Shown here: piece after piece, positions 1 to 64,000 of the stretch
Layout: each line of letters opens with the position of its first letter
Position numbering within the stretch: the first letter of the stretch is position 1
Source: an uncultured Hyphomicrobiales bacterium
GTDB taxonomy: Bacteria > Bacteroidota > Ignavibacteria > Kapaibacteriales > UBA2268
DNA: 64,000 nt
Assembly (NCBI GenBank): GCA_964473465.1
Contig: CAYYPE010000002.1
Span: 48,487 to 112,486 of the forward strand
Reading direction: 5' to 3'
Notes under the pieces: generated by a model
What the model was told of the DNA's origin: nothing
Database searches by the model: none
The model's input: the letters and a program-made list of their open reading frames with translations, nothing else
Made by a program: the position numbers and the translations under genes

Positions 1-347
1 TCGAAAATTTGTTTAAACAGGTATTGACCAATTAAATCCAATGAAGGTTTGCCTTTCTTTTTTAAAAGCTCTGAAAGCAAATTGAGTTTATATGTTCCGG
101 GCTTTTTGAATTCAAAAGAATTACCGGTTTCATGATATAGACAGATATAAGATTTTTCGGGAAGCTTGATTTCATCAGAGAATTTCAAATCTGAGCCTGT
201 TTTAACTGTTGTCCAGTTTTTTTCGTTTAATCCCTTTTTAGTAATTTCTCCATACATAGAAAGCACAAGAAAATCAGAAGACAAAATTTCTGAAGTGGAT
301 AAAGAAAAAAACAAAACAAGGGAAAAAAGTAATAATTTGATTTTCAT
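1..347 (-). CDS. Partial secreted hypothetical protein (5' part; runs off the left edge)
   Basis: Manual translation from ATG at 347: MKIKLLLFSLVLFFSLSTSEILSSDFLVLSMYGEITKKGLNEKNWTTVKTGSDL... stays open to the window edge. Signal-peptide-like N-terminus and AGGAG SD upstream. Not in the ORF track. Confidence 0.75.
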   Translation of the reverse strand, partial: MKIKLLLFSLVLFFSLSTSEILSSDFLVLSMYGEITKKGLNEKNWTTVKTGSDLKFSDEIKLPEKSYICLYHETGNSFEFKKPGTYKLNLLSELLKKKGKPSLDLIGQYLFKQIF

Positions 348-494
348 TAATTACTCCTAATGTTTTTCAGATTAAAACGTCTTTTTATTTGATGAATTGA
401 TTACTATGGCATAGACAAATAATTATTACAAATATTTGATTACAGAAATCATTCTAAGGCTTTTTTATGGATTTTTTTATTGGCTTTTTTTCGA

Positions 495-502
495 TAATTT
501 TG
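495..502 (+). promoter_or_regulatory. Bacteroidota-type -7 promoter element (TAnnTTTG) for the nfnAB-like pair
   Basis: TAATTTTG about 70 nt upstream of ATG 570. Confidence 0.45.
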
Positions 503-569
503 TAGTTTTTTAAAGAATTTTTGAAAATCATATTTAATTAATTTTAAAAGTAAACAACAGGTAATAATT

Positions 570-2844
<2,275 letters not shown>

Positions 2845-2866
2845 AAAATCTTATTTAAAAATAAAG

Positions 2867-2900
2867 AAGCCCTGATTTATCTTTTCAGGGCTTTTTTTTT
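2867..2900. terminator. Bidirectional intrinsic terminator between convergent nfnB and glnA
   Basis: AAGCCCTGA...TCAGGGCTT stem followed by a T run. Confidence 0.8.
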
Positions 2901-4446
2901 AGCATCTGTGTATGTCTCTGTGCATTATTCTGCGGGATTCAACAATTTGCTCTTCCTCAGCCATTGAAAGTAGTCTGCTGTTTAGATACCTGTCATTTTC
3001 CGATTGTAGCAACTTAGCTACATAATTTATCACCTGAGATGGGAAAATATTATCTCTTTCATACAAATCTTTTTGTTGTAAGAGCTTTTCTGAGGATTCG
3101 GCACAACTTGTTGCAAGTTCGCTGAGTTCCGAGAAATTAGGTGAACTCTGAATATTAGCCGGAACTTTGCACATTTTAGCAATATCAATTGAAGTTTTGG
3201 CGTTAGATAGTCCCCATTCGACAGCCATAGTAATTCCGGAAAGCAGTAAATGGGCGTTTGCACTTCCATCAGGACTCCTAAGCTCAACAGTCTGCCTTGA
3301 ATTTTCATAATTCAGAGGTTCTTTTTGAGCTGGATTAATTTTTTGAGCCAGATTTTTAGCCTTTGTCCATGCCAGAGGAACTCTTATTAAGGCACTACGA
3401 TTTGAATCGCTCCAGCAAACCTTTGTTGGTGCTTCCTGATTAGGAACAAGTCTAAGGTAGGAAGCAGAAACCATATTGCCAAAAGCAGTTAAGCTTGGTG
3501 CATAATGGCATAGACCCCCAATAAGTTTTAATGATTCTTCGCTTAATTCTCCTGATTCATCTGTCATGATATTTTTTCCATTTTTAAGAAGAGCCATGTG
3601 AATGTGAAGTCCGTTGCCGGCATGACCTTGCTCAAGTTTAGGAAAGAAGGTTGCTACGAAACCATGCTTATAAGCAACATTTCTTATAATCCAGCTTCCA
3701 ATCACTAAATTATCAGCCGAATCTTCAACATTTGTAGGTAAAAACTCTATTTCAACCTGCTCGGCACTTTTGCCGTTCAGTTCGGGGAAGTCGCTCTTGA
3801 CATAATCAAGGGAACCAACCTCATTGTGGGCATATTTTACATTTCCGGTTATTTGTGTCATATATTTTAGCATTTCATTAAGTATATGACCGGTTTTAGC
3901 GAATGGAGGTGAAGCATGATAGCCTTTTTGTTTCGGCAGGGCGTAAGATTTATTGTCGAAATTACCAAGAAGATAGAATTCGAGCTCTCCAAGAGTATGT
4001 AATTCATAACCATGCTTTTCAAATAATTTTTTTGCAGCCTTATGCAAAATGTTATCCGGAACAAAAGAAGCTAAATTGCCATCCCTATCGAAAAATCGGG
4101 CTACAAAATCAAGGCTTGTGTTATCGAAAGGGTTAATAAATGCGGAGCGATACAAAGGAACCACATATAAATCTGACTGTCCCACTTCCACAATACCCTT
4201 GAAAAGGGAAGAGCCATCAACTCTTTCGCCTTCGGCAAGCACCAATTCAGCCTGTAATCTGTTTGTAACAGGTATCTTTAGTTCTTTAATCTTGCCATCA
4301 ATTCCTGTATAGTGTAAAGTAATTTTTTCTATGTTTTTTTCAAGCATTACCTTTATTAGATCTGCCCTCGTTAAATCATTTTTATCTTTATTGGTAATAA
4401 TTGATATAGGGTTAGCTAAACTGAAAATCTCTGAGTTATTTGTCAT
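2899..4446 (-). CDS. glnA: Glutamine synthetase family protein (type I-like)
   Basis: DGSS, ELEFY, HNEVG, GNGLHIH, SYLRLVPNQEAP, NRSALIRVP and ELRSPDGSAN motifs. Confidence 0.85.
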   Translation of the reverse strand: MTNNSEIFSLANPISIITNKDKNDLTRADLIKVMLEKNIEKITLHYTGIDGKIKELKIPVTNRLQAELVLAEGERVDGSSLFKGIVEVGQSDLYVVPLYRSAFINPFDNTSLDFVARFFDRDGNLASFVPDNILHKAAKKLFEKHGYELHTLGELEFYLLGNFDNKSYALPKQKGYHASPPFAKTGHILNEMLKYMTQITGNVKYAHNEVGSLDYVKSDFPELNGKSAEQVEIEFLPTNVEDSADNLVIGSWIIRNVAYKHGFVATFFPKLEQGHAGNGLHIHMALLKNGKNIMTDESGELSEESLKLIGGLCHYAPSLTAFGNMVSASYLRLVPNQEAPTKVCWSDSNRSALIRVPLAWTKAKNLAQKINPAQKEPLNYENSRQTVELRSPDGSANAHLLLSGITMAVEWGLSNAKTSIDIAKMCKVPANIQSSPNFSELSELATSCAESSEKLLQQKDLYERDNIFPSQVINYVAKLLQSENDRYLNSRLLSMAEEEQIVESRRIMHRDIHRC

Positions 4447-4652
4447 AATATTTTAACCTCCGAATTAGGGTTTTATAAATAAAATCAAAAAAAAATGTAA
4501 TATAACACTTTTAAAAAATATGGCAATAGCTTGTTAGTGTCTTTCAATCATACTTCTTTATATTTAATTAGATTTTTGATTTATTGGAATTTTACCAAAA
4601 CGCTTAAAATTAAAATAACTCTGTCTTATTTTTTTTATTTATCGCAAATTAG

Positions 4653-4660
4653 TAATTTTG
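4653..4660 (+). promoter_or_regulatory. Bacteroidota-type -7 promoter element for the arginine catabolism operon
   Basis: TAATTTTG about 280 nt upstream of the OTC start, implying a long 5' leader. Confidence 0.45.
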
Positions 4661-4938
4661 TAATTCTTAAAAACCAAAGGGTTATAATTGAGTCAAATAA
4701 ATCAACATAGTGCTTACATAATATCTGAATCTATAAGTCGGGGAGGAAATCGAGCATTTTGTCCGGCAAAAACCCGTTCAGGTAAAATCCATCAATTCAG
4801 GCACTACACAACAGATGCCCCAGTCTAACATAAGAACCCTGAATTTCAGATTCTATATCTTTGTCTAATATCAAATTAATACATAAATTACATTCTAAAC
4901 AAACATAATTATTTAAAATTTAAATAGGTGATTTCAAT

Positions 4939-5859
4939 ATGAAAAAGGATTTTATATCTGTATCTGATTTTTCTCAGGCAGAAGTCATTGAGACATTCAA
5001 ATTAGCTATTGACATGAAGCAAAACAAAGCAAAATATAGTGAAGGATTGAAGGGCAAAGGTTTATTTATTTATTTTGAAAAAGATTCATTAAGAACAAGA
5101 GTAAGTTTTGACGTTGGCATCCACGAACTTGGTGGATTTTCGGTAGTGGTTGTTGCTGCCAATGAAAGCAGTCGAATAGGAACAAGAGAATCAATATATG
5201 ATGTAGCAAAAAATCTTGAAAGAATGGTTGGCGGAATAATGATGAGAACTTTTAGCCACTCCAAAGTTGTTGATATGGCAAAGCATGCATCAATACCAGT
5301 AATTAACGGTTTAACAGACTATTCGCATCCATGTCAGGCAATGGCTGATTATTTGACCTTTTATGAAAAAAAGGGTGAGCTAAAAGGTAAAAAATTATGC
5401 TACGTCGGTGATGGTAACAATGTTGCCCATTCTTTGATGGAAGCAGGTGCTATTCTTGGAGTAAATGTTACAATTTCAACACCCAAAGGGTATGAGCCAA
5501 ATCTGGTAGCATTCCGGGAAGCTGAAGCACTTGCAAAAGAAACCGGAGCAAAAATTGAAGTTATTCATAATCCAAAAGAAGCAATAAAAGATGCTGATGC
5601 AGTTTATACTGATGTTTGGGCTTCAATGGGACAGGAATCAGAGGCAGCAATGAGAAAGAAAATATTTGCACCATATCAGGTTAATGATGAATTGATGTCT
5701 TATGCAAAGAGTGATGCAATTTTTATGCATTGTTTACCTGCCCACAGAGGCGACGAAGTAACCGATAGCGTAATTGATTCCAAAAATTCAGTTGTCTTCG
5801 ATGAAGCTGAAAACAGGCTGCACGTTCAAAAAGCAATAATGTATCAGCTAATGAAATGA
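4939..5859 (+). CDS. arcB: Ornithine carbamoyltransferase
   Basis: FEKDSLRTRVSF carbamoyl-phosphate motif (SLRT variant), HPCQ, DVWASMGQE, FMHCLP; adjacent to carbamate kinase. Confidence 0.9.
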   Translation: MKKDFISVSDFSQAEVIETFKLAIDMKQNKAKYSEGLKGKGLFIYFEKDSLRTRVSFDVGIHELGGFSVVVVAANESSRIGTRESIYDVAKNLERMVGGIMMRTFSHSKVVDMAKHASIPVINGLTDYSHPCQAMADYLTFYEKKGELKGKKLCYVGDGNNVAHSLMEAGAILGVNVTISTPKGYEPNLVAFREAEALAKETGAKIEVIHNPKEAIKDADAVYTDVWASMGQESEAAMRKKIFAPYQVNDELMSYAKSDAIFMHCLPAHRGDEVTDSVIDSKNSVVFDEAENRLHVQKAIMYQLMK

Positions 5860-5882
5860 AAAACATTAAACAAGGTTTTTAG

Positions 5883-6824
5883 ATGAAAAAAACAGCTTTA
5901 ATTGCAATTGGTGGTAATTCTTTAATCCGTGCAGGAGAAAGAGGAACAATAGATGAGCAGCTAAACAATGCTTATGCTACCGCAAAAAGTATTGCACAAA
6001 TGGTGAAACAGGGTTGGGAATTGGTTATTACTCACGGGAACGGACCACAGGCAGGTGCCGCTCTTTTGCGCTCTGAAAGAGCTGCTTCCGAAGTTTATAC
6101 TCACACTCTCGATATGTGCGTTGCTACAACCCAGAGTGAAATTGGATATATTTTGCAGAGAGCTTTGGAATTTGAGTTCCGCAAGATTGGACTGAGCAAT
6201 TATGTAATTACTTTACCAACCATGGTGCGGGTTGATGAAAAAGATCCAGCTTTCCTGAAGCCGACAAAACCTATCGGTCCTTTCTACTCAAAAGCAGTAG
6301 CTGAAGAAAAAAAGGCTACATTAGGATGGGATATTGTTGAAGATGCTGCACGTGGCTATCGCAGGGTTGTTGCATCTCCCGAACCAATTGAGGTTCTCGA
6401 ACTTGAAGTGATTAAGAAAATTCTTGAACTGGATATTATTATTATCGCTCTTGGCGGAGGTGGAATACCTGTTATTGTTAATTCTGATGGTTCGATTACC
6501 GGGTCCGAAGCAGTAATTGACAAAGACCGTTCGTCAGCCCTCCTTGCAAAGGAATTAAACGTTGATTTGTTTATAATCAGCACTGATACTGATAAGGTTT
6601 ATCTTAATTTCAAGAAAAAGAACCATACAGGAATATCAATGGCAACAGCAGAAGAGATGCAGAAATATTACGACGAAGGACATTTTCCTGCTGGAAGTAT
6701 GGGTCCAAAGGTTGAATCTGCTATCAGATTTATAAAGAATGGCGGCAAAAAAGTTATTATTACTTCGTATGAATACTTGACTGAGGCACTTGATGAAAAG
6801 GCTGGAACTCATATTATTCCATAG
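5883..6824 (+). CDS. arcC: Carbamate kinase
   Basis: AIGGNSL, THGNGPQ, PTKPIGPF, RRVVASP, GGGGIPV, EAVIDKD, GSMGPKV. Confidence 0.95.
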   Translation: MKKTALIAIGGNSLIRAGERGTIDEQLNNAYATAKSIAQMVKQGWELVITHGNGPQAGAALLRSERAASEVYTHTLDMCVATTQSEIGYILQRALEFEFRKIGLSNYVITLPTMVRVDEKDPAFLKPTKPIGPFYSKAVAEEKKATLGWDIVEDAARGYRRVVASPEPIEVLELEVIKKILELDIIIIALGGGGIPVIVNSDGSITGSEAVIDKDRSSALLAKELNVDLFIISTDTDKVYLNFKKKNHTGISMATAEEMQKYYDEGHFPAGSMGPKVESAIRFIKNGGKKVIITSYEYLTEALDEKAGTHIIP

Positions 6825-6883
6825 ATACAGTATGATCTGTCTAAAAATATTGATAATAATTTGAATAACAAATAGAGGAAGAT

Positions 6884-7807
6884 ATGTTACTCGATCATGT
6901 TATATTTTCTCAGCAGTTCACTGTTCCAATTCTAATGGAACTTTTCAACAGGACTGACCATATGAGAAAGATTGTGCAAAGGGGTGGAACGCTCGATTAT
7001 CAGAAAAAAATTATGGCAACCCTTTTCTATGCTCCTTCCACAAGAACAAGGTTTTCATTCGAAGCTGCAATGTATCGTCTCGGGGGTAATGTCCTTTCAA
7101 CAGAACAGGCAAAAATGTTCTCTTCAGAAATTAAGGGTGAAATGCTCGAAGATACAATACGTATAATCGCAAACTATTGCGATATCATTGTCATTCGACA
7201 TCACGAGGAAGGCGGTGCAAAGCGGGCTGCCGATGTTTCACCTATTCCTGTAATTAATGCCGGTGACGGTTCTGGTGGTCAGCATCCAACTCAGGCTCTT
7301 CTGGATCTTTACACTATTTATAATGAATGCAAAACGTTAGACGGACTATCAGTTGCCATAATCGGGGCATTGGACAAAGGCAGAACTGCACGATCTCTTG
7401 CTTATCTGCTAAGCAAATTTGAACGAACAAAAATTTACTTTATCGCTCCTCAGGAAATGCAAATACAACCTGATATTCTCGAACATCTCGAAGAAAAAGG
7501 TATTTCCTATGAACTTTCATCTACCACCGAAAATATTATCAATAAAGTTGATGTGGTTTACCAAACCAGAATAGATAAAGACCGACTGCGAGGAAAAGAA
7601 ATTGACCTTTCTATTTATAATATTGATCAGAATGTTCTCAAAAGGATGAAAAAGAATGCAATTATTCTTCATCCCCTTCCACGTTCAGTCGAAATCAGTC
7701 ATGATGTTGATTCTGACAAGCGTGCTGCTTATTTCCGTCAATCAGAAAATGGACTCTATGTCAGAATGGCCCTTATTTCTATGTTGCTGGATAAAAATGA
7801 AAAATAA
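6884..7807 (+). CDS. pyrB: Aspartate carbamoyltransferase-like catalytic chain (variant motifs)
   Basis: PSTRTRFSF, KGEMLEDT, INAGDG, HPTQALLD, GRTARSL and HPLPR; no pyrI nearby. Confidence 0.8.
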   Translation: MLLDHVIFSQQFTVPILMELFNRTDHMRKIVQRGGTLDYQKKIMATLFYAPSTRTRFSFEAAMYRLGGNVLSTEQAKMFSSEIKGEMLEDTIRIIANYCDIIVIRHHEEGGAKRAADVSPIPVINAGDGSGGQHPTQALLDLYTIYNECKTLDGLSVAIIGALDKGRTARSLAYLLSKFERTKIYFIAPQEMQIQPDILEHLEEKGISYELSSTTENIINKVDVVYQTRIDKDRLRGKEIDLSIYNIDQNVLKRMKKNAIILHPLPRSVEISHDVDSDKRAAYFRQSENGLYVRMALISMLLDKNEK

Positions 7808-7838
7808 ATTTTAAAAAAAGAAAAAAAAGGAAACAAAT

Positions 7839-9035
7839 ATGAACTCAAAAGATTTTATTACTTTAGAAGAACAATATGGCGCTCATAACTATCATCCTCT
7901 GGATGTAGTTGTTCACGAAGCCAAAGGTTGCTGGGTTACAGACGTCGAAGGAAAAAGATATTTAGATTGTTTGGCAGCCTATTCAGCTGTTAATCAGGGG
8001 CACTGCCATCCAAAAATTCTGGAGGTTTTCATCGAGCAGGCTCACCTTGTAACTTTGACGAGTCGAGCTTTCAGAAACGACAAACTTCCTTTGCTCTACA
8101 AAAAATTACATGATATGACCGGCTATGATATGTCCCTACCAATGAATTCAGGGGCTGAGGCAGTCGAAACAGCTATTAAAACAGCTCGCCGATGGGGATA
8201 TGACGTAAAGGGAATTGAAAAAGACAAGGCTGAAATTATCGTAGCAACAGGCAATTTTCATGGAAGAACAACGACAATTGTAGGTTTTTCCGATGACCCG
8301 GCTTCTTACGGTGGATTTGGACCGTTCACTCCCGGATTTGTATTCCATGAATATGGTAATGCAGAAGACCTAAAGAGCAAAATCACAAAAAATACTTGTG
8401 CAGTGCTAATCGAGCCAATTCAGGGCGAGGGTGGAATTGTTATACCGCCTGAGGGATATTTGAAGCAAGTCGAAACAATCTGCCGTGAAAACAATGTCTT
8501 GTTAGTGATGGATGAAATCCAGGCAGGATTAGGAAGGAGCGGAAAACTGTTTGCTCATTACTATGAAAATGTTCGCCCGGATATAGTTATAATCGGAAAA
8601 GCACTCTCCGGTGGATTTTATCCTGTATCTGCTATTTTAGCAGACAAAGAAATCCTTGGAGTAATAAAGCCCGGTCAACATGGTTCTACTTTCGGTGGCA
8701 ATCCTCTTGCCGCAGCTGTCGCAGTCAGATCTCTTGAAGTAATTGAGGAAGAAAACCTTATTCAACGATCATTTGAACTTGGTGAATACTTTATGCAAAA
8801 GCTCAGAGAAATTGAAAGTCCTCATATTAAACTTGTTAGAGGTAAGGGACTTTGGATTGGTTTTGTGCTCGATACAAAGGCAAGGCCATATTGCGAAAAA
8901 CTGATGGGCGAAGGAATCCTTTGCAAGGAAACCCACGATAACATCATTAGATTTGCCCCTCCATTAGTAATCACAAAAGAAGAAATTGACTGGGCGGTAG
9001 AAAGAATCGAAAAAGTTGTAAAATCATTAGATTAA
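7839..9035 (+). CDS. rocD: Ornithine--oxo-acid transaminase
   Basis: YGAHNYHPL, YSAVNQGHCHP, NSGAEAVE, FHGRT, EPIQGEGG, DEIQAG, GKALSGG (PLP lysine), HGSTFGGNPL. Confidence 0.92.
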   Translation: MNSKDFITLEEQYGAHNYHPLDVVVHEAKGCWVTDVEGKRYLDCLAAYSAVNQGHCHPKILEVFIEQAHLVTLTSRAFRNDKLPLLYKKLHDMTGYDMSLPMNSGAEAVETAIKTARRWGYDVKGIEKDKAEIIVATGNFHGRTTTIVGFSDDPASYGGFGPFTPGFVFHEYGNAEDLKSKITKNTCAVLIEPIQGEGGIVIPPEGYLKQVETICRENNVLLVMDEIQAGLGRSGKLFAHYYENVRPDIVIIGKALSGGFYPVSAILADKEILGVIKPGQHGSTFGGNPLAAAVAVRSLEVIEEENLIQRSFELGEYFMQKLREIESPHIKLVRGKGLWIGFVLDTKARPYCEKLMGEGILCKETHDNIIRFAPPLVITKEEIDWAVERIEKVVKSLD

Positions 9036-9230
9036 AATTCTTTATGGATATCAATTATAGATATAATGAGGTGTCTTTTCTTGCCGATCCATAAGGTTCA
9101 TTAACTGAAGAATTGCATCTTGTAAGTCTTTTAAATTTATTTTTCGGTTTTTTTATATCTTACAGACAAAAGTAACATAATAAATGAAATCAATCAAAAT
9201 AAATAGTATTATTAATAATTAGGATTTAAT

Positions 9231-10553
9231 ATGTCAGAAAAAAAAGTTCGTGCAATAATTATCGGAGCAGCCGGTAGAGATTTTCATAATTTTAATGTGA
9301 TATTCAGGAATAATCCTGACTACGAGATTGTTGCCTTTACGGCAGCACAGATTCCTGATATTGAAGGCAGGATGTATCCCCCTTCCCTTGCCGGAGAATA
9401 CTATCCAAATGGAATTCCCATCTATGGGGAAGAAGAATTGCCAGAATTAATTAAACAACATAATGTTGATGAATGTATCTTATCATATTCAGACCTGTCT
9501 TATGATACTGTGATGCATATAGGATCAACTGTCATTTCTTCTGGTGCCAAATTTTCTATGCTCGGCTCCTATCCAACAATGATAAAATCATCAAAACCAG
9601 TTATATCAATAACAGCGGTAAGAACAGGATGCGGAAAGAGTCAGACTACAAGGGCAGTCGTCAAGGCTTTACTCGAAGCAGGTAAAAAAGTTGTTTCCGT
9701 TCGTCATCCTATGCCATACGGCGATCTTGAAAAAATGAAAGTGCAGAGATTTGCAGAGATAGCTGACCTTGACAGACATAATTGCACAATCGAAGAGATG
9801 GAAGAATACGAACCACATATTGCTATGGGTAGTGTAATTTATTCTGGTGTTGATTACGAAGCAATTTTGCGAGAAGCTGAAAAAGAAGCTGATGTCATTG
9901 TCTGGGATGGCGGAAATAACGATATGCCATTTTATAAACCTGATTTATCAATCGTTGTCGCAGATCCTTTGAGACCCGGTCACGAGATAAGCTATTATCC
10001 CGGAGAGGTAAATCTCAGAATGGCAGATGTTGTTGTCATAAATAAAGTGGATTCAGCCTATCCTGAGGATGTTGAAATGGTCCTTGAAAACATACGGGAA
10101 TATAACCCAAATGCTCAGGTGATTTTGGCAGCTTCAGCAATTATGGTCGAAGATCCATCAATCATCACTGGTAAACGTGTTCTGGTTATCGAGGATGGTC
10201 CTACTTTAACTCATGGCGAAATGTCAATCGGAGCCGGCGTTGTTGCTGCAAGAAGGTTTGGTGCAATTGAATTGGTTGATCCCAGACCTTATATAGTTGG
10301 TAAAATTCAGGACACATTCGATACTTACCCCGAAATCGGGACTTTACTTCCAGCAATGGGCTATGGCGAACAGCAGATGAAAGATTTGGAGGCTTCAATT
10401 GCCAATACTGATTGCGATTCTGTTGTTATTGGCACTCCAATCAATTTAGGGAGGTTCATCAAAATCAAACAGCCAAATACCAGAGTGTTTTATGAACTTG
10501 CCGAAATAGGATTGCCAAATATTAAGTCAATCTTGAGAAGATTCATAGACTAA
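9231..10553 (+). CDS. arcE: P-loop protein of the cPG-synthetase-like family; probable arginine synthetase (ArcE)
   Basis: N-terminal GAAGRDFHNFN...AFTAAQIPDIEGR, P-loop AVRTGCGKS, RHPMPYG, EEYEPH, WDGGNND, EDGPTLTHG; operonic with OTC and carbamate kinase. Confidence 0.8.
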   Translation: MSEKKVRAIIIGAAGRDFHNFNVIFRNNPDYEIVAFTAAQIPDIEGRMYPPSLAGEYYPNGIPIYGEEELPELIKQHNVDECILSYSDLSYDTVMHIGSTVISSGAKFSMLGSYPTMIKSSKPVISITAVRTGCGKSQTTRAVVKALLEAGKKVVSVRHPMPYGDLEKMKVQRFAEIADLDRHNCTIEEMEEYEPHIAMGSVIYSGVDYEAILREAEKEADVIVWDGGNNDMPFYKPDLSIVVADPLRPGHEISYYPGEVNLRMADVVVINKVDSAYPEDVEMVLENIREYNPNAQVILAASAIMVEDPSIITGKRVLVIEDGPTLTHGEMSIGAGVVAARRFGAIELVDPRPYIVGKIQDTFDTYPEIGTLLPAMGYGEQQMKDLEASIANTDCDSVVIGTPINLGRFIKIKQPNTRVFYELAEIGLPNIKSILRRFID

Positions 10554-10576
10554 AAAGATTTTTCATAAATTTTTCC

Positions 10577-10613
10577 GTTCTGTCGGCTATTATTGCCGGC
10601 AGAACTTTTTTTT
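10577..10613 (+). terminator. Intrinsic terminator of the arc operon
   Basis: GTTCTGTCGGC / GCCGGCAGAAC stem followed by 8 T. Confidence 0.8.
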
Positions 10614-10733
10614 ACAAAAATTAAGAAAATTAGAATATGAGAAATGGAAAGATTTTTAGATTTCTAAATACTAAAATTAATATAAATAATTTTAAACTCA
10701 GTTGAGTTTAATCCCATAATGAAACAAAAAAAA

Positions 10734-11039
10734 CTAAGTAGTTGTTTTTGTTTCGGTAGCTGGTTTTGAATCTTGCTTATTAACTGTTTTTGAATGCTCA
10801 GAAGAGCCATTAGTCTTTGGAGAACTATTATTTTTATGAACATAGTCAGTGAGGTAGAACCCTGAACCTTTGAAAACCAGTCCAATATTTTTACTTATGA
10901 GTCTTTCAACCTTCCCCTGACCCTTAGCTTCCTGTTCACATATTTCGGGGGGGCAATGCTCAAGAGCATTTTCTGTTATTCTTTGCTGATATTCAAATTC
11001 TTTACCGCAAGTCAAACATTTATAATCATAAACCGGCAT
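10734..11039 (-). CDS. FmdB-family zinc-ribbon protein
   Basis: MPVYDYKCLTCG...CPPEIC...FKGSGFYLTDY; start placed at the ATG of MPVYDY. Confidence 0.85.
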   Translation of the reverse strand: MPVYDYKCLTCGKEFEYQQRITENALEHCPPEICEQEAKGQGKVERLISKNIGLVFKGSGFYLTDYVHKNNSSPKTNGSSEHSKTVNKQDSKPATETKTTT

Positions 11040-11111
11040 TTTTTTACCACCCATTTTTTTAAAAACTGTGCATGATAACGATACTTTTTTTTTAATATTG
11101 TAGTTTATGGT

Positions 11112-12359
11112 TTAAACTTTACAAACCATTTTATATAACCGGTTATTTATGACTCCAAGAGCTTCGTATTGCCCGGATCTCCAGTTGTAAATTGGCTGAA
11201 CGGTAAAATCAACCATTTTGCCGGCAACCAGCTCTTTGTTCTGAAGGTATCTGACAACAAGTGCAGAGTTTGTTGAATAGGCAACAGTAGGACTATTCGG
11301 TTTTTTAGCATAATTTATATTTGACATCTTGCTTTCATTAACATTGAATTTTTGACCGCTGACATTAAAAAAGCAATCAAGGTCACAACCAAGAAAATAT
11401 AGCTCCGATCCATCATGGGTGAACATTGGGTTGCCAGTAAAGGAGCTGCCGCCAGAATACTCTGTGCTGCTGAAAACAATTAACTCTTTGGAGCTGACTC
11501 GGGCTTTATAAGCAAGCATTGGCAAGGATGGATGCAAAATCAAACCTTCAATAGCATCATAAGGTTTGCCAATCAAAGGTTCATAATAATCATCGGAAAT
11601 CAGAAAAGCAACCATATCGTTGGAAAATCTCCCGGCAGTTACCGCAGCACAGGTTCCATCACGATTGATGCTGACATCTCCGATAAATTTCAAAGCTTCC
11701 GAAATGTTTTTCTCGGATTGGTAGATTTCCCATTGATTTCCATTTCTTCCTGCATACATAAAAGTATTATCATACCAGAAACCAATCGGAATTATATCGT
11801 CAAAGAGCTGGCTTTCCTTTCCTTCGATAACTATTGTTTTTTTGCTGCTTCTGTAACCGGTAAATGCAATTCTGTTTCCCCAATAGTTAAGAAAAAAGCG
11901 ACCATCTCTCTGATAAACCTTCATTTTTTTATCACCATAAACAATTGTTTCAAGTCCGGACTCTGTATAAGCATAAGCAAGAACTTTCCCCGAAGGACTG
12001 AATCTCAACTCAGTCGGTTCGGCTGTTGATGGAACAGCGATTTTCTTATCTTTTGTATAAATATTCCATTGTGTGTTGTCCCGACCAAAAAAAGCCCAGT
12101 TGTCCCCATCAGGAGAGATTTCGAATGACCTGACATCAAGAAGCGGCTCGGATTGAATTCCATTTATTGTCATCCTGAAGGAGTTTGAGTAGGGTTTTGT
12201 TAAAGCCCACCACACTCCTGTTGTATCAATACCATAGGATACAAGTTGTTCTGAGCCATCAAGCATCAGAGTATCGCTGCATCTGTTTGAATAAGATTCA
12301 AGGCTTCCGTTTATAAACAAGAATAATATTAAAAAAAACAAACCTAAAATTCTAACCAT
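11112..12359 (-). CDS. Secreted hypothetical protein, probable beta-propeller (TolB/WD40-like)
   Basis: Hydrophobic signal (MVRILGLFFLIL...) and blade-like motifs SPDGDNWAF, FSPSGKVLAY, FTHDGSELYF. Confidence 0.6.
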   Translation of the reverse strand: MVRILGLFFLILFLFINGSLESYSNRCSDTLMLDGSEQLVSYGIDTTGVWWALTKPYSNSFRMTINGIQSEPLLDVRSFEISPDGDNWAFFGRDNTQWNIYTKDKKIAVPSTAEPTELRFSPSGKVLAYAYTESGLETIVYGDKKMKVYQRDGRFFLNYWGNRIAFTGYRSSKKTIVIEGKESQLFDDIIPIGFWYDNTFMYAGRNGNQWEIYQSEKNISEALKFIGDVSINRDGTCAAVTAGRFSNDMVAFLISDDYYEPLIGKPYDAIEGLILHPSLPMLAYKARVSSKELIVFSSTEYSGGSSFTGNPMFTHDGSELYFLGCDLDCFFNVSGQKFNVNESKMSNINYAKKPNSPTVAYSTNSALVVRYLQNKELVAGKMVDFTVQPIYNWRSGQYEALGVINNRLYKMVCKV

Positions 12360-12579
12360 ATTTTTCAATCTCAAAGAAAATTTTGTAGTGTTATCAATCA
12401 CAAATTAATTATTCTTTATACTACATTTAAATCAAATAAAACATTATAAAAAAACTTTGGATTAAGTATTATATTGTAACGTGAAAAAAATTATTTTTTC
12501 AGAATTACTGTAACTTTTTGTAACTAAAATGTGTTATTATAATTTAAACGGAATAAAATACAAGATAAAAGGTGATAAA

Positions 12580-15500
12580 ATGCTCAAAAGAAATCCTATA
12601 ATATTTTTAATTATCCTGCTTCAGATTTTTATTGTTTTTCCGGAAATCTTAAACGCTCAGGGATTCAATATTTATAATATTGACGCAAGTAAATTTCCGT
12701 CTGTTAATGGAATTGTTTTTGCCCGTGATCAGGCAGGTAATGATTATGCAAATCTTGTTCCCGATGATTTTGATTTGTGGGAAAACGGAAAAAATTTAGA
12801 TGCAACCTTAAAAGTTGATTGTTTCAAGGCTGACTTTTTCCCACCGGTTGCCATAGCTATGGTTTTTGACGTAAGCAGTTCAATGGGTTGGGATGTTGGA
12901 AGTGGCGAAAAGCGAATTGATTGGATTAGGACCGGAGCTTATGCTTTTCTTGATTCTATCAGAATTGACCCTCCTTCGACTATGTGTTTCCTGAAATTCG
13001 GTGGCGATGTTTACGGGAATAGTGGCTTTTTTACGACTAAAACCCCATTATATACTTGGGTTCAACAGCAACTGACTGTTGCTGGCGGCACAACAGACTT
13101 TTTTGTCCCATTTGTCAGGGAAAAAGATCCTAAGGGAGCTATTCCTTCTTTGATGACACAGTCAAAAGATTTGAGAAGAGTGATTATTTTTCTTTCAGAC
13201 GGAGAGCCTGAAAGAACTTTTACACAAACACAGGTTGATAGCATTGTCAGATGGGCAAACCGTGAGAAAATCTCGGTTTATTCAATTTTCCTTCTTGCAG
13301 GACTTAATATGGATATTGAGTATATTTGCCGCAGCACGGGTGGAAAATCCTACTCTGTTTTCACCAAAGATAATTTGATTAAAGCCTATCGTCAAATTGT
13401 TGGTGATATTCAGAGCAGAAATATCTGTCAGCTTTCGTGGATTGCTCCTTATGGGTGTAATGAAGCCAGCAGGCAAAGGAACATTAAGCTTGTCTTCAAG
13501 AGGATTCCCGATAGTGTAAATGCTTCTTATGTTGCTCCGCCCGAAAGTATCACAAATCTTGAAGTTACTCCTTTGCAATTGCTTTTTGGAAGAAAAGGAT
13601 TTGGCACAACACAGAGACAGATTTCACTGGATTCAAAATATTCTGATTTTACAATAACAGGATATAAATTTTTACCAGATAATGGCGACTACACAGTAAA
13701 TTTTGGATTGAAGACAATCCCATTTACACTTAAAAAAGGTGAAAAACTCGATATAACCATTGATTACGTTAAATCTCCTCCTGATGTGTCCACCGAAACA
13801 ATTTTTTCGTTGGAAGGCGACCCCTGCAAACCACCTGACGTTAGCCTTGTTGCCCCATGCGGAGGTGATTATCCTGCGGAATTAAACTTTGGTACAATTC
13901 CAATAATGACAACTTCAGATAAAAATGACAAATGTATGTTCAAAAATACTACTGCTGTTCCTATTTCAGGTCAAATAAAAGTCGAAGGTGTCAATGAAAA
14001 TGAATTCGAGATTATAAAGGGTGGGGGTAATTTCAACCTTGCTCCGGGTGCCTGTCTCGAGGTAACAGTTAGGTTCAAACCTGTAACCGCCGGAACTAAG
14101 ACTGCTATTCTGTCATATTATATTCCTAACGTATGTGGACCTCATTCAACTAAATTAACCGGAAATGCAGTTCAAAATGATTTTCCGCTTCCTGTTCTTG
14201 ATTGGAAAAACAGAAGAATCAACACAATAAACGATTCTACTTATGTTATTGAAAATAATGGAACTATTCCTATTAAAATCACAAGTATTAAGTTACAGGA
14301 TGGCTCTAATAATATTTTTAAGGCAACTTTTCCCTCAGTTCCTTTAACCATTAATCCCGGAACAAATATTAGCATACCGGTGAGTTTCACTCCCGACAAA
14401 GAGGGACCTTTAACAAATTATATTGATGTTCAGATTGAAGGTAGCACAAACACTTTTAGCGGAACTTTGACTGGTATTGGCTCTGTTCCCAAATTAGTTG
14501 CCCCGGATGTTGTTTTCAATGCAACAAAAGTTCAGGCTACTTCCAATAAAAACCTGACAATTACAAACATAAGCTCAACAATGGATCTATTTATAACTGA
14601 TATTGTTATGCCAAACAATCCTGACTTCAAATTTGATGTTGGTGCTGTTACAAAGAATATAACTGTCAGTAAAAATAACGGAACTTTTAATGTTCCTATG
14701 ATATTCAATCCTCAAACAAGTGGAAACAAGAGTATAAAACTTTTGATTAAACACGACGGAGGTCCCGGTCCAGTTGCAAATTATATTGATACAATCAATG
14801 TTTCTGGTCTGGCTCTTGGTTTGAATGTTTCACCTGTGCCTTTAGATTTTGGATCTGTTCTGACATGCGAAACAAAAGAACTACCTTTAACAATTGACAA
14901 TGACGCCCCGACTGAGATGACAATAAATGATATGACAATCACCGGTGACGATAAAAATTATTTTAGCATTAAGCAACCTGCTGTTTCGACAATATCTGCG
15001 AATACAAAAGGTAATATCATCGTTATTTTCAGCCCCGATACAAAGAAAAATTATAATGCCGTGTTGTCGCTGAAAACATCATCTGGAGATCAGGATATCC
15101 CTCTAAAAGGAATAGGGAATGTGATACCACTGATTTCCAAATTTATTAGTGTGTCAAATAATGATACCGTCCCCGGTAAACCAATTGATTTTAAAATCAA
15201 AATTGACATACCCGATTATAATAAGGCTGTTAGTAAACTTTCTGTTTATTTGAATTATAATTTAAGAACATTTTCGCTTAACAAATCAAATCAAGTCAAA
15301 TCCGATATACCAAACTGGAGCTGGACTTCAGTCGAAGTAAAACCCGGAGAATTGCGATTTGACGGTATCGGGACATCGAAACCTTCCCCGTTGACTGCTA
15401 ATCTTGAATTTACGCTCGATTCATACTTATCTGATGTAATTAGCACAAATTTAATTGCTTATACAATCACTCATGATGGTGGTGACAGATGTTTAATTAC

Positions 15501-15834
15501 CGAAAGAGACACGCTCGTTCAGGAATTCAGAACCTGCTTTACCGGTGGAAGGTCAATTCAGCTATCAAAAGCATCTTCTATATTAAGCATCAATCCAAAT
15601 CCTGTTAACACAGATAATATGAATTTATCAGTATTCATAGGTAATCGTGAGAATAATATTTTCGAAATACTTGATGTTCTGGGAAAAGTTGTCAAAGTGT
15701 TTGAATTTAATCCTGATTTAATGGGGTATCAGGAAATATCTCTGAATCTAAGGGAGATTAACTCAGGAACCTATCATATCAGGTTAAAAACTCCATATAA
15801 TATTGAAAGCAGAAGTTTCGTTATAATCAAGTAA
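12580..15834 (+). CDS. Secreted vWA domain + multiple choice-of-anchor D Ig domains + T9SS C-terminal domain
   Basis: Signal peptide after a GGTGA SD (ATG 12580), MIDAS DVSSS...LSDG, repeated LxFG...V.F.P...G.K...L Ig motifs, and C-terminal INPNP...I.D.LG...SGTY...F.IIK. Confidence 0.8.
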   Translation: MLKRNPIIFLIILLQIFIVFPEILNAQGFNIYNIDASKFPSVNGIVFARDQAGNDYANLVPDDFDLWENGKNLDATLKVDCFKADFFPPVAIAMVFDVSSSMGWDVGSGEKRIDWIRTGAYAFLDSIRIDPPSTMCFLKFGGDVYGNSGFFTTKTPLYTWVQQQLTVAGGTTDFFVPFVREKDPKGAIPSLMTQSKDLRRVIIFLSDGEPERTFTQTQVDSIVRWANREKISVYSIFLLAGLNMDIEYICRSTGGKSYSVFTKDNLIKAYRQIVGDIQSRNICQLSWIAPYGCNEASRQRNIKLVFKRIPDSVNASYVAPPESITNLEVTPLQLLFGRKGFGTTQRQISLDSKYSDFTITGYKFLPDNGDYTVNFGLKTIPFTLKKGEKLDITIDYVKSPPDVSTETIFSLEGDPCKPPDVSLVAPCGGDYPAELNFGTIPIMTTSDKNDKCMFKNTTAVPISGQIKVEGVNENEFEIIKGGGNFNLAPGACLEVTVRFKPVTAGTKTAILSYYIPNVCGPHSTKLTGNAVQNDFPLPVLDWKNRRINTINDSTYVIENNGTIPIKITSIKLQDGSNNIFKATFPSVPLTINPGTNISIPVSFTPDKEGPLTNYIDVQIEGSTNTFSGTLTGIGSVPKLVAPDVVFNATKVQATSNKNLTITNISSTMDLFITDIVMPNNPDFKFDVGAVTKNITVSKNNGTFNVPMIFNPQTSGNKSIKLLIKHDGGPGPVANYIDTINVSGLALGLNVSPVPLDFGSVLTCETKELPLTIDNDAPTEMTINDMTITGDDKNYFSIKQPAVSTISANTKGNIIVIFSPDTKKNYNAVLSLKTSSGDQDIPLKGIGNVIPLISKFISVSNNDTVPGKPIDFKIKIDIPDYNKAVSKLSVYLNYNLRTFSLNKSNQVKSDIPNWSWTSVEVKPGELRFDGIGTSKPSPLTANLEFTLDSYLSDVISTNLIAYTITHDGGDRCLITERDTLVQEFRTCFTGGRSIQLSKASSILSINPNPVNTDNMNLSVFIGNRENNIFEILDVLGKVVKVFEFNPDLMGYQEISLNLREINSGTYHIRLKTPYNIESRSFVIIK

Positions 15835-15854
15835 TTAGATGTTTTTTTAATTTT

Positions 15855-15887
15855 TGAATGCTATGCAATTTGATTGTATAGCATTCA
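15855..15887. terminator. Stem-loop (terminator or mRNA stabiliser) after the vWA gene
   Basis: TGAATGCTATGCAAT / ATTGTATAGCATTCA inverted repeat with one G-U pair. Confidence 0.6.
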
Positions 15888-15958
15888 TTATTTTTATTCA
15901 ATAATTCTATTAATTTTTTTAAATTAAAAACGTCAATTATTAATAAATTGAGATTAAA

Positions 15959-16864
15959 ATGAGAATTAGAATTATTATCGGCATATTTTTCCTTCTTACT
16001 TCATTTTCTTTGTTTTCTCAGGAAATTGAGGCAAATGTTATTGTAAATATGGAACAGCTCGAATTTGAAGCCAGAAACAACGTTGCGAATTTCGACAGAG
16101 ATTTGATGAGCTATATAAACAATCAGTCATTCACTGGCGAAAAATGGGAAGGACCCAAAATTCCTGTTGAAATAAATATATATTTATCTGGCGGGCGAAA
16201 CGGCAGGTATTCTGCAAGAATGTTTCTGATATCCAAGAGGTTCCTCGATGGACCTGAGGAAAATTCAGGACAGTCAATTGCTCTAAGAATGATTGAAGAT
16301 AACTGGTCGTTTGAATATGGGCTCGGAGCATTTCTATCCTTTAATATGCTAAGGTTCGATCGCATTTCGAGCATGATAGATTACTATATGTTTTTGGTAA
16401 TTGGAATGGATAAGGACACTTATGGAGAGTTAGACGGGTCAAAGGAATACGACAAAGCAAAAAGCATTTTCCAGCTGGGTGCTTCGAACGAAATTCCCGG
16501 TTTTAAAACTTTTTCCCAGCCCGGAGAATTTACAAAATACAATCTCGTGACTGAACTAACAGACATGAGATATGAAGATTTCAGAAAATTAATCTTTGCT
16601 TATTATGTAGATGGCCTTGATAGAATGGCATTTAACAAGGAAAAAGCCACTGAAGCATTAGCTGGCATTATCGCTGATATGGCAGCTTTCAAACAAAACA
16701 AGCTAACCGGTCCAAGTGTGTTGCTTCAGTTGTTTTTTGATTCCAAGGCACAGGAATTAGCTTCCATATTTAAAGGATATCAAGATAAAAAAGTGTTTAA
16801 TGATCTTATTTATTTAGATCCATCAAACACCATGCTATATAATGAAGCAAGAGATTCAAGATAG
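15959..16864 (+). CDS. porD: DUF4835 / PorD-like T9SS-associated protein
   Basis: Signal peptide then QEIEANVIVN, INNQSFT, DYYMFLVIGMDKDTY and LQLFFDSKAQELASIF, typical of DUF4835. Confidence 0.7.
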   Translation: MRIRIIIGIFFLLTSFSLFSQEIEANVIVNMEQLEFEARNNVANFDRDLMSYINNQSFTGEKWEGPKIPVEINIYLSGGRNGRYSARMFLISKRFLDGPEENSGQSIALRMIEDNWSFEYGLGAFLSFNMLRFDRISSMIDYYMFLVIGMDKDTYGELDGSKEYDKAKSIFQLGASNEIPGFKTFSQPGEFTKYNLVTELTDMRYEDFRKLIFAYYVDGLDRMAFNKEKATEALAGIIADMAAFKQNKLTGPSVLLQLFFDSKAQELASIFKGYQDKKVFNDLIYLDPSNTMLYNEARDSR

Positions 16865-16895
16865 TTATGTATAAATATTTTTTCAAGGAAAAAAG

Positions 16896-19829
16896 ATGAC
16901 AAAGAAATTACTTTTTTTTATTATTGTGATAAATGTCTTTCTCACAATAAACCTATTTTCGCAGATAGACGGCAGGAAGTTACCTCCCAGTCTTGATGTT
17001 GAACAATATGGTAAGCCTCAAATAATGAGGATGAAAGATTACTACAAAGCTGGCAAGCTTCCCCCGGAAGCTTTCATCGAGCAAAAACTGCCCGATAATT
17101 TAATGTCTCCCACGGGGGTTAATTTAATCAATATGTCGGGAAATTCAGGCCATCAGTCAGAGACATGGGTCTCAATTAATCCAATGAATCCACTTCAAAT
17201 TGTTGGTTCTTCAAACGATTACCGATATAATGACATATCTTCCGGTTATCGTATGGCTGCTTACTATACTACAGATGGAGGAAATACATGGAAAACATCT
17301 ACCACACCAAGAAACATGGATCTTTGGATTAAAAGACCAGCTCAGGGAGGTATGACAAACTTCGATCCGGGTCTTGCTTTTGACACAAAAGGAAATATGT
17401 TTTATTCTTTCGGCTTCGCCCAAGTTCCAGATGATGATCTGGAAGGCGACAATGGAGTTTTTGTCTGTCGTTCATCTGATGGCGGCAAAACATGGCAAGA
17501 AGCTATCCCGGTAGCATTGGAAACAAACGGAACCGTATCGCAACCCTTTCACGACAGATACATGATAGCCTGTGATGTTCAGGAGAATTCTCCATACAAG
17601 AACACTCTTTACGTAACATGGAAAAGATTCAGAGTTAACGCAGGCATTTGCTTTTCATCTTCAAAAGATGAAGGAGAAAATTGGTCAACAATAACACTAA
17701 TTCCCGGAGGAACTGATAACACACAATCCCCTACTCCTGTTGTCGGACCCGATGGTGAGCTTTATGTTGCATGGCAGTCCCGTGGAAATAATAACACAAC
17801 TAATGCTATGGTTCAAAAATCGACAGATGGGGGCAAAAGATGGCTGCCTGCTCCTGTTTTGGCACAAACCGTAAGAAACCATGGTATTGTCAATTCTGAA
17901 AGCGGCAGAAATGTTCTTCCCGATAAGCAAAACATCCGTATTTCATCCTATCCAGCTATTTCAGTTGATTGCTCGAATGGACCCAGAAGAGGATGGGTTT
18001 ATATAGTTCAATCCGGTAAGGGTAGCGATGGAAATAATGGTATTTTCTACACCTATTCGACTGATGGTGGTAATAAATGGTCTGATCAGATAAGAATTGA
18101 TGATAACTCACTTGGTAATGATGTCTTTTTCCCTGCAATTTCAGTAGATCCAAAAACTGGTTTAATAGCTGTGCTATACTATAGCTCTCAAAACGACCCT
18201 CAAAACAAAGGCGTTGATGCTTACCTTGCAATTTCATTTGATGGATTAAATTTCAAAAATATTAGAATAACCCCACAAACTTGGTATATCAATGATCCAT
18301 CGGATGTTTCATATCAGGGAAAGGGTAACTATTACTGGGGCGATTATTCATCTGTTGTTGCTTATAATGGTAAGGTATATCCCTGTTTCTGGATGCCATC
18401 AAATCCACAAGGGAACTTCTGGACAAATTTTCTTTACACTGCTATAATGTCCACAGCACCAAATCCACCTACTAACCTGCAAGCCGAAATTCCATCTCAG
18501 AATTCAATTGTTTTAAAGTGGGTTGATCCCCAAAAGAACGGTCTTGGAGGAGATCTTGGCAATTTTAAAATTCTTGTTTATAGGGATAATAATAAAATTG
18601 GCGAGGTGGATAAAGGAGTTCAAACCTATACTGATAATAATATTGAAGATGGCAAAATTTATAATTATTCACTAAAAACTAAATCTGAAGATAATTCTGA
18701 AAGCGAGTTCGTTTATATTTCTCTTACTGCCGGAGGTGCTCTCGAACCAAAAGCCCCAACAGATTTATCACCTTATCCTGTTGCTAACGGGGTCAGACTG
18801 CGTTGGAAAAATCCGACTGAGCATATTGACAATTCGTTTTTCCATGACTTTGAAAGAATTGAAATTTATAATGAGGATAAGTTAGTAGTTCAAATTAATA
18901 AGCCAAACATACAGGCTGGAGAATTTTCAGAAGCTGTAATTGAGTTGCCAACAGAAAAATTCTATAAGTTAAAGATTTTAGCTGTTGGTAAAAGAGGAAC
19001 TATTGAAACAAAGAGTAAGTATTCAGAAGAAATCCTTGCATACGCAGGCTCTCCTTTGACCACACTCAGTGAAAGTTTCGACAATGCCCAATTAATTCCG
19101 AATTACTTAGAATCAACCGGTGAGCAAAAATGGGGCAAAACAAGTGAAGTTTCTTATACTCCTGATTTCTCTTTCACTGATTCACCAAACGAGAACTATG
19201 GAAACAGAATAGACAATCAGGTTATATTTGCTCCTGTTATTGTTCAACCAATGAATACAACTTTAAGTTTCAAACACATCTGTATAATTGACTCAACCGG
19301 AGATTATGGCGTCTTGAGTGTTTCAAAAGATTTAAAGAATTGGGAAGATTTACTATGGTTCGACAATCGCCGTTCAAAAGATTTTGTTGATGATCCGAAG
19401 ACTGCCAAATGGTTTTCCGAAGGCAGAAGCCTTGAAAAATATGAAGGTGATATAATTTATATATCTTTCAGACTGGTTTCCAATCCTTTAAGAAATAAAG
19501 CCGGCTGGTTTATTGATGACCTTGCAGTTAATAATGACCCGCTCACTGTTGAACATTTTAATGATTTACTCAATGCTATATTTGTGTCAACTTCACCTAA
19601 TCCAACGGTTGGAAAAATCAAGCTAAATGTATCTTTGCCGTTGCCGTCAAACATAGAAATTTCATTACTTGACATTTTAGGCAACAAGGTTTCTACCAAT
19701 GAAAATAAATATTATCAGGCGGGACAGCATGACATTGAAATGGATTTATCACATTTGCTCTCGGGTATTTACTTCTGCAATATAAAAACAAACATTGGAA
19801 TTAAAACAATAAAAATCATCAAAAATTAA
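16896..19829 (+). CDS. Secreted BNR/Asp-box (sialidase-like) propeller + FN3 + T9SS C-terminal domain
   Basis: Several S/T-x-D-G-G-x-x-W Asp-boxes (TTDGGNTW, SSDGGKTW, SKDEGENW, STDGGKRW, STDGGNKW), WGDY, FN3-like PNPPTNL...LKW, and C-terminal SPNP...DILG...SGIYF. Confidence 0.8.
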   Translation: MTKKLLFFIIVINVFLTINLFSQIDGRKLPPSLDVEQYGKPQIMRMKDYYKAGKLPPEAFIEQKLPDNLMSPTGVNLINMSGNSGHQSETWVSINPMNPLQIVGSSNDYRYNDISSGYRMAAYYTTDGGNTWKTSTTPRNMDLWIKRPAQGGMTNFDPGLAFDTKGNMFYSFGFAQVPDDDLEGDNGVFVCRSSDGGKTWQEAIPVALETNGTVSQPFHDRYMIACDVQENSPYKNTLYVTWKRFRVNAGICFSSSKDEGENWSTITLIPGGTDNTQSPTPVVGPDGELYVAWQSRGNNNTTNAMVQKSTDGGKRWLPAPVLAQTVRNHGIVNSESGRNVLPDKQNIRISSYPAISVDCSNGPRRGWVYIVQSGKGSDGNNGIFYTYSTDGGNKWSDQIRIDDNSLGNDVFFPAISVDPKTGLIAVLYYSSQNDPQNKGVDAYLAISFDGLNFKNIRITPQTWYINDPSDVSYQGKGNYYWGDYSSVVAYNGKVYPCFWMPSNPQGNFWTNFLYTAIMSTAPNPPTNLQAEIPSQNSIVLKWVDPQKNGLGGDLGNFKILVYRDNNKIGEVDKGVQTYTDNNIEDGKIYNYSLKTKSEDNSESEFVYISLTAGGALEPKAPTDLSPYPVANGVRLRWKNPTEHIDNSFFHDFERIEIYNEDKLVVQINKPNIQAGEFSEAVIELPTEKFYKLKILAVGKRGTIETKSKYSEEILAYAGSPLTTLSESFDNAQLIPNYLESTGEQKWGKTSEVSYTPDFSFTDSPNENYGNRIDNQVIFAPVIVQPMNTTLSFKHICIIDSTGDYGVLSVSKDLKNWEDLLWFDNRRSKDFVDDPKTAKWFSEGRSLEKYEGDIIYISFRLVSNPLRNKAGWFIDDLAVNNDPLTVEHFNDLLNAIFVSTSPNPTVGKIKLNVSLPLPSNIEISLLDILGNKVSTNENKYYQAGQHDIEMDLSHLLSGIYFCNIKTNIGIKTIKIIKN

Positions 19830-19854
19830 ACTGCTTTAAAACCTTAATATAAAG

Positions 19855-19896
19855 GACAGGCTGCCTTTGAACAAAAGACAGCCTGTTTGTTTTTTT
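19855..19896. terminator. Intrinsic terminator
   Basis: ACAGGCTG...CAGCCTGT stem followed by a T-rich tract. Confidence 0.75.
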
Positions 19897-19975
19897 AATT
19901 TAGAGCACAAAAAGGTTGAGTTTTTCCTCGAAAAAACAATGAACTATTTAGCTTAGAAAAGCAAAATAAACTTAC

Positions 19976-20230
19976 TTATTCTTCTAAACCAAACGGCTCA
20001 ATTTTAGGGTTTGAATAAGGACCGTTATAGTTACTATCTTTTCTTAATTTGTCCAATACGGCTTCATCAATTTGATAAGAAAAAATTTTGTTTTCAAGAT
20101 CAACATTGACAATACCAAATTCTTTATCCAAACTATCAACAGAAACACCAAGATGAGCAGCCAAGGTATCCAAATTTAGTTCCTCGTCCTTATTCCATTG
20201 AATTGTCATCAATAAATAGTGCTTATCCAT
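19976..20230 (-). CDS. Small protein resembling the propeptide of the adjacent subtilase (candidate inhibitor)
   Basis: Shares ordered motifs DxEFG(I/V), (I/V)DE and GxYSxxxIEP with the protease N-terminus; ATG at 20230 (TTG at 20239 also possible). Confidence 0.65.
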   Translation of the reverse strand: MDKHYLLMTIQWNKDEELNLDTLAAHLGVSVDSLDKEFGIVNVDLENKIFSYQIDEAVLDKLRKDSNYNGPYSNPKIEPFGLEE

Positions 20231-20261
20231 GTTTTTCAATAAATGATATTTTTGAAACAGG

Positions 20262-20304
20262 AGTAAAGTCCGGTTTGTTATGATAAAACATTCCGAACTT
20301 TACT
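20262..20304 (-). other. 12-bp stem-loop between the subtilase and the small gene
   Basis: Minus strand AGTAAAGTTCGG / CCGGACTTTACT with one G-U pair. Confidence 0.6.
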
Positions 20305-20319
20305 TAAAATTATACACGA

Positions 20320-22008
20320 TTATTTACTACCACAATTGCAATCTTTTTCTTCAGGATTTTCAGAGAGTTCGGCATCAGCAACATCAAAATCAGGGCTGCC
20401 GCCCAAGACCATTTCCAACATATCTAAAAGGTATTCAAAATTAGGTTCGCTAACATCATAATTCATTTCGCTCTCGAATGTTTCAAGAGGAATATCTTTT
20501 GGGATAATAAAATCATCTCTGTTAATTCCTTTGCAAATAATAGGATATTTTTTGCAAATGTCATCGAATTTTAATTTATCTTTCTTCATCAGTTCGCAAA
20601 TTTTTGGGTATTTCTGGCAAATTGAAATTAGAACCGGGAAAAGCTTCTTAATTATTTTGCATCCATCAACAACACCATAGCCATAGTAATAGTCCCAACC
20701 TGTTGCCCCTAAATCTTTGGCTGTGCTTGTTACTAAATTCTTGATTGAAGCAGGTGAAGTAATAGCAGAACCGGGATTAAAAGGACGTCTTGTTCTAATT
20801 GCAGCATAAACCCCGGCAACTACAGGACAGGCAGCAGAAGTTCCGCCGTCAGAAGAATAAACACCACTTCCAGAAAAATGTGTATAACCTGTTATATCAG
20901 GTTTTTTGTCAGTTAAACAACCCGGTCCTTTATTCGAATAACCAACTCTATCAAAATTTGTTGCCACACCAGCAACCGTCGTAACATATGGAGATGAATT
21001 AGCACCATAAATACCGCCATTTGTAACACCTTTGCAACGACTATCGGGACATTCAGGCCCACAGTTACCAGCAGCAAACAAAATATCAGCACCTAATTGA
21101 GAAAGTTTTTTAACTATTAAATTAAAAGGATGATTAGGATTGTGACTGAAATTTCCGGGATGTCCAACAGGAAAATCCCAGCTGGGATGAAACATTCCCC
21201 AGCTATTATTTACCACCAATGAAGGATTTTCTCCCGGCCTTTTTACTCTTGTGAAAAATTTGATTAAATGGTCATAGGCTTTAATTGCGTCAGACAAAAA
21301 GCCTGACATGATTGTTGGACCAGATACTTGAGTAGTCAATAAAGCAATATCCAACAAAGTGCATTGAGGGGCTGCGATGCAAACATCGTAAGCGCACATG
21401 GTTCCATGTCCGACGGGAGCATTGCCGGGAGTAACAGAAGATGAAGAAGGTTTCCAGCTCCATGCTGCATTAAATCCCGGATTTTTTCCTTTTGAATTAA
21501 GATAGCTCATGTTGATACCTGTATCAACAATAGCAACATAAACACCCTGTCCTGTCATACCTTTTGCTTTCATACCCGGAACACATAGCAAATTTTCAAC
21601 AGTTGTTGAATTTCCAACAGGTGCACTGCCCGGACATACCAGTTGAGGTTCGATAGAAACGTCAGAATAAATGCCTACAACATCACTATTAGCTGCCATT
21701 TCTGCTTCGAATGATTCCAAATTTTCTTCATCTACCTCACCTCGCAATATATATGTATTATTTTCTACCTGTGGATCAATTGTAAATTCACCGCTCGATT
21801 CGTATCTTGCAGTAGATAAGAAATCGGGATTCATACTTACAAGATTTGGATTTTCCGCAACTCCGAACTCAGTATCAACAGTAAAAAAACTGCTTTCAAA
21901 AACTGATTTCATTGAAAATGCACTTTGATCTGTCATACTTAATTCATGACTTGCTTGTTCAAGTGTAGCAGAATGCTTTAATTCTACTATAAGTTTAATT
22001 TTTTTCAT
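20320..22008 (-). CDS. S8 subtilase, no signal peptide, Cys-rich, with C-terminal extension
   Basis: Catalytic triad VAIVDTG / GHGTMCA / GTSAACP, oxyanion FAAGN, N-terminal propeptide region. Confidence 0.9.
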   Translation of the reverse strand: MKKIKLIVELKHSATLEQASHELSMTDQSAFSMKSVFESSFFTVDTEFGVAENPNLVSMNPDFLSTARYESSGEFTIDPQVENNTYILRGEVDEENLESFEAEMAANSDVVGIYSDVSIEPQLVCPGSAPVGNSTTVENLLCVPGMKAKGMTGQGVYVAIVDTGINMSYLNSKGKNPGFNAAWSWKPSSSSVTPGNAPVGHGTMCAYDVCIAAPQCTLLDIALLTTQVSGPTIMSGFLSDAIKAYDHLIKFFTRVKRPGENPSLVVNNSWGMFHPSWDFPVGHPGNFSHNPNHPFNLIVKKLSQLGADILFAAGNCGPECPDSRCKGVTNGGIYGANSSPYVTTVAGVATNFDRVGYSNKGPGCLTDKKPDITGYTHFSGSGVYSSDGGTSAACPVVAGVYAAIRTRRPFNPGSAITSPASIKNLVTSTAKDLGATGWDYYYGYGVVDGCKIIKKLFPVLISICQKYPKICELMKKDKLKFDDICKKYPIICKGINRDDFIIPKDIPLETFESEMNYDVSEPNFEYLLDMLEMVLGGSPDFDVADAELSENPEEKDCNCGSK

Positions 22009-22370
22009 AACTTTCCTGGATTTAATTATGCCTACTCTTTACAGTTTTCAGCAAACCTGTTGCTTACTTTTTTATTTGGTGTCGTTTTTCAGCAAGTTCG
22101 ACTTTGGGCAGGTTATCCCCTTGAATACCTTCGATACTCCTTTGAAGTTGATAATCATATTGAAAATGATAGAAATGAAATTCGAATTAATTACAGGTTT
22201 AAAATACAACTAAATCATTAAAATTTTATTTAAGTTTAGGTTAATGTTCAGTCTAATATGTATTAATTAATGATTTAGATAGTATTAATACAATGAAAAG
22301 AAATTTGATTACTTTGCAGGAAAAAATTATCCTGAAAATTATATAATAACATAACCTGTCAATCTTTTAT

Positions 22371-23324
22371 TTAAATCTTAAGAGAAATGTCTATTGGGCA
22401 ATGATCGCTTGCTGCAGGTCTGCTTTTGCCTATGCCGGGATATCGGTAACCGTCGTATCTGCTGGCATTGAGACATAATCCCTTCCTGATGATAACAGGA
22501 AGCTCTGAAATGTTTTCTTCCGCTAATTTTTTGGATAGGAGTATATAATCCAGTTGCTTGTATCTTTCATCAACCGGAACCGAGGATTTATCCCAATAAT
22601 GAGTCCAGCGTTCGCTATCTGGCAGTCTTGTAAAAATTATATTATCAATCCATGGGTTATCAAGTAATACATTTAATGAAGAGTCAGAAGATGGATAGTC
22701 GTTCAAATCTCCTAATACAATCCAGTTAGAATTGCCGGGATCATCACCAAACCTTGACTTGAGTATATTAACCACTGCTCTGGCTTGTTCTTTTCTTCTT
22801 GAAGCAGTATTCTTTCTACCGTTTTTCGGGTCTTTTTTGTCAAACATACTCTTAAAATGGTTAATGAACAGGTAAAGTGGCTCGCCATCAATAGTAAACT
22901 TTACTTCAAGGCAATCCCGGCTAAATACAAAATCCTTTTTATTTGAAGATTTTATGTATTGATGTGTTATAACATAATCAAAAGGTATCTTGCTGATAAA
23001 TGCTACGTCAATGAAACGAGGATCGTTTCCATCAATAAGCAAATTATATTTGTATCCCTTGTTTTTAAGATGAGTGCTTACAAAATCTTTCAGAGTATCT
23101 AAATTTTCGATTTCAACCAGTGCCATAATGTCTGCTTTGCAATCAAGAATTGCTTTAGCTGTAAAAGCTTTTTCTGTATCAGGGATGATTTCGAAAAGGG
23201 CTCTGTCAATAATAAATCCATTCTTAATCGCTTTTTCTATTTTTTCAGGAGATGCTTGCGAGCTGAATTTGAATCTTCGGAACAAATTTTCGCAATTGAA
23301 TGTTGCTATTGTAATCTTTTTCAT
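22371..23324 (-). CDS. Endonuclease/exonuclease/phosphatase (EEP) family protein
   Basis: ATFNCENLF, LVEIE, INHFKS, LGDLND, LDYIL, ASDHCP. Confidence 0.88.
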   Translation of the reverse strand: MKKITIATFNCENLFRRFKFSSQASPEKIEKAIKNGFIIDRALFEIIPDTEKAFTAKAILDCKADIMALVEIENLDTLKDFVSTHLKNKGYKYNLLIDGNDPRFIDVAFISKIPFDYVITHQYIKSSNKKDFVFSRDCLEVKFTIDGEPLYLFINHFKSMFDKKDPKNGRKNTASRRKEQARAVVNILKSRFGDDPGNSNWIVLGDLNDYPSSDSSLNVLLDNPWIDNIIFTRLPDSERWTHYWDKSSVPVDERYKQLDYILLSKKLAEENISELPVIIRKGLCLNASRYDGYRYPGIGKSRPAASDHCPIDISLKI

Positions 23325-23662
23325 AATTGTTTCAGATATAAATAATTCTTTTAATATTTTTCTGGAAATAAAGCGATCATAAGTCTTTCAGCATCTTAAC
23401 ATCTTATAATTATAGCTTTCTTAATTTCAATAAATATATTCCAAAGAGGATATAGTAATATTTAACGAATAAATGTTTCGTCTGAATCCCAAAAATAAAA
23501 ATATCATAAATTTGTTAAATTTTAATAAATTATAAAAAATAATAGTGATATATTTCAAGAAGTTATTTATTAATGAATTCTTACAAATACTAAAAATCAG
23601 ACACTTAAACAATAGAAAGCAGACTAAAACGAAACATTATTTTTGTTTTTTTATTTTAACTT

Positions 23663-24532
23663 ATGGACAAAATTAAGATTGTGGACTGTCCACGTGATGC
23701 GATGCAAGGTATTCACGAGTTTATTCCAACAGAAATCAAAGCTGAATATATTAATTCTTTATTAAAGATTGGATTTGATACGCTTGACTTTGGTAGTTTT
23801 GTTTCTCCTAAATCAATACCCCAGATGCAAGATACTGCAGAGGTTCTAAAAATGTTAGAACTTGATCCCGAAGGGACAAAACTATTAGCTATTATAGCAA
23901 ATTTCAGAGGAGCAAAGGATGCATGTCAATTTTCGGAAATAAAATATTTAGGTTTTCCATTTTCAATCTCTGAATCTTTTCAAATGCTTAACATTAATGC
24001 ATCTGTCAAAGAATCCTTGGGAAGAATCGAAGAAATAAATGTAGTGCATAAGCTTTGCGATATGTATAATAAAAATCTGGTTATTTATCTTTCTATGGCT
24101 TTTGGTAATCCTTATGGTGATGAATGGTCAATAGATCTTTTGAATGAATATATCAAAAAGCTTAAATCTATGGGCATCAAATATATAGCTCTTTCAGATA
24201 CTGTCGGTTTCTCAACTCCCGAAGTTATCAATAATATTTTCAATTTATTCATCAATGAATATCCTGAAATTGAATTTGGAGCCCACTTTCATTCCACTGC
24301 AAACACATGGAAAGAAAAAGTTGAGGCTGCTTATCAGTCCGGTTGTAGAAGATTCGATGGGGCATTACGGGGATATGGTGGCTGCCCGCTTTCTGCTTAT
24401 CACCTTGTTGGAAACATTGCCACTGAGAATATCATTTTTTATTTTCAGGATATGGGCATCGAAACGGGAATAAATTTTGATGCCCTTCATTACAGTATGA
24501 ATCTGGCACAGAAAGTGTTCCCTCAATATTGA
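23663..24532 (+). CDS. Hydroxymethylglutaryl-CoA lyase family protein
   Basis: CPRDAMQG, DFGSFVSPK, LSDTVG, HFH, GYGGCP, GNIATE. Confidence 0.85.
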   Translation: MDKIKIVDCPRDAMQGIHEFIPTEIKAEYINSLLKIGFDTLDFGSFVSPKSIPQMQDTAEVLKMLELDPEGTKLLAIIANFRGAKDACQFSEIKYLGFPFSISESFQMLNINASVKESLGRIEEINVVHKLCDMYNKNLVIYLSMAFGNPYGDEWSIDLLNEYIKKLKSMGIKYIALSDTVGFSTPEVINNIFNLFINEYPEIEFGAHFHSTANTWKEKVEAAYQSGCRRFDGALRGYGGCPLSAYHLVGNIATENIIFYFQDMGIETGINFDALHYSMNLAQKVFPQY

Positions 24533-26007
24533 TTGCTATGGAAAATTATTTTAAGAAATTCAGAAATAATACTATTGGAATAAATCATATCTTTAAAAGT
24601 CCATTCGGAGAAAAAAAGTTAATTTATACCGACTGGACAGCAAGCGGACGTCTGTATAGACCTATCGAAGAATTTATATCCAATAAACTCGGTCCTTTTC
24701 TTGGCAACACTCACTCAGAGACAACGGTAACCGGCACAACAATGACAGAAGCATATCATCTTGCAAAATCAATAATAAAAAAGCATGTTAATGCTGATAA
24801 AGATGATGTGATTATTTGTGCTGGTTCAGGAATGACGGGGGTAATTAATAAATTTCAAAGGATTCTTGGGCTCAGGCTTCACGAAAGCTTTAAATCCTAT
24901 GTCTATATTTCCGGCGTTGATAAACCTGTTATTTTTATATCAAGTATGGAGCATCATTCCAATCAGACTTCATGGCTCGAAACAATTGCTGATGTTGAAA
25001 TAATCGGTCTTGATAATGATGGTTTAACCGATTTGAATCATTTTGAAGAACTTATCAAAAAATATAAGGATAGAAAATTAAAAATAGCTGCCATTACTTC
25101 ATGTTCAAACGTAACTGGCGTATTTACTCCTTATAAAGAAATAGCCAGAATAATTCATTCTTACGGAGGTTATTGCTTTGTAGATTTTGCTGCTTCTGCT
25201 CCATATATTGAAATAAACATGCACCCGGAAGAAACCGGTGCTCATCTTGATGCTGTATTTTTTTCACCTCATAAATTTCTTGGAGGACCCGGGAGCAGCG
25301 GTGTGTTAATTTTTAATTCAAAACTCTACAAAAATAATGTGCCTGATAATCCCGGAGGTGGAACTGTTGAATGGACCAATCCATGGGGCGAACATAAATT
25401 TGTGGACGACATTGAAGCAAGGGAAGATGGCGGAACACCCCCTTTTCTCCAGACAATCAGGGCAGCACTTGCTGTTAAGTTGAAAGAGCAGATGGGAACA
25501 GAAAATATAAGAGAAAGAGAAGATGAAATACTGCATCTGGCTTGGAACAAACTTCCGGAGGTTCCCGATATTAAAATTTTAGCTGATAATATTAAAAACC
25601 GTTTACCGATTTTTTCATTCTATTTTGAAAATATTCATTATAATTTTATGGTTCGCCTGCTGAATGATGTTTATGGAATCCAGAGCAGGGGCGGTTGTTC
25701 TTGTGCCGGAACTTATGGACATATTCTTTTGAATGTTGATTTTTCAAAATCAAAGAGGATAACTGAAAAAATCAATCTCGGGGATATTTCTATAAAACCT
25801 GGCTGGGTAAGAGTTTCTTTCCATCCTATAAACACAAATGAGGAAATTGAATTTGTAATTAATAGTATATCTGAACTTGCAAAAGTCCATGAGAAATATG
25901 ATAAATATTACAAAAGGAAACCTTTTTCGAATGATTATGAATATATAGGGGAAAACAAATCGAATTTCTCAGAAATTGAAGAAATTTTCAAATCATGCTT
26001 AGAATGA
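24529..26007 (+). CDS. Class V PLP aminotransferase / cysteine desulfurase-like protein
   Basis: DWTASGR, EHHSN, DFAAS, FSPHKFLGGPG (PLP lysine), RGGCSCAG; ATG at 24538 is an alternative start. Confidence 0.85.
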   Translation: MIAMENYFKKFRNNTIGINHIFKSPFGEKKLIYTDWTASGRLYRPIEEFISNKLGPFLGNTHSETTVTGTTMTEAYHLAKSIIKKHVNADKDDVIICAGSGMTGVINKFQRILGLRLHESFKSYVYISGVDKPVIFISSMEHHSNQTSWLETIADVEIIGLDNDGLTDLNHFEELIKKYKDRKLKIAAITSCSNVTGVFTPYKEIARIIHSYGGYCFVDFAASAPYIEINMHPEETGAHLDAVFFSPHKFLGGPGSSGVLIFNSKLYKNNVPDNPGGGTVEWTNPWGEHKFVDDIEAREDGGTPPFLQTIRAALAVKLKEQMGTENIREREDEILHLAWNKLPEVPDIKILADNIKNRLPIFSFYFENIHYNFMVRLLNDVYGIQSRGGCSCAGTYGHILLNVDFSKSKRITEKINLGDISIKPGWVRVSFHPINTNEEIEFVINSISELAKVHEKYDKYYKRKPFSNDYEYIGENKSNFSEIEEIFKSCLE

Positions 26008-26058
26008 AAAAATTGGAAAAGACAAAAAAAAGTTGCAATTTTGTAATTCTAAAATAAT

Positions 26059-26133
26059 CGGCGTGTGGCGCAGCCCGGCTAGCGCACTTGCTTGGGGTGC
26101 AAGGGGTCGTGGGTTCAAATCCCGCCACGCCGA
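26059..26133 (+). tRNA. tRNA-Pro (GGG)
   Basis: Acceptor stem CGGCGTG/CACGCCG, D stem GCGC, anticodon arm CTTGC-TTGGGGT-GCAAG, T loop GGTTCAAATCC; CCA not encoded. Confidence 0.95.
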
Positions 26134-26178
26134 CTACTGTTAAGATTCTTTTTTCAAGATTATCTTTTTGCCCGATAA

Positions 26179-26802
26179 ATGCTAACACTTTTTCTTGTCT
26201 GTCTGATTATTGGTGGTGGGCTTCTTGCTTTTTCTCTTCTTAGCGGAACACACGATAATTCAACAATCGACCATTCGGGAGAACTTCAAATTGAACATGA
26301 ACTGGAGTATAGTGCAGATGTTCATACAGACAGTCATTTCTCTTCACACGATTTACATCAGGCTGATACTCATAATGTTAATGCAACTGAAACAGTGAAA
26401 TTTTTCAGCTTTCGAAATTTCATTTATTTCTTAACTTTTTTTGGTTTAACAGGCACTTTACTCACCCTTTTTGATATAAATTATATTATTGCCCTTCTAA
26501 GTTCCTTTGGTATTGGGATACTCTCCTATGTTTTTGGTTTCAAGCTGATGAAATACTTCAAATCAAGCGAAACCGGCGAAATAGTCAATATTTACAACCT
26601 GATTGGCAGAACAGGTAAGGTAGAAATGGAAATAGTCGGAGGAAATAAAGGAAAAATTCTTGTTAATTTTGGTGGCAGACTTATTGAGCTTATAGCAATT
26701 AAATCTGAAACCGATGAAACAGAATCCATTAAATCGGGAGAAGAAGTTCTTATTACCGATATTCAGCAGAATATAGCAATCGTTGAAAAAATTGATTTTT
26801 AA
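26179..26802 (+). CDS. NfeD-like (YqiJ-type) membrane protein
   Basis: Four hydrophobic segments, His-rich loop, FFSFRNF motif and C-terminal OB-fold-like LIGRTG.V...G.I...GEEV.I; upstream of flotillin. Confidence 0.8.
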   Translation: MLTLFLVCLIIGGGLLAFSLLSGTHDNSTIDHSGELQIEHELEYSADVHTDSHFSSHDLHQADTHNVNATETVKFFSFRNFIYFLTFFGLTGTLLTLFDINYIIALLSSFGIGILSYVFGFKLMKYFKSSETGEIVNIYNLIGRTGKVEMEIVGGNKGKILVNFGGRLIELIAIKSETDETESIKSGEEVLITDIQQNIAIVEKIDF

Positions 26803-26819
26803 TTAATAAAGGATAGTTT

Positions 26820-28415
26820 ATGGAATCATTAATTTTAATTATAGCAGTAGTTGCAGTTGTTGCTATAATTGTAATCTTCACAGCCATAAGCAAATTATTG
26901 CTTATTGCCCAGCCAAACGAAGTAATTGTCCTTTCGGGACGCAAAAGAAGATTGCCAAACGGAGAAATAGTTGGCTATCGGGTTATCTCTGGAGGTCGTG
27001 CTATAAAAATGCCACTAATTGAAAAAGCTTCAAGAATTTCGCTCGAAACAATTCCTATTGAGCTGCAGATAAAAAATGCCTATTCAAAGGGGGGTATTCC
27101 ACTCATTGTAAATGCTATCGCAAATATAAAAATTGACTCATCAGAGCCTGCTTTCGGCAATGCCGTTGAAAGATTCCTGACTATGTCAATGGAACATATC
27201 CACAAGATTGCAAAAGATACACTGGAAGGAAATCTGAGAGGCGTCCTTGCAACTCTTACTCCTGAAGAAGTAAACGAAGACAGATTAAAATTTGCTCAAA
27301 GCCTTATTGAAGAAGCTCATAATGATATTCAGCAGCTTGGTTTGAAGTTAGATACATTAAAAATAACAAACATTTCTGACGAAGCGGGTTATTTGGATTC
27401 AATTGGACGCCAGAAGACAGCCGATGTTATATCACGAGCAAGAAAAGCAGAAGCAGATAAAAAGGCTGAAGCCGAAGAAGCAGAAGCCTTAGCTCTCGAA
27501 AGAGCAGAAAAAGCTAAAGCAAAAGCCAAGCAGGAAATCGAAACTGCCCAGATACTCGCTGAGCAAAATATTATGATTGCAAATGCGAACAAAAGAGCTG
27601 AAACCGAGGCTGCAGACGCTCTCTCTCTCGAAAAAGCTGAAAAATCAAAAGCTGTTGCCAAACAAGAAATCGAAACAGCACAAATTCTTGCTCAACAGAA
27701 AATATCAATTGCAAATGCTATTAGAGAAGCTGAAGTTAATGCCGCAAATGCCGAAGCCTTAGAACGCTCCGAAAAAGCTAAAGCAAAAGCTATGCAGGAA
27801 ATTGAAACTGCTAAAATACAAACAGAGCAAAATGTTCAAATTTATAATGCCAAAGCCCAAACTCAAATAGAAACAGAGCGTAATTTCCTAAGAATCAAAA
27901 AGGCAGAACTCGAAAAAGATGCAGTGATCAAGGAAAGAGAAGCAGAAATTGCAGGCGAAAAAGCTAAAGTCGTCTTTGAACAGGAAGTTCAGCAGGAGCG
28001 TATTGAACTGCAACGAAAACAACTTCTTGCAGATGTTATTGAACCGGCAAAAGCCAAAAAAGAAGCTATGGAACTCGAAGCACGTGGTAGTGCAGCTTCG
28101 ATAGTTGCCAACGGCGAAGCACAAATACAAATTTTGGGTCAAATGCTGGATGTTTACCTGAAATCAAATGGAGAAGGCGAAAAAGTTTTTGTCCTCAGCA
28201 ATTTGCCTAAGATTATAGAGCAAATAACAAGCACAGTTAAGGGATTGCAGATTGACAAACTTAGCATAATTGATACAGGCTCAGGTAATAGCAAGGGTGG
28301 CGTTGATAATTTAATCAATCAGGTTCCGGGAGCAGTTTTTTCAATCGGAGAAATCATTGAAAATGCCACAGGAATTAATATATTCGACCAATTCAAGAAA
28401 AAGAAAGATGAATAG
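26820..28415 (+). CDS. Flotillin/SPFH family protein
   Basis: N-terminal TM, PNEVIVLSG, SKGGIPL, LEGNLRGVLA and an Ala/Glu/Lys coiled coil. Confidence 0.9.
   Translation: MESLILIIAVVAVVAIIVIFTAISKLLLIAQPNEVIVLSGRKRRLPNGEIVGYRVISGGRAIKMPLIEKASRISLETIPIELQIKNAYSKGGIPLIVNAIANIKIDSSEPAFGNAVERFLTMSMEHIHKIAKDTLEGNLRGVLATLTPEEVNEDRLKFAQSLIEEAHNDIQQLGLKLDTLKITNISDEAGYLDSIGRQKTADVISRARKAEADKKAEAEEAEALALERAEKAKAKAKQEIETAQILAEQNIMIANANKRAETEAADALSLEKAEKSKAVAKQEIETAQILAQQKISIANAIREAEVNAANAEALERSEKAKAKAMQEIETAKIQTEQNVQIYNAKAQTQIETERNFLRIKKAELEKDAVIKEREAEIAGEKAKVVFEQEVQQERIELQRKQLLADVIEPAKAKKEAMELEARGSAASIVANGEAQIQILGQMLDVYLKSNGEGEKVFVLSNLPKIIEQITSTVKGLQIDKLSIIDTGSGNSKGGVDNLINQVPGAVFSIGEIIENATGINIFDQFKKKKDE
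27465..27860 (+). repeat. Three tandem 44-codon (132-bp) repeats inside flotillin
   Basis: AEAEEAEALALERAEKAKAKAKQEIETAQIL..., AETEAADALSLEKAEKSKAVAKQEIETAQIL..., AEVNAANAEALERSEKAKAKAMQEIETAKIQ... Confidence 0.85.
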
Positions 28416-28445
28416 TTAAACCAATATTTTCTTTATCCAATTTTT

Positions 28446-29339
28446 TTACATTCTGTTTCTTTTCGTTAAATATTCCCTCAGAGCTTTATCAAAAGGCTCT
28501 GAGGTATTTATCAGCTGATATTCGATATTATGATTGTGGCATTCGGTTTCAATATAGGAAATAAAATCCCTGATAGCCATTGAATATGTCTTTTGAATCT
28601 GGAAAGGCTGAGTTATCATTTCTTCTCCGGTTTCCATATCTTTAAAGGTGGCACCGGGACCGAACTTAAAGTCAATCTCGCGTGGATCAAGAACCTGAAA
28701 GGCGATAACCTCGTGATTTTTATGCCTGAAATGTTTCAAAGCATTTAGGACTGATTGTGGGTCATCAAAAAAATCACTAAAAATCACAACCAAGCCACGC
28801 CTTTTTATTCTTTCTGCCAATTCATCTAGTGCTCTGGACGTTCCGGTTTCATTTGCTGGTTTTGTAGCAACAAGAGCCTTAAGAATTTCATAAATATACG
28901 ATGGTTTTGAGCGGGGGGGCAGATATGTCTGGACTTTAGTGTCATAAAGAGCCAGTCCGATTGCATCACGTTGTTTGATAAGCATATAAGCTATGGAAGC
29001 TGCCAGATAGGTAGAATACTCAAATTTTGAAATATTCCCTTTGGAAGCAAAACCCATAGAAGCACTTGAATCAACAGATAAAATGCTTCTTAAATTTGTT
29101 TCCTCCTCGAATTGCTTAACGAAAAATTTTTCTGTCCTGCCAAAAACTTTCCAGTCAATATGTCGTATTTCATCCCCCGGACGATATTGCCGATGCTCAG
29201 CAAATTCAACGCTAAAACCGTGGTAAGGAGAGCGGTGCAAACCTGTTATAAAACCTTCGACAACAAGACGGGCTTTCAACTCAATATTTTCAAGCTGAGC
29301 TATAATTTGTGGTTCAAGATATTTTCTATAATCCTGCAA
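28446..29339 (-). CDS. DUF58 domain protein
   Basis: GLHRSPYHGFSVEFAEHRQYRPGDEIRHIDWK...VKQFEEETN, DSSASM. Confidence 0.92.
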   Translation of the reverse strand: MQDYRKYLEPQIIAQLENIELKARLVVEGFITGLHRSPYHGFSVEFAEHRQYRPGDEIRHIDWKVFGRTEKFFVKQFEEETNLRSILSVDSSASMGFASKGNISKFEYSTYLAASIAYMLIKQRDAIGLALYDTKVQTYLPPRSKPSYIYEILKALVATKPANETGTSRALDELAERIKRRGLVVIFSDFFDDPQSVLNALKHFRHKNHEVIAFQVLDPREIDFKFGPGATFKDMETGEEMITQPFQIQKTYSMAIRDFISYIETECHNHNIEYQLINTSEPFDKALREYLTKRNRM

Positions 29340-29360
29340 TGTTTTTGTAGTTAAGTTAAT

Positions 29361-29798
29361 TTATCTTACATTACCGCTAATATAATCCATAAGATATTTA
29401 TTTTCATAAATTTTATCGCTCAATTGAGCCTTGACAACATCTCCGATGGAGATTAAACCGACAAGAATTTTATTATTTAAGACAGGAAGATGTCGAATCC
29501 TGTTTTCAGTCATAATTTTCTGCACATAATCAATTTCATCATCGGGTTCGGCAATTAAAAGTTTTTTGGTCATACAGTCTTTTACTGGTAAATTCAAGAA
29601 AGAGTCAGGGTTGTTGCTACAAGCTTTCAATATATCTCGCTCGCTGATTATTCCGTCGATTTTTCCTTCGCTTGAGATAACAATCAGCACGCCGATATTA
29701 TTTCTTGCAAGAATATCTACGGCATCCCTCAGTAGCTTTTCTTCACCAATGGTAAAAACTTCAGGACCTTTATTTTTTAGTATATCTCGAACTTTCAT
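29361..29798 (-). CDS. CBS domain pair protein
   Basis: GIISERDI, RIRHLPV, GLISIGDVVK. Confidence 0.9.
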   Translation of the reverse strand: MKVRDILKNKGPEVFTIGEEKLLRDAVDILARNNIGVLIVISSEGKIDGIISERDILKACSNNPDSFLNLPVKDCMTKKLLIAEPDDEIDYVQKIMTENRIRHLPVLNNKILVGLISIGDVVKAQLSDKIYENKYLMDYISGNVR

Positions 29799-29867
29799 TT
29801 AACCTCCAAAAATTAAAGAAAATTAATATTTCAGCAAACGTTTGATTGTTTAAAAAATTATCTTTTC

Positions 29868-30638
29868 TTATTTAGCCAGTTTTTTTTCAAAGGCTAAAAC
29901 TTTGTCAAGGTTCTGACTGTTTGGAAAATTTGTTTTAAAACTATTGATGATAAATTTTGCATCTTCGAATTTATTCTGCTCCATCAATATTTCAATTTTC
30001 ATAAGAATTGCTAATTCGTAGAACCGTGTATCGGGGAAGTCATCAATAATTAAATCAAGATAAATAATCGAAGCATTTGGGCTATATATAGTTCTGTAGA
30101 GATTAGCAATATTATAATTCTTTTCGGCAAGTTTGTTTCTTAATTCCTGAATAAAAATCCCAGCCTGTTCGTAGAGGGAATCACGAGGATAAGCTCTTTG
30201 AAATTCCTGAAAAGCATCAATTGCTTTTAATGTATATTCCTGATCTCTTTCGGGGTCAGGGGATAAATTATAATATGAAAGAGCTGTTTTATACATTGAT
30301 ATCCTTGCATATTCGCTGTTTGGATATAATCGCCTTAGCATATTATAATTAAAAGCCGCAAGAATGAACTCATCTTTTTTGAAGTTGATTTCTCCAAGGT
30401 AATATTGTGCATCGTCAGCATACTGACTGGCAGGATATTGCAGTTTGATAATATCAAAAATTTTACTGGCTTCGAGCAAATCATTATCATTAAAAAGCTC
30501 AATGCCTTTTTTGAACATTTCCTCGGCTGACTTAATTTCACTAACTTTGCTTGAACTGCAACTTATTATCAGGATTGATATTGATAATAATATCACAATT
30601 AAGGAAATTCTTTTCATTTTTATGATTAGAGATAACAA
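29868..30638 (-). CDS. bamD: Outer membrane protein assembly factor BamD (TPR lipoprotein)
   Basis: Lipobox ISCS, TPRs (YPASQYADDAQYY), DQEYT..AI..FQ.F...YP and LAEKNY.IA..Y. Confidence 0.85.
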   Translation of the reverse strand: MLSLIIKMKRISLIVILLSISILIISCSSSKVSEIKSAEEMFKKGIELFNDNDLLEASKIFDIIKLQYPASQYADDAQYYLGEINFKKDEFILAAFNYNMLRRLYPNSEYARISMYKTALSYYNLSPDPERDQEYTLKAIDAFQEFQRAYPRDSLYEQAGIFIQELRNKLAEKNYNIANLYRTIYSPNASIIYLDLIIDDFPDTRFYELAILMKIEILMEQNKFEDAKFIINSFKTNFPNSQNLDKVLAFEKKLAK

Positions 30639-30766
30639 TATTATTTATTTTTGTTAAATATAAATTTATAAATTAATAAATTCTGTTAAATTTTAACGAA
30701 TGAACGTTTTTCAATTTTTGATTAACAGATTTGAATTGACGTATTTAGGAAGAAAAAGGTTTCATA

Positions 30767-31507
30767 ATGGCTGAAAGTTATATTGTTTTCGATATCGAGA
30801 CTGTTGCTCTTGATTGGGAAAGTTTTTCTGAATCTCAACAGGAATACCTGATTCGCAATGCGAAAAACGAGGAAGAAATTGAGAAAAAAAAATCCGAAAT
30901 GGCTCTCTATCCCCTAACCTCTCAAGTGGTTTGCATTGGATTACAGTATGTCAAAATTGATGACAATGATATTGATACTATCGTGAAATATGCTTATGCA
31001 AAAGATGACTCCTTTGTTGAGGCAATTAAGCAAGAAAAAAATTTATCTGACGGAGTTGAATGGGAAATAGCCTCCGAAAAAATTATTCTGGCTAAATTCT
31101 GGGACTTAATTGAAAAACATATTAACTCGAAAGTTGTTACTTTTAATGGTAGAAATTTCGATATTCCTTTCCTTATGCTACGCTCTGCCCTTTTAGGAAT
31201 AAGACCAACAAAAAATTTGATGGCAGGAACAAAATATAATTATTCAGGATTCGGACATATTGACCTTCTTGATGAACTTACTTTCTATAACCCAAGTAGT
31301 TATGGAGCAACAAAAAGATTTAATTTTGATTTTTACACACGTGCTTTTGGAATTCCATCGCCTAAATCAGAAGGAATAGACGGTTCGAAAGTAGCTGAGT
31401 TTTACAAGGAAGGAAAATTACGGGAAATAGCTGAATACTGTCTGCGAGATGTAAGTGCAACGTGGGAATTATTTAAAATCTGGAAAAAATACTTAAAATT
31501 ACCATAA
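30767..31507 (+). CDS. Stand-alone PolB-like 3'-5' exonuclease (RNase H-like, DEDDy)
   Basis: FDIET, TFNGRNFDIPFL, HIDL, YCLRDV. Confidence 0.85.
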   Translation: MAESYIVFDIETVALDWESFSESQQEYLIRNAKNEEEIEKKKSEMALYPLTSQVVCIGLQYVKIDDNDIDTIVKYAYAKDDSFVEAIKQEKNLSDGVEWEIASEKIILAKFWDLIEKHINSKVVTFNGRNFDIPFLMLRSALLGIRPTKNLMAGTKYNYSGFGHIDLLDELTFYNPSSYGATKRFNFDFYTRAFGIPSPKSEGIDGSKVAEFYKEGKLREIAEYCLRDVSATWELFKIWKKYLKLP

Positions 31508-31588
31508 TCTGTTGAAAAGAAAACATTTTGAATTTCAAAAATATTTCTTATTTTAGAAATGCAGTTTTTTTTCAGCGAGGAGGTAAAA

Positions 31589-34500
31589 ATGAAATCAATA
31601 TTACCCACCCGTTTATTATTTGTAATTTTTGTTAATCTGATTGTCTTGACATCCAAGGCTTATTCCTGTCCCATTATCGAAGTTCCTTTGCCCGAAAGAG
31701 TAGGAAATTCATCTCTTATTGTCGAGGGAAAAATAACAGATAAGTTTAGTCTCTGGAATAATCAGCAAAATTTGATATTAACGCTTCATAAGGTAAAGGT
31801 TTTTAAGATATTTAAGGGAAGTATTCGAGAAACAGAAATTGAAATTCTGGCTGAGGGAGGAAGAATTGGCGATATCGATCATATAATTTATCCGAATGAT
31901 AATTTATCAATAGGAGATTATGGAATATTTTGCCTTGAAAAATCTGAATATTCAAGCTTATCCGGCTATAAGGGCAATTTTTATAAAATTTATGCAACAA
32001 AGCAGGGTTTTATTAAATATGATAAATTAAATAATATTGCAACTGATTATTTTAAAGAATACAAAGGACTGCCCGAAACCATTTATTCATTAATCGAGAA
32101 ACTAACAGGGCAAAAATTCAGAGAAATTCAGAAAAATGATTTATTTTTTGATGAAAAAAAAGATAAAAAGGATAAACCGCTTGTAACAATAAATTCATTT
32201 GCTCCTACCTCCATTACCGCTGGAACAGGCTCAATATTAGCAATTAACGGGACAGACTTCGGTGCTACCAGAGGCTCGGTTAGATTTAGAAATGCAGATA
32301 ATGGGGGAATTGACTATATAACTGTATCGGGAGCTACTTCTATTCCATACTGGTCAAATACCGACATATTGGTGATTGTTCCAAAAAATGCCTGCAGTGG
32401 CACCATTCAGGTTGTTAATTCACTAAACGATGTAGGAACTTCTTCAACATCTCTGAATATACCTTATGCAGTTCAGTCAGCTTCAGAAACATTACCCATA
32501 TTTCTCGTTAATTTAAATGGTAGTGGAGGCTATACCTTCAGGTTTTCCCAGACTTTTTTGAGGAATACAGCAGCCCTGAATGCTTTCCTTAGAGCCCTTG
32601 AAACATGGCGATGTGGGACTTATGTAAATTTTGGATACACACTTACCCCTGTTCAGGATTCTTGTCCGAGTTATAATAATGTTAATACAATAACATTTAC
32701 AAATCAGAATTGTGATCTTTCGGCAGGGCTTTTAGCTCAAACAAGATTTGCCTATACTAACTGTGGAACAGGAGCTTTTTTCTATGAAATGGATATTATA
32801 TTTTCGAGGGGAATAAATTGGAATTTCGATTTAAACAGAACCTGCACTGCTTGTGTTGACTTCCAGTCTGTTGCACTTCATGAAATTGGCCATTGCCATT
32901 GCCTCGCACATTCATGCGGCACTAATGATGTGATGTATTATTCACTTGCCAATGATGTTGAACGCCGTTTTTTAAATTATGATAGCGATCTTGCAGGAGG
33001 CAATTATATAATGGATAGCAGCAGGGTTTTTAATCGTTGCAGTCGCTCTCCGATGGAAGCCTTAAACAGTTCGAATTGCTCTGTAACTTATTCACCTGTT
33101 GCAAAATTCAACGTTTCAGCCACTCAGGGCTGCAAAAGTCTTTCCGTTAATTTTAACGATCAAAGCGAAAACAATCCCACAAGCTGGAGCTGGGATATTG
33201 ACAATAATGGCACTTATGATTATTTCATTCAAAATCCAAGTCACACTTATAATTCCCCGGGGAGTTATTCAGTTAAACTAAAAGTTACTAATGCCATTGG
33301 TAGTGATAGTTTGATAAAAAACAACATTATTAACGTTTATCCTTTGCCAAACCCAGATTTTCTGGGGGATTTATCCGTATGCGAAAATGACTCAGTTATT
33401 TATACCACAACAAGATTGAGTGGAAATTCTTATTTATGGTCGGTTACCGGGGGTAGAATTTCTGGGGTTAATAATTCTGATACTCTCAAGGTAATTTGGT
33501 CAGGGGGTCCCAATGGTTCTGTAACATTAAAGCAAACAGTAGATTCAACTGGCTGCACTGATTCTTTGACTAAAAGTGTAGTAATTAATCCATTACCATC
33601 GCCTAAAATCTCGGGTTATGAAAAGATATGTTTTGGCTCTCAAGCTGTATATACAATTACTCCAAAGCCAAACGTAAAATCAGAATGGTTTGTTAATGGA
33701 GGAATTATTAACGGACAGAGTACAAATGACTCAGTTATGGTCAAATGGAACAGTGCAGGCAATAATGCTGTAAAAGTCATTCAAACTGACACAATTACAG
33801 GATGCAGGGATTCAGCCTTATATTCTGTGATTGTTTATCCACTACCAGTTGTAGAATTTCATGGTGAAACAAATTCTTGTATAAATTCACAAATACTTTA
33901 CTATGTAAATGGAAACGACAGTTTATCTTACTACTGGTCAGTCATAAATGGCAGAATTCTTACTAATAAAGAAAATGACAGCGTTACGGTAATATGGGAT
34001 CATGTTGGGCAAGGGTCTATTAAAGTAGTTTTTGTTAACGATTCCACCTTATGTTTAGACTCATTGGCTTATGATGTAACAATATATCAAGGACCAAAAA
34101 ATCCTATATCCGGCGATACAGTAGTTTGCCTTAATACAATTGGTAATTATTATTCCATAAATGACAGTGGTATAGAATACAACTGGAAAGCAAACAACGG
34201 AACAATCTTGGGTTCAAATACTAATTATCAGGTTCAGGTGCTTTGGGATGTAAGGAGTAAAAACAGGTTAACGCTTGTTCAGAAAGATCTGGCTACCGGT
34301 TGTATTGACTCGACAATTTTCGATGTTACTGTCAATCCTTTGCCAAAGGCATCATTTAATGCTGGTGAGGAAGCTTGCTTAGGATGTCTTGTCAAATATA
34401 GTGCTAATTCATCTTTATTATTCTATAAGTGGGAAGCAAATAAAGGAAAAATTGAGGGACCGGATGATAAAAAGGATGTAAGTGTCAGATGGAATGACGA

Positions 34501-35314
34501 GGGAACTGGATATTTAAAACTTGTTTTCACAAGTCCAAATACATTGTGCAAAGATTCCACGACAAAAAATATTGAAATCAGGAAGTTGGAGCCACCTCCT
34601 ATTATTATTAGTTCTGATGTATGCGAGGGAACATTCGACACTGTGTTTACAAACAATAATCAGCTTTATTCACTAAAATGGCAAGTAAACGGAGCAAAAC
34701 TCGGAACTAATGAGAAAAATTCCTATGCAATTGTTTATTGGACTAATGCAGGTATTGCGAAAATAAAACTTATTAGAACCATCCAGTTTTACGATTATAT
34801 TGACTCTTCTGAAAAACAAGTAGTAGTCAATCCTAAACCAGAGAAACCATCAATAATAAAGGATAATGATAATCTGATATCTTCAATATCTGCAACAGAG
34901 TATGATTGGTATTTGAATGATTTGCTGATTGCCACAAATACACAAAATGTGTTTAAGCCATCAAAATCCGGAACATATAAGCTGAAAATAAAGAATGGAT
35001 TCGGGTGCTATTCTGATTTTTCTGACCCGGTAAATGTTTCTGTTGTTTCAGTTGATGATGGAAGTGTTTTGGGGAAATTAATAATCAAACCAAATCCTGC
35101 AAGTGATAAAATTTCTATTGAATTTACTGATAATGCTGATTTTACGGCAATTAAGTTTTTTGATATTATGGGCAAAGAAGTTGATATTATTCCTTTAAAT
35201 GTAATGAATAATGTCGTTGATATTGATTTATCTAATATCCCGCAGGGAATATACACAATCCAAGTAAAAGAAGGATCAAATATTTTTATAGGAAAAATAA
35301 TCGTAATAAAATGA
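31589..35314 (+). CDS. Secreted IPT/TIG + matrixin-like metalloprotease + PKD + six Ig-like repeats + T9SS C-terminal domain
   Basis: GGAGG SD before ATG 31589, HEIGHCHCLAH zinc motif with Met-turn DVMY, PKD FNDQS.NNPTSWSWD, six ~83-aa repeats, and C-terminal PNPA...QGIY. Confidence 0.82.
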   Translation: MKSILPTRLLFVIFVNLIVLTSKAYSCPIIEVPLPERVGNSSLIVEGKITDKFSLWNNQQNLILTLHKVKVFKIFKGSIRETEIEILAEGGRIGDIDHIIYPNDNLSIGDYGIFCLEKSEYSSLSGYKGNFYKIYATKQGFIKYDKLNNIATDYFKEYKGLPETIYSLIEKLTGQKFREIQKNDLFFDEKKDKKDKPLVTINSFAPTSITAGTGSILAINGTDFGATRGSVRFRNADNGGIDYITVSGATSIPYWSNTDILVIVPKNACSGTIQVVNSLNDVGTSSTSLNIPYAVQSASETLPIFLVNLNGSGGYTFRFSQTFLRNTAALNAFLRALETWRCGTYVNFGYTLTPVQDSCPSYNNVNTITFTNQNCDLSAGLLAQTRFAYTNCGTGAFFYEMDIIFSRGINWNFDLNRTCTACVDFQSVALHEIGHCHCLAHSCGTNDVMYYSLANDVERRFLNYDSDLAGGNYIMDSSRVFNRCSRSPMEALNSSNCSVTYSPVAKFNVSATQGCKSLSVNFNDQSENNPTSWSWDIDNNGTYDYFIQNPSHTYNSPGSYSVKLKVTNAIGSDSLIKNNIINVYPLPNPDFLGDLSVCENDSVIYTTTRLSGNSYLWSVTGGRISGVNNSDTLKVIWSGGPNGSVTLKQTVDSTGCTDSLTKSVVINPLPSPKISGYEKICFGSQAVYTITPKPNVKSEWFVNGGIINGQSTNDSVMVKWNSAGNNAVKVIQTDTITGCRDSALYSVIVYPLPVVEFHGETNSCINSQILYYVNGNDSLSYYWSVINGRILTNKENDSVTVIWDHVGQGSIKVVFVNDSTLCLDSLAYDVTIYQGPKNPISGDTVVCLNTIGNYYSINDSGIEYNWKANNGTILGSNTNYQVQVLWDVRSKNRLTLVQKDLATGCIDSTIFDVTVNPLPKASFNAGEEACLGCLVKYSANSSLLFYKWEANKGKIEGPDDKKDVSVRWNDEGTGYLKLVFTSPNTLCKDSTTKNIEIRKLEPPPIIISSDVCEGTFDTVFTNNNQLYSLKWQVNGAKLGTNEKNSYAIVYWTNAGIAKIKLIRTIQFYDYIDSSEKQVVVNPKPEKPSIIKDNDNLISSISATEYDWYLNDLLIATNTQNVFKPSKSGTYKLKIKNGFGCYSDFSDPVNVSVVSVDDGSVLGKLIIKPNPASDKISIEFTDNADFTAIKFFDIMGKEVDIIPLNVMNNVVDIDLSNIPQGIYTIQVKEGSNIFIGKIIVIK

Positions 35315-35360
35315 TTGAGAGGCTATCTCAACAGGACAGTTCCGCTTTAATAAATAATAG

Positions 35361-35434
35361 TAGCCACGACTAAGTATCCACGAGCTTGAGCTCGTGGATA
35401 AGATAAAACAAACAAACCGACGGCTTTAGCCAAA
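35361..35434. repeat. Left REP-like cluster of the RAYT element
   Basis: Palindrome TATCCACGAGC-TTGA-GCTCGTGGATA (35375-35400), half copy TAGCCACGAC (35361), and CGGCTTTAGCCAAA (35421-35434). Confidence 0.8.
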
Positions 35435-35451
35435 ATCGACAGAAATTAAAT

Positions 35452-35877
35452 ATGCCCTATATTAAAATATGGATTCATTTAATATTCTCTACAAAGAATC
35501 GGGAACCTTTAATTACCAAAGAAATAATATCTGAAATAATCGGGCATATTAAATCAAATGCCAAGGCAATAGATATTTATATTGATTTAATTAATGGAGT
35601 TAAAGACCATATTCATATACTTCTTTCGTTAGGAAGTGAACAAAATATCGCAAAAATTGTTCAGATGATTAAGGAAGAATCATCTTTTTGGATAAGCAAG
35701 AATAAAATCTCAAAATCAAAATTTGAATGGCAGGATGAGTATATTGCTTTATCAGTTAGCGGATCAAATGTTGATAAAATTAGGGAGTATATCAAGAATC
35801 AGGAAGAGCATCATAGAGTAAAGACATTTGCAGAGGAATATGAAATGTTTATAAATAAAATAAAAGAATTTGGCTAA
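35452..35877 (+). mobile_element. tnpA: IS200/IS605-family Y1 transposase (REP-associated tyrosine transposase-like); no tnpB
   Basis: WIHLIFSTKNR, HUH motif DHIH, catalytic YIKNQEEHH; flanked by palindromes. Confidence 0.9.
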
Positions 35878-35961
35878 AGCCGATTTGTGTATATATTATT
35901 ATATCCACGAGCTAAAGTTCGTGGCAATTCAAGAATAGCCACGGCTTTTAAGTCGTGGGTA
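35869..35961. repeat. Right REP-like cluster of the RAYT element
   Basis: TTTGGCTAAAGCCG (35869-35882, exact reverse complement of the left 14-mer), TATCCACGAGCTAAAGTTCGTGG (35902) and TAGCCACGGCTTTTAAGTCGTGG (35936). Confidence 0.8.
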
Positions 35962-35986
35962 ATAAAAATCAGAAATGTATTTAAAG

Positions 35987-36145
35987 CTATACTGCTGGAA
36001 AAAATATATAGCTTATTGTAACTAATACCCCCAGAAGAATCACTCCGGTCAGGATAGAGTAAAAAATTAGTTTTTTCTCCACTGGATCAAGTGGTTCATA
36101 TTCCATTTTTTTAATTTCATCTGCAATTTTCGGGTTATCTGTCAT
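35987..36145 (-). CDS. Small single-pass membrane protein downstream of the YeiH-like transporter
   Basis: 52 aa MTDNPKIADEIKKMEYEPLDPVEKKLIFYSILTGVILLG...; SD-like GAGGG; one TM helix. Confidence 0.7.
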   Translation of the reverse strand: MTDNPKIADEIKKMEYEPLDPVEKKLIFYSILTGVILLGVLVTISYIFFPAV

Positions 36146-36167
36146 TTTTATCCCTCTTAAAACTAAA

Positions 36168-37610
36168 TTACAAAACAGGAGGTTTGGCACCATGGAAAAA
36201 GAGCCATGATATCAGCAATCCTATCCATATAATGAATCCGAACAGACATAATATATAAATAGCAGCAAGTTTACCAATACCTTCTTCCCAAAGTTTTTTG
36301 AAATTGGATACCACTCCGATGGTAAAGAAAGTCATAACAAAGAAAAGTTGACGGAAGATATTTCCTTCCTCGCTTGCTATCTTAGCCATTTTGATTGTTT
36401 CCGGAAAACTAAGACAAAGAATAAGAAAAACTATAAAAGTAAGAACATAGCCTATAACAAATTTGGGAAATCTATCCCAGATTTCCTTTCCCGAGGGTTT
36501 TTCCCCGGTTTTACTTTTATTGATTTTAGCTGTCCAGATATAGGCAAGAACGAAAGCCCAGATACCAATAAAAACGTCGATGAAAACTTTGACGGTTGTG
36601 GCTGTCATAAGTATCCATCCTTCTTTGTAGTTGATCCCGGAGACTGCAAGAGCTTTAGCCCTTATTAAGCCATCTGTTATGGCACCGCTGGCTACAGCAG
36701 CTCCATCTGTTTTAACGGCTAAACCCATCCATGCACCAGCGACAAGAGGCTCATTATACAGAAACGTTTGTGCAAGAAATGGTAATAGTAAAAGCTCAAC
36801 AACTGCAAAGACAACAACTAAAGATGAAACCATTATTGGAATAATGGGTCTGCATCTGATTGCTCCTCCAGTGGCGATAGCAGCTGATACACCACAAATT
36901 GAGATTCCTGAAGCCAATGGGGCAGCCCATTCTTTACTAAACTTAAAATATTTTCGGGCAATATAATAAACAAAAGCCCAGTAAATCAGATATGCAACAA
37001 TTATCGAACATAAGCCCATAAACAATATAGCAGAAGCAAGCGTTGCAGATTCGGCTGCTTTCACTCCAAGAGAGGCACCCATGATTACTATTGCAGTTTT
37101 GATATATAATTCTGGTTTAGTGGCTTCGTTAAGAAACTTTGAAAAGCCCGGCATAAAATTTCCGACAATTAAGCCTGCAAGAAGAGCTATGATATAACCT
37201 GCCTCCCCAGTGAGATTCAATGACCAGCTAATTTTATAGTTGTCGAGTTTGTCCGGGGTTGCGGCTATATAAGCATAATGACCTAAGATCCATGAAATAT
37301 AGCTTATGGCAAATACTACCGTGAAACTAAACATAAATTTTTTTATGTCAAGCTTTAATGCTCTGGCTCCAATTGTCATAATTATGAGCATAAAAATAAA
37401 TGTCAGAAATATTGAAAATAATGGGGATAGTGAAGAAAAAGATTCTGAAATACTTTTTGTTGACTGTTCAATGGAAATCCAAACATTCGTCTTTGCTGAC
37501 CAGCCAAGTAAGTCAATGCCAAAAAAAATACCGAGACTTAATAAAAATATAGCTAAACCCAACCATAGGGCTAACCAGTCTTCGCTAAGTTTTTTTTCTT
37601 TAGGTTCCAT
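36168..37610 (-). CDS. YeiH / putative sulfate exporter family membrane protein
   Basis: Polytopic; PELYIKTAIV, LASGISICGVSAAIA, WMGLAVKTDGA, RFPKFVIG. Confidence 0.8.
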   Translation of the reverse strand: MEPKEKKLSEDWLALWLGLAIFLLSLGIFFGIDLLGWSAKTNVWISIEQSTKSISESFSSLSPLFSIFLTFIFMLIIMTIGARALKLDIKKFMFSFTVVFAISYISWILGHYAYIAATPDKLDNYKISWSLNLTGEAGYIIALLAGLIVGNFMPGFSKFLNEATKPELYIKTAIVIMGASLGVKAAESATLASAILFMGLCSIIVAYLIYWAFVYYIARKYFKFSKEWAAPLASGISICGVSAAIATGGAIRCRPIIPIMVSSLVVVFAVVELLLLPFLAQTFLYNEPLVAGAWMGLAVKTDGAAVASGAITDGLIRAKALAVSGINYKEGWILMTATTVKVFIDVFIGIWAFVLAYIWTAKINKSKTGEKPSGKEIWDRFPKFVIGYVLTFIVFLILCLSFPETIKMAKIASEEGNIFRQLFFVMTFFTIGVVSNFKKLWEEGIGKLAAIYILCLFGFIIWIGLLISWLFFHGAKPPVL

Positions 37611-37822
37611 AATGACTCTTGTTAATTTGGAACATAAAATTTTCTAAAAAATATAAATTTTTTTTAATACTGGCTAAAACAATTACTGAAAAATTAATTT
37701 TGTAACATAATTTGTGTTTTTTTGACTCATTTTCTGTTAATTATACTTAAAAAGCTTTATTTATCTTGAGCAATGTAAATACAAATAAATACAGTAACAT
37801 AGCAATATTTCACCAACTTCTC

Positions 37823-37838
37823 TTAACCAATTATTAAC
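37823..37838 (+). promoter_or_regulatory. Direct repeat TTAAC-N6-TTAAC (11-bp period) upstream of the TonB-dependent receptor
   Basis: TTAACcaattaTTAACag; a matching arrangement lies upstream of the next gene. Confidence 0.45.
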
Positions 37839-37917
37839 AGTAAATTTATTTATTATTCATACTATAAAACCAAATTGCATTTGGTTAATTATAAATAATG
37901 TAATTTTTGAGGTTTTT

Positions 37918-40794
37918 ATGGATTTCCATTTTCAAATAAAGACAGTAATAACTGTCTTTATTTTATTTTTATCATTTTTTGTAAGTCCCTTATTATGGGC
38001 TAATACTGGAAGTATAACCGGCAAGGTTATTGATTCTGAATCCGGTTCTCCTCTTAGAAGTGCGACAATAATGGTCAAGAACACCAAATTAGGTGCTTTC
38101 TCTGATGTAAAGGGAGAATATAAAGTTCGAAATTTAACACCTGGAGTTTATACATTAAAGGTCAGCTATGTAGGTTATCTACCAAAAGAAATTGAAAATA
38201 TCGAAGTTCCCTCTTCACAAGAAGTCAATATAACAGTAGTTCTTCAACCAGAAACAAAAATGACCGAAGAAGTCATTGTTGACGCAGTAAGGTCAAATGA
38301 CAATCAGGCAGCAATTTTAGCTATCAGAAAAAATGCCTCAAACGTAAGCGATGGTATTGGTATTGAAGAAATAAAAAAACTACCGGATTCAGATGCGGGA
38401 CAGTCTCTGAAAAGAGTTACCGGAGTTACTCTTGTTGATAATAAATTCATCTATATCAGAGGAGTAAGCGAAAGATATAGCAATACAACACTCAACGGAG
38501 CTGCTGTAACAACAACAGAGCCAGATAAAAAAGCATTTTCTTATGATATTTTCCCCTCGGATTTGCTTGAAAATATCAGTGTTGTTAAATCCTTCACTCC
38601 AGACCTTCCCGGCAATTTTGCAGGTGGTCTTGTTCAGCTTAATACAACAAATTTCCCCGATAAATTCAGCTTAAAGTTTTCAACCTCTACCAGTTTCAAT
38701 ACAAATGTTACAGGTAAAACTGATGCATTTATTTATTCTCCCGGAGGCTCAACTGACTGGCTTGGATTTGATGATGGAACAAGAGCTCTGCCAGCAGATT
38801 TTCCTGCCAACAGGCGAGAAATTGACCAACTGAGAACAAGTTCTTACAATCCTTATGATACAACTGGTGCAAAAGAAAGATATGAAGCATTAGCCAAAAA
38901 ATTCAATTCTAAATCTTGGAGACAGGACAGAAAAACCATTAATCCTTTTGACAACAGGAGTTTTAGCTTCAGCTTCTCAGATGCTTATGATATAGCGGAA
39001 GACAGCCGTTTTGGTATAGTCAGTTCATTAAATTATAGTAATTCCTATTCTCTTAATTACCTTGAAAGAAACAGGTTAACTGCTGATGGAAGTGAGTTTT
39101 ATTTAGCAGATGGAACCGTAGCAATCCGCTCTGTTAATATCGGTGGTCTATTAAACCTTGCTCTTAAATTAGGGCCTAACCATCAGATCGGTTTCAAAAA
39201 TGTTTATTCAAGAAGCGCCGATGATGAAGCAACTCAATTGGAAGGTCAGGATGTTGCTTATCAATTTCTCGACTATAAGAATTTTAGTACTCATTATACA
39301 CAAAAAGAGTTGTATTCAGCTCAGTTGAATGGAGATCATAATTTATTCTCAAATAACACTCTGGTCGAATGGAGATTTGGATATTCAAAATCACACAGAG
39401 ATGAACCTGACTATAGAAGGATCAGATTTGCAAGACAGTTAGCTGATGCCCAGCAAAATCCAAATACACCCTATTCCCCCGAAATCGTATATACTGAATA
39501 TGGCGATGGCGCAAGGGTTGGAAGGTTTTATTCAAATCTGGATGATAATATTTTTTCCGGAGCTCTCAACCTGACTATCCCTCTTGGACAGATGAAAATA
39601 AAAGTAGGGGCACTAACAGAAAATAACGAAAGAGATTTCAATGCAAGGTCAATCACTATTATCACTCCACCTCAAGGTTTGGCTGATGATATTGATTCAA
39701 TATTATATGATTACAAAAATCCTGACAGGATATTTGCTCCTGAAAATTTCAGAGTTGAAGACGGATTCAGAATTAGTGAAGATTCAAAATTAATGGATTC
39801 TTATTCTGCAAGCGAAAATCTTTGGGCACTTTATTTTATGCTTGATTTGCCCTTCAAGGTTTTCAATCAGGACTTGAGATTTATCGGTGGTGTCCGCTAT
39901 GAAAACAGCCATCAAAAACTTAATAGTTATATGATAAATGATGAGAAAGTTGAAGTAAACAATATTAATCAAGATCTTCTTCCTTCAATTAATTTAATCT
40001 GGAAGGCAGATGAATTAACCAATTTAAGATTATCATACTCAAAAACACTAACAAGACCCACTTTCAGGGAATATGCACCATTTGCATTTTTTGACTTTCT
40101 GACTCAATTTTTAGTCAGAGGAAACCCAAGCCTTGTTCGTGCTTTGATTGAAAATTATGACTTAAGATATGAATTATTCCCTCAGGCTGGCGAAGTTATC
40201 TCTGTTGGCGTATTTTATAAGACATTCGATAATGCAATCGAAGAAACCATTTTCCCACAACAAAGTGAAATTTCCAGAACTTATGACAATGCCAAAGGAA
40301 CTGCCCGTAACTACGGCGTAGAATTCGAAATAAGAAAAAATCTTGGAACAATATTTAGTTTTTTGAATAATTTTACAATTAATTTAAACCTTGCTCTTAT
40401 AAAATCCGAAATAACCGTTTTGCAGGGTGGTAAGGGAACTGAAGATACCCGTTCAATGTGGGGACAGTCGCCATATACCTTTAATTTAGGTTTATTCTAC
40501 TATCAACCAGACTGGAAAACATCGGTTAATCTGGGGTATAATATTTATGGCAGGAGAATTATTCAAGTTGCACAGCAAGGTATATATACATTTAAAGATC
40601 CACACATTTACGAATTACCAAGGAATATGTTAGACTTTTCCATCATTCAACCGATTTTTACAAATATGGAGTTGAAACTCACGTTTAAAAATTTGCTGAA
40701 TGAAAAGACTATTTACGAGCAAGGTGGTAAAACTGTAGATCTTAATAATTATGGAACAGATATAACATTTGGGATAAGTTACAAAATCCAATAA
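37918..40794 (+). CDS. TonB-dependent receptor with N-terminal carboxypeptidase-regulatory-like domain
   Basis: GSITGKVID, plug LKRVTGVT...[31 protein letters not shown]-terminal FKNLLN...GISYKIQ. Confidence 0.92.
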
Positions 40795-40819
40795 GCTCTT
40801 ACATTTCATAGTTTTAAGC

Positions 40820-40856
40820 ATATATTAAGGTGGTAAAATTTACCACCTTAATATAT
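40820..40856. terminator. Near-perfect palindrome (18-bp arms) after the TBDR
   Basis: ATATATTAAGGTGGTAAA-A-TTTACCACCTTAATATAT followed by Ts. Confidence 0.75.
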
Positions 40857-40913
40857 TTTTCATACAAGTTTTGCAGTTAAAAAACATGAAATTCACATTA
40901 TATAAATGATAAA

Positions 40914-40929
40914 TTAACAAATACTTAAC
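40914..40929 (+). promoter_or_regulatory. Second TTAAC-N6-TTAAC direct repeat, upstream of the beta-helix gene
   Basis: TTAACaaatacTTAACt about 65 nt before ATG 40995. Confidence 0.45.
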
Positions 40930-40994
40930 TGGCAATCGATAAATTGCAATTCATTTTGATTCTAAATCATTTTTTTTAATAACGGAGTATTTTT

Positions 40995-43037
40995 ATGAAA
41001 AAAAATCTAATTACAATTCTTTTATTTCTAATTATTACGCCTTTCTTCTTAGAGGCACAGACACCCACAACTGTCAAATTGACAAGACCAAACGGAGGTG
41101 AAAAATTCAGGGCCGGAACTTCTGAAGATTTAACTTGGGACACAGTTGGTACATATCGAGCTAAATGGACATTCCAGTTTGCAACATCTCCGACTGGTCC
41201 TTGGACCAATTTAGGTGGTGCAACTAATGTTCTTGATAGTGCAACAAGAAGAGGGAAATTTGCTGGTGGTTTCAGAGTACCTGCCGTAAAGACAACAACA
41301 GGATATGTAAGAATAATATTAGTCAATCCCGATGGAACATTGAATGAATCAGTATCTGATATAAATGATGCACCTTTCGAAATTGAACAGCCAGAGGCAA
41401 CACGTTCTGATTCAGTTCTGAAAGATGCAATTAATACAAGAGTAAAGCTCACAAGTAAAAAGATTTACAGTTTAGATGGTTACGTTTATGTTGATGATGG
41501 CGGAATTCTCGAAATTGAGGCCGGTACAATAATTATTGGTGATACAGTTGGACAGAATTCAGGTATCTGCGTTAACAGAGGTGGTAAAATACTTGCCCAG
41601 GGAACTGCTAAGAATCCAATCGTAATGACAAGTTCTGCACCTCCCGGACAAAGAAGAGGCGGAGACTGGGGAGGCTTACTGATTTGCGGTAAAGCAGCAA
41701 CCAATCATCCCGGAGGTGAAGCAGCTCTTGAAGGCGGTATTGCAGACGGAAGCACTGTGAGAGTTCGTGGATGGTTCGGCGGAAAAAATGCTCCCGATGA
41801 TAATGACAACAGTGGCATTATTGAGTATGTAAGAATAGAGTTTGCTGGAATAGCAGCTACACCGAACTCAGAACTTAATTCATTAACTATGGGTGCTGTT
41901 GGTCGTGGTACAAAAATTAATCATGTCTGCGTCAGCTATGCAAATGATGATGCTTATGAATGGTTTGGTGGAACTGTTGATGCTAAATACTTGGTATCAG
42001 TTGGAACTCTTGATGACGACTGGGATTGTGATAACGGTTTTAGCGGTAGAATCCAGTTCGCAGTTGCTCAAAGATATAAAGAAAGAGCAGACGTTTCAAC
42101 AAGTCAGGCATTCGAAATTGACAACGACGCAAGTGGTTCATATAACAAACCTTATACAACTGTTCTTTTCTCCAATATTACTGCAATCGGTCCTCTGGCA
42201 GACACAAGCTGGACTGCAACAGCAACAGGTTCTGGTGAAAAGAATTACAGTAGAAACTTCGGTGCAGGTGCTCAATTAAGAAGAAACTCACGTGCTTCTA
42301 TCGTAAATTCTCTTTTCCTTGGATGGCCCAGAGGTATTGAGCTACTTAGTACTGGAACTCAGGCTGCCGCCAATAACGATTCTATCTTTATCAGAAATAG
42401 TTATTGGTATGGAGTAAAAGGTCAGGTTCTTAGACTTGACGGAACCACACCTCCAATTCCTGCTGATTGGGTACTCAACCCTGCTTTTAATAATTTTGTT
42501 GATGTTGAAAAACCTCAAAAAGCTCAATTAACAAACCCCTTTATTATTGGTAACGATTTTAATCCTGCTCCATTAGCAAGTGCACCTTACTTAAATAAAG
42601 CTTCATTCACCGGTAATGGCATTGTCAAAATTGATGATCCATATTTTACAAAAGTAAGCTATGCCGGTGCTTTTGAACCTGATATTGCAAAAAGATGGGA
42701 TTTACCATGGTGTGAATATGACCCGATTAACAAAGCATATTTACCAACTTCAGTAGATGACAATGAACTAACAGAAGAACCTTCAATCAAAATTTCTCCA
42801 AATCCTGTTTCTTCTGTTGCTACTGTTTTATATAACATCACTAGAGATGACAATGTTCAAATAAGAATAGTCAATCCGGCTGGTGCTCTCGTTAGCACAA
42901 TAGCTTCAAGCAGATACCAGACAGAAGGCTATTATGAATTTTCTATTGATGTAAATCAGTTATCCAACGGTGTTTATTTTGTCCAGATTGTTACCTCAAA
43001 TGGTATCATCTCCGAGAAATTTACTGTTGTAAAATAA
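40995..43037 (+). CDS. Secreted Ig-like + right-handed beta-helix protein (TBDR-partner family) with T9SS C-terminal domain
   Basis: Sec signal without lipobox Cys; RPNGGE...TW Ig start; GDWGGL, DNDNSG.IEYVRIEFAG, ELNSLTMG.VG.GT, DDAYEWFGGTV, DDDWD; C-terminal SPNPV...NGVYF. Confidence 0.8.
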   Translation: MKKNLITILLFLIITPFFLEAQTPTTVKLTRPNGGEKFRAGTSEDLTWDTVGTYRAKWTFQFATSPTGPWTNLGGATNVLDSATRRGKFAGGFRVPAVKTTTGYVRIILVNPDGTLNESVSDINDAPFEIEQPEATRSDSVLKDAINTRVKLTSKKIYSLDGYVYVDDGGILEIEAGTIIIGDTVGQNSGICVNRGGKILAQGTAKNPIVMTSSAPPGQRRGGDWGGLLICGKAATNHPGGEAALEGGIADGSTVRVRGWFGGKNAPDDNDNSGIIEYVRIEFAGIAATPNSELNSLTMGAVGRGTKINHVCVSYANDDAYEWFGGTVDAKYLVSVGTLDDDWDCDNGFSGRIQFAVAQRYKERADVSTSQAFEIDNDASGSYNKPYTTVLFSNITAIGPLADTSWTATATGSGEKNYSRNFGAGAQLRRNSRASIVNSLFLGWPRGIELLSTGTQAAANNDSIFIRNSYWYGVKGQVLRLDGTTPPIPADWVLNPAFNNFVDVEKPQKAQLTNPFIIGNDFNPAPLASAPYLNKASFTGNGIVKIDDPYFTKVSYAGAFEPDIAKRWDLPWCEYDPINKAYLPTSVDDNELTEEPSIKISPNPVSSVATVLYNITRDDNVQIRIVNPAGALVSTIASSRYQTEGYYEFSIDVNQLSNGVYFVQIVTSNGIISEKFTVVK

Positions 43038-43063
43038 TTCATGTCTTTCTATAATTCATATTC

Positions 43064-43093
43064 AAGGGTTGCTTTGACAAAAAGCAACCCTTT
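43064..43093 (+). terminator. Intrinsic terminator
   Basis: AAGGGTTGCTTT / AAAGCAACCCTT stem. Confidence 0.75.
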
Positions 43094-43141
43094 ATAATTT
43101 ACTAATATTAATATCGTTTGTATAGTTTTTAAGGTTAAAAT

Positions 43142-43567
43142 ATGGATGTATTAATTCTTTGTACAGGAAATTCATGCAGAAGTCAGATGGCTGAGGCATT
43201 TATGCGTTCATTTAATCCTAAGTTAAATGTGTCTTCGGCAGGAACCAAACCAGCATCGAAAGTTAATCCCTATGCAGTAAAAGTAATGTCAGAAGTAGGT
43301 ATTGATATAAGCTCTCATTATCCAAAAGATGTGGATGAATTTATTACAAAATCATTTGATTATGTAATAACAGTATGCGATAACGCAAAAGAAACCTGCC
43401 CTGTTTTTACTGGAAAGGTAAAAAACCGTCTTCATATTGGATTCGATGATCCTGCTGATGCAACCGGAACAGAGGAAGAGATAATATCAGTTTTCAGAAA
43501 GGTAAGAGATGAAATAAAAAAGGACTTTCTTGATTTTTATAACAAAAATATAAAGGAAAATTTATGA
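43142..43567 (+). CDS. arsC: Arsenate reductase (LMW-PTP fold, thioredoxin type)
   Basis: LCTGNSCRSQMAE, TVCDNAKETCP, FDDP. Confidence 0.88.
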   Translation: MDVLILCTGNSCRSQMAEAFMRSFNPKLNVSSAGTKPASKVNPYAVKVMSEVGIDISSHYPKDVDEFITKSFDYVITVCDNAKETCPVFTGKVKNRLHIGFDDPADATGTEEEIISVFRKVRDEIKKDFLDFYNKNIKENL

Positions 43568-44355
43568 AAGATTCATTAGCAAAAAAGATAGTTAAAGAAA
43601 AATATTCCGAAATTGCCTCACTTCCAATTCTTTCTTCTTCTTCTTGTTGTGGTTCTGATATTACTTATGATATAGCTACAATGAAAGATGATTATAGTAA
43701 TGTTGAAGGATATTTTAATGAAGCTGATTTAGGTCTCGGTTGTGGCATTCCAACAGAGTTTGCAGAAATAAAGGAAGGTGATTTTGTTCTGGATCTTGGT
43801 TCAGGTGCCGGTAATGATGTTTTTATTGCAAGAAGACTAACTGGGGCTACTGGAAAAGTCATAGGCCTCGATATGACCGAAAAGATGATAGAAAAGGCAA
43901 ATGTTAATAAAACTAAACTTGGATATGAAAATGTTGAATTTGTTCTTGGTGATATAGAGCAAATGCCATTTGATGATAACTTGTTTGATGTTGTTATAAG
44001 TAATTGTGTTCTTAATTTGGTACCTGACAAAGCAAAAGCCTTTTCAGAAATATTCCGAGCTTTAAAACATGGAGGTCATTTTTGTATCTCAGACATAGTT
44101 ATCGAAGGAATTCTACCTGAAAAATTATATGAAGTTGCCACTCTTTATGTTGGTTGTGTTTCTGGTGCTCTAAACCAGGACTCCTATCTTGATATAGTTA
44201 AAAATTTAGGATTTAACAACATACAGATTAGAAAAGAAAAGCTTATAAATATCCCGGATTCTGTTTATTTAAAATATCTTGACAAATCTGATTTAGATGA
44301 ATTTAAAAATAGAAATGTTAAAATAAAAAGTATAACCTTGACAGCTCAGAAGTAG
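43564..44355 (+). CDS. arsM: Arsenite S-adenosylmethionine methyltransferase
   Basis: SSCCG, LGLGCGIP, LDLGSGAG, ISNCVLNL, GCVSGA; overlaps the arsC stop. Confidence 0.88.
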   Translation: MKDSLAKKIVKEKYSEIASLPILSSSSCCGSDITYDIATMKDDYSNVEGYFNEADLGLGCGIPTEFAEIKEGDFVLDLGSGAGNDVFIARRLTGATGKVIGLDMTEKMIEKANVNKTKLGYENVEFVLGDIEQMPFDDNLFDVVISNCVLNLVPDKAKAFSEIFRALKHGGHFCISDIVIEGILPEKLYEVATLYVGCVSGALNQDSYLDIVKNLGFNNIQIRKEKLINIPDSVYLKYLDKSDLDEFKNRNVKIKSITLTAQK

Positions 44356-45302
44356 ATTCTTAACTTTACTGAACCCCAGAAAGTATTTTTGGCATCTTTG
44401 AATTCTGAAGTTCTTATTGAATTACTATAAGCCAGCTCAATATCATAAATATTTATTTTAAGTCCGTATTCACCGTTGAAATAAAATCTGTTTATATTAT
44501 CTGCAGAAATACTATAGACGCTGCTTTTGTTAAATATACCACCCTGTAAGAGAGAATTATAAATAACAAATCTAACAAAAGAATCAAAATAAACATAGTA
44601 AGCAATACTTGTTTTTTTATCCTTTCCAAGTTTCAAATCATAAAATCTGCCGATTTTAAAGTTTGCCCCTAATCCAAATTCATTCACTAAGGTACCGGCA
44701 TTAAAATCAAAAAGAACTGAAGTATTAATAAATTCAGGCAAAAAATCATAAAATATTGCGTTTTCGAACCGATTATAAAAGTTTAATACAATATCAGTTG
44801 CAAGCTGGTTATCCCAGCCTTTAGGTATTGGAGATTTGAACCATTGACGATGGAGAAACGTCTGTAATTCCTCTCCCAAAGCATATTTCCCTATAAAACC
44901 TATGGAAAGATGGCTCAAGAGCTTTTGCTTTAACAAAAAATTATTAGATGATTTGGATAGAGCAAGATAGAAAAGACCTGCATAGGGTCTGTCATGGCTC
45001 AAAATTGTATCTGAACTTATATCCGATGGTGTAAACAGCTTATGAGTTAATGATATGGAATAATTCTCTTCATTTTTATCAAGAGAAAAAAGGAAATCGT
45101 TGAGAAAAAATTCAGGTGTTTTGGATTTAGGAAATGTCAGGCTTAATTCTGTTCCGTAAGTGTAATATCTGTCGTAATTTTTACCAATTGAAAAAGCATC
45201 ATTGTCTATATTAATTTGAAGGGAGTAGTTATCGTCAAGACAAAAAGCTATATTTATTGATAAAATGAAAATAATTATAACATTTATTAGCTTATTATTC
45301 AT
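44346..45302 (-). CDS. Lipid A deacylase LpxR family (DUF2219) outer membrane protein
   Basis: DNDAF..DRYYT.G, LFTP.DI, DRPYAG.FY, Q.FLH, GWDNQL, terminal F. Confidence 0.8.
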   Translation of the reverse strand: MNNKLINVIIIFILSINIAFCLDDNYSLQINIDNDAFSIGKNYDRYYTYGTELSLTFPKSKTPEFFLNDFLFSLDKNEENYSISLTHKLFTPSDISSDTILSHDRPYAGLFYLALSKSSNNFLLKQKLLSHLSIGFIGKYALGEELQTFLHRQWFKSPIPKGWDNQLATDIVLNFYNRFENAIFYDFLPEFINTSVLFDFNAGTLVNEFGLGANFKIGRFYDLKLGKDKKTSIAYYVYFDSFVRFVIYNSLLQGGIFNKSSVYSISADNINRFYFNGEYGLKINIYDIELAYSNSIRTSEFKDAKNTFWGSVKLRIYF

Positions 45303-45383
45303 TCCAGTCTCTAAAGTTTAAATATTTTTCAAAAAATGAAATACAAAATATAAAGAATATAAGTAAAAAGGTATTTTTTTTAA

Positions 45384-45391
45384 TATTTTTG
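45384..45391 (+). promoter_or_regulatory. Bacteroidota-type -7 element for the aldehyde dehydrogenase gene
   Basis: TATTTTTG about 26 nt before ATG 45417. Confidence 0.35.
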
Positions 45392-45416
45392 TTTTTTTCT
45401 GAACAGGAAAATAATA

Positions 45417-46787
45417 ATGAATAGCTTTTTTACAATTAATCCTACTAATGAAGAAATAATAAAGGAATACAAAGAATTCAGTTTAGCTTATATTGATGAA
45501 TTGATATTTCTTGCAGATAAAACATTTCACTCGTGGCGAGAGACAACATTTGCACATAGGGCTGAATTGATGAGAAAAGCAGGGACAATTTTGATTGAGC
45601 GAAAAGAAGAACTTGCCCGATTGATGGCTGTCGAAATGGGAAAACCTATAATTCAGGGAATAGCCGAAGCAGAAAAATGTGCCTGGGTTTGTGATTACTA
45701 TGCAGATAATGCTGAAAAATTTTTAGCTGATGAACATATACCAACACAGATGAAAAAGAGTTATGCCGCCTTTATTCCTCTGGGGGTCGTTTTTGCAATT
45801 ATGCCGTGGAACTTTCCTTTCTGGCAGGTATTCAGATTTGCCGCTCCTGCATTAATGGCTGGTAACACAGCTATTTTAAAGCATGCTCGAAACACAATGG
45901 GTTGTGCATTGGAAATTGAGCGGATTTTCAGAAAAGCTGGATTCCCCGATGGTGCCTTCACTACTCTGGTTATTGGTTCAGATTCTGTCCCGAAAGTAAT
46001 CAGTCATCCACTCGTTAAAGCTGTTACACTCACTGGTAGCACTCCAGTAGGTAGTAAAGTTGCAGAAAAATCAGGCAATAAGATAAAGAAATGCGTTCTT
46101 GAGCTTGGTGGAAGTGACCCTTACGTCATACTCGCTGATGCAAATCTGGAAAAAGCCGTTGAAACTTGCGTTATAGCCAGATTGATAAATAGTGGTCAAA
46201 GCTGTATTGCAGCAAAGAGATTTATAGTAGTAAGGGAAATATACAATGAGTTCATCCATCTGTTTACCGAGGGGATGAAGTCCGTCAGGATGGGCGATCC
46301 ACTTGATAAAGAAAATTTAGTAGGACCACAGGCAAGAAAAGATTTACAGGAAACACTTCATCAACAGGTATTACAAAGCAGACAAAAAGGAGCTAAGTTG
46401 ATTCTTGGAGGTGAAATACCAAAAGGTAAAGGATTTTTCTACCCTCCAACTGTTCTATCAGATGTTTATAAAGGCATGGCAGCTTACGACGAGGAAACAT
46501 TTGGTCCGGTAGCTGCTATAATCCCGGCAGCAAGTGAAAAACAAGCAATAGAAATTGCAAATGATAATATCTACGGACTCGGCTCCGCAATATTCACCGA
46601 AGATTTGGAAAAAGGCGAATGGATTGCCCGAAACAAACTTGATGCGGGCTGCTGCTTCGTAAATGATTACGTAAAATCAGATCCACGATTGCCTTTCGGG
46701 GGTATAAAGCAATCTGGCTACGGTCGTGAACTTTCGATTTATGGAATTAAGGAATTCGTCAACATAAAAACTGTCGTTGTTAAGTAG
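45417..46787 (+). CDS. NAD(P)-dependent succinate-semialdehyde dehydrogenase-like aldehyde dehydrogenase
   Basis: IMPWNFPFWQ, LTGS, LELGGSDP, NSGQSCIAAKR, EETFGP, PFGGIKQSGYGRE. Confidence 0.9.
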   Translation: MNSFFTINPTNEEIIKEYKEFSLAYIDELIFLADKTFHSWRETTFAHRAELMRKAGTILIERKEELARLMAVEMGKPIIQGIAEAEKCAWVCDYYADNAEKFLADEHIPTQMKKSYAAFIPLGVVFAIMPWNFPFWQVFRFAAPALMAGNTAILKHARNTMGCALEIERIFRKAGFPDGAFTTLVIGSDSVPKVISHPLVKAVTLTGSTPVGSKVAEKSGNKIKKCVLELGGSDPYVILADANLEKAVETCVIARLINSGQSCIAAKRFIVVREIYNEFIHLFTEGMKSVRMGDPLDKENLVGPQARKDLQETLHQQVLQSRQKGAKLILGGEIPKGKGFFYPPTVLSDVYKGMAAYDEETFGPVAAIIPAASEKQAIEIANDNIYGLGSAIFTEDLEKGEWIARNKLDAGCCFVNDYVKSDPRLPFGGIKQSGYGRELSIYGIKEFVNIKTVVVK

Positions 46788-46853
46788 ATATTTAAGAACA
46801 ATTGTAAATAGAATTCTAAAAATTATGATAAAAACAAACTGAAATTATAAAAT

Positions 46854-48176
46854 TTATATAATTCCATCGAATATAAATTTGTGTAATCTTAAGACCATAT
46901 TTTCCGAAACTGAATCAGATAAAATAAGATGAAAGGTATTTGAATTATTATCATAATCAATCTGGAAAATCAATTCATCTTTGAACAAATCCTTTTGTTT
47001 CAATACATATTGCAGAATTTCTGGATAAGCATTTATAATAGTGATAAGACTTAAATTCCCTTTGAAAACTTTTTCGTTTGAATTATGGTTTATTTTCTTA
47101 CCTGTTTTGTTTTCGTATAAGAAAGCAGTTGAGTCAGGAAATTTATAAAGGATTTTTATTTGATTGTCGTTTACGTAATTATTGATTTTGTGATTATTGG
47201 AATTTCCATCATTAAGGTATTTTAAAAAAGTGAGTTTCTTTGTTAAAAGTATAACAGAAATTTTCTTCGATGATTTCTCAGAGGAAATTACTGATGTTCC
47301 TCCTGTTGGATAATTAGCAGATTTATAGGTTATCGAGATATTGGCAGATTCAGCTAAATCCAGCATATCTGGATAGATAAGCTTGAGCCCGTTATCCGAT
47401 AAAATCCTTGCTTCATCGAAACTTAATGAAGATATTAGTTTTGTATTGTTGACAATCTTTGGGTCGGCGGTTCTGATGCCTTTGACGTCAGTCCATAAAA
47501 TCAATTCCTTTGCATTCAGAATTTTTGCAAGCAGAACAGCTGTTAGGTTTGAACTTTCAATCCCCATTGTTGTTGTTTCGCCATTTTTGTTTGCTCCGAC
47601 AAATCCCTGAGTGAGAACAAAACCTTTGTTCCTTGTTTCAGGGGGAATAAGAATATCAACATTTTTTTCGGTTTCTACTAAGTCAGGGGCAGCTTTCCCG
47701 AAATTTGAATTAGTTGTTATTAATTTTCTGGAATCAATGCAATTAACTTTGTAACCAAGTTCCAAAAGAAAACAATTAGTAGTATGCAGGGCTAAAAGTT
47801 CCCCATAACTAAGAATTATATCAGTTATTCTGGGAGATAATTCCTGAGTAATAGATACACTTGAAATATATTTCTTTAAATCGTCAAAAGAAGAATTATA
47901 TAAATCCTCGAGTTCTTTAATGTATTTTTTTTCTTTGATAATGCTATCTCTTATTGATTTATGCTCATCAATGAATTTATTTAAAATATCAAATGCTTTT
48001 GTCTGAATGCCACTTTCTGCAAGAAGCGCTGACTCTTTCAGCATGCTCGTAGATTTTGAAAATGCAGACACTACTATTGTAACCGGCTTATTTTTATAAG
48101 CAGACAGAACATCAGCCATCTTAAAAAAACCCTGTTTATTTTTTAAAACAGAGCCACCAAATTTCATAACAATCAT
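46854..48176 (-). CDS. Aspartokinase-like amino acid kinase with degenerate motifs
   Basis: MKFGGS, SYGE, QGFVG, WTDVKGIRTADP; GRGGSD replaced by GIESSN. Confidence 0.75.
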   Translation of the reverse strand: MIVMKFGGSVLKNKQGFFKMADVLSAYKNKPVTIVVSAFSKSTSMLKESALLAESGIQTKAFDILNKFIDEHKSIRDSIIKEKKYIKELEDLYNSSFDDLKKYISSVSITQELSPRITDIILSYGELLALHTTNCFLLELGYKVNCIDSRKLITTNSNFGKAAPDLVETEKNVDILIPPETRNKGFVLTQGFVGANKNGETTTMGIESSNLTAVLLAKILNAKELILWTDVKGIRTADPKIVNNTKLISSLSFDEARILSDNGLKLIYPDMLDLAESANISITYKSANYPTGGTSVISSEKSSKKISVILLTKKLTFLKYLNDGNSNNHKINNYVNDNQIKILYKFPDSTAFLYENKTGKKINHNSNEKVFKGNLSLITIINAYPEILQYVLKQKDLFKDELIFQIDYDNNSNTFHLILSDSVSENMVLRLHKFIFDGII

Positions 48177-48196
48177 TTTTACCTCAAAATTTTTTA

Positions 48197-48204
48197 CAAA
48201 ATTA
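48197..48204 (-). promoter_or_regulatory. Bacteroidota-type -7 element for the aspartokinase-like gene
   Basis: TAATTTTG on the minus strand about 21 nt before the ATG. Confidence 0.4.
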
Positions 48205-48273
48205 ATGAATTTTTTCTAATTTTGGTTAGCTTAAATTTTAAAATCATAACGTAAGTCAATGAAAAAAAATAGA

Positions 48274-48365
48274 AGTGTGTAAAGATTTACAGAGTGTGTA
48301 AAAAATTACACACTTTTTGTTTTAAAAGTAAAATTTTTTTTACAGTATGTAAAAAAATTGACACA
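48274..48365. repeat. Cluster of TGTAA...TTACA palindromic repeats (operator-like)
   Basis: AGTGTGTAAAGATTTACAG, AGTGTGTAAAAAATTACAC (19-bp tandem), GTAAAA...TTTTAC and AGTATGTAAAAAAATTGACAC. Confidence 0.6.
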
Positions 48366-48592
48366 ATTAATAGTATATATTTATAGCCTTTTGATTAGAT
48401 TTACCATTGAAAATTAACAAATTAAGAGAATATTAACAGTATTAAAGAGAAATAAGACAGGTGTTAAAACTTTTGTAACATTTTTTCGATTCTACTGTTA
48501 AATAAGGTGTTAAAAAATTGAAATAAAAGATAATTAAGTGTATATATATTTTTTAATTAACTAGTGTTAAACAAATTCAAAAGGAGTGTTTT

Positions 48593-51500
48593 ATGAAACA
48601 TTCGACACAAAATCCGAAACTGATACCGAGACTGCTTGCATTAATTGCGGTAGCTCTTATCGGTTGGATTAGCAACAGCAATTTGCTGGCACAACCCTCA
48701 GGATACTGCGTTCCCTGGCCTCCCCAAGGTTCAGAATCTCAGTCCTATTTCTATTGCTGGTCCTACTATAATTACTTCAGCAAAGTGCAAGTAATTCACA
48801 CCCAGACTAATCAGGTTGTATTTACCAGAACATCCGGCGACGAAGGATGCTATATCAATACTGGTGAAGTTATGAACCTGAAGCTGGGAAATGCTTACAA
48901 ACTTGTAGCAACTGTCAGTACAAACTATCCTTATTACTATTGGTACACAAGGTTGTTTATTGACTGGAATCAAAATGCAATTTTTGCTAATGCTGGTGGC
49001 TTGACAGAATATTATGGTTCTGTTTATACCTACCGATATGGTTCATATTCTGCAGACGTAACCTTTAATTTCACTGTTCCATGCCAGGCAACACCCGGAA
49101 GAACTATGTTAAGGTTGCTAACCAGTATTTACTATGATCAGGGTGCAAATGCCTGCCGAAATGGATATTGGTATAACTATCCGGGTTATTACGACTATAA
49201 CTACGACTATGGAGAGAGCGAAGATTATATAGTAAATCTACTGCCAGACCTTGAAGACTTTTTCCCGGCAAACGAAGCAATTCTCTATGCTAACGAAAAA
49301 TATAACGGAGAAACCAGAGCCAGAACTGGCACAACAACCCCGTTAATCGATTTCAAAAAGCCAAGTGTAAAACTTGGTTCAGTTCAACCATCTGGCTCAA
49401 TTATGACTTATAAAATTGTTGGTCCACTTCCGTCAACAGAAGTTGTTTATGAAGCACTTGACCCTGCAACAGGCTCACCAAACGTCAATATCAGTAATCT
49501 GCAAACTGTAACTTTTACAAGAGCAAGAGGAAGATATGCAGTTGATGATAACGGAACCTTTTTAGCAACAAGTGGTGGTGAATACAGACTCGGTATTGCA
49601 GTATCCGGAGCAGGTTGCCCCGGCGAAGCATACAGTTCATTCACTGTTTCTTGGGACAACGACCTTTCAGTCAGAGACATTGTATCACCCAAATCAAATG
49701 CTGCTCCAAGATATTTGAAGTATTTGAGAGGACAGACTATTAAAGTCTCAGCTACATTCCAGAACGTCGGTCTTAATGTTGTAAGACAGTTCGAAGGAAG
49801 AGTAAGAATCTGGAATCAAAGTGGAAGTTTAATTTACAACCAGACATACCAATATGATGCCTACAACAATCCAAAAGACATTCCATTGTCTCCCGGACAA
49901 AAAATTGATGTTGATTTCCCGAATTTCAAAACCAATGAAATAGGTATTTACAGAATGCAGGTGGATTGTGATCTTCAGGATGCAATTGATCAGGAAGATT
50001 ATAACGATCATCTGCCAAGGCCGGATGCCAATTCATACTACTTCGAAATTGCTTACGAAATTCAGTTGGCTTCAAATGCAATGCTGAAACCAAAGCAAGG
50101 CGAGGTAATTCTCGGGAACAGACCAATTATACCAGTAGGTGAATTTAAGAACCTTGGTGTTGGTGATGCCTCTGACGTTCCTGCTAAACTAAATGTTTAT
50201 AAATTACCGATTACAAGTACATCTCAGCCTGCTTATACAAGCAATATTATTGTTCAGGACATTCCAGCAGGAAAATACAATACAAAAGTTGAGTATTTCG
50301 AGCCGATGGAAATCAAGGAAACCGGCGATTACATGGCTTGCCTTATTATTAACCACATTGAAGATGTAGTTAGAGGTGATGACACACTCTGTATTTATTT
50401 CACGGTCGAAGGTGGTCTATCAGGTACTTATACCATTGGAACTGCCAATTCTGGTAGTTCAAGGAACTTCCCAACGATTGACTCTGCAATGAATGCACTC
50501 TACTATCGTGGTTTGGCTGGTTCCGTAGTCTTCGAATTTACTGATGCAAACTACACAGTTACATCACAAAGACCTGATCAACCTGCATGGGATTTCACAA
50601 CATATATAATAAACAGTGGTTATAATCCTGACACAAGAACTTCTAATACCATCACTTTCAAACCCTCAATACAAAGATCATTAACTAAGGGTGGTGTAAC
50701 CATTACTCTGCAATCAGCTAATGGTAAAGGTATTCAGTTCGGACAGTCATTAAATCCATCAAATCCATACTCATTATACAATCAGTATCAGAGCTACGGA
50801 CAATTTGCAAAGAAATATGCAAATTCGAAGGGATATATCACTTTTGATGGAGGTAGCCAAAAATCAATCAAATTCAAATTACAAAGTTATTCATCAGTTC
50901 ACGGTGCTGCAATTTATCTTGGAAGAGGCTCTACAAACATCTCTATCAAGAACTGTATAATCGAGAACGCAACACCTTCAATTAAGTGCAATACCTGGTT
51001 ACCAATGACATTATATAATCAGGTAAGCGGTTTCAGAACACAGGCTGACACACTTCAATCTGGTTCACAGCGATTCAGCTACTCAGCTGGTGTTGTAAAT
51101 AGAAACAGTTTATTCGGCGATGAGTTCAACGAAAGAGAAAGAGAAACAGCACAATTGATCAGAGTTGATACTATACCAAACGTGAATAACGTAATCAGCG
51201 GAAACGAAATCTATGGATTTGGTTATGGAGTTCTTTCATTAGGTCTTGGACCACTATGGATGGAAAATGATGCTGTTTACAGAAGATGGTACAACATGAA
51301 CAATGAAATCAGCAACAACAGAATTTATGATATCTGCAGAGCTGGTATCTATCTTGGTTACGAAGAAAACACAACAGTATCAGGCAACAGAATCCACACA
51401 GTAACAGGAACAGCTGATGCAGCTGGTATCATAGTCGGTGGTGATGCTTCCGGTAACTACAAAGGCTATAACAACGTCGGCATTAAATTAAATGCAAACG

Positions 51501-54181
51501 AAATCAGTAATGTTACTGCCTCTAATATGGCAACCGGTATTAGAATCAGACAAGACAGAAACGTATTTCCTAAACCAGCCGGTGGTCAAGCTTACTTCCC
51601 GGATGTTGAGGAAGGTTTCCTTATCACAAATAATGCTATCTGGGGAATAAGTGTAACAAATACAACTGCCAGCAGAGCAGGTATCCATCTGTTTACACAA
51701 AGACAACCAAATTCAAACTGGATTACAGAGCTTGTTACACCTTTCTATGCAGATTACTATTCAAGAAATGACAAAGTTATCAATAACACTATCATTATGG
51801 GTGGTGATGGCGGCTTGATGAATACCGGTGCTGTTGTTGGTGTCGGTCTCCAACAGGTAAAAGGTGCCCAGTTCCTTAACAATGCTGTAGCATTGCTTGA
51901 TAATGATGTTGATCAGACAAGTCCTGCTTATGCAGCCCTCTTCTTACAGGGTCAGTTGCCAAATGATGGCAGCTTAATGTCAGACAGAAACGTATACTGG
52001 GCAACACAAAACTCAGGTGGTGGTGTTGCAAGATTCATCGAATTAGATAAAAATGGTGCTATCGTTGACTTAGGAACAAAAGATGACCTACTCACTTTAG
52101 CTCAGTGGAGAAACTGGACAAAACAAGATATTAATTCAGTATTTGGTAACTTTACTCAGGATCTCACCTATATTGGTACAGAACCTAATCAAAAACTAAG
52201 AATTAATATGACACCACAAGCTCCTCTCGGTTCATTGCTTAATAATCGTGGAAACAGAATTTTACTGGTAACACACGATATAGACGGAAATGTTCGTGGT
52301 GGTGCTGGCCAGAGATATGATGTTGGTGCAAGTGAATTTGACGGCAGAATGTATATTCTCGATGTTGAACTTCTTGGTATAACTCAACCAACAGCATACA
52401 AAGCAAATACAGGTATCTTCTCCGATGCAGAATATGTGATGACAACTGCACCGGTTGAAGTTAAAGCACAGATAAGAAATAATGGTAACCTGCTGCAATC
52501 TGGTGTTAAGGTTACTGTTAGAGCTTACAGAGAATTACCAATGGGTGGCTATTCAACAACACCGGCATTCCCGCCAGTTGTAGTTGAAACAGAAATTCCT
52601 TCAATGGAATCAATCGAAGTTGCTTTCGGTTTAGCTGATGGAATTGGAACTGACTTTATTCCGCAAACTTATGCAGATTTAACCGGAACAATTCCTCCAT
52701 ACGTTGTTCCTGCTCAGTTCAGATCAATGACAGCTAATGTTACACCTAAGTACAAACTCGAAGTATCCTTGCAATCTGATGAATTCAATGCTAATAACAT
52801 TGTAACAAAAGTTGTAAGATTCTACATCCAGAAATCAACAATGAGATTAATTCTCTCTGCCGAAAACAGCATGATTAACATTGACGCAGGTTCAACACAG
52901 GATGTAAAAGCCGGTAGATTGAATGCAGATACAGTTATCAGAATATTCAACAATCTTGGCTGGTTTATCGATCCAGTTAACGGAAAATACGACTATGACG
53001 TATTCGACCGTATGGGATGGGAACCAAAAGCTGTAAACTATCCAATTTACAGAACTATGGTCTGGTCTGATGGAAATGACAAACCAACTACAAGATACGA
53101 GAGAATTGATATCAGAAGATTCCTTGACGAAGGAAATCAAATTGAGAAGAAGAATTTATTAATCGCCAGCCAGGAAATGGTCAGACAGCACAGCCAGAAC
53201 AATGCTAATAAGGACTTAGACTTTGTCAACAATGTCCTTAGAGCAAGCACTGTTGCACCCGAAAATCCATTAGGAGTTAATGGAGATAACAACAACAATG
53301 CAATTTCAGGCTGGACAATTGCCAGAGACCTTGTTATACCGATTATGTCAACAGGTTTCACCGGTGATGCTCCACCATATTCTGGATTAATGGCAGTTTA
53401 TAGCGAAGGCGAAGGACTTCCATTACCAGCTGGCTACTACATTAACCATACAGCAGCTCCAAAAGACAGTGTTGCAGGTGTTGCAACTACCACATTGACA
53501 AAGAATGTTGTTATTATGGGTTCTGATTGGAGACATTGGGGTAATCCAACACTTCTCTTCAGAGGTTTAATTGACTTTGTGGAGAAGAATGGCGGAACAA
53601 TCATTCCTGTCGAATTGCTTAGCTTTGATGCTCAACCTGCCGGTAACAGAGTTAATATTAACTGGGCAACTGCCAGTGAATATAACACCGACAGATTCGA
53701 AGTTGAAAGAGCAACAGCAAATGAAGCTGGTAAATCACAGTTCAGAAAAATTGCAGAAGAAAAAGCTGCCGGAACAAGCAGTGTTGTAAGAAATTACGGA
53801 CCTGTTGTTGACAGAGATGTTCAGTTAGGCAATACTTATGTTTACAGACTGAAGATGCTTGATGTTGATGGCAAGTATTCTTACAGCAATGAAGTTGAAG
53901 TCAGAATGGATGACGCAGGAGCAAACTGGTTAAGCAGTGCTTCACCAAATCCATCAAACTTCGAGGCTAAATTCTTTTACACTTTAGCTGAAGGTGCCAA
54001 TATTGATATTACTCTTTATGACATTAATGGTAAAGCCGTTATGAACCTCTACAATGGTTATGCAAATGCAGGAACTCACGAAGTGAAGTTCAACACTGCA
54101 TCACTTGCAAACGGTGCTTACAATTATGTCCTGAAGATCGGTAATCAAACTTATAGCAATCAAATTCAGATTGTCAAATAA
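48593..54181 (+). CDS. 1862-aa surface protein: GEVED + CARDB-like Ig + beta-helix + FN3-like + T9SS C-terminal domain
   Basis: AAGGAG SD, signal peptide, FIDWN...GESEDY, LSGTYTIG..F.TI..A, parallel beta-helix repeats, DVGASEF, PVELLSF, SPNP...NGAY. Confidence 0.85.
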   Translation: MKHSTQNPKLIPRLLALIAVALIGWISNSNLLAQPSGYCVPWPPQGSESQSYFYCWSYYNYFSKVQVIHTQTNQVVFTRTSGDEGCYINTGEVMNLKLGNAYKLVATVSTNYPYYYWYTRLFIDWNQNAIFANAGGLTEYYGSVYTYRYGSYSADVTFNFTVPCQATPGRTMLRLLTSIYYDQGANACRNGYWYNYPGYYDYNYDYGESEDYIVNLLPDLEDFFPANEAILYANEKYNGETRARTGTTTPLIDFKKPSVKLGSVQPSGSIMTYKIVGPLPSTEVVYEALDPATGSPNVNISNLQTVTFTRARGRYAVDDNGTFLATSGGEYRLGIAVSGAGCPGEAYSSFTVSWDNDLSVRDIVSPKSNAAPRYLKYLRGQTIKVSATFQNVGLNVVRQFEGRVRIWNQSGSLIYNQTYQYDAYNNPKDIPLSPGQKIDVDFPNFKTNEIGIYRMQVDCDLQDAIDQEDYNDHLPRPDANSYYFEIAYEIQLASNAMLKPKQGEVILGNRPIIPVGEFKNLGVGDASDVPAKLNVYKLPITSTSQPAYTSNIIVQDIPAGKYNTKVEYFEPMEIKETGDYMACLIINHIEDVVRGDDTLCIYFTVEGGLSGTYTIGTANSGSSRNFPTIDSAMNALYYRGLAGSVVFEFTDANYTVTSQRPDQPAWDFTTYIINSGYNPDTRTSNTITFKPSIQRSLTKGGVTITLQSANGKGIQFGQSLNPSNPYSLYNQYQSYGQFAKKYANSKGYITFDGGSQKSIKFKLQSYSSVHGAAIYLGRGSTNISIKNCIIENATPSIKCNTWLPMTLYNQVSGFRTQADTLQSGSQRFSYSAGVVNRNSLFGDEFNERERETAQLIRVDTIPNVNNVISGNEIYGFGYGVLSLGLGPLWMENDAVYRRWYNMNNEISNNRIYDICRAGIYLGYEENTTVSGNRIHTVTGTADAAGIIVGGDASGNYKGYNNVGIKLNANEISNVTASNMATGIRIRQDRNVFPKPAGGQAYFPDVEEGFLITNNAIWGISVTNTTASRAGIHLFTQRQPNSNWITELVTPFYADYYSRNDKVINNTIIMGGDGGLMNTGAVVGVGLQQVKGAQFLNNAVALLDNDVDQTSPAYAALFLQGQLPNDGSLMSDRNVYWATQNSGGGVARFIELDKNGAIVDLGTKDDLLTLAQWRNWTKQDINSVFGNFTQDLTYIGTEPNQKLRINMTPQAPLGSLLNNRGNRILLVTHDIDGNVRGGAGQRYDVGASEFDGRMYILDVELLGITQPTAYKANTGIFSDAEYVMTTAPVEVKAQIRNNGNLLQSGVKVTVRAYRELPMGGYSTTPAFPPVVVETEIPSMESIEVAFGLADGIGTDFIPQTYADLTGTIPPYVVPAQFRSMTANVTPKYKLEVSLQSDEFNANNIVTKVVRFYIQKSTMRLILSAENSMINIDAGSTQDVKAGRLNADTVIRIFNNLGWFIDPVNGKYDYDVFDRMGWEPKAVNYPIYRTMVWSDGNDKPTTRYERIDIRRFLDEGNQIEKKNLLIASQEMVRQHSQNNANKDLDFVNNVLRASTVAPENPLGVNGDNNNNAISGWTIARDLVIPIMSTGFTGDAPPYSGLMAVYSEGEGLPLPAGYYINHTAAPKDSVAGVATTTLTKNVVIMGSDWRHWGNPTLLFRGLIDFVEKNGGTIIPVELLSFDAQPAGNRVNINWATASEYNTDRFEVERATANEAGKSQFRKIAEEKAAGTSSVVRNYGPVVDRDVQLGNTYVYRLKMLDVDGKYSYSNEVEVRMDDAGANWLSSASPNPSNFEAKFFYTLAEGANIDITLYDINGKAVMNLYNGYANAGTHEVKFNTASLANGAYNYVLKIGNQTYSNQIQIVK

Positions 54182-54201
54182 GCTTTGATTAATCCAAAAT
54201 T

Positions 54202-54237
54202 AAAGGGGCTGTTCCAAAAGAACAGCCTCTTTTTTTT
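54202..54237. terminator. Bidirectional intrinsic terminator
   Basis: AAAGGGGCTGTTC / GAACAGCCTCTTT stem followed by a T run. Confidence 0.8.
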
Positions 54238-54306
54238 CATTAAATTACAAAAATTTTCTAAGAGCGATTTGAGTTTGTTGAGAATTGTAATTGATGTTTT
54301 GTAATA

Positions 54307-55182
54307 TTATTCCTGAACAAGAAGATTTAAAAACTCTTTTGATTTTTTGAATTCATTTTCGAGGTCGAAAGTGAATTTCTCAACGTCCAGATCAGCCAGA
54401 GCGGGATTTTTTTCACAAAGAACTTTCCACGAAATATCGTCACTGATTTTAATTTGTTCAAGTCCTTCGTTAATTTCAGCCCCCCACATTTCGCAGAGTA
54501 AATCAGCAACCCGAATTATAGAAACCAATTCCTGAGACTGATCTAACTGTTCAATTTTAGAATGATGTGAAACAATATAAGACATTTCAGCAGGCAATTT
54601 CCATAGATGAAAAATTTTCTCTCCTACTTCTAAATGGTCAACACCAAAAATTTTTACTTCTGCATCAACATCAATGTAGTTTTCTTCGGTGATTAATCGG
54701 AGAACATCCAGATAAAGATTTGTGTTATATTGAACCATGGCTAATTTACCAATATCGTGAAGCAATCCACCAATGAATTCATATTCTTTGTATTGTTTTT
54801 TTAGCTTCGAAGCCAGAACTTTAGCAATGACCCCTGTGCATGAGGAATGCCACCAGAATTTTTCCATAAAATCCAGAGCTTGTTTCTGAGTATTAATTAA
54901 AAATCTGGAAAATATCGAAACACCAATAACGATATTTGTCAACCTGTTAAGACCCAAAGTTAATATCGCCTGATGGATGCTACTTATCTGAGTTCTGATT
55001 GCGTAAATTGGAGAGTTGGCTACTCTTAGTAACTTCATTGTCAACGAAGCATCGGTTTCAATAACATGTGATATATCTCGAATATCAACATCATCATTTT
55101 CGAGCAACAGTAAAACCTTTGCTGCCACTGGAGGAAGCGTAGCAAATTCCTGAATTTCCATTATTTCACTAATAACTGACAT
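54307..55182 (-). CDS. Stand-alone HDOD domain protein
   Basis: TLPPVA, IETDASLT.KLLRVANSP, AIL.LG, GLLHDIGK, DH.EVG...W.LP. Confidence 0.9.
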   Translation of the reverse strand: MSVISEIMEIQEFATLPPVAAKVLLLLENDDVDIRDISHVIETDASLTMKLLRVANSPIYAIRTQISSIHQAILTLGLNRLTNIVIGVSIFSRFLINTQKQALDFMEKFWWHSSCTGVIAKVLASKLKKQYKEYEFIGGLLHDIGKLAMVQYNTNLYLDVLRLITEENYIDVDAEVKIFGVDHLEVGEKIFHLWKLPAEMSYIVSHHSKIEQLDQSQELVSIIRVADLLCEMWGAEINEGLEQIKISDDISWKVLCEKNPALADLDVEKFTFDLENEFKKSKEFLNLLVQE

Positions 55183-55254
55183 AACAACAAGCTTAAAGAT
55201 AATAATACTTAGTTAAAATATATTATCGGATATTTCTTATAAACTTGAAGTAAT

Positions 55255-56079
55255 TTATCTGACAGAATGAATTTTTATTGATTCAACTGTGGAGAGCGGA
55301 ACTACGAACTTCCCAAGATTTTCTTCGTCATATTCCCGATTGCCATGGAAATCCGAACCTCCTGTTTCCAAAAGCCAATATTGGGAAGCTATTGATTGAT
55401 AATATCTTTGAGTTTGTATATCGTGGGTCGGATGGATAATTTCGATTCCATCTAAACCCGATTTAATAAGCTTATACAAAGTATCGGGTTGGATCATTCT
55501 TGCAGGATGAGCCAGAACAGCCAATCCACCAGACTGATTGATTAACTTAATACCCCGCTCAATAGAAAAATTCGCCTTTGAAACATAAGCTGGTTTATCA
55601 TCACCAAGATAAAGCACAAATGCTTCTTTTAGGTTAGTGGTATAACCCATCTCTGTCATAGCCATGGCAATATGAGGACGAGTAATTGGAGCTTCGCCGG
55701 CTTTTTCAAGAACAAGAGAAAAGTTAACAGGTCTCTGTAGATTTTTCAGCTTTTTCAGAATTTGTTCAGCTCTTTTATATCTTCCATTTCGAAATTCTTG
55801 AAGATGAGTTTTCAGAATCTTATTGTCGGGGTCGATGTTATATCCTAATAGATGGATTTCCTTGCCGTTTTCTATACAGCTAAGTTCAATTCCCGGAATT
55901 AATTGCACATGATATCTGTCGAGATATTTTTCTGCTTGAATATATCCGTCAACCGAGTCGTGGTCTGTTATACTAATAGCTGATATACCAACATCTGTAA
56001 CTTTTTTCAGAAGTTGTTCAGGAGTGAAAACCCCATCAGAATATGTAGTATGGAGATGTAAATCTGCATAGCCATCCAT
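55255..56079 (-). CDS. PHP domain metal-dependent phosphoesterase (TrpH/YciV-like)
   Basis: DLHLHTTYSDG, ITDHD, GIE, HLLGY, RPH, LAHP, GGSDFHG. Confidence 0.92.
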   Translation of the reverse strand: MDGYADLHLHTTYSDGVFTPEQLLKKVTDVGISAISITDHDSVDGYIQAEKYLDRYHVQLIPGIELSCIENGKEIHLLGYNIDPDNKILKTHLQEFRNGRYKRAEQILKKLKNLQRPVNFSLVLEKAGEAPITRPHIAMAMTEMGYTTNLKEAFVLYLGDDKPAYVSKANFSIERGIKLINQSGGLAVLAHPARMIQPDTLYKLIKSGLDGIEIIHPTHDIQTQRYYQSIASQYWLLETGGSDFHGNREYDEENLGKFVVPLSTVESIKIHSVR

Positions 56080-56288
56080 TTTTTTTCCGTTATTTTTTTA
56101 TTCTTTTACATTGACGGGAATTATGAAAAAAAAGTGAATATTATTTTCAGATTTATTTTAAACTAAAAAACAGATTTGGAGGAATTCATTTCATTAAATC
56201 TTATAATTTATAATGATTTGAAATTATATAATTTCTTAATCTATTAAATCCAATAAAAACAAAATGAAAAAAATCATTAAAAATTGAT

Positions 56289-56296
56289 TATTTTTG
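56289..56296 (+). promoter_or_regulatory. Bacteroidota-type -7 element for the glgA-like operon
   Basis: TATTTTTG about 43 nt before ATG 56339. Confidence 0.4.
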
Positions 56297-56338
56297 TAAT
56301 TGTAAATATTCAATATCTAAAAATTTCCTGATAAAAAA

Positions 56339-57811
56339 ATGGCAAAAAGTTTAAGTATTTTGTTTGTAACAAGTGAAGTGTTTCCTTTTATCAGAGTTGG
56401 AGAGCTTGGCGATATTTCTCATTCATATACTCTTGCAATGCGTGAATTTGGTAACGATGTAAGGGTTATGTTCCCGAAATATGGCGTGATATCCGAGCGA
56501 AAAAACAGAATACACGAAATAAATAGATTAAGGGATATGCCAATTCCTGTTGGCGAGAAAGTTGAACTTGCTACCGTAAAATCAAGCTCTATTAATAACC
56601 CAAGAGCTAAAGTTCAGGCATATATTACCTGTAACTTTTGTTATTACGACCAGAGGAAAGCTGTCTATGATGACCCTAAAACTGGAAGCCCACTGAGTGA
56701 TAACGATGAACGTTTTATATTCTTTAGTAGAAGCGTGATTGAAACATGCTTGATTTTAGGATGGTTTCCTGATATAATACACTGTAATGACTGGCAAACA
56801 AGCTTAATTCCGGCATTTGCAAAAGTCCTGTTTCCCAATAAATTCAAGAAGACAAAATTTTTATTAAGTATTAATAATTTTCATGAACAGGGAGTATTTC
56901 CTGAAAATTCATTCGATAAAACATTACTATCAGCAGATGTCAAGAGCAAATTTATTCACAAGAATAAATTTAATTTTCTGAAGGGCGGAATTGAATACTC
57001 TGATTTTATTACTACCCATAGCCCTGCTTACCTTCAGGAAATATTGCAGAGCACGACATATAGTAACGGACTGAATAAAACTCTTTTGGAAAAAGAAGGA
57101 AAAACTCTTGGACTGAACATAGGCATAGACCAATGGGTATGGATGCCAAATCATGATAATGATATCAAACAAAAATTTGAAAGTGATTTCTTCAGTTACA
57201 AGGTTACCAATAAAAAAGATTTACTAAGCAAGTTTGGCCTTGAGTATGGAGATGAGCCACTGATTGGAATGATAAGTAATCTGACAGATAGCAGTGGAAT
57301 ATCAGTTTTTCTCGAAGCAGTGCCAAACCTTTTCGCTCAAGATATCAAGATTGTAATGTTAGCTGATGGGGAAAATGATTATAAAAATCAATTAAAAAAA
57401 GTAGCTAAAGATTATCCAACAAAATTTTCAATTAAATTTGGTCTGGAAAATTCCTTACTTCATCAAATTTTTGCTGGTTCTGACATTTTCCTTATTCCCT
57501 CAAAATACGAATCAAATGGTTGGAAAGCTTTGACCTCTCTATCTTACGGAACTGTCCCTGTTGCAAGGGCAACAGGTGCTAACCTTGAGTTCATTAAGGA
57601 TTATAAGACTGGTAACGACGGCGGCAACGGATTCCTTTTTAATGATTTCAAAGCTGATAGCCTGATTAAAGCCTTGGGTTTAGCATTGCAAAAATTTAAA
57701 ATCAGAACTGAATGGGAAGATTTGGCATTAAGAATAATGGAGACAGATACTTCTTGGAGTCCGTCATTGAAAAAATATGATGAAATTTATAGAACAATTC
57801 TAAAAGATTGA
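56339..57811 (+). CDS. Glycogen/starch synthase homolog (GT5) with degenerate catalytic motifs
   Basis: SEVFPF, DVRVMFPKY, DNDERF.FF, HCNDWQT, NFLKGGI, PSKYE; KTGG replaced by RVGE. Confidence 0.8.
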   Translation: MAKSLSILFVTSEVFPFIRVGELGDISHSYTLAMREFGNDVRVMFPKYGVISERKNRIHEINRLRDMPIPVGEKVELATVKSSSINNPRAKVQAYITCNFCYYDQRKAVYDDPKTGSPLSDNDERFIFFSRSVIETCLILGWFPDIIHCNDWQTSLIPAFAKVLFPNKFKKTKFLLSINNFHEQGVFPENSFDKTLLSADVKSKFIHKNKFNFLKGGIEYSDFITTHSPAYLQEILQSTTYSNGLNKTLLEKEGKTLGLNIGIDQWVWMPNHDNDIKQKFESDFFSYKVTNKKDLLSKFGLEYGDEPLIGMISNLTDSSGISVFLEAVPNLFAQDIKIVMLADGENDYKNQLKKVAKDYPTKFSIKFGLENSLLHQIFAGSDIFLIPSKYESNGWKALTSLSYGTVPVARATGANLEFIKDYKTGNDGGNGFLFNDFKADSLIKALGLALQKFKIRTEWEDLALRIMETDTSWSPSLKKYDEIYRTILKD

Positions 57812-57862
57812 TAAATCTAAACCGTTTTACTGACTACATAAGTATGATTATTAATTATTTGA

Positions 57863-59077
57863 ATGTTAAAAAGAATTAAAATTTCAGGTTTTTTCTGCGT
57901 TTTCTCAATTTCACTATTTTTGTTATTTTCCTGCAACGAAAAACCAACTGATTTAGGATTTTCTTTACTTTACGACACAATAACAGTTGTAGGAACATCA
58001 AATTCTGAATACCCGTTTATTACAGGTGCAGAATCATTTTTGAACCGTGAATCTCTTTTTAATATAGGAGCTATTTTTATCGGGAAGTCTGATAGCATTA
58101 AAGCTATTAGTTTTCTGAGGTTTTCGAGGCTGCCTGATTCGTTAAAAAACTACAAAATTGATTCTGTTTCATTGAAACTTTTCCCGCTAAGATATGCTTA
58201 TGGCGATACAAATAATGGTAACTTTTCTTTTCGCATTCAACCTGTAATAAAATATTGGTCAAACAAAACTAATTGGGATTCAATATTTGATGCAAGCGGG
58301 AATACTGATTTCTTTGATGCTAAAGTATTAGGATCTTTCAATCAGAGATTAAAACTGCAGGATACAATGCCAGATATTATAATACCTCTGGATGTATCAC
58401 TGGTAGATGACTGGCTTAAATTCCAGCCCGATTCTGTTGATCCTTGGGGTTTAGCTTTAATCCCCGAAGAAAATTCAAGCATAATTAATTTATTTTCGAG
58501 CCAGATGGTTACAGAAACAAGGCTCAGACCTGTTCTGAGAATTTATTTCCTAAATCAGGCAGGAAAACGAGATTCAGTTATGTCGCTATCAAACATAGAA
58601 TCCTCTTATATAGACAGTGATAAACCTGAATCAAACTCCATTACTTTTCAGGGCGGAATAATTTATCGTCCAAAGTTAAAATTCGATTTTAGCCAGATAC
58701 CAAAAAACTCATCTGTTCACAAGGCAGAATTGGAATTATGGCTCAATCGGAGTAAGTCAAGATTTGGCAATGCTTATATTGATTCAATCCTATTTGCTGC
58801 TGATTATCGGGATAGAGCAATTGATTCTGTTCCATATCGTTCAATTTATGGTTTTAGATACCAGAATTCAAATAAGTATTTATTCCCAGCCTTAGCCCAA
58901 TTGATAGAAGCTTGGGTTCGGGCAAACGGCACGGGAGAAATTGTTTTGTCTCTTGACGGGTTGAATTCCTATCGCAAGCTCGACAGATATACTTTTTACA
59001 ACATAAATGACAATGACACAAACCTTGTGCCTAAACTAAGGATAATTTATTCGATAAGACCTCAATTGAAGAAATAA
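57863..59077 (+). CDS. DUF4270-like lipoprotein
   Basis: Lipobox LFSC followed by NEKPTDLG; IDSV.L.L and C-terminal PKLRIIYS; follows a glgA-like gene. Confidence 0.6.
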   Translation: MLKRIKISGFFCVFSISLFLLFSCNEKPTDLGFSLLYDTITVVGTSNSEYPFITGAESFLNRESLFNIGAIFIGKSDSIKAISFLRFSRLPDSLKNYKIDSVSLKLFPLRYAYGDTNNGNFSFRIQPVIKYWSNKTNWDSIFDASGNTDFFDAKVLGSFNQRLKLQDTMPDIIIPLDVSLVDDWLKFQPDSVDPWGLALIPEENSSIINLFSSQMVTETRLRPVLRIYFLNQAGKRDSVMSLSNIESSYIDSDKPESNSITFQGGIIYRPKLKFDFSQIPKNSSVHKAELELWLNRSKSRFGNAYIDSILFAADYRDRAIDSVPYRSIYGFRYQNSNKYLFPALAQLIEAWVRANGTGEIVLSLDGLNSYRKLDRYTFYNINDNDTNLVPKLRIIYSIRPQLKK

Positions 59078-59080
59078 ATA

Positions 59081-60304
59081 ATGAAAACATTGATTTATAT
59101 ATTGTTATTTGGGATAATCCTGTTTAACTACGCATTTTCACAGGGTGGGTCGAATTATTCAATATTCGGAATCGGCGATCAGATAAAAACCATTGGAGCC
59201 TCATACGACGGAATAGCCGGCACCTCAATAGCAATACCATCTGATTATTCAATAAATTCAAATAACCCTGCACTTTGGAGCTATGTTACTCATACAAGAT
59301 TGAGTGCTGGATATAGATTTAACCAGAATTATATCACAAACAAAGACTTTTCACTTTATCAAAATAATGGGAAAATTGACGGCATAAAAATACTCTTTTC
59401 AATTGATACTTCTCTTGGAATTGCAGCAACATTTGGAGTTGTTCCTTATAGCTCGGTTAATTACTTGATATCAACCCCTGTTTTTAAAAATATTGAGGGT
59501 TTGGAACTGACTGGTCAGAACTATTATAGTGGTAGTGGTGGGCTTTCGCAAGCTTTTCTTGGAGCTTCAATCAAATTGACAGATTATGCATCAATAGGAA
59601 TAATGGGATTAGCCGCTTTTGGAAAGATTTCCAATTCAATAAGAACAATATTTTATGATTATTATGGATATTCCTCCGAAACTTTATTCGAAGATTATTT
59701 TTCCGGAATAGGTTATAAAGCAGGAATTTACATAAACCCGATTAAAAATGCCGGAATTGGTATCTTCTATGAGTCCAACCCTGAACTTGATTATCAGCGA
59801 AAAATGACATATTATTCACAGCTTGTAACAGATTCATCGAGCAGCTTAAACCTAAGATCAAAAATACCTTCACGTTTTGGATTAGGTCTATCATATACTC
59901 TTGGCAAAGTAATGCTTGGATTTGACTATATTCAGCAGGATTTCACCAATTTTGATTACAAGGGCGGTCCACTTGTTAAATTCAAGAACTATTCCTCAAT
60001 TTCATTTGGATTAAAGAGGTTAGGCAATAAATCACTTTCGGCAGAATTAGCCGATAGAATAACATACAACCTTGGCTTTGGCTATAATCAATTATATTAT
60101 AATATTTCTTCTACTGATATCAATGAAATTTACGGTTCATTTGGTTTTGAAATACCCATAGTTGGAACGGCAATCTTGAACGCTGCAATAACTCTTGGAA
60201 GCCGTGGAACAAACGATAATGGACTTTTGAAAGAAATGTTCGGACGTTTGAATATTGATATAAGTATTGGAGAAATATGGTTCAAACCATATAGAAGGGA
60301 TTAA
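59081..60304 (+). CDS. Outer membrane beta-barrel (FadL/PorV-like superfamily)
   Basis: Signal peptide, GSNYSIFGIG, NSNNPA, G.VPYSSVNY, GSGGLSQ.F.G and C-terminal E.WF. Confidence 0.7.
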   Translation: MKTLIYILLFGIILFNYAFSQGGSNYSIFGIGDQIKTIGASYDGIAGTSIAIPSDYSINSNNPALWSYVTHTRLSAGYRFNQNYITNKDFSLYQNNGKIDGIKILFSIDTSLGIAATFGVVPYSSVNYLISTPVFKNIEGLELTGQNYYSGSGGLSQAFLGASIKLTDYASIGIMGLAAFGKISNSIRTIFYDYYGYSSETLFEDYFSGIGYKAGIYINPIKNAGIGIFYESNPELDYQRKMTYYSQLVTDSSSSLNLRSKIPSRFGLGLSYTLGKVMLGFDYIQQDFTNFDYKGGPLVKFKNYSSISFGLKRLGNKSLSAELADRITYNLGFGYNQLYYNISSTDINEIYGSFGFEIPIVGTAILNAAITLGSRGTNDNGLLKEMFGRLNIDISIGEIWFKPYRRD

Positions 60305-60309
60305 AAAAG

Positions 60310-61323
60310 ATGGCATTGATCAATATTTCGGGGCTTGTAACAATTAATTCTCATATTGCAAGGGAAGAGGCATTATATCCCGAAGCAACAGGAAAATTTA
60401 CCAGTTTGATAAACGATTTAACTCTGGCAATGCGGATAATTGCATGGGAAGTCCGCAGAGCTGGTATCAACGATATTCTTGGACTTACTGAAAGCACTAA
60501 TGTTCATGGCGAAAAAGTCAGAAAGCTCGATGAATACGCAAATAGTATCATTAATCGTGCTATGGATCATAGCGGTCACTTTTGTATTATGGCTTCGGAA
60601 GAATCACAGGGTATGATTAAAATACCCGAAAAATTCAAAAAAGGAAAATATGTTCTTGTCTTTGATCCACTTGATGGCTCAACAAATATTGACGTTAATG
60701 CACCAATTGGAACAGTCTTTTCGATTTATAGAAGATTAGACCCTCAATCCGAGACTGATGGCACGCTTGATGATATTCTTCAAAAGGGTGTTAATCAAGT
60801 TGCAGCAGGATATTTTCTTTTCGGCAGCAGCACAATATTTGTCTATACAAGTGGAAATGGCTTGAATGTATTCACTTATGATCCAACCATTGGAGAATTC
60901 ATTTTAACTTTCGAAAATTTAAAAATTCCCAAATCTGGAAATTATTATAGCGTAAATGAAGGATATTATTATGGTTGGGATAAAAAAATCCAGAACTATG
61001 TGAATTATCTTAAGTCCTCGTATGACAGTAAAAAATCTTATTCACTTCGTTATATTGCTACAGCTGTGGCAGACATTCACAGGACATTGCACTATGGCGG
61101 CATTTATATGTATCCCCCAGACAAAAAAATGCCCAATGGAAAAATCCGACTGGTTTACGAAGCAAATCCACTTGCAATGATTATAGAACAGGCCGGGGGA
61201 AAAGCTATTGATGGACAAAGAAGAATTTTAGACATAAAGCCAGAATCCATTCATCAAAGGGTTCCTTTCTATGCCGGAAGTGTTGATGAAGTTGAGTTGC
61301 TTGAAAAATTTCTTAACGAGTAA
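60310..61323 (+). CDS. fbp: Class 1 fructose-1,6-bisphosphatase
   Basis: GEKVRKLD, ASEE, FDPLDGSTNID, YSVNEG, DIHRTL..GGI, RLVYEANP. Confidence 0.95.
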   Translation: MALINISGLVTINSHIAREEALYPEATGKFTSLINDLTLAMRIIAWEVRRAGINDILGLTESTNVHGEKVRKLDEYANSIINRAMDHSGHFCIMASEESQGMIKIPEKFKKGKYVLVFDPLDGSTNIDVNAPIGTVFSIYRRLDPQSETDGTLDDILQKGVNQVAAGYFLFGSSTIFVYTSGNGLNVFTYDPTIGEFILTFENLKIPKSGNYYSVNEGYYYGWDKKIQNYVNYLKSSYDSKKSYSLRYIATAVADIHRTLHYGGIYMYPPDKKMPNGKIRLVYEANPLAMIIEQAGGKAIDGQRRILDIKPESIHQRVPFYAGSVDEVELLEKFLNE

Positions 61324-61352
61324 TACTGTATAAATAATCTTTGCCATAACCT

Positions 61353-62066
61353 ATGCACCTGAACAGTTTACTTTTCACACAAATCGTTAAGACGGGTTTC
61401 AGAATTGCAAATCTTGGTTGTGGAGTTAATGAGGTTCTGTGGTATAGGCATCTGCCCTCCAATTGTATAATTGATGGTTATGATTTGAATATTCCGAACG
61501 AAGGTTTCAACTTAAACAATTCAAGATTTAATTTTTTTAAAAAAGATATTACAAAACTATATAAACTCGAAAATTTAAAAGAAATATACGATTTAGTAAT
61601 TGCTGATAATGTTTATTCAAGTAAGAAAAATACTGATGAACTGACACAATCAATCAAGCACATTCTGAAACCTGATGGCTTTATTCACATTGGAATACCC
61701 GATGCAAGTAATTTTACAGACTGTTTCTATCGTTTGGTTCATACTGATGGCGGTGGTCATATAAATGATTTTACAAAAGACACAATGCTCGAGCTGATGA
61801 AGAAATTCGGATTCAAGCCATATAAAATCAGGGAATGGCCAGAAGATTGGATGTGGCTGGAAAGTGCTCTCGATTTGGAGCATTATAATAAAGAATATAT
61901 TTCAAAAGCTGATTTAACATATATTGCCAACCAATTCCGTAAAGAACTTCTCCCCGAAAAAGGATATTTTTATGGCTGGGAATTTCTGTTTGTTAGGGAC
62001 AATCACCCTGTATTAACCACGAAAACACCTGTCAGAAGAGGCTATGGAGATTATATCTCTAAATAA
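61353..62066 (+). CDS. Class I SAM-dependent methyltransferase (possibly truncated by a frameshift)
   Basis: NLGCG motif I variant, YDLVIA, LKPDG.I.IG.P, GHI..F. Confidence 0.65.
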   Translation: MHLNSLLFTQIVKTGFRIANLGCGVNEVLWYRHLPSNCIIDGYDLNIPNEGFNLNNSRFNFFKKDITKLYKLENLKEIYDLVIADNVYSSKKNTDELTQSIKHILKPDGFIHIGIPDASNFTDCFYRLVHTDGGGHINDFTKDTMLELMKKFGFKPYKIREWPEDWMWLESALDLEHYNKEYISKADLTYIANQFRKELLPEKGYFYGWEFLFVRDNHPVLTTKTPVRRGYGDYISK

Positions 62067-62163
62067 GCAAAAATCTTTTCCTTATTGTATTTTTATTCCG
62101 AGGGATACCGGAGCCAATGAATATTTCAGAGTGCCTCTGGCCAAAAAGTGGATAATTGTATAG

Positions 62164-62195
62164 AAAAAAAACAAGGGGCATGCCCTTGTTTTTTT
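62164..62195. terminator. Bidirectional intrinsic terminator
   Basis: A-run-CAAGGG / CCCTTG-T-run hairpin between convergent genes. Confidence 0.8.
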
Positions 62196-62231
62196 GAGAG
62201 TAGAACACAGATTTCTGTAAGTTATAAGCAG

Positions 62232-62471
62232 TTAGAAGTATTGCTCTTCTTCGTCATCGTTATAAAAATACTCTTCAGAGGAAATATCCTCGTATTCGGG
62301 CCATAGATCTTCAATGCCTTCGATTAATTCATCAGTATCATCCAATTCATAAAGATTATCAATAACTTGCTGAGGGCAACCGGAACGATTGGCATAATCA
62401 ATTAGTTCCTCTTTGGTTGCTGGCCAGGGAGCGTCTTCTAAATACTTTGCTAATTCAGGAGTCCAGAACAT
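62232..62471 (-). CDS. DUF2795 family protein
   Basis: MFWTPELAKYLEDAPWPATKEELIDYA.RSG.P...IEDLWP with an acidic tail. Confidence 0.88.
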   Translation of the reverse strand: MFWTPELAKYLEDAPWPATKEELIDYANRSGCPQQVIDNLYELDDTDELIEGIEDLWPEYEDISSEEYFYNDDEEEQYF

Positions 62472-62676
62472 AATTTATTCCTCAAATTTTTTGTTATCAA
62501 TATTTAAATTTGGCAAAAATATAAAAATTTTAATCCTGATTATAATCGAAAGAATTTAAGTTCTATTTTAGTTATTTCCTCATTTTAATTAACATTCTAA
62601 ACTATGTTTTTTAAAAAAACTTAAAAAACAATCCAAAAAGTTTTGCAAATATAATATAGTCGAAATAGAAAAAAAA

Positions 62677-63144
62677 TTAAAAAATAATTTTCAATTGATT
62701 TGAGTTACTATCGAATGTATATTGATATTTCTTTAAGGAAGAAATATTAGAGCCGTCATCAGGACCTTTGACCACCGAACCATCGCTGGCTGAAAATCTT
62801 GAGTTATGGCAGTAGCAGTTAAGGATATTACTGCTATCCGGGACATCTACTTCACAGCCCTGATGAGTGCAAAATAAACTAAGAATCAAAAACTCTGTCT
62901 GACTCTTCCTGATAATAAGAAGAGGTAGGTTATTTTCGGTAATTTTTTGAAATTTACCTACTTCGTTCAAGACAGGATATTGATTAAGACTGATGAGCAA
63001 TTCCTTGCTTTTAATTCCTGTAGGTTCCTGATGTTCACAGGAATTCAGTAACTGAGATAGAGGAACAAATACCAGACCTGCCCCAATTGCAGAGCCAAAA
63101 TTTAATATAAATTTTCGTCTATTTTCTGTATTTTTCATAATCAT
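62677..63144 (-). CDS. Rieske [2Fe-2S] lipoprotein with twin-arginine signal
   Basis: NRRKFI signal, LNSC lipobox, CTHQGC and CYCHNSRF. Confidence 0.88.
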   Translation of the reverse strand: MIMKNTENRRKFILNFGSAIGAGLVFVPLSQLLNSCEHQEPTGIKSKELLISLNQYPVLNEVGKFQKITENNLPLLIIRKSQTEFLILSLFCTHQGCEVDVPDSSNILNCYCHNSRFSASDGSVVKGPDDGSNISSLKKYQYTFDSNSNQLKIIF

Positions 63145-63159
63145 TTTGAAATAAAGTGA

Positions 63160-63191
63160 AAGTTACCACCATTGATTTATGGTGGCAACTT
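63160..63191 (-). other. Stem-loop between yceI and the Rieske gene
   Basis: Minus strand AAGTTGCCACCAT / ATGGTGGTAACTT. Confidence 0.6.
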
Positions 63192-63202
63192 ATTTAAAAA
63201 GC

Positions 63203-63874
63203 TTAATTTGAATTATAGAATAATTTAAATGTTATATCAATTTCTTTTCCAACTTTGCTTCCAATGACACCTTTAGTTCCCTGAACTTTATAGTCAGCGA
63301 GTTTAATAGAAAATGACCCCTCGACAAAAAGGAAATCACCATTGGCTCTTTTCTTGGTAAAATCAGATTCTTTTACAAAAGTAATTTTAACTTTTGCGGT
63401 TATGTTTTTGGAAATACCTCTCATGGTAAATACCCCAACTGCAGTTGCTTCGGCAGTAGCTCTTCCGAGAGGCGGATCTTTCTGAACGACTTTGACATCC
63501 TTCAGATTTTTTAGTTCAAATTTTATTTCTGGGAACTGTGAAGCATCTAACCAATTTGGCCCATGAAGATGCTCATCTCTTGTTTTGATACCTGTTTCCA
63601 TCCCGTTTACCTTGAAAATCACTGTTCCGGTTGCATTTTCAATGTTTGCGGGATTTAAAGTAACTGAACTTGAGATTACATCTTTATCCACGAACCCGGT
63701 AATATCTTCTAGTGGAGCAGAAGAACTGAAGCGAAGTTCGTTTTGTCCGACATTGTTGTTTAGACTGAACTTTTTGTCTCCCGATAAATTCAGTCCGAAA
63801 TCGGTTGAAAAGGCTGGATTAAGGGCTGAAATAAACAGAGCCCCTAAAGCTATTAATTTTATTAATTTAAACAT
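63203..63874 (-). CDS. YceI family protein
   Basis: Signal peptide, F.S.APLE...G, TGIKTRDEHL....WLDA.QFP.I.F, G.FTMRG, F.I.LADY. Confidence 0.9.
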   Translation of the reverse strand: MFKLIKLIALGALFISALNPAFSTDFGLNLSGDKKFSLNNNVGQNELRFSSSAPLEDITGFVDKDVISSSVTLNPANIENATGTVIFKVNGMETGIKTRDEHLHGPNWLDASQFPEIKFELKNLKDVKVVQKDPPLGRATAEATAVGVFTMRGISKNITAKVKITFVKESDFTKKRANGDFLFVEGSFSIKLADYKVQGTKGVIGSKVGKEIDITFKLFYNSN

Positions 63875-64000
63875 AATTCACCTTGATAAATATTAAAAAT
63901 ATTCCTTAATAACGAAATAGTTTTATATCTATTAATTTATTAATTAACATTGATTAAATATTTGTTCTGATTTCTTTCTTATTTTTTTGAATTCTTAACA

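Follow-up and report, generated by a model that had tools for sequence, protein, structure and literature searches.

The segment from position 4649 to 10605 of the window, the 64-kb stretch of DNA that was analysed, probably forms one transcription unit encoding an arginine synthetase pathway as in Thermococcus kodakarensis. We give this reading, which includes a predicted ArcE activity, co-transcription of the genes and a net catabolic direction, a probability of roughly 0.8. The host is a Kapabacteria-like bacterium (Bacteroidota, FCB group) of the mesophile type. Genes for an ornithine carbamoyltransferase (OTC), a carbamate kinase (CK), an ATCase-family protein, an ornithine aminotransferase (RocD) and a 440-aa P-loop protein follow one another in this order, separated by spacers of 23, 59, 31 and 195 bp. 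Table 1 gives the positions and the evidence for all features.

Table 1 Features of the predicted arginine operon (positions within the window)
Feature	Position	Strand	Evidence or remark
AT-rich block TTAGTAATTTTG, candidate operon promoter	4649..4660	+	~28 nt in front of the small ORF
Conserved small ORF, ~46 codons	4688..4828	+	TTG start here, ATG in some relatives
Ornithine carbamoyltransferase (arcB/argF)	4939..5859	+	TIGR00658 398 bits (cut-off 281); NF001986 424 (cut-off 306)
Carbamate kinase (arcC)	5883..6824	+	TIGR00746 359.5 vs cut-off 358.25 (marginal); NF009007 348.9 vs 266
ATCase-family (PyrB-like) carbamoyltransferase	6884..7807	+	TIGR00670 305.7 vs cut-off 236.95
Ornithine--oxo-acid aminotransferase (rocD)	7839..9035	+	TIGR01885 549.9 vs cut-off 378.4; Pfam Aminotran_3 3e-126
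Deletion scar with the leftover 3' part of an isochorismatase-family gene	9036..9230	+	Comparison with L090/L091
ArcE orthologue, P-loop, cPGS/LpxK-like fold	9231..10553	+	Sequence orthology to Thermococcales proteins, predicted fold, gene context
Intrinsic terminator, operon end	10577..10605	+	11-bp stem, 7 GC pairs, 7-nt loop, T-run

The original prediction of five co-oriented genes sharing a single terminator was confirmed: all five ORFs lie on the same strand, and the site directly 3' of arcE is the strongest terminator-like site within 4400-11200 and the sole convincing one. Besides its scores above the equivalog cut-offs, the OTC contains the motifs SLRTR, HPCQ, DVWASMG and HCLP. The predicted absence of arcA and arcD from the window also held, as a Pfam scan of its ORFs of at least 110 aa that do not largely overlap a longer ORF gave no match to arginine deiminase (ADI; amidinotransferase/ADI family) and none to an arginine/ornithine antiporter. 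Genes for a glutamine synthetase (GS) and an NADPH-glutamate synthase (GOGAT) lie divergently upstream of the cluster, and secreted T9SS peptidases are also encoded in the window.

The product of the last gene is an ArcE-type arginine synthetase orthologue, for which the corresponding catalytic activity is predicted. It aligns with a Thermococcus peptonophilus protein (P0533) with 62% identity and 79% positives, without a gap over 436 aa, and with 17 further Thermococcales proteins at 61-63% identity; the score against Thermococcales ArcE is 590 bits. The bridge to TK2200, the characterised enzyme of T. kodakarensis, consists of this Thermococcales cluster, whose members share at least 90% identity with each other, and of the TK2200 termini derived from primers: the ends of P0533 (MAEKKKKRVLI and KNCEKLKK) match exactly what the published in-gene primers for TK2200 encode. 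In a neighbour-joining (NJ) tree the protein falls into the core clade that holds the Thermococcales. A Walker A motif (RTGCGKS) and a WDGGNND motif are present, and no Pfam or NCBIfam model matched the protein apart from a sub-threshold cobW P-loop hit.

The identical five-gene order was found with different flanks in other Kapabacteria (L003, L092-L094, L096) and in an Ignavibacteriaceae MAG (L075), and thus the arrangement is not due to chance. Spacers in these conserved clusters can be as short as overlaps to 28 bp, and the slot gene varies among clusters, being isochorismatase-like, GH3 or missing. Not all Kapabacteria possess the cluster, as one locus comprises rocD-arcE only (L097) and another arcE alone (L098). 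Across many phyla, 15 of 80 genome loci carry CK and/or OTC within ~2.5 kb of the ArcE homologue, one protein (P0126) is a natural CK-ArcE fusion, and an arginyl-tRNA synthetase gene adjoins the ArcE homologue in 8 loci.

In the proposed pathway ArcE would convert arginine, ADP and Pi to citrulline, ATP and NH3, OTC would phosphorolyse citrulline to ornithine and carbamoyl phosphate, and CK would form ATP, CO2 and NH3 from carbamoyl phosphate and ADP. The net yield would be 2 ATP per arginine, with no need for an arginine deiminase. RocD could drain ornithine to glutamate semialdehyde, while the PyrB-like enzyme may tap the same carbamoyl-phosphate pool, either for pyrimidine precursors, as known from T. 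kodakarensis, or for another acceptor.

Since the ArcE reaction is near equilibrium, the cluster may run in either direction, and the flux could be catabolic, with 2 ATP per arginine, or serve an ArgGH-independent synthesis of arginine. According to the second option the same genes would mainly constitute an acetyl-free, ArgG/ArgH-independent biosynthetic pathway, in which RocD forms ornithine from glutamate semialdehyde, carbamoyl phosphate for OTC and the PyrB-like enzyme comes from CK or from a carbamoyl-phosphate synthetase (CPS) encoded elsewhere, and ArcE finally makes arginine from citrulline, ATP and NH3. We regard a mainly biosynthetic role as the less likely one, but an anabolic or amphibolic function is a serious rival and several observations speak for it. 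ArcE is reversible and supports arginine formation from citrulline in vivo, and its authors proposed a biosynthetic role in organisms without ArgG/ArgH (PMC11032458). The related Ignavibacterium album lacks specifically argGH (PMC3362086), which fits an anabolic ArcE equally well, and Thermonerobacter MAGs appear to be devoid of canonical arginine synthesis. The operon itself includes a carbamoyltransferase gene of the biosynthetic (pyrB-like) type, and the GS and GOGAT genes lie divergently upstream of it; this neighbourhood, however, is not kept in other lineages. Furthermore, CK and RocD are classically catabolic, and the CK of T. kodakarensis could not stand in as a source of carbamoyl phosphate (PMC13260591). 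I. album requires yeast extract (PMC3362086). It and Thermonerobacter are predicted to consume amino acids and peptides, and such a peptide-consuming lifestyle, with the secreted T9SS peptidases of the window, speaks for the catabolic direction, which is our preferred reading.

The 195-bp spacer in front of arcE is not an ordinary intergenic region but the scar of a recent deletion in a gene for an isochorismatase-family hydrolase, as judged by sequence comparison. A 95%-identical relative (L090/L091) harbours a 220-aa isochorismatase-family gene between rocD and arcE, with spacers of 8 and 28 bp. The DNA of the window aligns with that of the relative on both sides of a ~520-bp gap, and positions 9047-9200 still encode residues 169-219 of this protein with ~65% identity. 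The spacer might suggest that arcE is expressed apart from the four upstream genes, that OTC and CK belong to a conventional ADI pathway with arcA outside the window, and that the adjacency has no meaning for a pathway. Weak promoter-like matches within the spacer, the Kapabacteria that have arcE alone or with rocD only, and the fact that the search for arcA covered 64 kb of the genome are in line with this scenario. Nevertheless, it appears very improbable. Because the gap stems from the loss of a gene which a close relative retains in a tightly packed arrangement, the doubt it raised is largely removed; relatives have spacers of 8 to 54 bp or another co-oriented gene at this place, and no terminator was predicted between rocD and arcE. 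Moreover, homologues of arcE are paired with CK and OTC genes in many phyla, in one case as a CK fusion, and ArcE and ADI were reported to be almost mutually exclusive (PMC11032458).

For TK2200 its authors reported a fold similar to cyclic 2,3-diphosphoglycerate synthetase (cPGS) and LpxK with an LpxK-like nucleotide pocket; a low similarity to cPGS was also noted (PMC11032458). The top PDB folds retrieved by Foldseek with the AF2 model of the 440-aa protein (pLDDT 89) were likewise cPGS (8ORU, 1e-18) and LpxK (4EHX/4EHY, 1e-8), with 15-16% identity to cPGS in the structural alignment. By phmmer the protein scored 20.7 bits (E 2e-3) against 8ORU/8ORK and 35.7 bits against 9SXB, and Thermococcus ArcE is similarly remote from cPGS (42/22 bits vs 36/21 for the window protein). 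That the protein is itself a cPGS, or a generic GTPase with no role in arginine metabolism, can be practically dismissed: cPGS is the closest solved fold and homologues bear source names such as 'cyclic 2,3-diphosphoglycerate synthase' and 'predicted GTPase', but 21-36 bits and ~15% identity to solved cPGS stand against 590 bits to Thermococcales ArcE, the same misleading names sit on the Thermococcales ArcE proteins, and the family extends to mesophilic bacteria and one eukaryote. cPG is not known to occur in mesophilic bacteria or eukaryotes of the kind that carry the family. Close similarity to the characterised cPGS of Methanothermus fervidus was not found for the 440-aa protein. The similarity and phylogeny check that had been suggested for this gene thus supports the original assignment to ArcE rather than cPGS within an OTC/CK operon, the protein grouping with Thermococcales ArcE and not with cPG synthetases. 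The 'cPGS' names on ArcE homologues are most likely misannotations carried over from weak similarity.

The third gene of the operon encodes a protein whose best PDB match is Arabidopsis PYRB (6ypo, 315 bits, ~55% identity by eye). The protein contains the motifs STRTR, HPTQ and HPLPR, and in an alignment to 6ypo and 1ml4 it retains every carbamoyl-phosphate ligand and the two Arg ligands of aspartate. The motif TRIQxER, in contrast, is replaced by TRIDKDR, so that Asp takes the place of the conserved Gln at the ligand of the aspartate beta-carboxylate; the Gln of RxQxER (Q231 in E. coli, Q312 in Arabidopsis) is absent from this protein. The PALA beta-carboxylate is bound by Q312 in the Arabidopsis enzyme (PMC7878868). 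Without exception, the window protein and all six cluster-encoded orthologues examined have the Asp. Because of this exchange we name the protein a member of the ATCase family and not a proven ATCase. The exchange is a new lead.

A second new lead is the conserved ORF upstream of OTC. In 6 independent lineages of Kapabacteria it precedes the gene that opens the operon; in L097 it is located in front of rocD instead of OTC and hence tracks the first gene of the operon. It was found nowhere else in L001-L095 (~1.2 Mb) nor elsewhere in the window. Its C-terminal consensus is P-K-[TS]-R-[AS]-x-K-[IL]-x-x-F-[RK]-H-Y-x-T-D-A-P-[IV]-stop. Differences amount to 78/45/168 at codon positions 1/2/3 and the invariant Arg is written with 5 different codons, a clear coding signature; the ORF is conserved as a protein and not as an RNA. 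The region gave no Rfam match and the ORF no NCBIfam match, and no significant RNA fold or attenuator hairpin was detected downstream of it (z = -0.02). We consider it a candidate leader or arrest peptide that may control the operon, but a small protein of different function is also conceivable.

The AT-rich block further upstream is conserved among five Kapabacteria lineages when their upstream regions are aligned, and has a single match in the window, vs 0.04 expected. It includes an element of the type TAnnTTTG, which is the Bacteroidota -7 promoter consensus, and is a candidate for the operon promoter.

It is conceivable, although we hold the idea at rather less than even odds, that an undescribed nascent-peptide sensor controls the operon, with the small ORF stalling the ribosome on arginine, ornithine or citrulline, and that the PyrB-like member may take a new acceptor substrate. 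If true, either the sensor ORF or the new acceptor would mean that the cluster is not just the archaeal pathway copied to a new place.

The cluster is an already published kind of system, extended by two enzymes and by a possibly regulatory mini-gene conserved upstream. The novelty claimed in the original prediction was overstated, since bacterial ArcE homologues, including those of Bacteroidota, and the proximity of some of them to arcB and/or arcC were published by Michimori et al. in 2024 (PMC11032458). The locus represents a clean, syntenic bacterial example of a pathway so far shown biochemically in one hyperthermophilic archaeon only, and ArcE is most likely the true identity of many proteins that databases call 'cyclic 2,3-diphosphoglycerate synthase' or 'GTPase'. 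The energy yield predicted for uncultured FCB bacteria that scavenge peptides becomes 2 ATP instead of 1 per arginine. Predicted auxotrophies possibly change as well, as ArcE may serve relatives that were scored as arginine-deficient for missing argGH. Two concrete and inexpensive experimental leads are offered by the leader ORF and the altered pocket of the ATCase-like enzyme.

The fungal arginine attenuator peptide is a metabolite-sensing arrest peptide. Further known leader peptides are SpeFL, which senses ornithine (bioRxiv 10.1101/604074), and TnaC, which senses tryptophan (PMC8450073). The small ORF resembles these three in being short and in its position within the 5' leader of an operon for amino-acid catabolism; its amino-acid conservation over the last ~20 codons, roughly the length of the exit tunnel, and a Pro near the stop are further points of resemblance. 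In sequence it is similar to none of the three. With PyrB (E. coli; Arabidopsis 6ypo) the third enzyme shares an NCBIfam equivalog score above the cut-off as well as the carbamoyl-phosphate and Arg ligands; it deviates by the Asp in place of the beta-carboxylate-binding Gln and by the location of its gene within an arginine operon instead of with pyr genes, with no pyrI nearby. The nearest solved folds of the window ArcE, cPGS (Methanothermus fervidus, 8ORK/8ORU) and LpxK (Aquifex aeolicus, 4EHX/4EHY), are all P-loop kinase-like, but identities of 12-16%, the substrates and the biological context set them apart. The ADI pathway of bacteria and haloarchaea (arcABC(D)) likewise gains ATP from arginine-derived citrulline by OTC and CK and has an operon layout, whereas the window lacks arcA, encoding an amidinotransferase-fold hydrolase, and arcD, and the first step would fall to a P-loop enzyme, with the energy saved in a second ATP.

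The closest known system is the arginine synthetase pathway of T. kodakarensis, consisting of ArcE/TK2200, ArcB/TK0871 and ArcC/TK2158 (Michimori, Yokooji, Atomi 2024, PMC11032458; Michimori et al. 2026, PMC13260591). All three enzyme families recur in the window cluster, with no arcA nearby. In T. kodakarensis, pyrimidine synthesis draws on carbamoyl phosphate from arginine (PMC13260591); a link from carbamoyl phosphate to the pyrimidine-type carbamoyltransferase is plausible here. The window pathway, predicted from its genes, belongs to a mesophile-type FCB bacterium. Contrary to the earlier assumption that arcE is clustered with the OTC and CK genes in T. kodakarensis, TK2200, TK0871 and TK2158 are dispersed there, whereas the window combines their counterparts in one predicted operon and adds rocD, the PyrB-like gene with its Gln-to-Asp exchange, a variable slot gene and the conserved upstream small ORF.

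The window, which comes from a Kapabacteria/Kapaibacterium-like bacterium of the Bacteroidota (FCB group), holds five co-oriented genes (see table), and the original prediction that they are closed by a single terminator was confirmed by the ORFs, by curated protein models and by the terminator itself. The ornithine carbamoyltransferase (OTC) carries the canonical motifs SLRTR, HPCQ, DVWASMG and HCLP. As also predicted, neither an arginine deiminase (arcA) nor an arginine/ornithine antiporter (arcD) was found in Pfam scans of the window, which took in all ORFs of at least 110 aa not largely overlapping a longer ORF. A glutamine-synthetase-like gene and an NADPH-glutamate-synthase pair lie 5′ of the cluster, in a neighbourhood (570–4446) common only to the window and its closest relative. 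Elsewhere the window encodes a transposase, numerous large secreted proteins bearing peptidase and T9SS (Por_Secre_tail) sorting domains, and two neighbouring genes without family match.

Features of the arginine gene cluster, its surroundings and related loci (window positions unless a relative's locus, L, is named)
Feature	Position	Strand	Evidence or remark
NADPH-glutamate-synthase pair	570–1439 and 1420–2844	+	upstream of the cluster
Glutamine-synthetase-like gene	2899–4446	−	divergent; under GlnA equivalog cut-off
TTAnTAATTTTG block	4649–4660		~28 nt 5′ of small ORF
Small ORF, ~46 codons	4688–4828	+	110 nt 5′ of OTC start; conserved C-terminus
OTC	4939–5859	+	TIGR00658, 398 bits (cut-off 281)
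Carbamate kinase (CK)	5883–6824	+	TIGR00746, 359.5 (358.25); NF009007, 349 (266)
Aspartate-carbamoyltransferase-family protein	6884–7807	+	TIGR00670, 306 (237)
Ornithine–oxo-acid aminotransferase (RocD)	7839–9035	+	TIGR01885, 550 (378)
Gap before arcE	9036–9230		195 bp
440-aa protein (ArcE orthologue)	9231–10553	+	comparison with Thermococcales proteins
Intrinsic terminator	10577–10605		directly 3′ of last gene; sole convincing one in 4400–11200
T9SS/peptidase proteins (examples)	16896–19829, 31559–35314, 40995–43037, 48593–54181
IS200/Y1-type transposase gene	35452–35877
Two ~405-aa genes	57863–60304		between glycogen-synthase-like and FBPase genes
Small ORF in relatives	L090 1952–2092; L092 ~1580–1720; L094 ~1641–1781; L003 4726–4860; L096 end 2609; L097 end 5689
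Isochorismatase-family hydrolase gene	L090 6310–6972		RutB/biuret-hydrolase-like, below cut-offs
Arginyl-tRNA synthetase–arcE loci	L020, L030, L031, L035, L058, L076, L078, L083

The 440-aa product of the last gene had no Pfam or NCBIfam match except for a cobW P-loop hit below threshold, and its closest solved sequence relatives, cyclic 2,3-diphosphoglycerate synthetases (cPGS), matched only weakly (9SXB, 35.7 bits; 8ORU/8ORK, 20.7 bits). The characterised arginine synthetase ArcE (TK2200 of Thermococcus kodakarensis) was reached through published in-gene primers, degenerate back-translation, metagenome contigs and a homology search. The primers specify MAEKKKKRVLI at the N-terminus and ...KNCEKLKK-stop at the C-terminus (PMC13260591 supplement). 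The back-translated N-terminus pattern matched six Thermococcus-like metagenome contigs, three of which encode complete 449-aa proteins starting with MAEKKKKRVLILGAAGRDFHNFN and ending in KNCEKL(K/R)(K/R)E; the forward primer shows 1–2 mismatches in 33 nt to these three. A search seeded on one of them led to named proteins from Thermococcus, Pyrococcus and Palaeococcus, and both primer-derived termini are exact in the T. peptonophilus protein P0533. The 440-aa protein aligns with P0533 without gaps over 436 residues (62% identity, 79% positives, 590 bits), and its identity to 17 other Thermococcales members is 61–63%. An alternative seed picked by amino-acid composition (P0124) was abandoned, as it matched only DPANN and Bathyarchaeota relatives.

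Thermococcus ArcE is as distant from cPGS (42 and 22 bits) as is the 440-aa protein. In an NJ tree the window protein, Kapaibacterium and an Ignavibacteriaceae homologue fall within a core clade containing the Thermococcales, while Thermoproteota homologues form deeper branches. The AlphaFold model (pLDDT 89) has cPGS 8ORU (E 1e-18, 15% identity) and LpxK (4EHX/4EHY, E 1e-8) as its nearest solved folds, which is what Michimori et al. reported for TK2200. The 440-aa protein therefore does not group with true cPG synthetases and is, as predicted, an ArcE orthologue, with presumed arginine synthetase activity.

The family is very large: a library of 1.8 billion proteins contained 3587 representatives with E ≤ 1e-3 to the 440-aa protein. 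Its members come from archaea (Thermoproteota, Desulfurococcales, Thermoplasmata, Bathyarchaeota, DPANN), bacteria (Chloroflexota, Bacillota, Planctomycetota, Nitrospirota, Ignavibacteria) and the eukaryote Creolimax; among 20 cluster representatives looked up by name, Thermococcus was absent. This spread matches the arcE distribution described by Michimori et al. (PMC11032458). In their sources the homologues go by "cyclic 2,3-diphosphoglycerate synthase" or "predicted GTPase", and Thermococcales ArcE and its bacterial orthologues (proteins P0409–P0542, P0009 etc.) are likewise listed in RefSeq/GenBank as "GTPase" or "cyclic 2,3-diphosphoglycerate synthase". Since ArcE orthologues are so distant from true cPGS, such annotations are probably wrong. 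The family also includes an 806-aa homologue split by an intein that bears a LAGLIDADG homing-endonuclease domain (P0229) and a divergent Bacteroidota paralogue of 419 aa from Saccharicrinis aurantiacus (P0208/P0276/P0277, 35–36% identical), in which Walker A GxGKS is changed to SDATKT and which may be non-catalytic or repurposed.

The order OTC–CK–ATCase-like–RocD–ArcE was also present in Kapaibacterium CP058732 (L003), where the flanks are unrelated, and again in the relatives' loci L092/L093, L094 and L096. It recurs in an Ignavibacteriaceae MAG (L075) with an ArcE of 63% identity and a RocD–ArcE spacer of 28 bp. A 440-aa gene 5′ of OTC in L092, considered as a second ArcE copy, encodes an unrelated membrane protein. 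The cluster is not obligatory, since L097 has rocD–arcE only and L098 arcE alone. A contig scan seeded on a Thermoproteota homologue yielded 80 genome loci from many phyla, with Thermococcales absent among them; in 15 of these the arcE homologue has CK and/or OTC as a neighbour at a distance of no more than about 2.5 kb. Arginyl-tRNA synthetase lies directly 5′ of arcE in 8 loci (Anaerolineae, Bathyarchaeota); two other repeated neighbours are an oligopeptide ABC ATPase, in 8 loci, and an aldehyde dehydrogenase, in 6. Furthermore, a 766-aa protein from a Logan metagenome contig (P0126) is a natural fusion of CK (residues 3–309; NF009007, 314 bits, cut-off 266) and an ArcE domain (327–759), a Rosetta-stone link between the two.

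The gap between rocD and arcE had been named as a possible break in transcription. In L090/L091, from a relative that is 95% identical and has matching flanks, the slot is filled by a gene for a 220-aa isochorismatase-family hydrolase, packed with spacers of only 8 and 28 bp. Residues 169–219 of this hydrolase remain encoded at window positions 9047–9200, and the DNA of window and relative aligns on either side of a missing stretch of ~520 bp. According to this comparison, the gap is a recent internal deletion rather than a conserved regulatory spacer. In more distant Kapabacteria the slot contains a gene of the GH3 (beta-N-acetylhexosaminidase-like) type, and in L096 and L075 it is empty; a GH3 remnant within the window gap was ruled out (tblastn E > 0.1), the remnant being isochorismatase-family. 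The content of the slot thus varies but is always co-oriented, an arrangement that speaks for transcriptional read-through into arcE. A sigma-70 promoter scan, uninformative for this lineage, gave 24 hits compared to 21.7 expected from shuffles.

Upstream of OTC a small ORF was detected that ends in the window with ...PAKTRSGKIHQFRHYTTDAPV-stop. Its C-terminal ~20 residues (consensus PK[TS]R[AS]xK[IL]xxF[RK]HYxTDAP[IV]-stop) recur in six independent lineages of Kapabacteria, each time 5′ of the operon's first gene (rocD in the case of L097), and were found nowhere else in L001–L095 (about 1.2 Mb) or in the window. Differences at codon positions 1/2/3 number 78, 45 and 168, and five codons (CGT, AGA, CGC, AGG and CGA) are used across lineages for the invariant Arg; the variation is of the coding type. 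The conserved TTAnTAATTTTG block 5′ of the ORF contains TAnnTTTG, which we take to be a Bacteroidota-type −7 element. No NCBIfam model matches the small ORF. A riboswitch or attenuator hairpin was rejected, as Rfam gave no match in the leader even at E ≤ 1 (across the window only one tRNA) and the leader 3′ of the ORF folds no better than shuffles. We consider the small ORF a candidate leader peptide, possibly a metabolite-sensing arrest peptide by analogy with SpeFL, TnaC and AAP.

The ATCase-family protein keeps STRTR, HPTQ and HPLPR as well as the two arginines that serve as aspartate ligands. Nevertheless Asp at residue 231 replaces the Gln of the RxQxER motif (TRIDKDR, compared to TRIQRER in Arabidopsis 6ypo and TRIQKER in P. 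abyssi 1ml4). To our knowledge Gln occupies this position in all ATCases. The corresponding residue of Arabidopsis ATC, Q312, is a ligand for the beta-carboxylate on the aspartate moiety (PMC7878868). All six cluster-encoded orthologues examined have the Asp, as does the window protein, and a literature search on Gln231/Arg229 returned nothing. Judged from these residues, the protein may remain an ATCase or may use a substrate other than aspartate.

By homology to the T. kodakarensis pathway, ArcE would convert arginine, ADP and Pi to citrulline, ATP and NH3, OTC would then give ornithine and carbamoyl phosphate, CK would yield a second ATP, and RocD would turn ornithine into glutamate semialdehyde. 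Curated models and ArcE orthology support the predicted ArcE-type arginine pathway with RocD and a second carbamoyltransferase in both identity and pathway. CK and RocD are classic catabolic enzymes, and the T9SS sorting domains on secreted peptidases encoded in the window make the organism look like a peptide scavenger. For these reasons a mainly catabolic or carbamoyl-phosphate-hub role seems likelier than an anabolic or amphibolic one, with flux toward arginine or in both directions. The latter role strikes us as rather improbable, even though the ArcE reaction is near equilibrium, runs toward arginine in vivo and has been suggested to be biosynthetic in organisms without argG/argH (PMC11032458); argGH and proC are reported missing from the Ignavibacterium album genome (PMC3362086), and Thermonerobacter MAGs are predicted to lack arginine and proline synthesis.

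The original prediction overstated the novelty of the cluster, since arcE homologues were already described in 2024 as widespread in bacteria, with Bacteroidota (Petrimonas) named, and some as lying near arcB and/or arcC; ArcE and ADI are reported there to be nearly mutually exclusive (PMC11032458). The main texts of the two ArcE papers do not show the five-gene layout that includes rocD and a pyrB-like gene. The added value is modest and consists of a tight bacterial operon and two leads, the candidate leader ORF and the Gln-to-Asp carbamoyltransferase. A clustering of ArcE with OTC and CK in T. kodakarensis had been assumed inaccurately, as the genes there are TK2200, TK0871 and TK2158. In that archaeon ArcE/ArcB provide carbamoyl phosphate for pyrimidines (PMC13260591, 2026); the carbamoyltransferase adjoining CK could consume arginine-derived carbamoyl phosphate, which would parallel this supply.

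Follow-up and report, generated by a model that had tools for sequence, protein, structure and literature searches.

A carbamate kinase-linked paralogue of aspartate carbamoyltransferase in an ArcE-type arginine operon

Carbamoyl phosphate (CP) is a labile, reactive intermediate. In Pyrococcus furiosus, carbamate kinase (CK) and ornithine carbamoyltransferase (OTC) physically channel CP, and the aspartate carbamoyltransferase (ATCase) of Pseudomonas is partnered by an inactive dihydroorotase, PyrC′. To our knowledge, no partnership has been described between an ATCase-fold protein and CK.

The biochemistry of arginine breakdown through ArcE is known for one enzyme, TK2200 of Thermococcus kodakarensis. 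TK2200 interconverts arginine, ADP and Pi with citrulline, NH3 and ATP, and is specific for L-arginine (PMC11032458); further, ArcE and ArcB supply CP for pyrimidines (PMC13260591). In canonical ATCases, R229 and Q231 anchor the β-carboxylate of aspartate, and every known ATCase is said to contain the RxQxER motif (PMC4581275). The pseudo-ATCases that are encoded beside CK include UGTCase, the allantoate-cleaving ureidoglycine carbamoyltransferase (Barba et al. 2013, PMC4016543). The diagnostic motifs of the pseudo-ATCase groups, at E. coli residues 265-268 and 230-232, are HPLA with AIA, AIS or SIA; H[ST]LP with GX[SC]; and HSLP with VXP (PMC4016543).

The operon and its genome

The window (the whole stretch of DNA that was analysed, 64,000 nucleotides) contains a five-gene operon on the forward strand, with the order OTC, CK, ATCase-like paralogue (ATCl), ornithine aminotransferase and ArcE-type arginine synthetase. 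The arcB gene (4939 to 5859), which opens the conserved block in relatives, encodes a 306-aa OTC (TIGR00658, 397.9 bits with a cut-off of 280.85; PRK00779, 424 bits), followed by arcC (5883 to 6824), encoding a 313-aa CK (TIGR00746, 359.5 bits with a cut-off of 358.25). The ATCl gene (6884 to 7807; 307 aa) starts 59 bases past the CK stop codon, and its ATG is preceded by a GGAG-like ribosome-binding site, AGAGGAAG. The next gene (7839 to 9035) encodes a 398-aa rocD-type ornithine--oxo-acid aminotransferase (TIGR01885, 549.9 bits with a cut-off of 378.4), and the last (9231 to 10553) encodes a 440-aa protein. The operon is closed by an intrinsic terminator-like hairpin at 10577 to 10605 (11-bp stem, 7 G-C pairs and a T run), which is the sole strong terminator-like site on the forward strand between 4400 and 10800. 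An Rfam scan of the window found no riboswitch ahead of the operon, a single tRNA being the only match.

The 440-aa protein has no Pfam or NCBIfam family except a weak cobW P-loop match. Its database names are 'predicted GTPase' or 'cyclic 2,3-diphosphoglycerate synthase', its atlas clusters are called 'putative GTPase', its relatives in Kapaibacteria are 75-99% identical and it weakly matches cDPG synthetase structures. Its gene is linked to arcB and arcC, as described for arcE (PMC11032458), and these family names and this context mark it as a probable ArcE-type protein of the arginine synthetase family, a putative counterpart of TK2200. The earlier note had described an arginine catabolic operon; it is indeed catabolic, and its kind can now be specified as the ArcE type, with arcB, arcC and an arcE homologue together and no arginine deiminase in the genome. 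The absence of adjacent pyrI and pyrC genes, also remarked on there, holds as well: the neighbours are the OTC, CK, ornithine aminotransferase and ArcE-like genes, and pyrC is located on another contig (C5).

The 98.8%-complete genome yielded no arginine deiminase (PF02274), and it lacks carB and argG as well. Because these genes are missing but pyrC, pyrD and pyrF are present, the genome's CP probably comes from arginine, by analogy with Thermococcus, and the earlier idea of an arginine-derived CP supply is well supported for this genome. The ArcE-type pathway is likely the sole CP source here, and ATCl is an accessory gene of that pathway, which leads from arginine to citrulline, then to ornithine and CP, and from CP to ATP.

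A canonical pyrB, with FFEPSTRT and RLQNER motifs, lies on another contig (G000:C5:20856-21737). This is the second copy that the earlier note had proposed to look for; ATCl is neither the sole copy nor in a pyr context, and it is not the cell's pyrimidine ATCase, the housekeeping role being excluded by the canonical pyrB elsewhere in the genome. A canonical-type pyrB match is kept in all 19 same-family relatives as well as in the window's own genome, and each of 15 further ATCl genomes has at least a second ATCase-family match; overall, 35 of the 35 ATCl-bearing genomes examined appear to keep a second ATCase-family gene.

Across the class sample, arcE occurs in 16 of 17 genomes that lack carB, a result that carries over to bacteria what was recently found in archaea, namely that arginine can stand in for carbamoyl-phosphate synthetase. 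ATCl occurs in 36 of the 91 arcE-containing genomes, and 8 of the 16 carB-less genomes with arcE live on ArcE and a canonical pyrB, without ATCl. One genome has only a 61-aa ATCl remnant after CK. ATCl is dispensable and has been lost repeatedly. The proposal that ATCl enabled the loss of carB was rejected, as seven genomes of one family (f70) and one other genome (G127) have arcE and neither carB nor ATCl. Two sister families carry arc-linked ATCases of the ordinary kind: in f22, an ATCase that is canonical at the aspartate site (K84, D162, R229 and Q231) lies beside arcE, and in f71 such a gene lies beside CK and OTC. Descent of ATCl from these enzymes was considered and is not supported by the tree, in which they form a separate long-branched clade within an unresolved polytomy and are not its sister.

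Residue changes and the ATCl superclade

ATCl contains both Pfam halves of the fold, OTCace_N (E 4e-40) and OTCace (E 4e-32), and its score with the NCBIfam aspartate carbamoyltransferase model TIGR00670 is 305.7 bits (cut-off 236.95). The best match among solved structures is Arabidopsis PYRB (PDB 6ypo, 315.7 bits), and none was found to be closer than the plant enzyme. The CP site is complete (S52, T53, R54, T55, R105, H134, Q137 and HPLP), and R167 and R229 are also retained. Alignment to E. coli PyrB (from NC_000913) reveals E50A, Q231D and E233D, together with D162A, which the earlier note did not list. The two unusual motifs that it did report, FYAPSTRT and TRIDKDR, are present at residues 48-55 and 228-234. 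The second gives RIDKDR in place of the 240s-loop motif RxQxER; in the first, the Glu-to-Ala change is odd, but FY is ordinary, as Arabidopsis PYRB and most type-II representatives read FYEPSTRT.

Residues were counted in 131 unselected ATCase representatives (50% clusters) and in the 121 closest relatives of ATCl. E50 is found in 115 of 131 representatives versus 0 of 121 relatives; D162 in 127 versus 0, with Ala in 117 of the relatives; Q231 in 121 versus 3, with Asp in 101; and K84 in 124 versus 51, a loss in 58% of the clade, though the window's ATCl itself keeps Lys84. The earlier note had asked whether such substitutions are common in validated ATCases; at most 1 of the 131 representatives has an acidic residue (Asp or Glu) at 231, or has Ala at 162. 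These counts place the changes far from chance, and the defining residues of aspartate binding and of ATCase catalysis have been replaced: D162 and Q231 and, clade-wide, also K84 and E50. Genuine OTCases, too, are variable at the K84-equivalent residue (PMC4581275), so that variation there is no proof of inactivity. The CP-site residues are invariant or nearly so in the 121 clade members (L267 in 119 of 121).

The phylogenetic tree places ATCl in a CK-linked ATCase-like superclade, a group defined in this analysis, which is monophyletic and lies inside the type-II ATCases. It is marked by Tyr39, by an acidic side chain at position 231 (in about 90% of all members; Asp or Glu in 105 of 121 sequences of subclade A, 84 of 84 of subclade B and 28 of 28 of subclade C) and by the lack of a conserved Lys84 or Asp162. 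Its specific invariant motifs are an RGGTxDY loop (residues 33-39), an extra Gly131 and R181; in E. coli, residues 37-41 are at the catalytic-trimer interface (PMC6056424). The window's protein, a member of subclade A, has Tyr39, the acidic 231, RGGTxDY, Gly131 and R181, and is encoded downstream of a CK of lineage 2. Within subclade A, the rocD-type aminotransferase gene follows ATCl at most loci. ATCl proteins are 70-99% identical across genera and families with intact reading frames, and the CP site is intact outside subclade C. In particular, the 121 sequences of subclade A and the 84 of subclade B show little or no variation in the CP site, R167, T168, R229 and HPLP.

Subclade A, with a mean pairwise identity of 76%, has invariant residues of its own (E82, D164, S268 and N246 in ATCl numbering, beside the near-invariant A162), while position 50 is K, A, R, S, Q or N, position 84 is K (42%), E (36%) or Q (9%), and position 233 is E, D, N, A or G. 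Whether positions 50 and 84 strictly exchange charge (A50/K84 versus K50/E84) was considered, and the swap was found to be partial only, with about 19 of 121 sequences having no Lys or Arg at either position. Subclade C (28 sequences, mean pairwise identity 75%) is nested inside the superclade, is encoded after CK in the purine clusters with YgeW and no longer has its phosphate-binding residues: R54 is Leu and S80 is Phe in 28 of 28 sequences, and K84 is Pro in 24 of 28. Its branches are of ordinary length (stem 0.09, tips 0.06-0.19). R229 and H265 are relaxed in this subclade, which no longer has a phosphate site, and this argues that in subclades A and B these residues are under function-linked constraint.

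A literature search found no paper describing this paralogue and no experiment on any member. Hundreds of ATCl-type proteins are named 'aspartate carbamoyltransferase' in public databases. The name is very probably wrong. Ignavibacteria and Kapaibacteria are common in sediments and bioreactors, and metabolic reconstructions of these groups would be led astray by it.

Carbamate kinase linkage and the possible function of ATCl

At 36 of 45 public loci (at least 57% identity) and 11 of 15 loci in relatives, the gene directly upstream of ATCl is CK, and this order also occurs in subclades B and C. A median of about 35 bases separates the CK stop from the ATCl start, and 8 of 48 pairs show an ATGA-type overlap. 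The CK tree has two deep lineages (split support 100): one includes all 30 ATCl-linked CKs, and the other holds 19 CKs from arcE-arcC-arcB operons without ATCl. ATCl is thus found with only one CK lineage, to which the window's arcC belongs and within which the CKs from purine-cluster pairs are nested. The CK-ATCl pair also occurs in clusters with the order YgeW, PLP enzyme, YgeY, CK, ATCl and XDH, where neither OTC nor ArcE is present and YgeW makes CP (bioRxiv 10.1101/2025.05.19.654654). At 6 of 45 loci, ATCl stands alone among unrelated genes; the neighbours at these six loci (a Cache-domain protein, ValRS, OmpA, one PNP/UDP phosphorylase and GNAT) give no lead to a substrate.

We tentatively favour the reading that ATCl is a CK-coupled, CP-binding accessory protein, while holding it to be somewhat less probable than not. 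With CP bound in the preserved site, ATCl would contact CK and so control, or channel, how CP is divided between CK, which forms ATP, and anabolic users, canonical PyrB among them; selection would not have acted on acceptor transfer, or not on that alone. This reading is favoured because of the gene order, the CK phylogeny and the nested subclade without a phosphate site, and further because the CK-ATCl pair is independent of the upstream transcarbamylase, as the YgeW clusters illustrate, because the acceptor positions are relaxed in subclade A despite its high mean identity, and because ATCl is not redundant with pyrB. Moreover, the persistence of subclade C without a phosphate site implies that the function shared by the superclade is retained even when phosphorolysis chemistry is lost. 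A predicted complex of CK and ATCl scores 0.48, versus 0.00 for the best of three controls, a value that is weak by the method's own calibration: 58 of 80 solved complexes passed its mark, as did 2 of 110 mismatched pairs, and at scores of 0.60 or below only 7 of those 80 solved complexes did so, along with both of the mismatched pairs. The prediction runs agree in at least 94% of contacts, with a partner pLDDT of at least 85, and the modelled complex lends weak backing to a CK partnership. A reading that needs no catalysis was absent from the earlier note.

Several observations pull the other way. The catalytic and CP-site residues, R167, R229 and HPLP are invariant or almost so in subclades A and B, as they would be in an active transferase; the conserved acidic 231 resembles a ligand contact; and the solo loci, the dispensability of ATCl and the 61-aa remnant also count against this reading. 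The same conservation is what makes an active carbamoyltransferase with a non-aspartate acceptor a possibility, if a doubtful one. Such an enzyme would either phosphorolyse an N-carbamoyl compound, yielding extra CP for CK, or carbamoylate an amine. From the sequence, the acidic 231 together with R167 and R229 suggests an α-amino acid with a cationic or hydrogen-bond-donating side chain as acceptor, for example 2,3-diaminopropionate, 2,4-diaminobutyrate, ornithine or asparagine. T168 and the invariant residues particular to subclade A would also be accounted for, a position directly after CK suits a second CP-producing step, and the pseudo-ATCases beside CK, including UGTCase, provide a precedent (PMC4016543). 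On the other hand, beyond the arginine enzymes the operon has no conserved gene that supplies a substrate or consumes a product, subclade A shows drift at positions 50, 84 and 233 of the acceptor pocket, and subclade C keeps its CK linkage without R54, S80 and K84, making it incapable of phosphorolysis. Since ArcE of T. kodakarensis is specific for L-arginine (PMC11032458), a second ureido substrate from ArcE is not expected. If ATCl is a transferase, it would bring a new substrate class to a textbook fold.

That ATCl is a genuine, unregulated ATCase taking arginine-derived CP into pyrimidines, the non-cooperative enzyme of the earlier note, is unlikely. Its TIGR00670 score, a genome with pyrC, pyrD and pyrF but no carB, the CP supply for pyrimidines by ArcE and ArcB in T. 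kodakarensis (PMC13260591), and the arc-linked canonical ATCases of f22 and f71 all speak for it, including one 99%-complete f22 genome where the arc-linked enzyme was the only ATCase-family match found. These points are countered by the loss of near-universal residues through D162A and Q231D, the latter in a motif held to be common to all known ATCases (PMC4581275), by the absence of K84 from more than half of the clade, by the second ATCase-family gene or canonical-type pyrB in every ATCl-bearing genome examined, by the half of the carB-less arcE genomes that manage without ATCl and by the separate position of the f22 and f71 enzymes in the tree. A decaying, functionless duplicate of an arc-linked pyrB is the least credible reading and highly improbable: repeated loss and the remnant after CK would fit it, but it is already contradicted by sequence conservation, namely the high identity and intact frames across genera and families, the invariant CP site and the superclade-specific RGGTxDY, Gly131 and R181.

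With greater reserve than for a CK-coupled accessory role as such, ATCl may be the first known CK partner, an ATCase-derived, CP-sensing pseudo-transcarbamylase that gates or channels CP between ATP production and biosynthesis in bacteria whose CP all comes from arginine, with a further degenerate form acting likewise in anaerobic purine degradation. A conserved fifth gene in bacterial arginine synthetase operons, whose pathway was described only in 2024, points to an unrecognised step or control point in the partition of CP between energy and biosynthesis.

Comparison with known systems

Compared with the type-II ATCase chain (E. coli PyrB, Arabidopsis PYRB), ATCl shares OTCace_N and OTCace, STRTR, R105, HPTQ, HPLP, R167 and R229, and it is about 55% identical to the nearest canonical ATCase sequences. 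It differs in the replacement of E50, D162 and Q231 and in a K84 that is unconserved clade-wide, in a 240s loop that is 4-5 residues shorter than that of Arabidopsis PYRB, and in an added Gly in the 130s loop and the inserted RGGTxDY loop. Unlike canonical pyrB, its gene is linked to CK and not to pyr genes, and it was never the sole ATCase-family gene in the genomes examined. ATCl also resembles the pseudo-ATCases of Barba et al. These are ATCase-annotated paralogues from genomes that have a genuine pyrB as well; their R230-Q232 motif is altered, and some of them lie beside CK in catabolic clusters. ATCl, with HPLP and RID, matches the motifs of none of the pseudo-ATCase groups 1-3, which include UGTCase, and its context is arginine (ArcE), in contrast to the allantoin context of UGTCase.

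The operon also resembles the ArcE-ArcB-ArcC system of T. kodakarensis (PMC11032458 and PMC13260591) in its clustered genes, in the genome's lack of arginine deiminase, carbamoyl-phosphate synthetase and argG, in the presence of an ornithine aminotransferase, and in that CP for pyrimidines would need to be derived from arginine. The accessible portions of these papers mention no ATCase-like gene in the T. kodakarensis arc cluster, and the phrase 'aspartate carbamoyltransferase' is absent from the 2024 ArcE paper (PMC11032458). Here, in contrast, a fifth, ATCase-like gene is inserted after arcC, and functions are read from homology and context. PyrC′ and the P. furiosus CK-OTC pair offer parallels for the proposed CK partnership, the first as an altered homologue and the second as a CK-transcarbamylase contact handling labile CP, a likeness that we infer for ATCl. 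Should ATCl prove to be a CK partner, it would add a new case of an enzyme converted into a regulatory subunit.

The ATCase-like gene and its operon

The ATCase-like paralogue ATCl (window 6884-7807, + strand, 307 residues) is the third gene of a co-directional five-gene block. It follows the genes for ornithine carbamoyltransferase (OTC; 4939-5859, +) and carbamate kinase (CK; 5883-6824, +), and precedes those for a RocD-type ornithine aminotransferase (7839-9035, +) and a 440-residue protein (9231-10553, +), after which lies a strong terminator-like hairpin (10577-10605, +). No curated family was found for the 440-residue protein, which carries the source names 'predicted GTPase' or 'cyclic 2,3-diphosphoglycerate synthase' and weakly matches cDPG synthetase structures. 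By family names and gene context, it matches what is known of ArcE, an ATP-forming arginine deiminase also called 'arginine synthetase', first identified in Thermococcus kodakarensis; ArcE carried a putative-GTPase annotation there, is widespread among bacteria and in some genomes sits close to arcB/arcC (PMC11032458).

Upstream of OTC, an unusually long, AT-rich intergenic region of ~490 bases (4447-4938), which has no Rfam match, leads to a divergent glutamine-synthetase-like gene (2899-4446, -; 515 aa). Its GlnA TIGR00653 score of 231.7 bits is well under the 429 cut-off, and the same neighbour (61-92% identity) stands upstream of the operon in several relatives (L025, L027, L028, L035, L038, L039 and L082); its product might act as a gamma-glutamyl ligase with a different specificity and be connected to the nitrogen that the pathway sets free. 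Further upstream lies a gene pair (570-2844, +) that looks like an NfnAB/SudAB-like module: one product is an FAD/NAD protein resembling sulfide/dihydroorotate dehydrogenases (PRK06222, 416 bits), the other an NADPH-dependent glutamate synthase of GltA type (TIGR01316, 617 bits). The pair is kept beside the operon in the same genus only (L035, L038).

ATCl matches Pfam OTCace_N and OTCace, which together make up the transcarbamylase fold, and its NCBIfam TIGR00670 score is 305.7 bits, with a cut-off of 236.95. Pairwise alignment to E. coli PyrB from NC_000913, whose numbering is used for the substitutions, bears out most of the oddity that the earlier note saw in FYAPSTRT and TRIDKDR: Glu50 is replaced by Ala, and Gln231 and Glu233 by Asp, but the 'FY' is ordinary in type-II ATCases. 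The alignment adds a substitution absent from that list, Asp162 to Ala. Arabidopsis PYRB (6ypo, 315.7 bits), the best match among solved structures, has FYEPSTRT and TRIQRER at these places, and compared with it the 240s loop of ATCl is 4-5 residues shorter. RxQxER is reported to be present in all known ATCases, with R229 and Q231 anchoring the beta-carboxylate (PMC4581275); judged from the sequence, this defining aspartate-site motif is securely missing from ATCl.

A superclade linked to one carbamate kinase lineage

The best 120 database relatives of ATCl, 72-99% identical to it, are from metagenome bins of Kapaibacteria and Ignavibacteria, and those with names are all called 'aspartate carbamoyltransferase'. 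Across these and ATCl itself (121 sequences), the carbamoyl phosphate (CP) site, R167 and R229 vary little or not at all. Glu never occurs at position 50, which holds K, A, R, S, Q or N; position 84 is Lys in 42%, position 162 is Ala in 97% and position 231 is Asp in 83%. Among 131 unselected representatives clustered at 50% identity, these four positions hold E in 115, K in 124, D in 127 and Q in 121.

In the trees, ATCl proteins are monophyletic within the type-II ATCases (SH-aLRT support 86-92), and their superclade has three parts. Subclade A, which includes the window's ATCl, carries A162, D231 and, in ATCl's own numbering, E82 and D164, in an arcB-arcC-ATCl-(rocD)-arcE context; subclade B carries E50, N162, E231 and no Lys at position 84 (Met, Leu, Tyr, Ala or similar instead), in arcE-arcB-arcC-ATCl operons; subclade C, nested in B with support 98, has lost the phosphate site and lies in YgeW purine clusters. 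Common to all three are Tyr39, an inserted RGGTxDY loop, an extra Gly in the 130s loop and R181, features that canonical ATCases seldom or never have.

CK is the immediate upstream neighbour of ATCl at 36 of 45 public loci and 11 of 15 loci from relatives, with a median gap of ~35 bases and an ATGA-type overlap in 8 of 48 pairs. ArcE is much commoner: arcE occurs in 91 of 151 sampled genomes of the class Ignavibacteria, and only 36 of those 91 also have ATCl. Operons without ATCl have the order arcE-arcC-arcB and a CK of another kind, 43-46% identical to that of the window; in the CK tree, a 100%-supported split places all 30 ATCl-linked CKs on one side and 19 CKs of ATCl-less operons on the other. 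The ATCl-linked lineage also contains seven CKs with no ATCl beside them, and in one of the genomes concerned, G123, otherwise arcE-OTC-CK, the CK is followed by a 61-residue remnant (L139:1197-1379, -; 46% identical to residues 243-303) that marks a recent loss. ATCl is thus an accessory gene with a history of repeated loss.

Structure prediction lends weak support to a CK-ATCl complex. The pair scored 0.48 (best control, 0.00), with at least 94% contact agreement between runs and partner pLDDT of at least 85; in calibration, 58 of 80 solved complexes passed the mark, as did 2 of 110 mismatched pairs, and scores of 0.60 or less account for only 7 of these solved complexes but for both mismatches.

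Two genomes of the class have an ATCl relative (53-54% identity) without arcE. In G146, the one of the two looked at, the order is YgeW - PLP enzyme - YgeY - CK - ATCl - MocA, flanked by xanthine-dehydrogenase (XDH) subunits (L121:4629-18960; L125:469-8924); this YgeW/YgeY/CK/XDH cluster is an Ignavibacteria-class version of the reductive uric-acid pathway, in which YgeW phosphorolysis yields CP and CK yields ATP (bioRxiv 10.1101/2025.05.19.654654). YgeX is replaced by a 482-484-aa PLP enzyme that is cysteine-synthase-like, far under the cut-off. Two more public contigs share the arrangement, with CK/ATCl overlaps of 11 and 23 bases. Among 28 subclade C sequences (mean pairwise identity 75%), R54 is Leu and S80 is Phe in all 28 and K84 is Pro in 24, and T55, R105, H134, Q137, R167 and an acidic residue 231 are retained; branch lengths in the tree are ordinary. 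Phosphate-site loss, taken with this identity and these branch lengths, points to proteins that would be unable to hold the CP phosphate, yet are retained after CK under constraint. The CKs of these purine-cluster pairs nest inside the ATCl-linked lineage, which suggests that the CK-ATCl pair moved as a unit.

Carbamoyl phosphate supply and arc-linked ATCases

The genome carrying the window (3.1 Mb, 42 contigs) contains pyrC, pyrD and pyrF, and no arginine deiminase, carB or argG was found in this 98.8%-complete assembly. This gene content makes it probable that the organism is auxotrophic for arginine and draws all of its CP from arginine via ArcE and OTC, a supply demonstrated genetically in T. 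kodakarensis (PMC13260591). The earlier note had called for a check for carAB and for a second canonical pyrB; carB is missing, and a fully canonical ATCase is present at positions 20856-21737 of contig C5 (PRK00856, 357.8 bits), with FFEPSTRT, K84, D162, RLQNER and only 32% identity to ATCl. ATCl is securely not the housekeeping ATCase. A canonical-type pyrB match likewise occurs in all 19 same-family relatives with ATCl, and the 15 further ATCl-bearing genomes of a 401-genome phylum sample all have at least a second ATCase-family match (E <= 1e-17); the listed second match is of canonical type, 38-39% identical, in five of them.

Loss of carB tracks arcE, not ATCl. Within the family, carB is present in all five genomes without the module and missing in 11 of 19 module-bearing relatives and the window's own genome, and no genome is without both. 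In the class sample, arcE occurs in 16 of 17 carB-less genomes versus 75 of 134 with carB, a count among related genomes and not a statistical test. Those 16 comprise three with ATCl, five (family f71) with a near-canonical ATCase beside CK-OTC, and eight with neither.

Genuine ATCases do become linked to arc genes. In family f22, a near-canonical type-II ATCase directly follows arcE (G292 L118:8593-11001; also G454, G460, G466, G472, G490 and G526), keeping K84, D162, R229 and Q231, with E50Q and R234Y; in the 99%-complete G292, no other ATCase-family match reaches E <= 1e-17. This placement, and the absence of carbamate kinase from both f22 genomes tested (G292 and G454), suggests that the f22 ArcE route serves CP supply, not ATP. 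In f71, the order is CK - OTC - near-canonical ATCase, then fab genes (G484 L158:5988-9041); the ATCase has 358 aa and a TIGR00670 score of 260 bits, and carB is missing in all five f71 genomes carrying it. By gene content, this compact unit would make carbamoyl-aspartate from citrulline-derived CP. The f22 and f71 enzymes keep K84, D162 and Q231, and form a clade separate from ATCl in the tree.

Candidate functions and relation to known systems

Our tentative preference is that ATCl is a CK-coupled accessory protein, one that would bind CP and act together with CK. This role is favoured because CK is the one constant partner across three subclades and two pathways, the CK-ATCl pair is often translationally coupled, ATCl is tied to one CK lineage, there is drift at the canonical acceptor positions, and subclade C is retained without phosphorolysis chemistry. 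The main rival is that ATCl may instead be an active transferase whose acceptor is an alpha-amino acid of cationic or polar character: subclades A and B keep their catalytic residues with little or no variation, and position 231 is conserved as acidic. The earlier note's option of an ATCase feeding pyrimidine synthesis is unlikely, given the missing RxQxER motif and the canonical pyrB elsewhere in the genome, and it is most improbable that ATCl is a decaying duplicate.

An ATCase-like gene in an ArcE cluster seems not to be described in the two ArcE papers: the term 'aspartate carbamoyltransferase' has no occurrences in the 2024 paper (PMC11032458) and two in the 2026 paper (PMC13260591), whose subject is pyrimidine synthesis. 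New here are the accessory status of ATCl relative to arcE and carB, its confinement to one CK lineage, a subclade in purine clusters that lacks the phosphate site, the canonical ATCases linked to arc genes in f22 and f71, and the weak prediction of a CK-ATCl complex. Membership of ATCl in a published pseudo-ATCase group was considered and rejected, as the group motifs are all absent; by motif, the published pseudo-ATCases are groups other than ATCl. The class sample offers a bacterial parallel to the Thermococcales, in which the arginine synthetase pathway replaces carbamoyl-phosphate synthetase.
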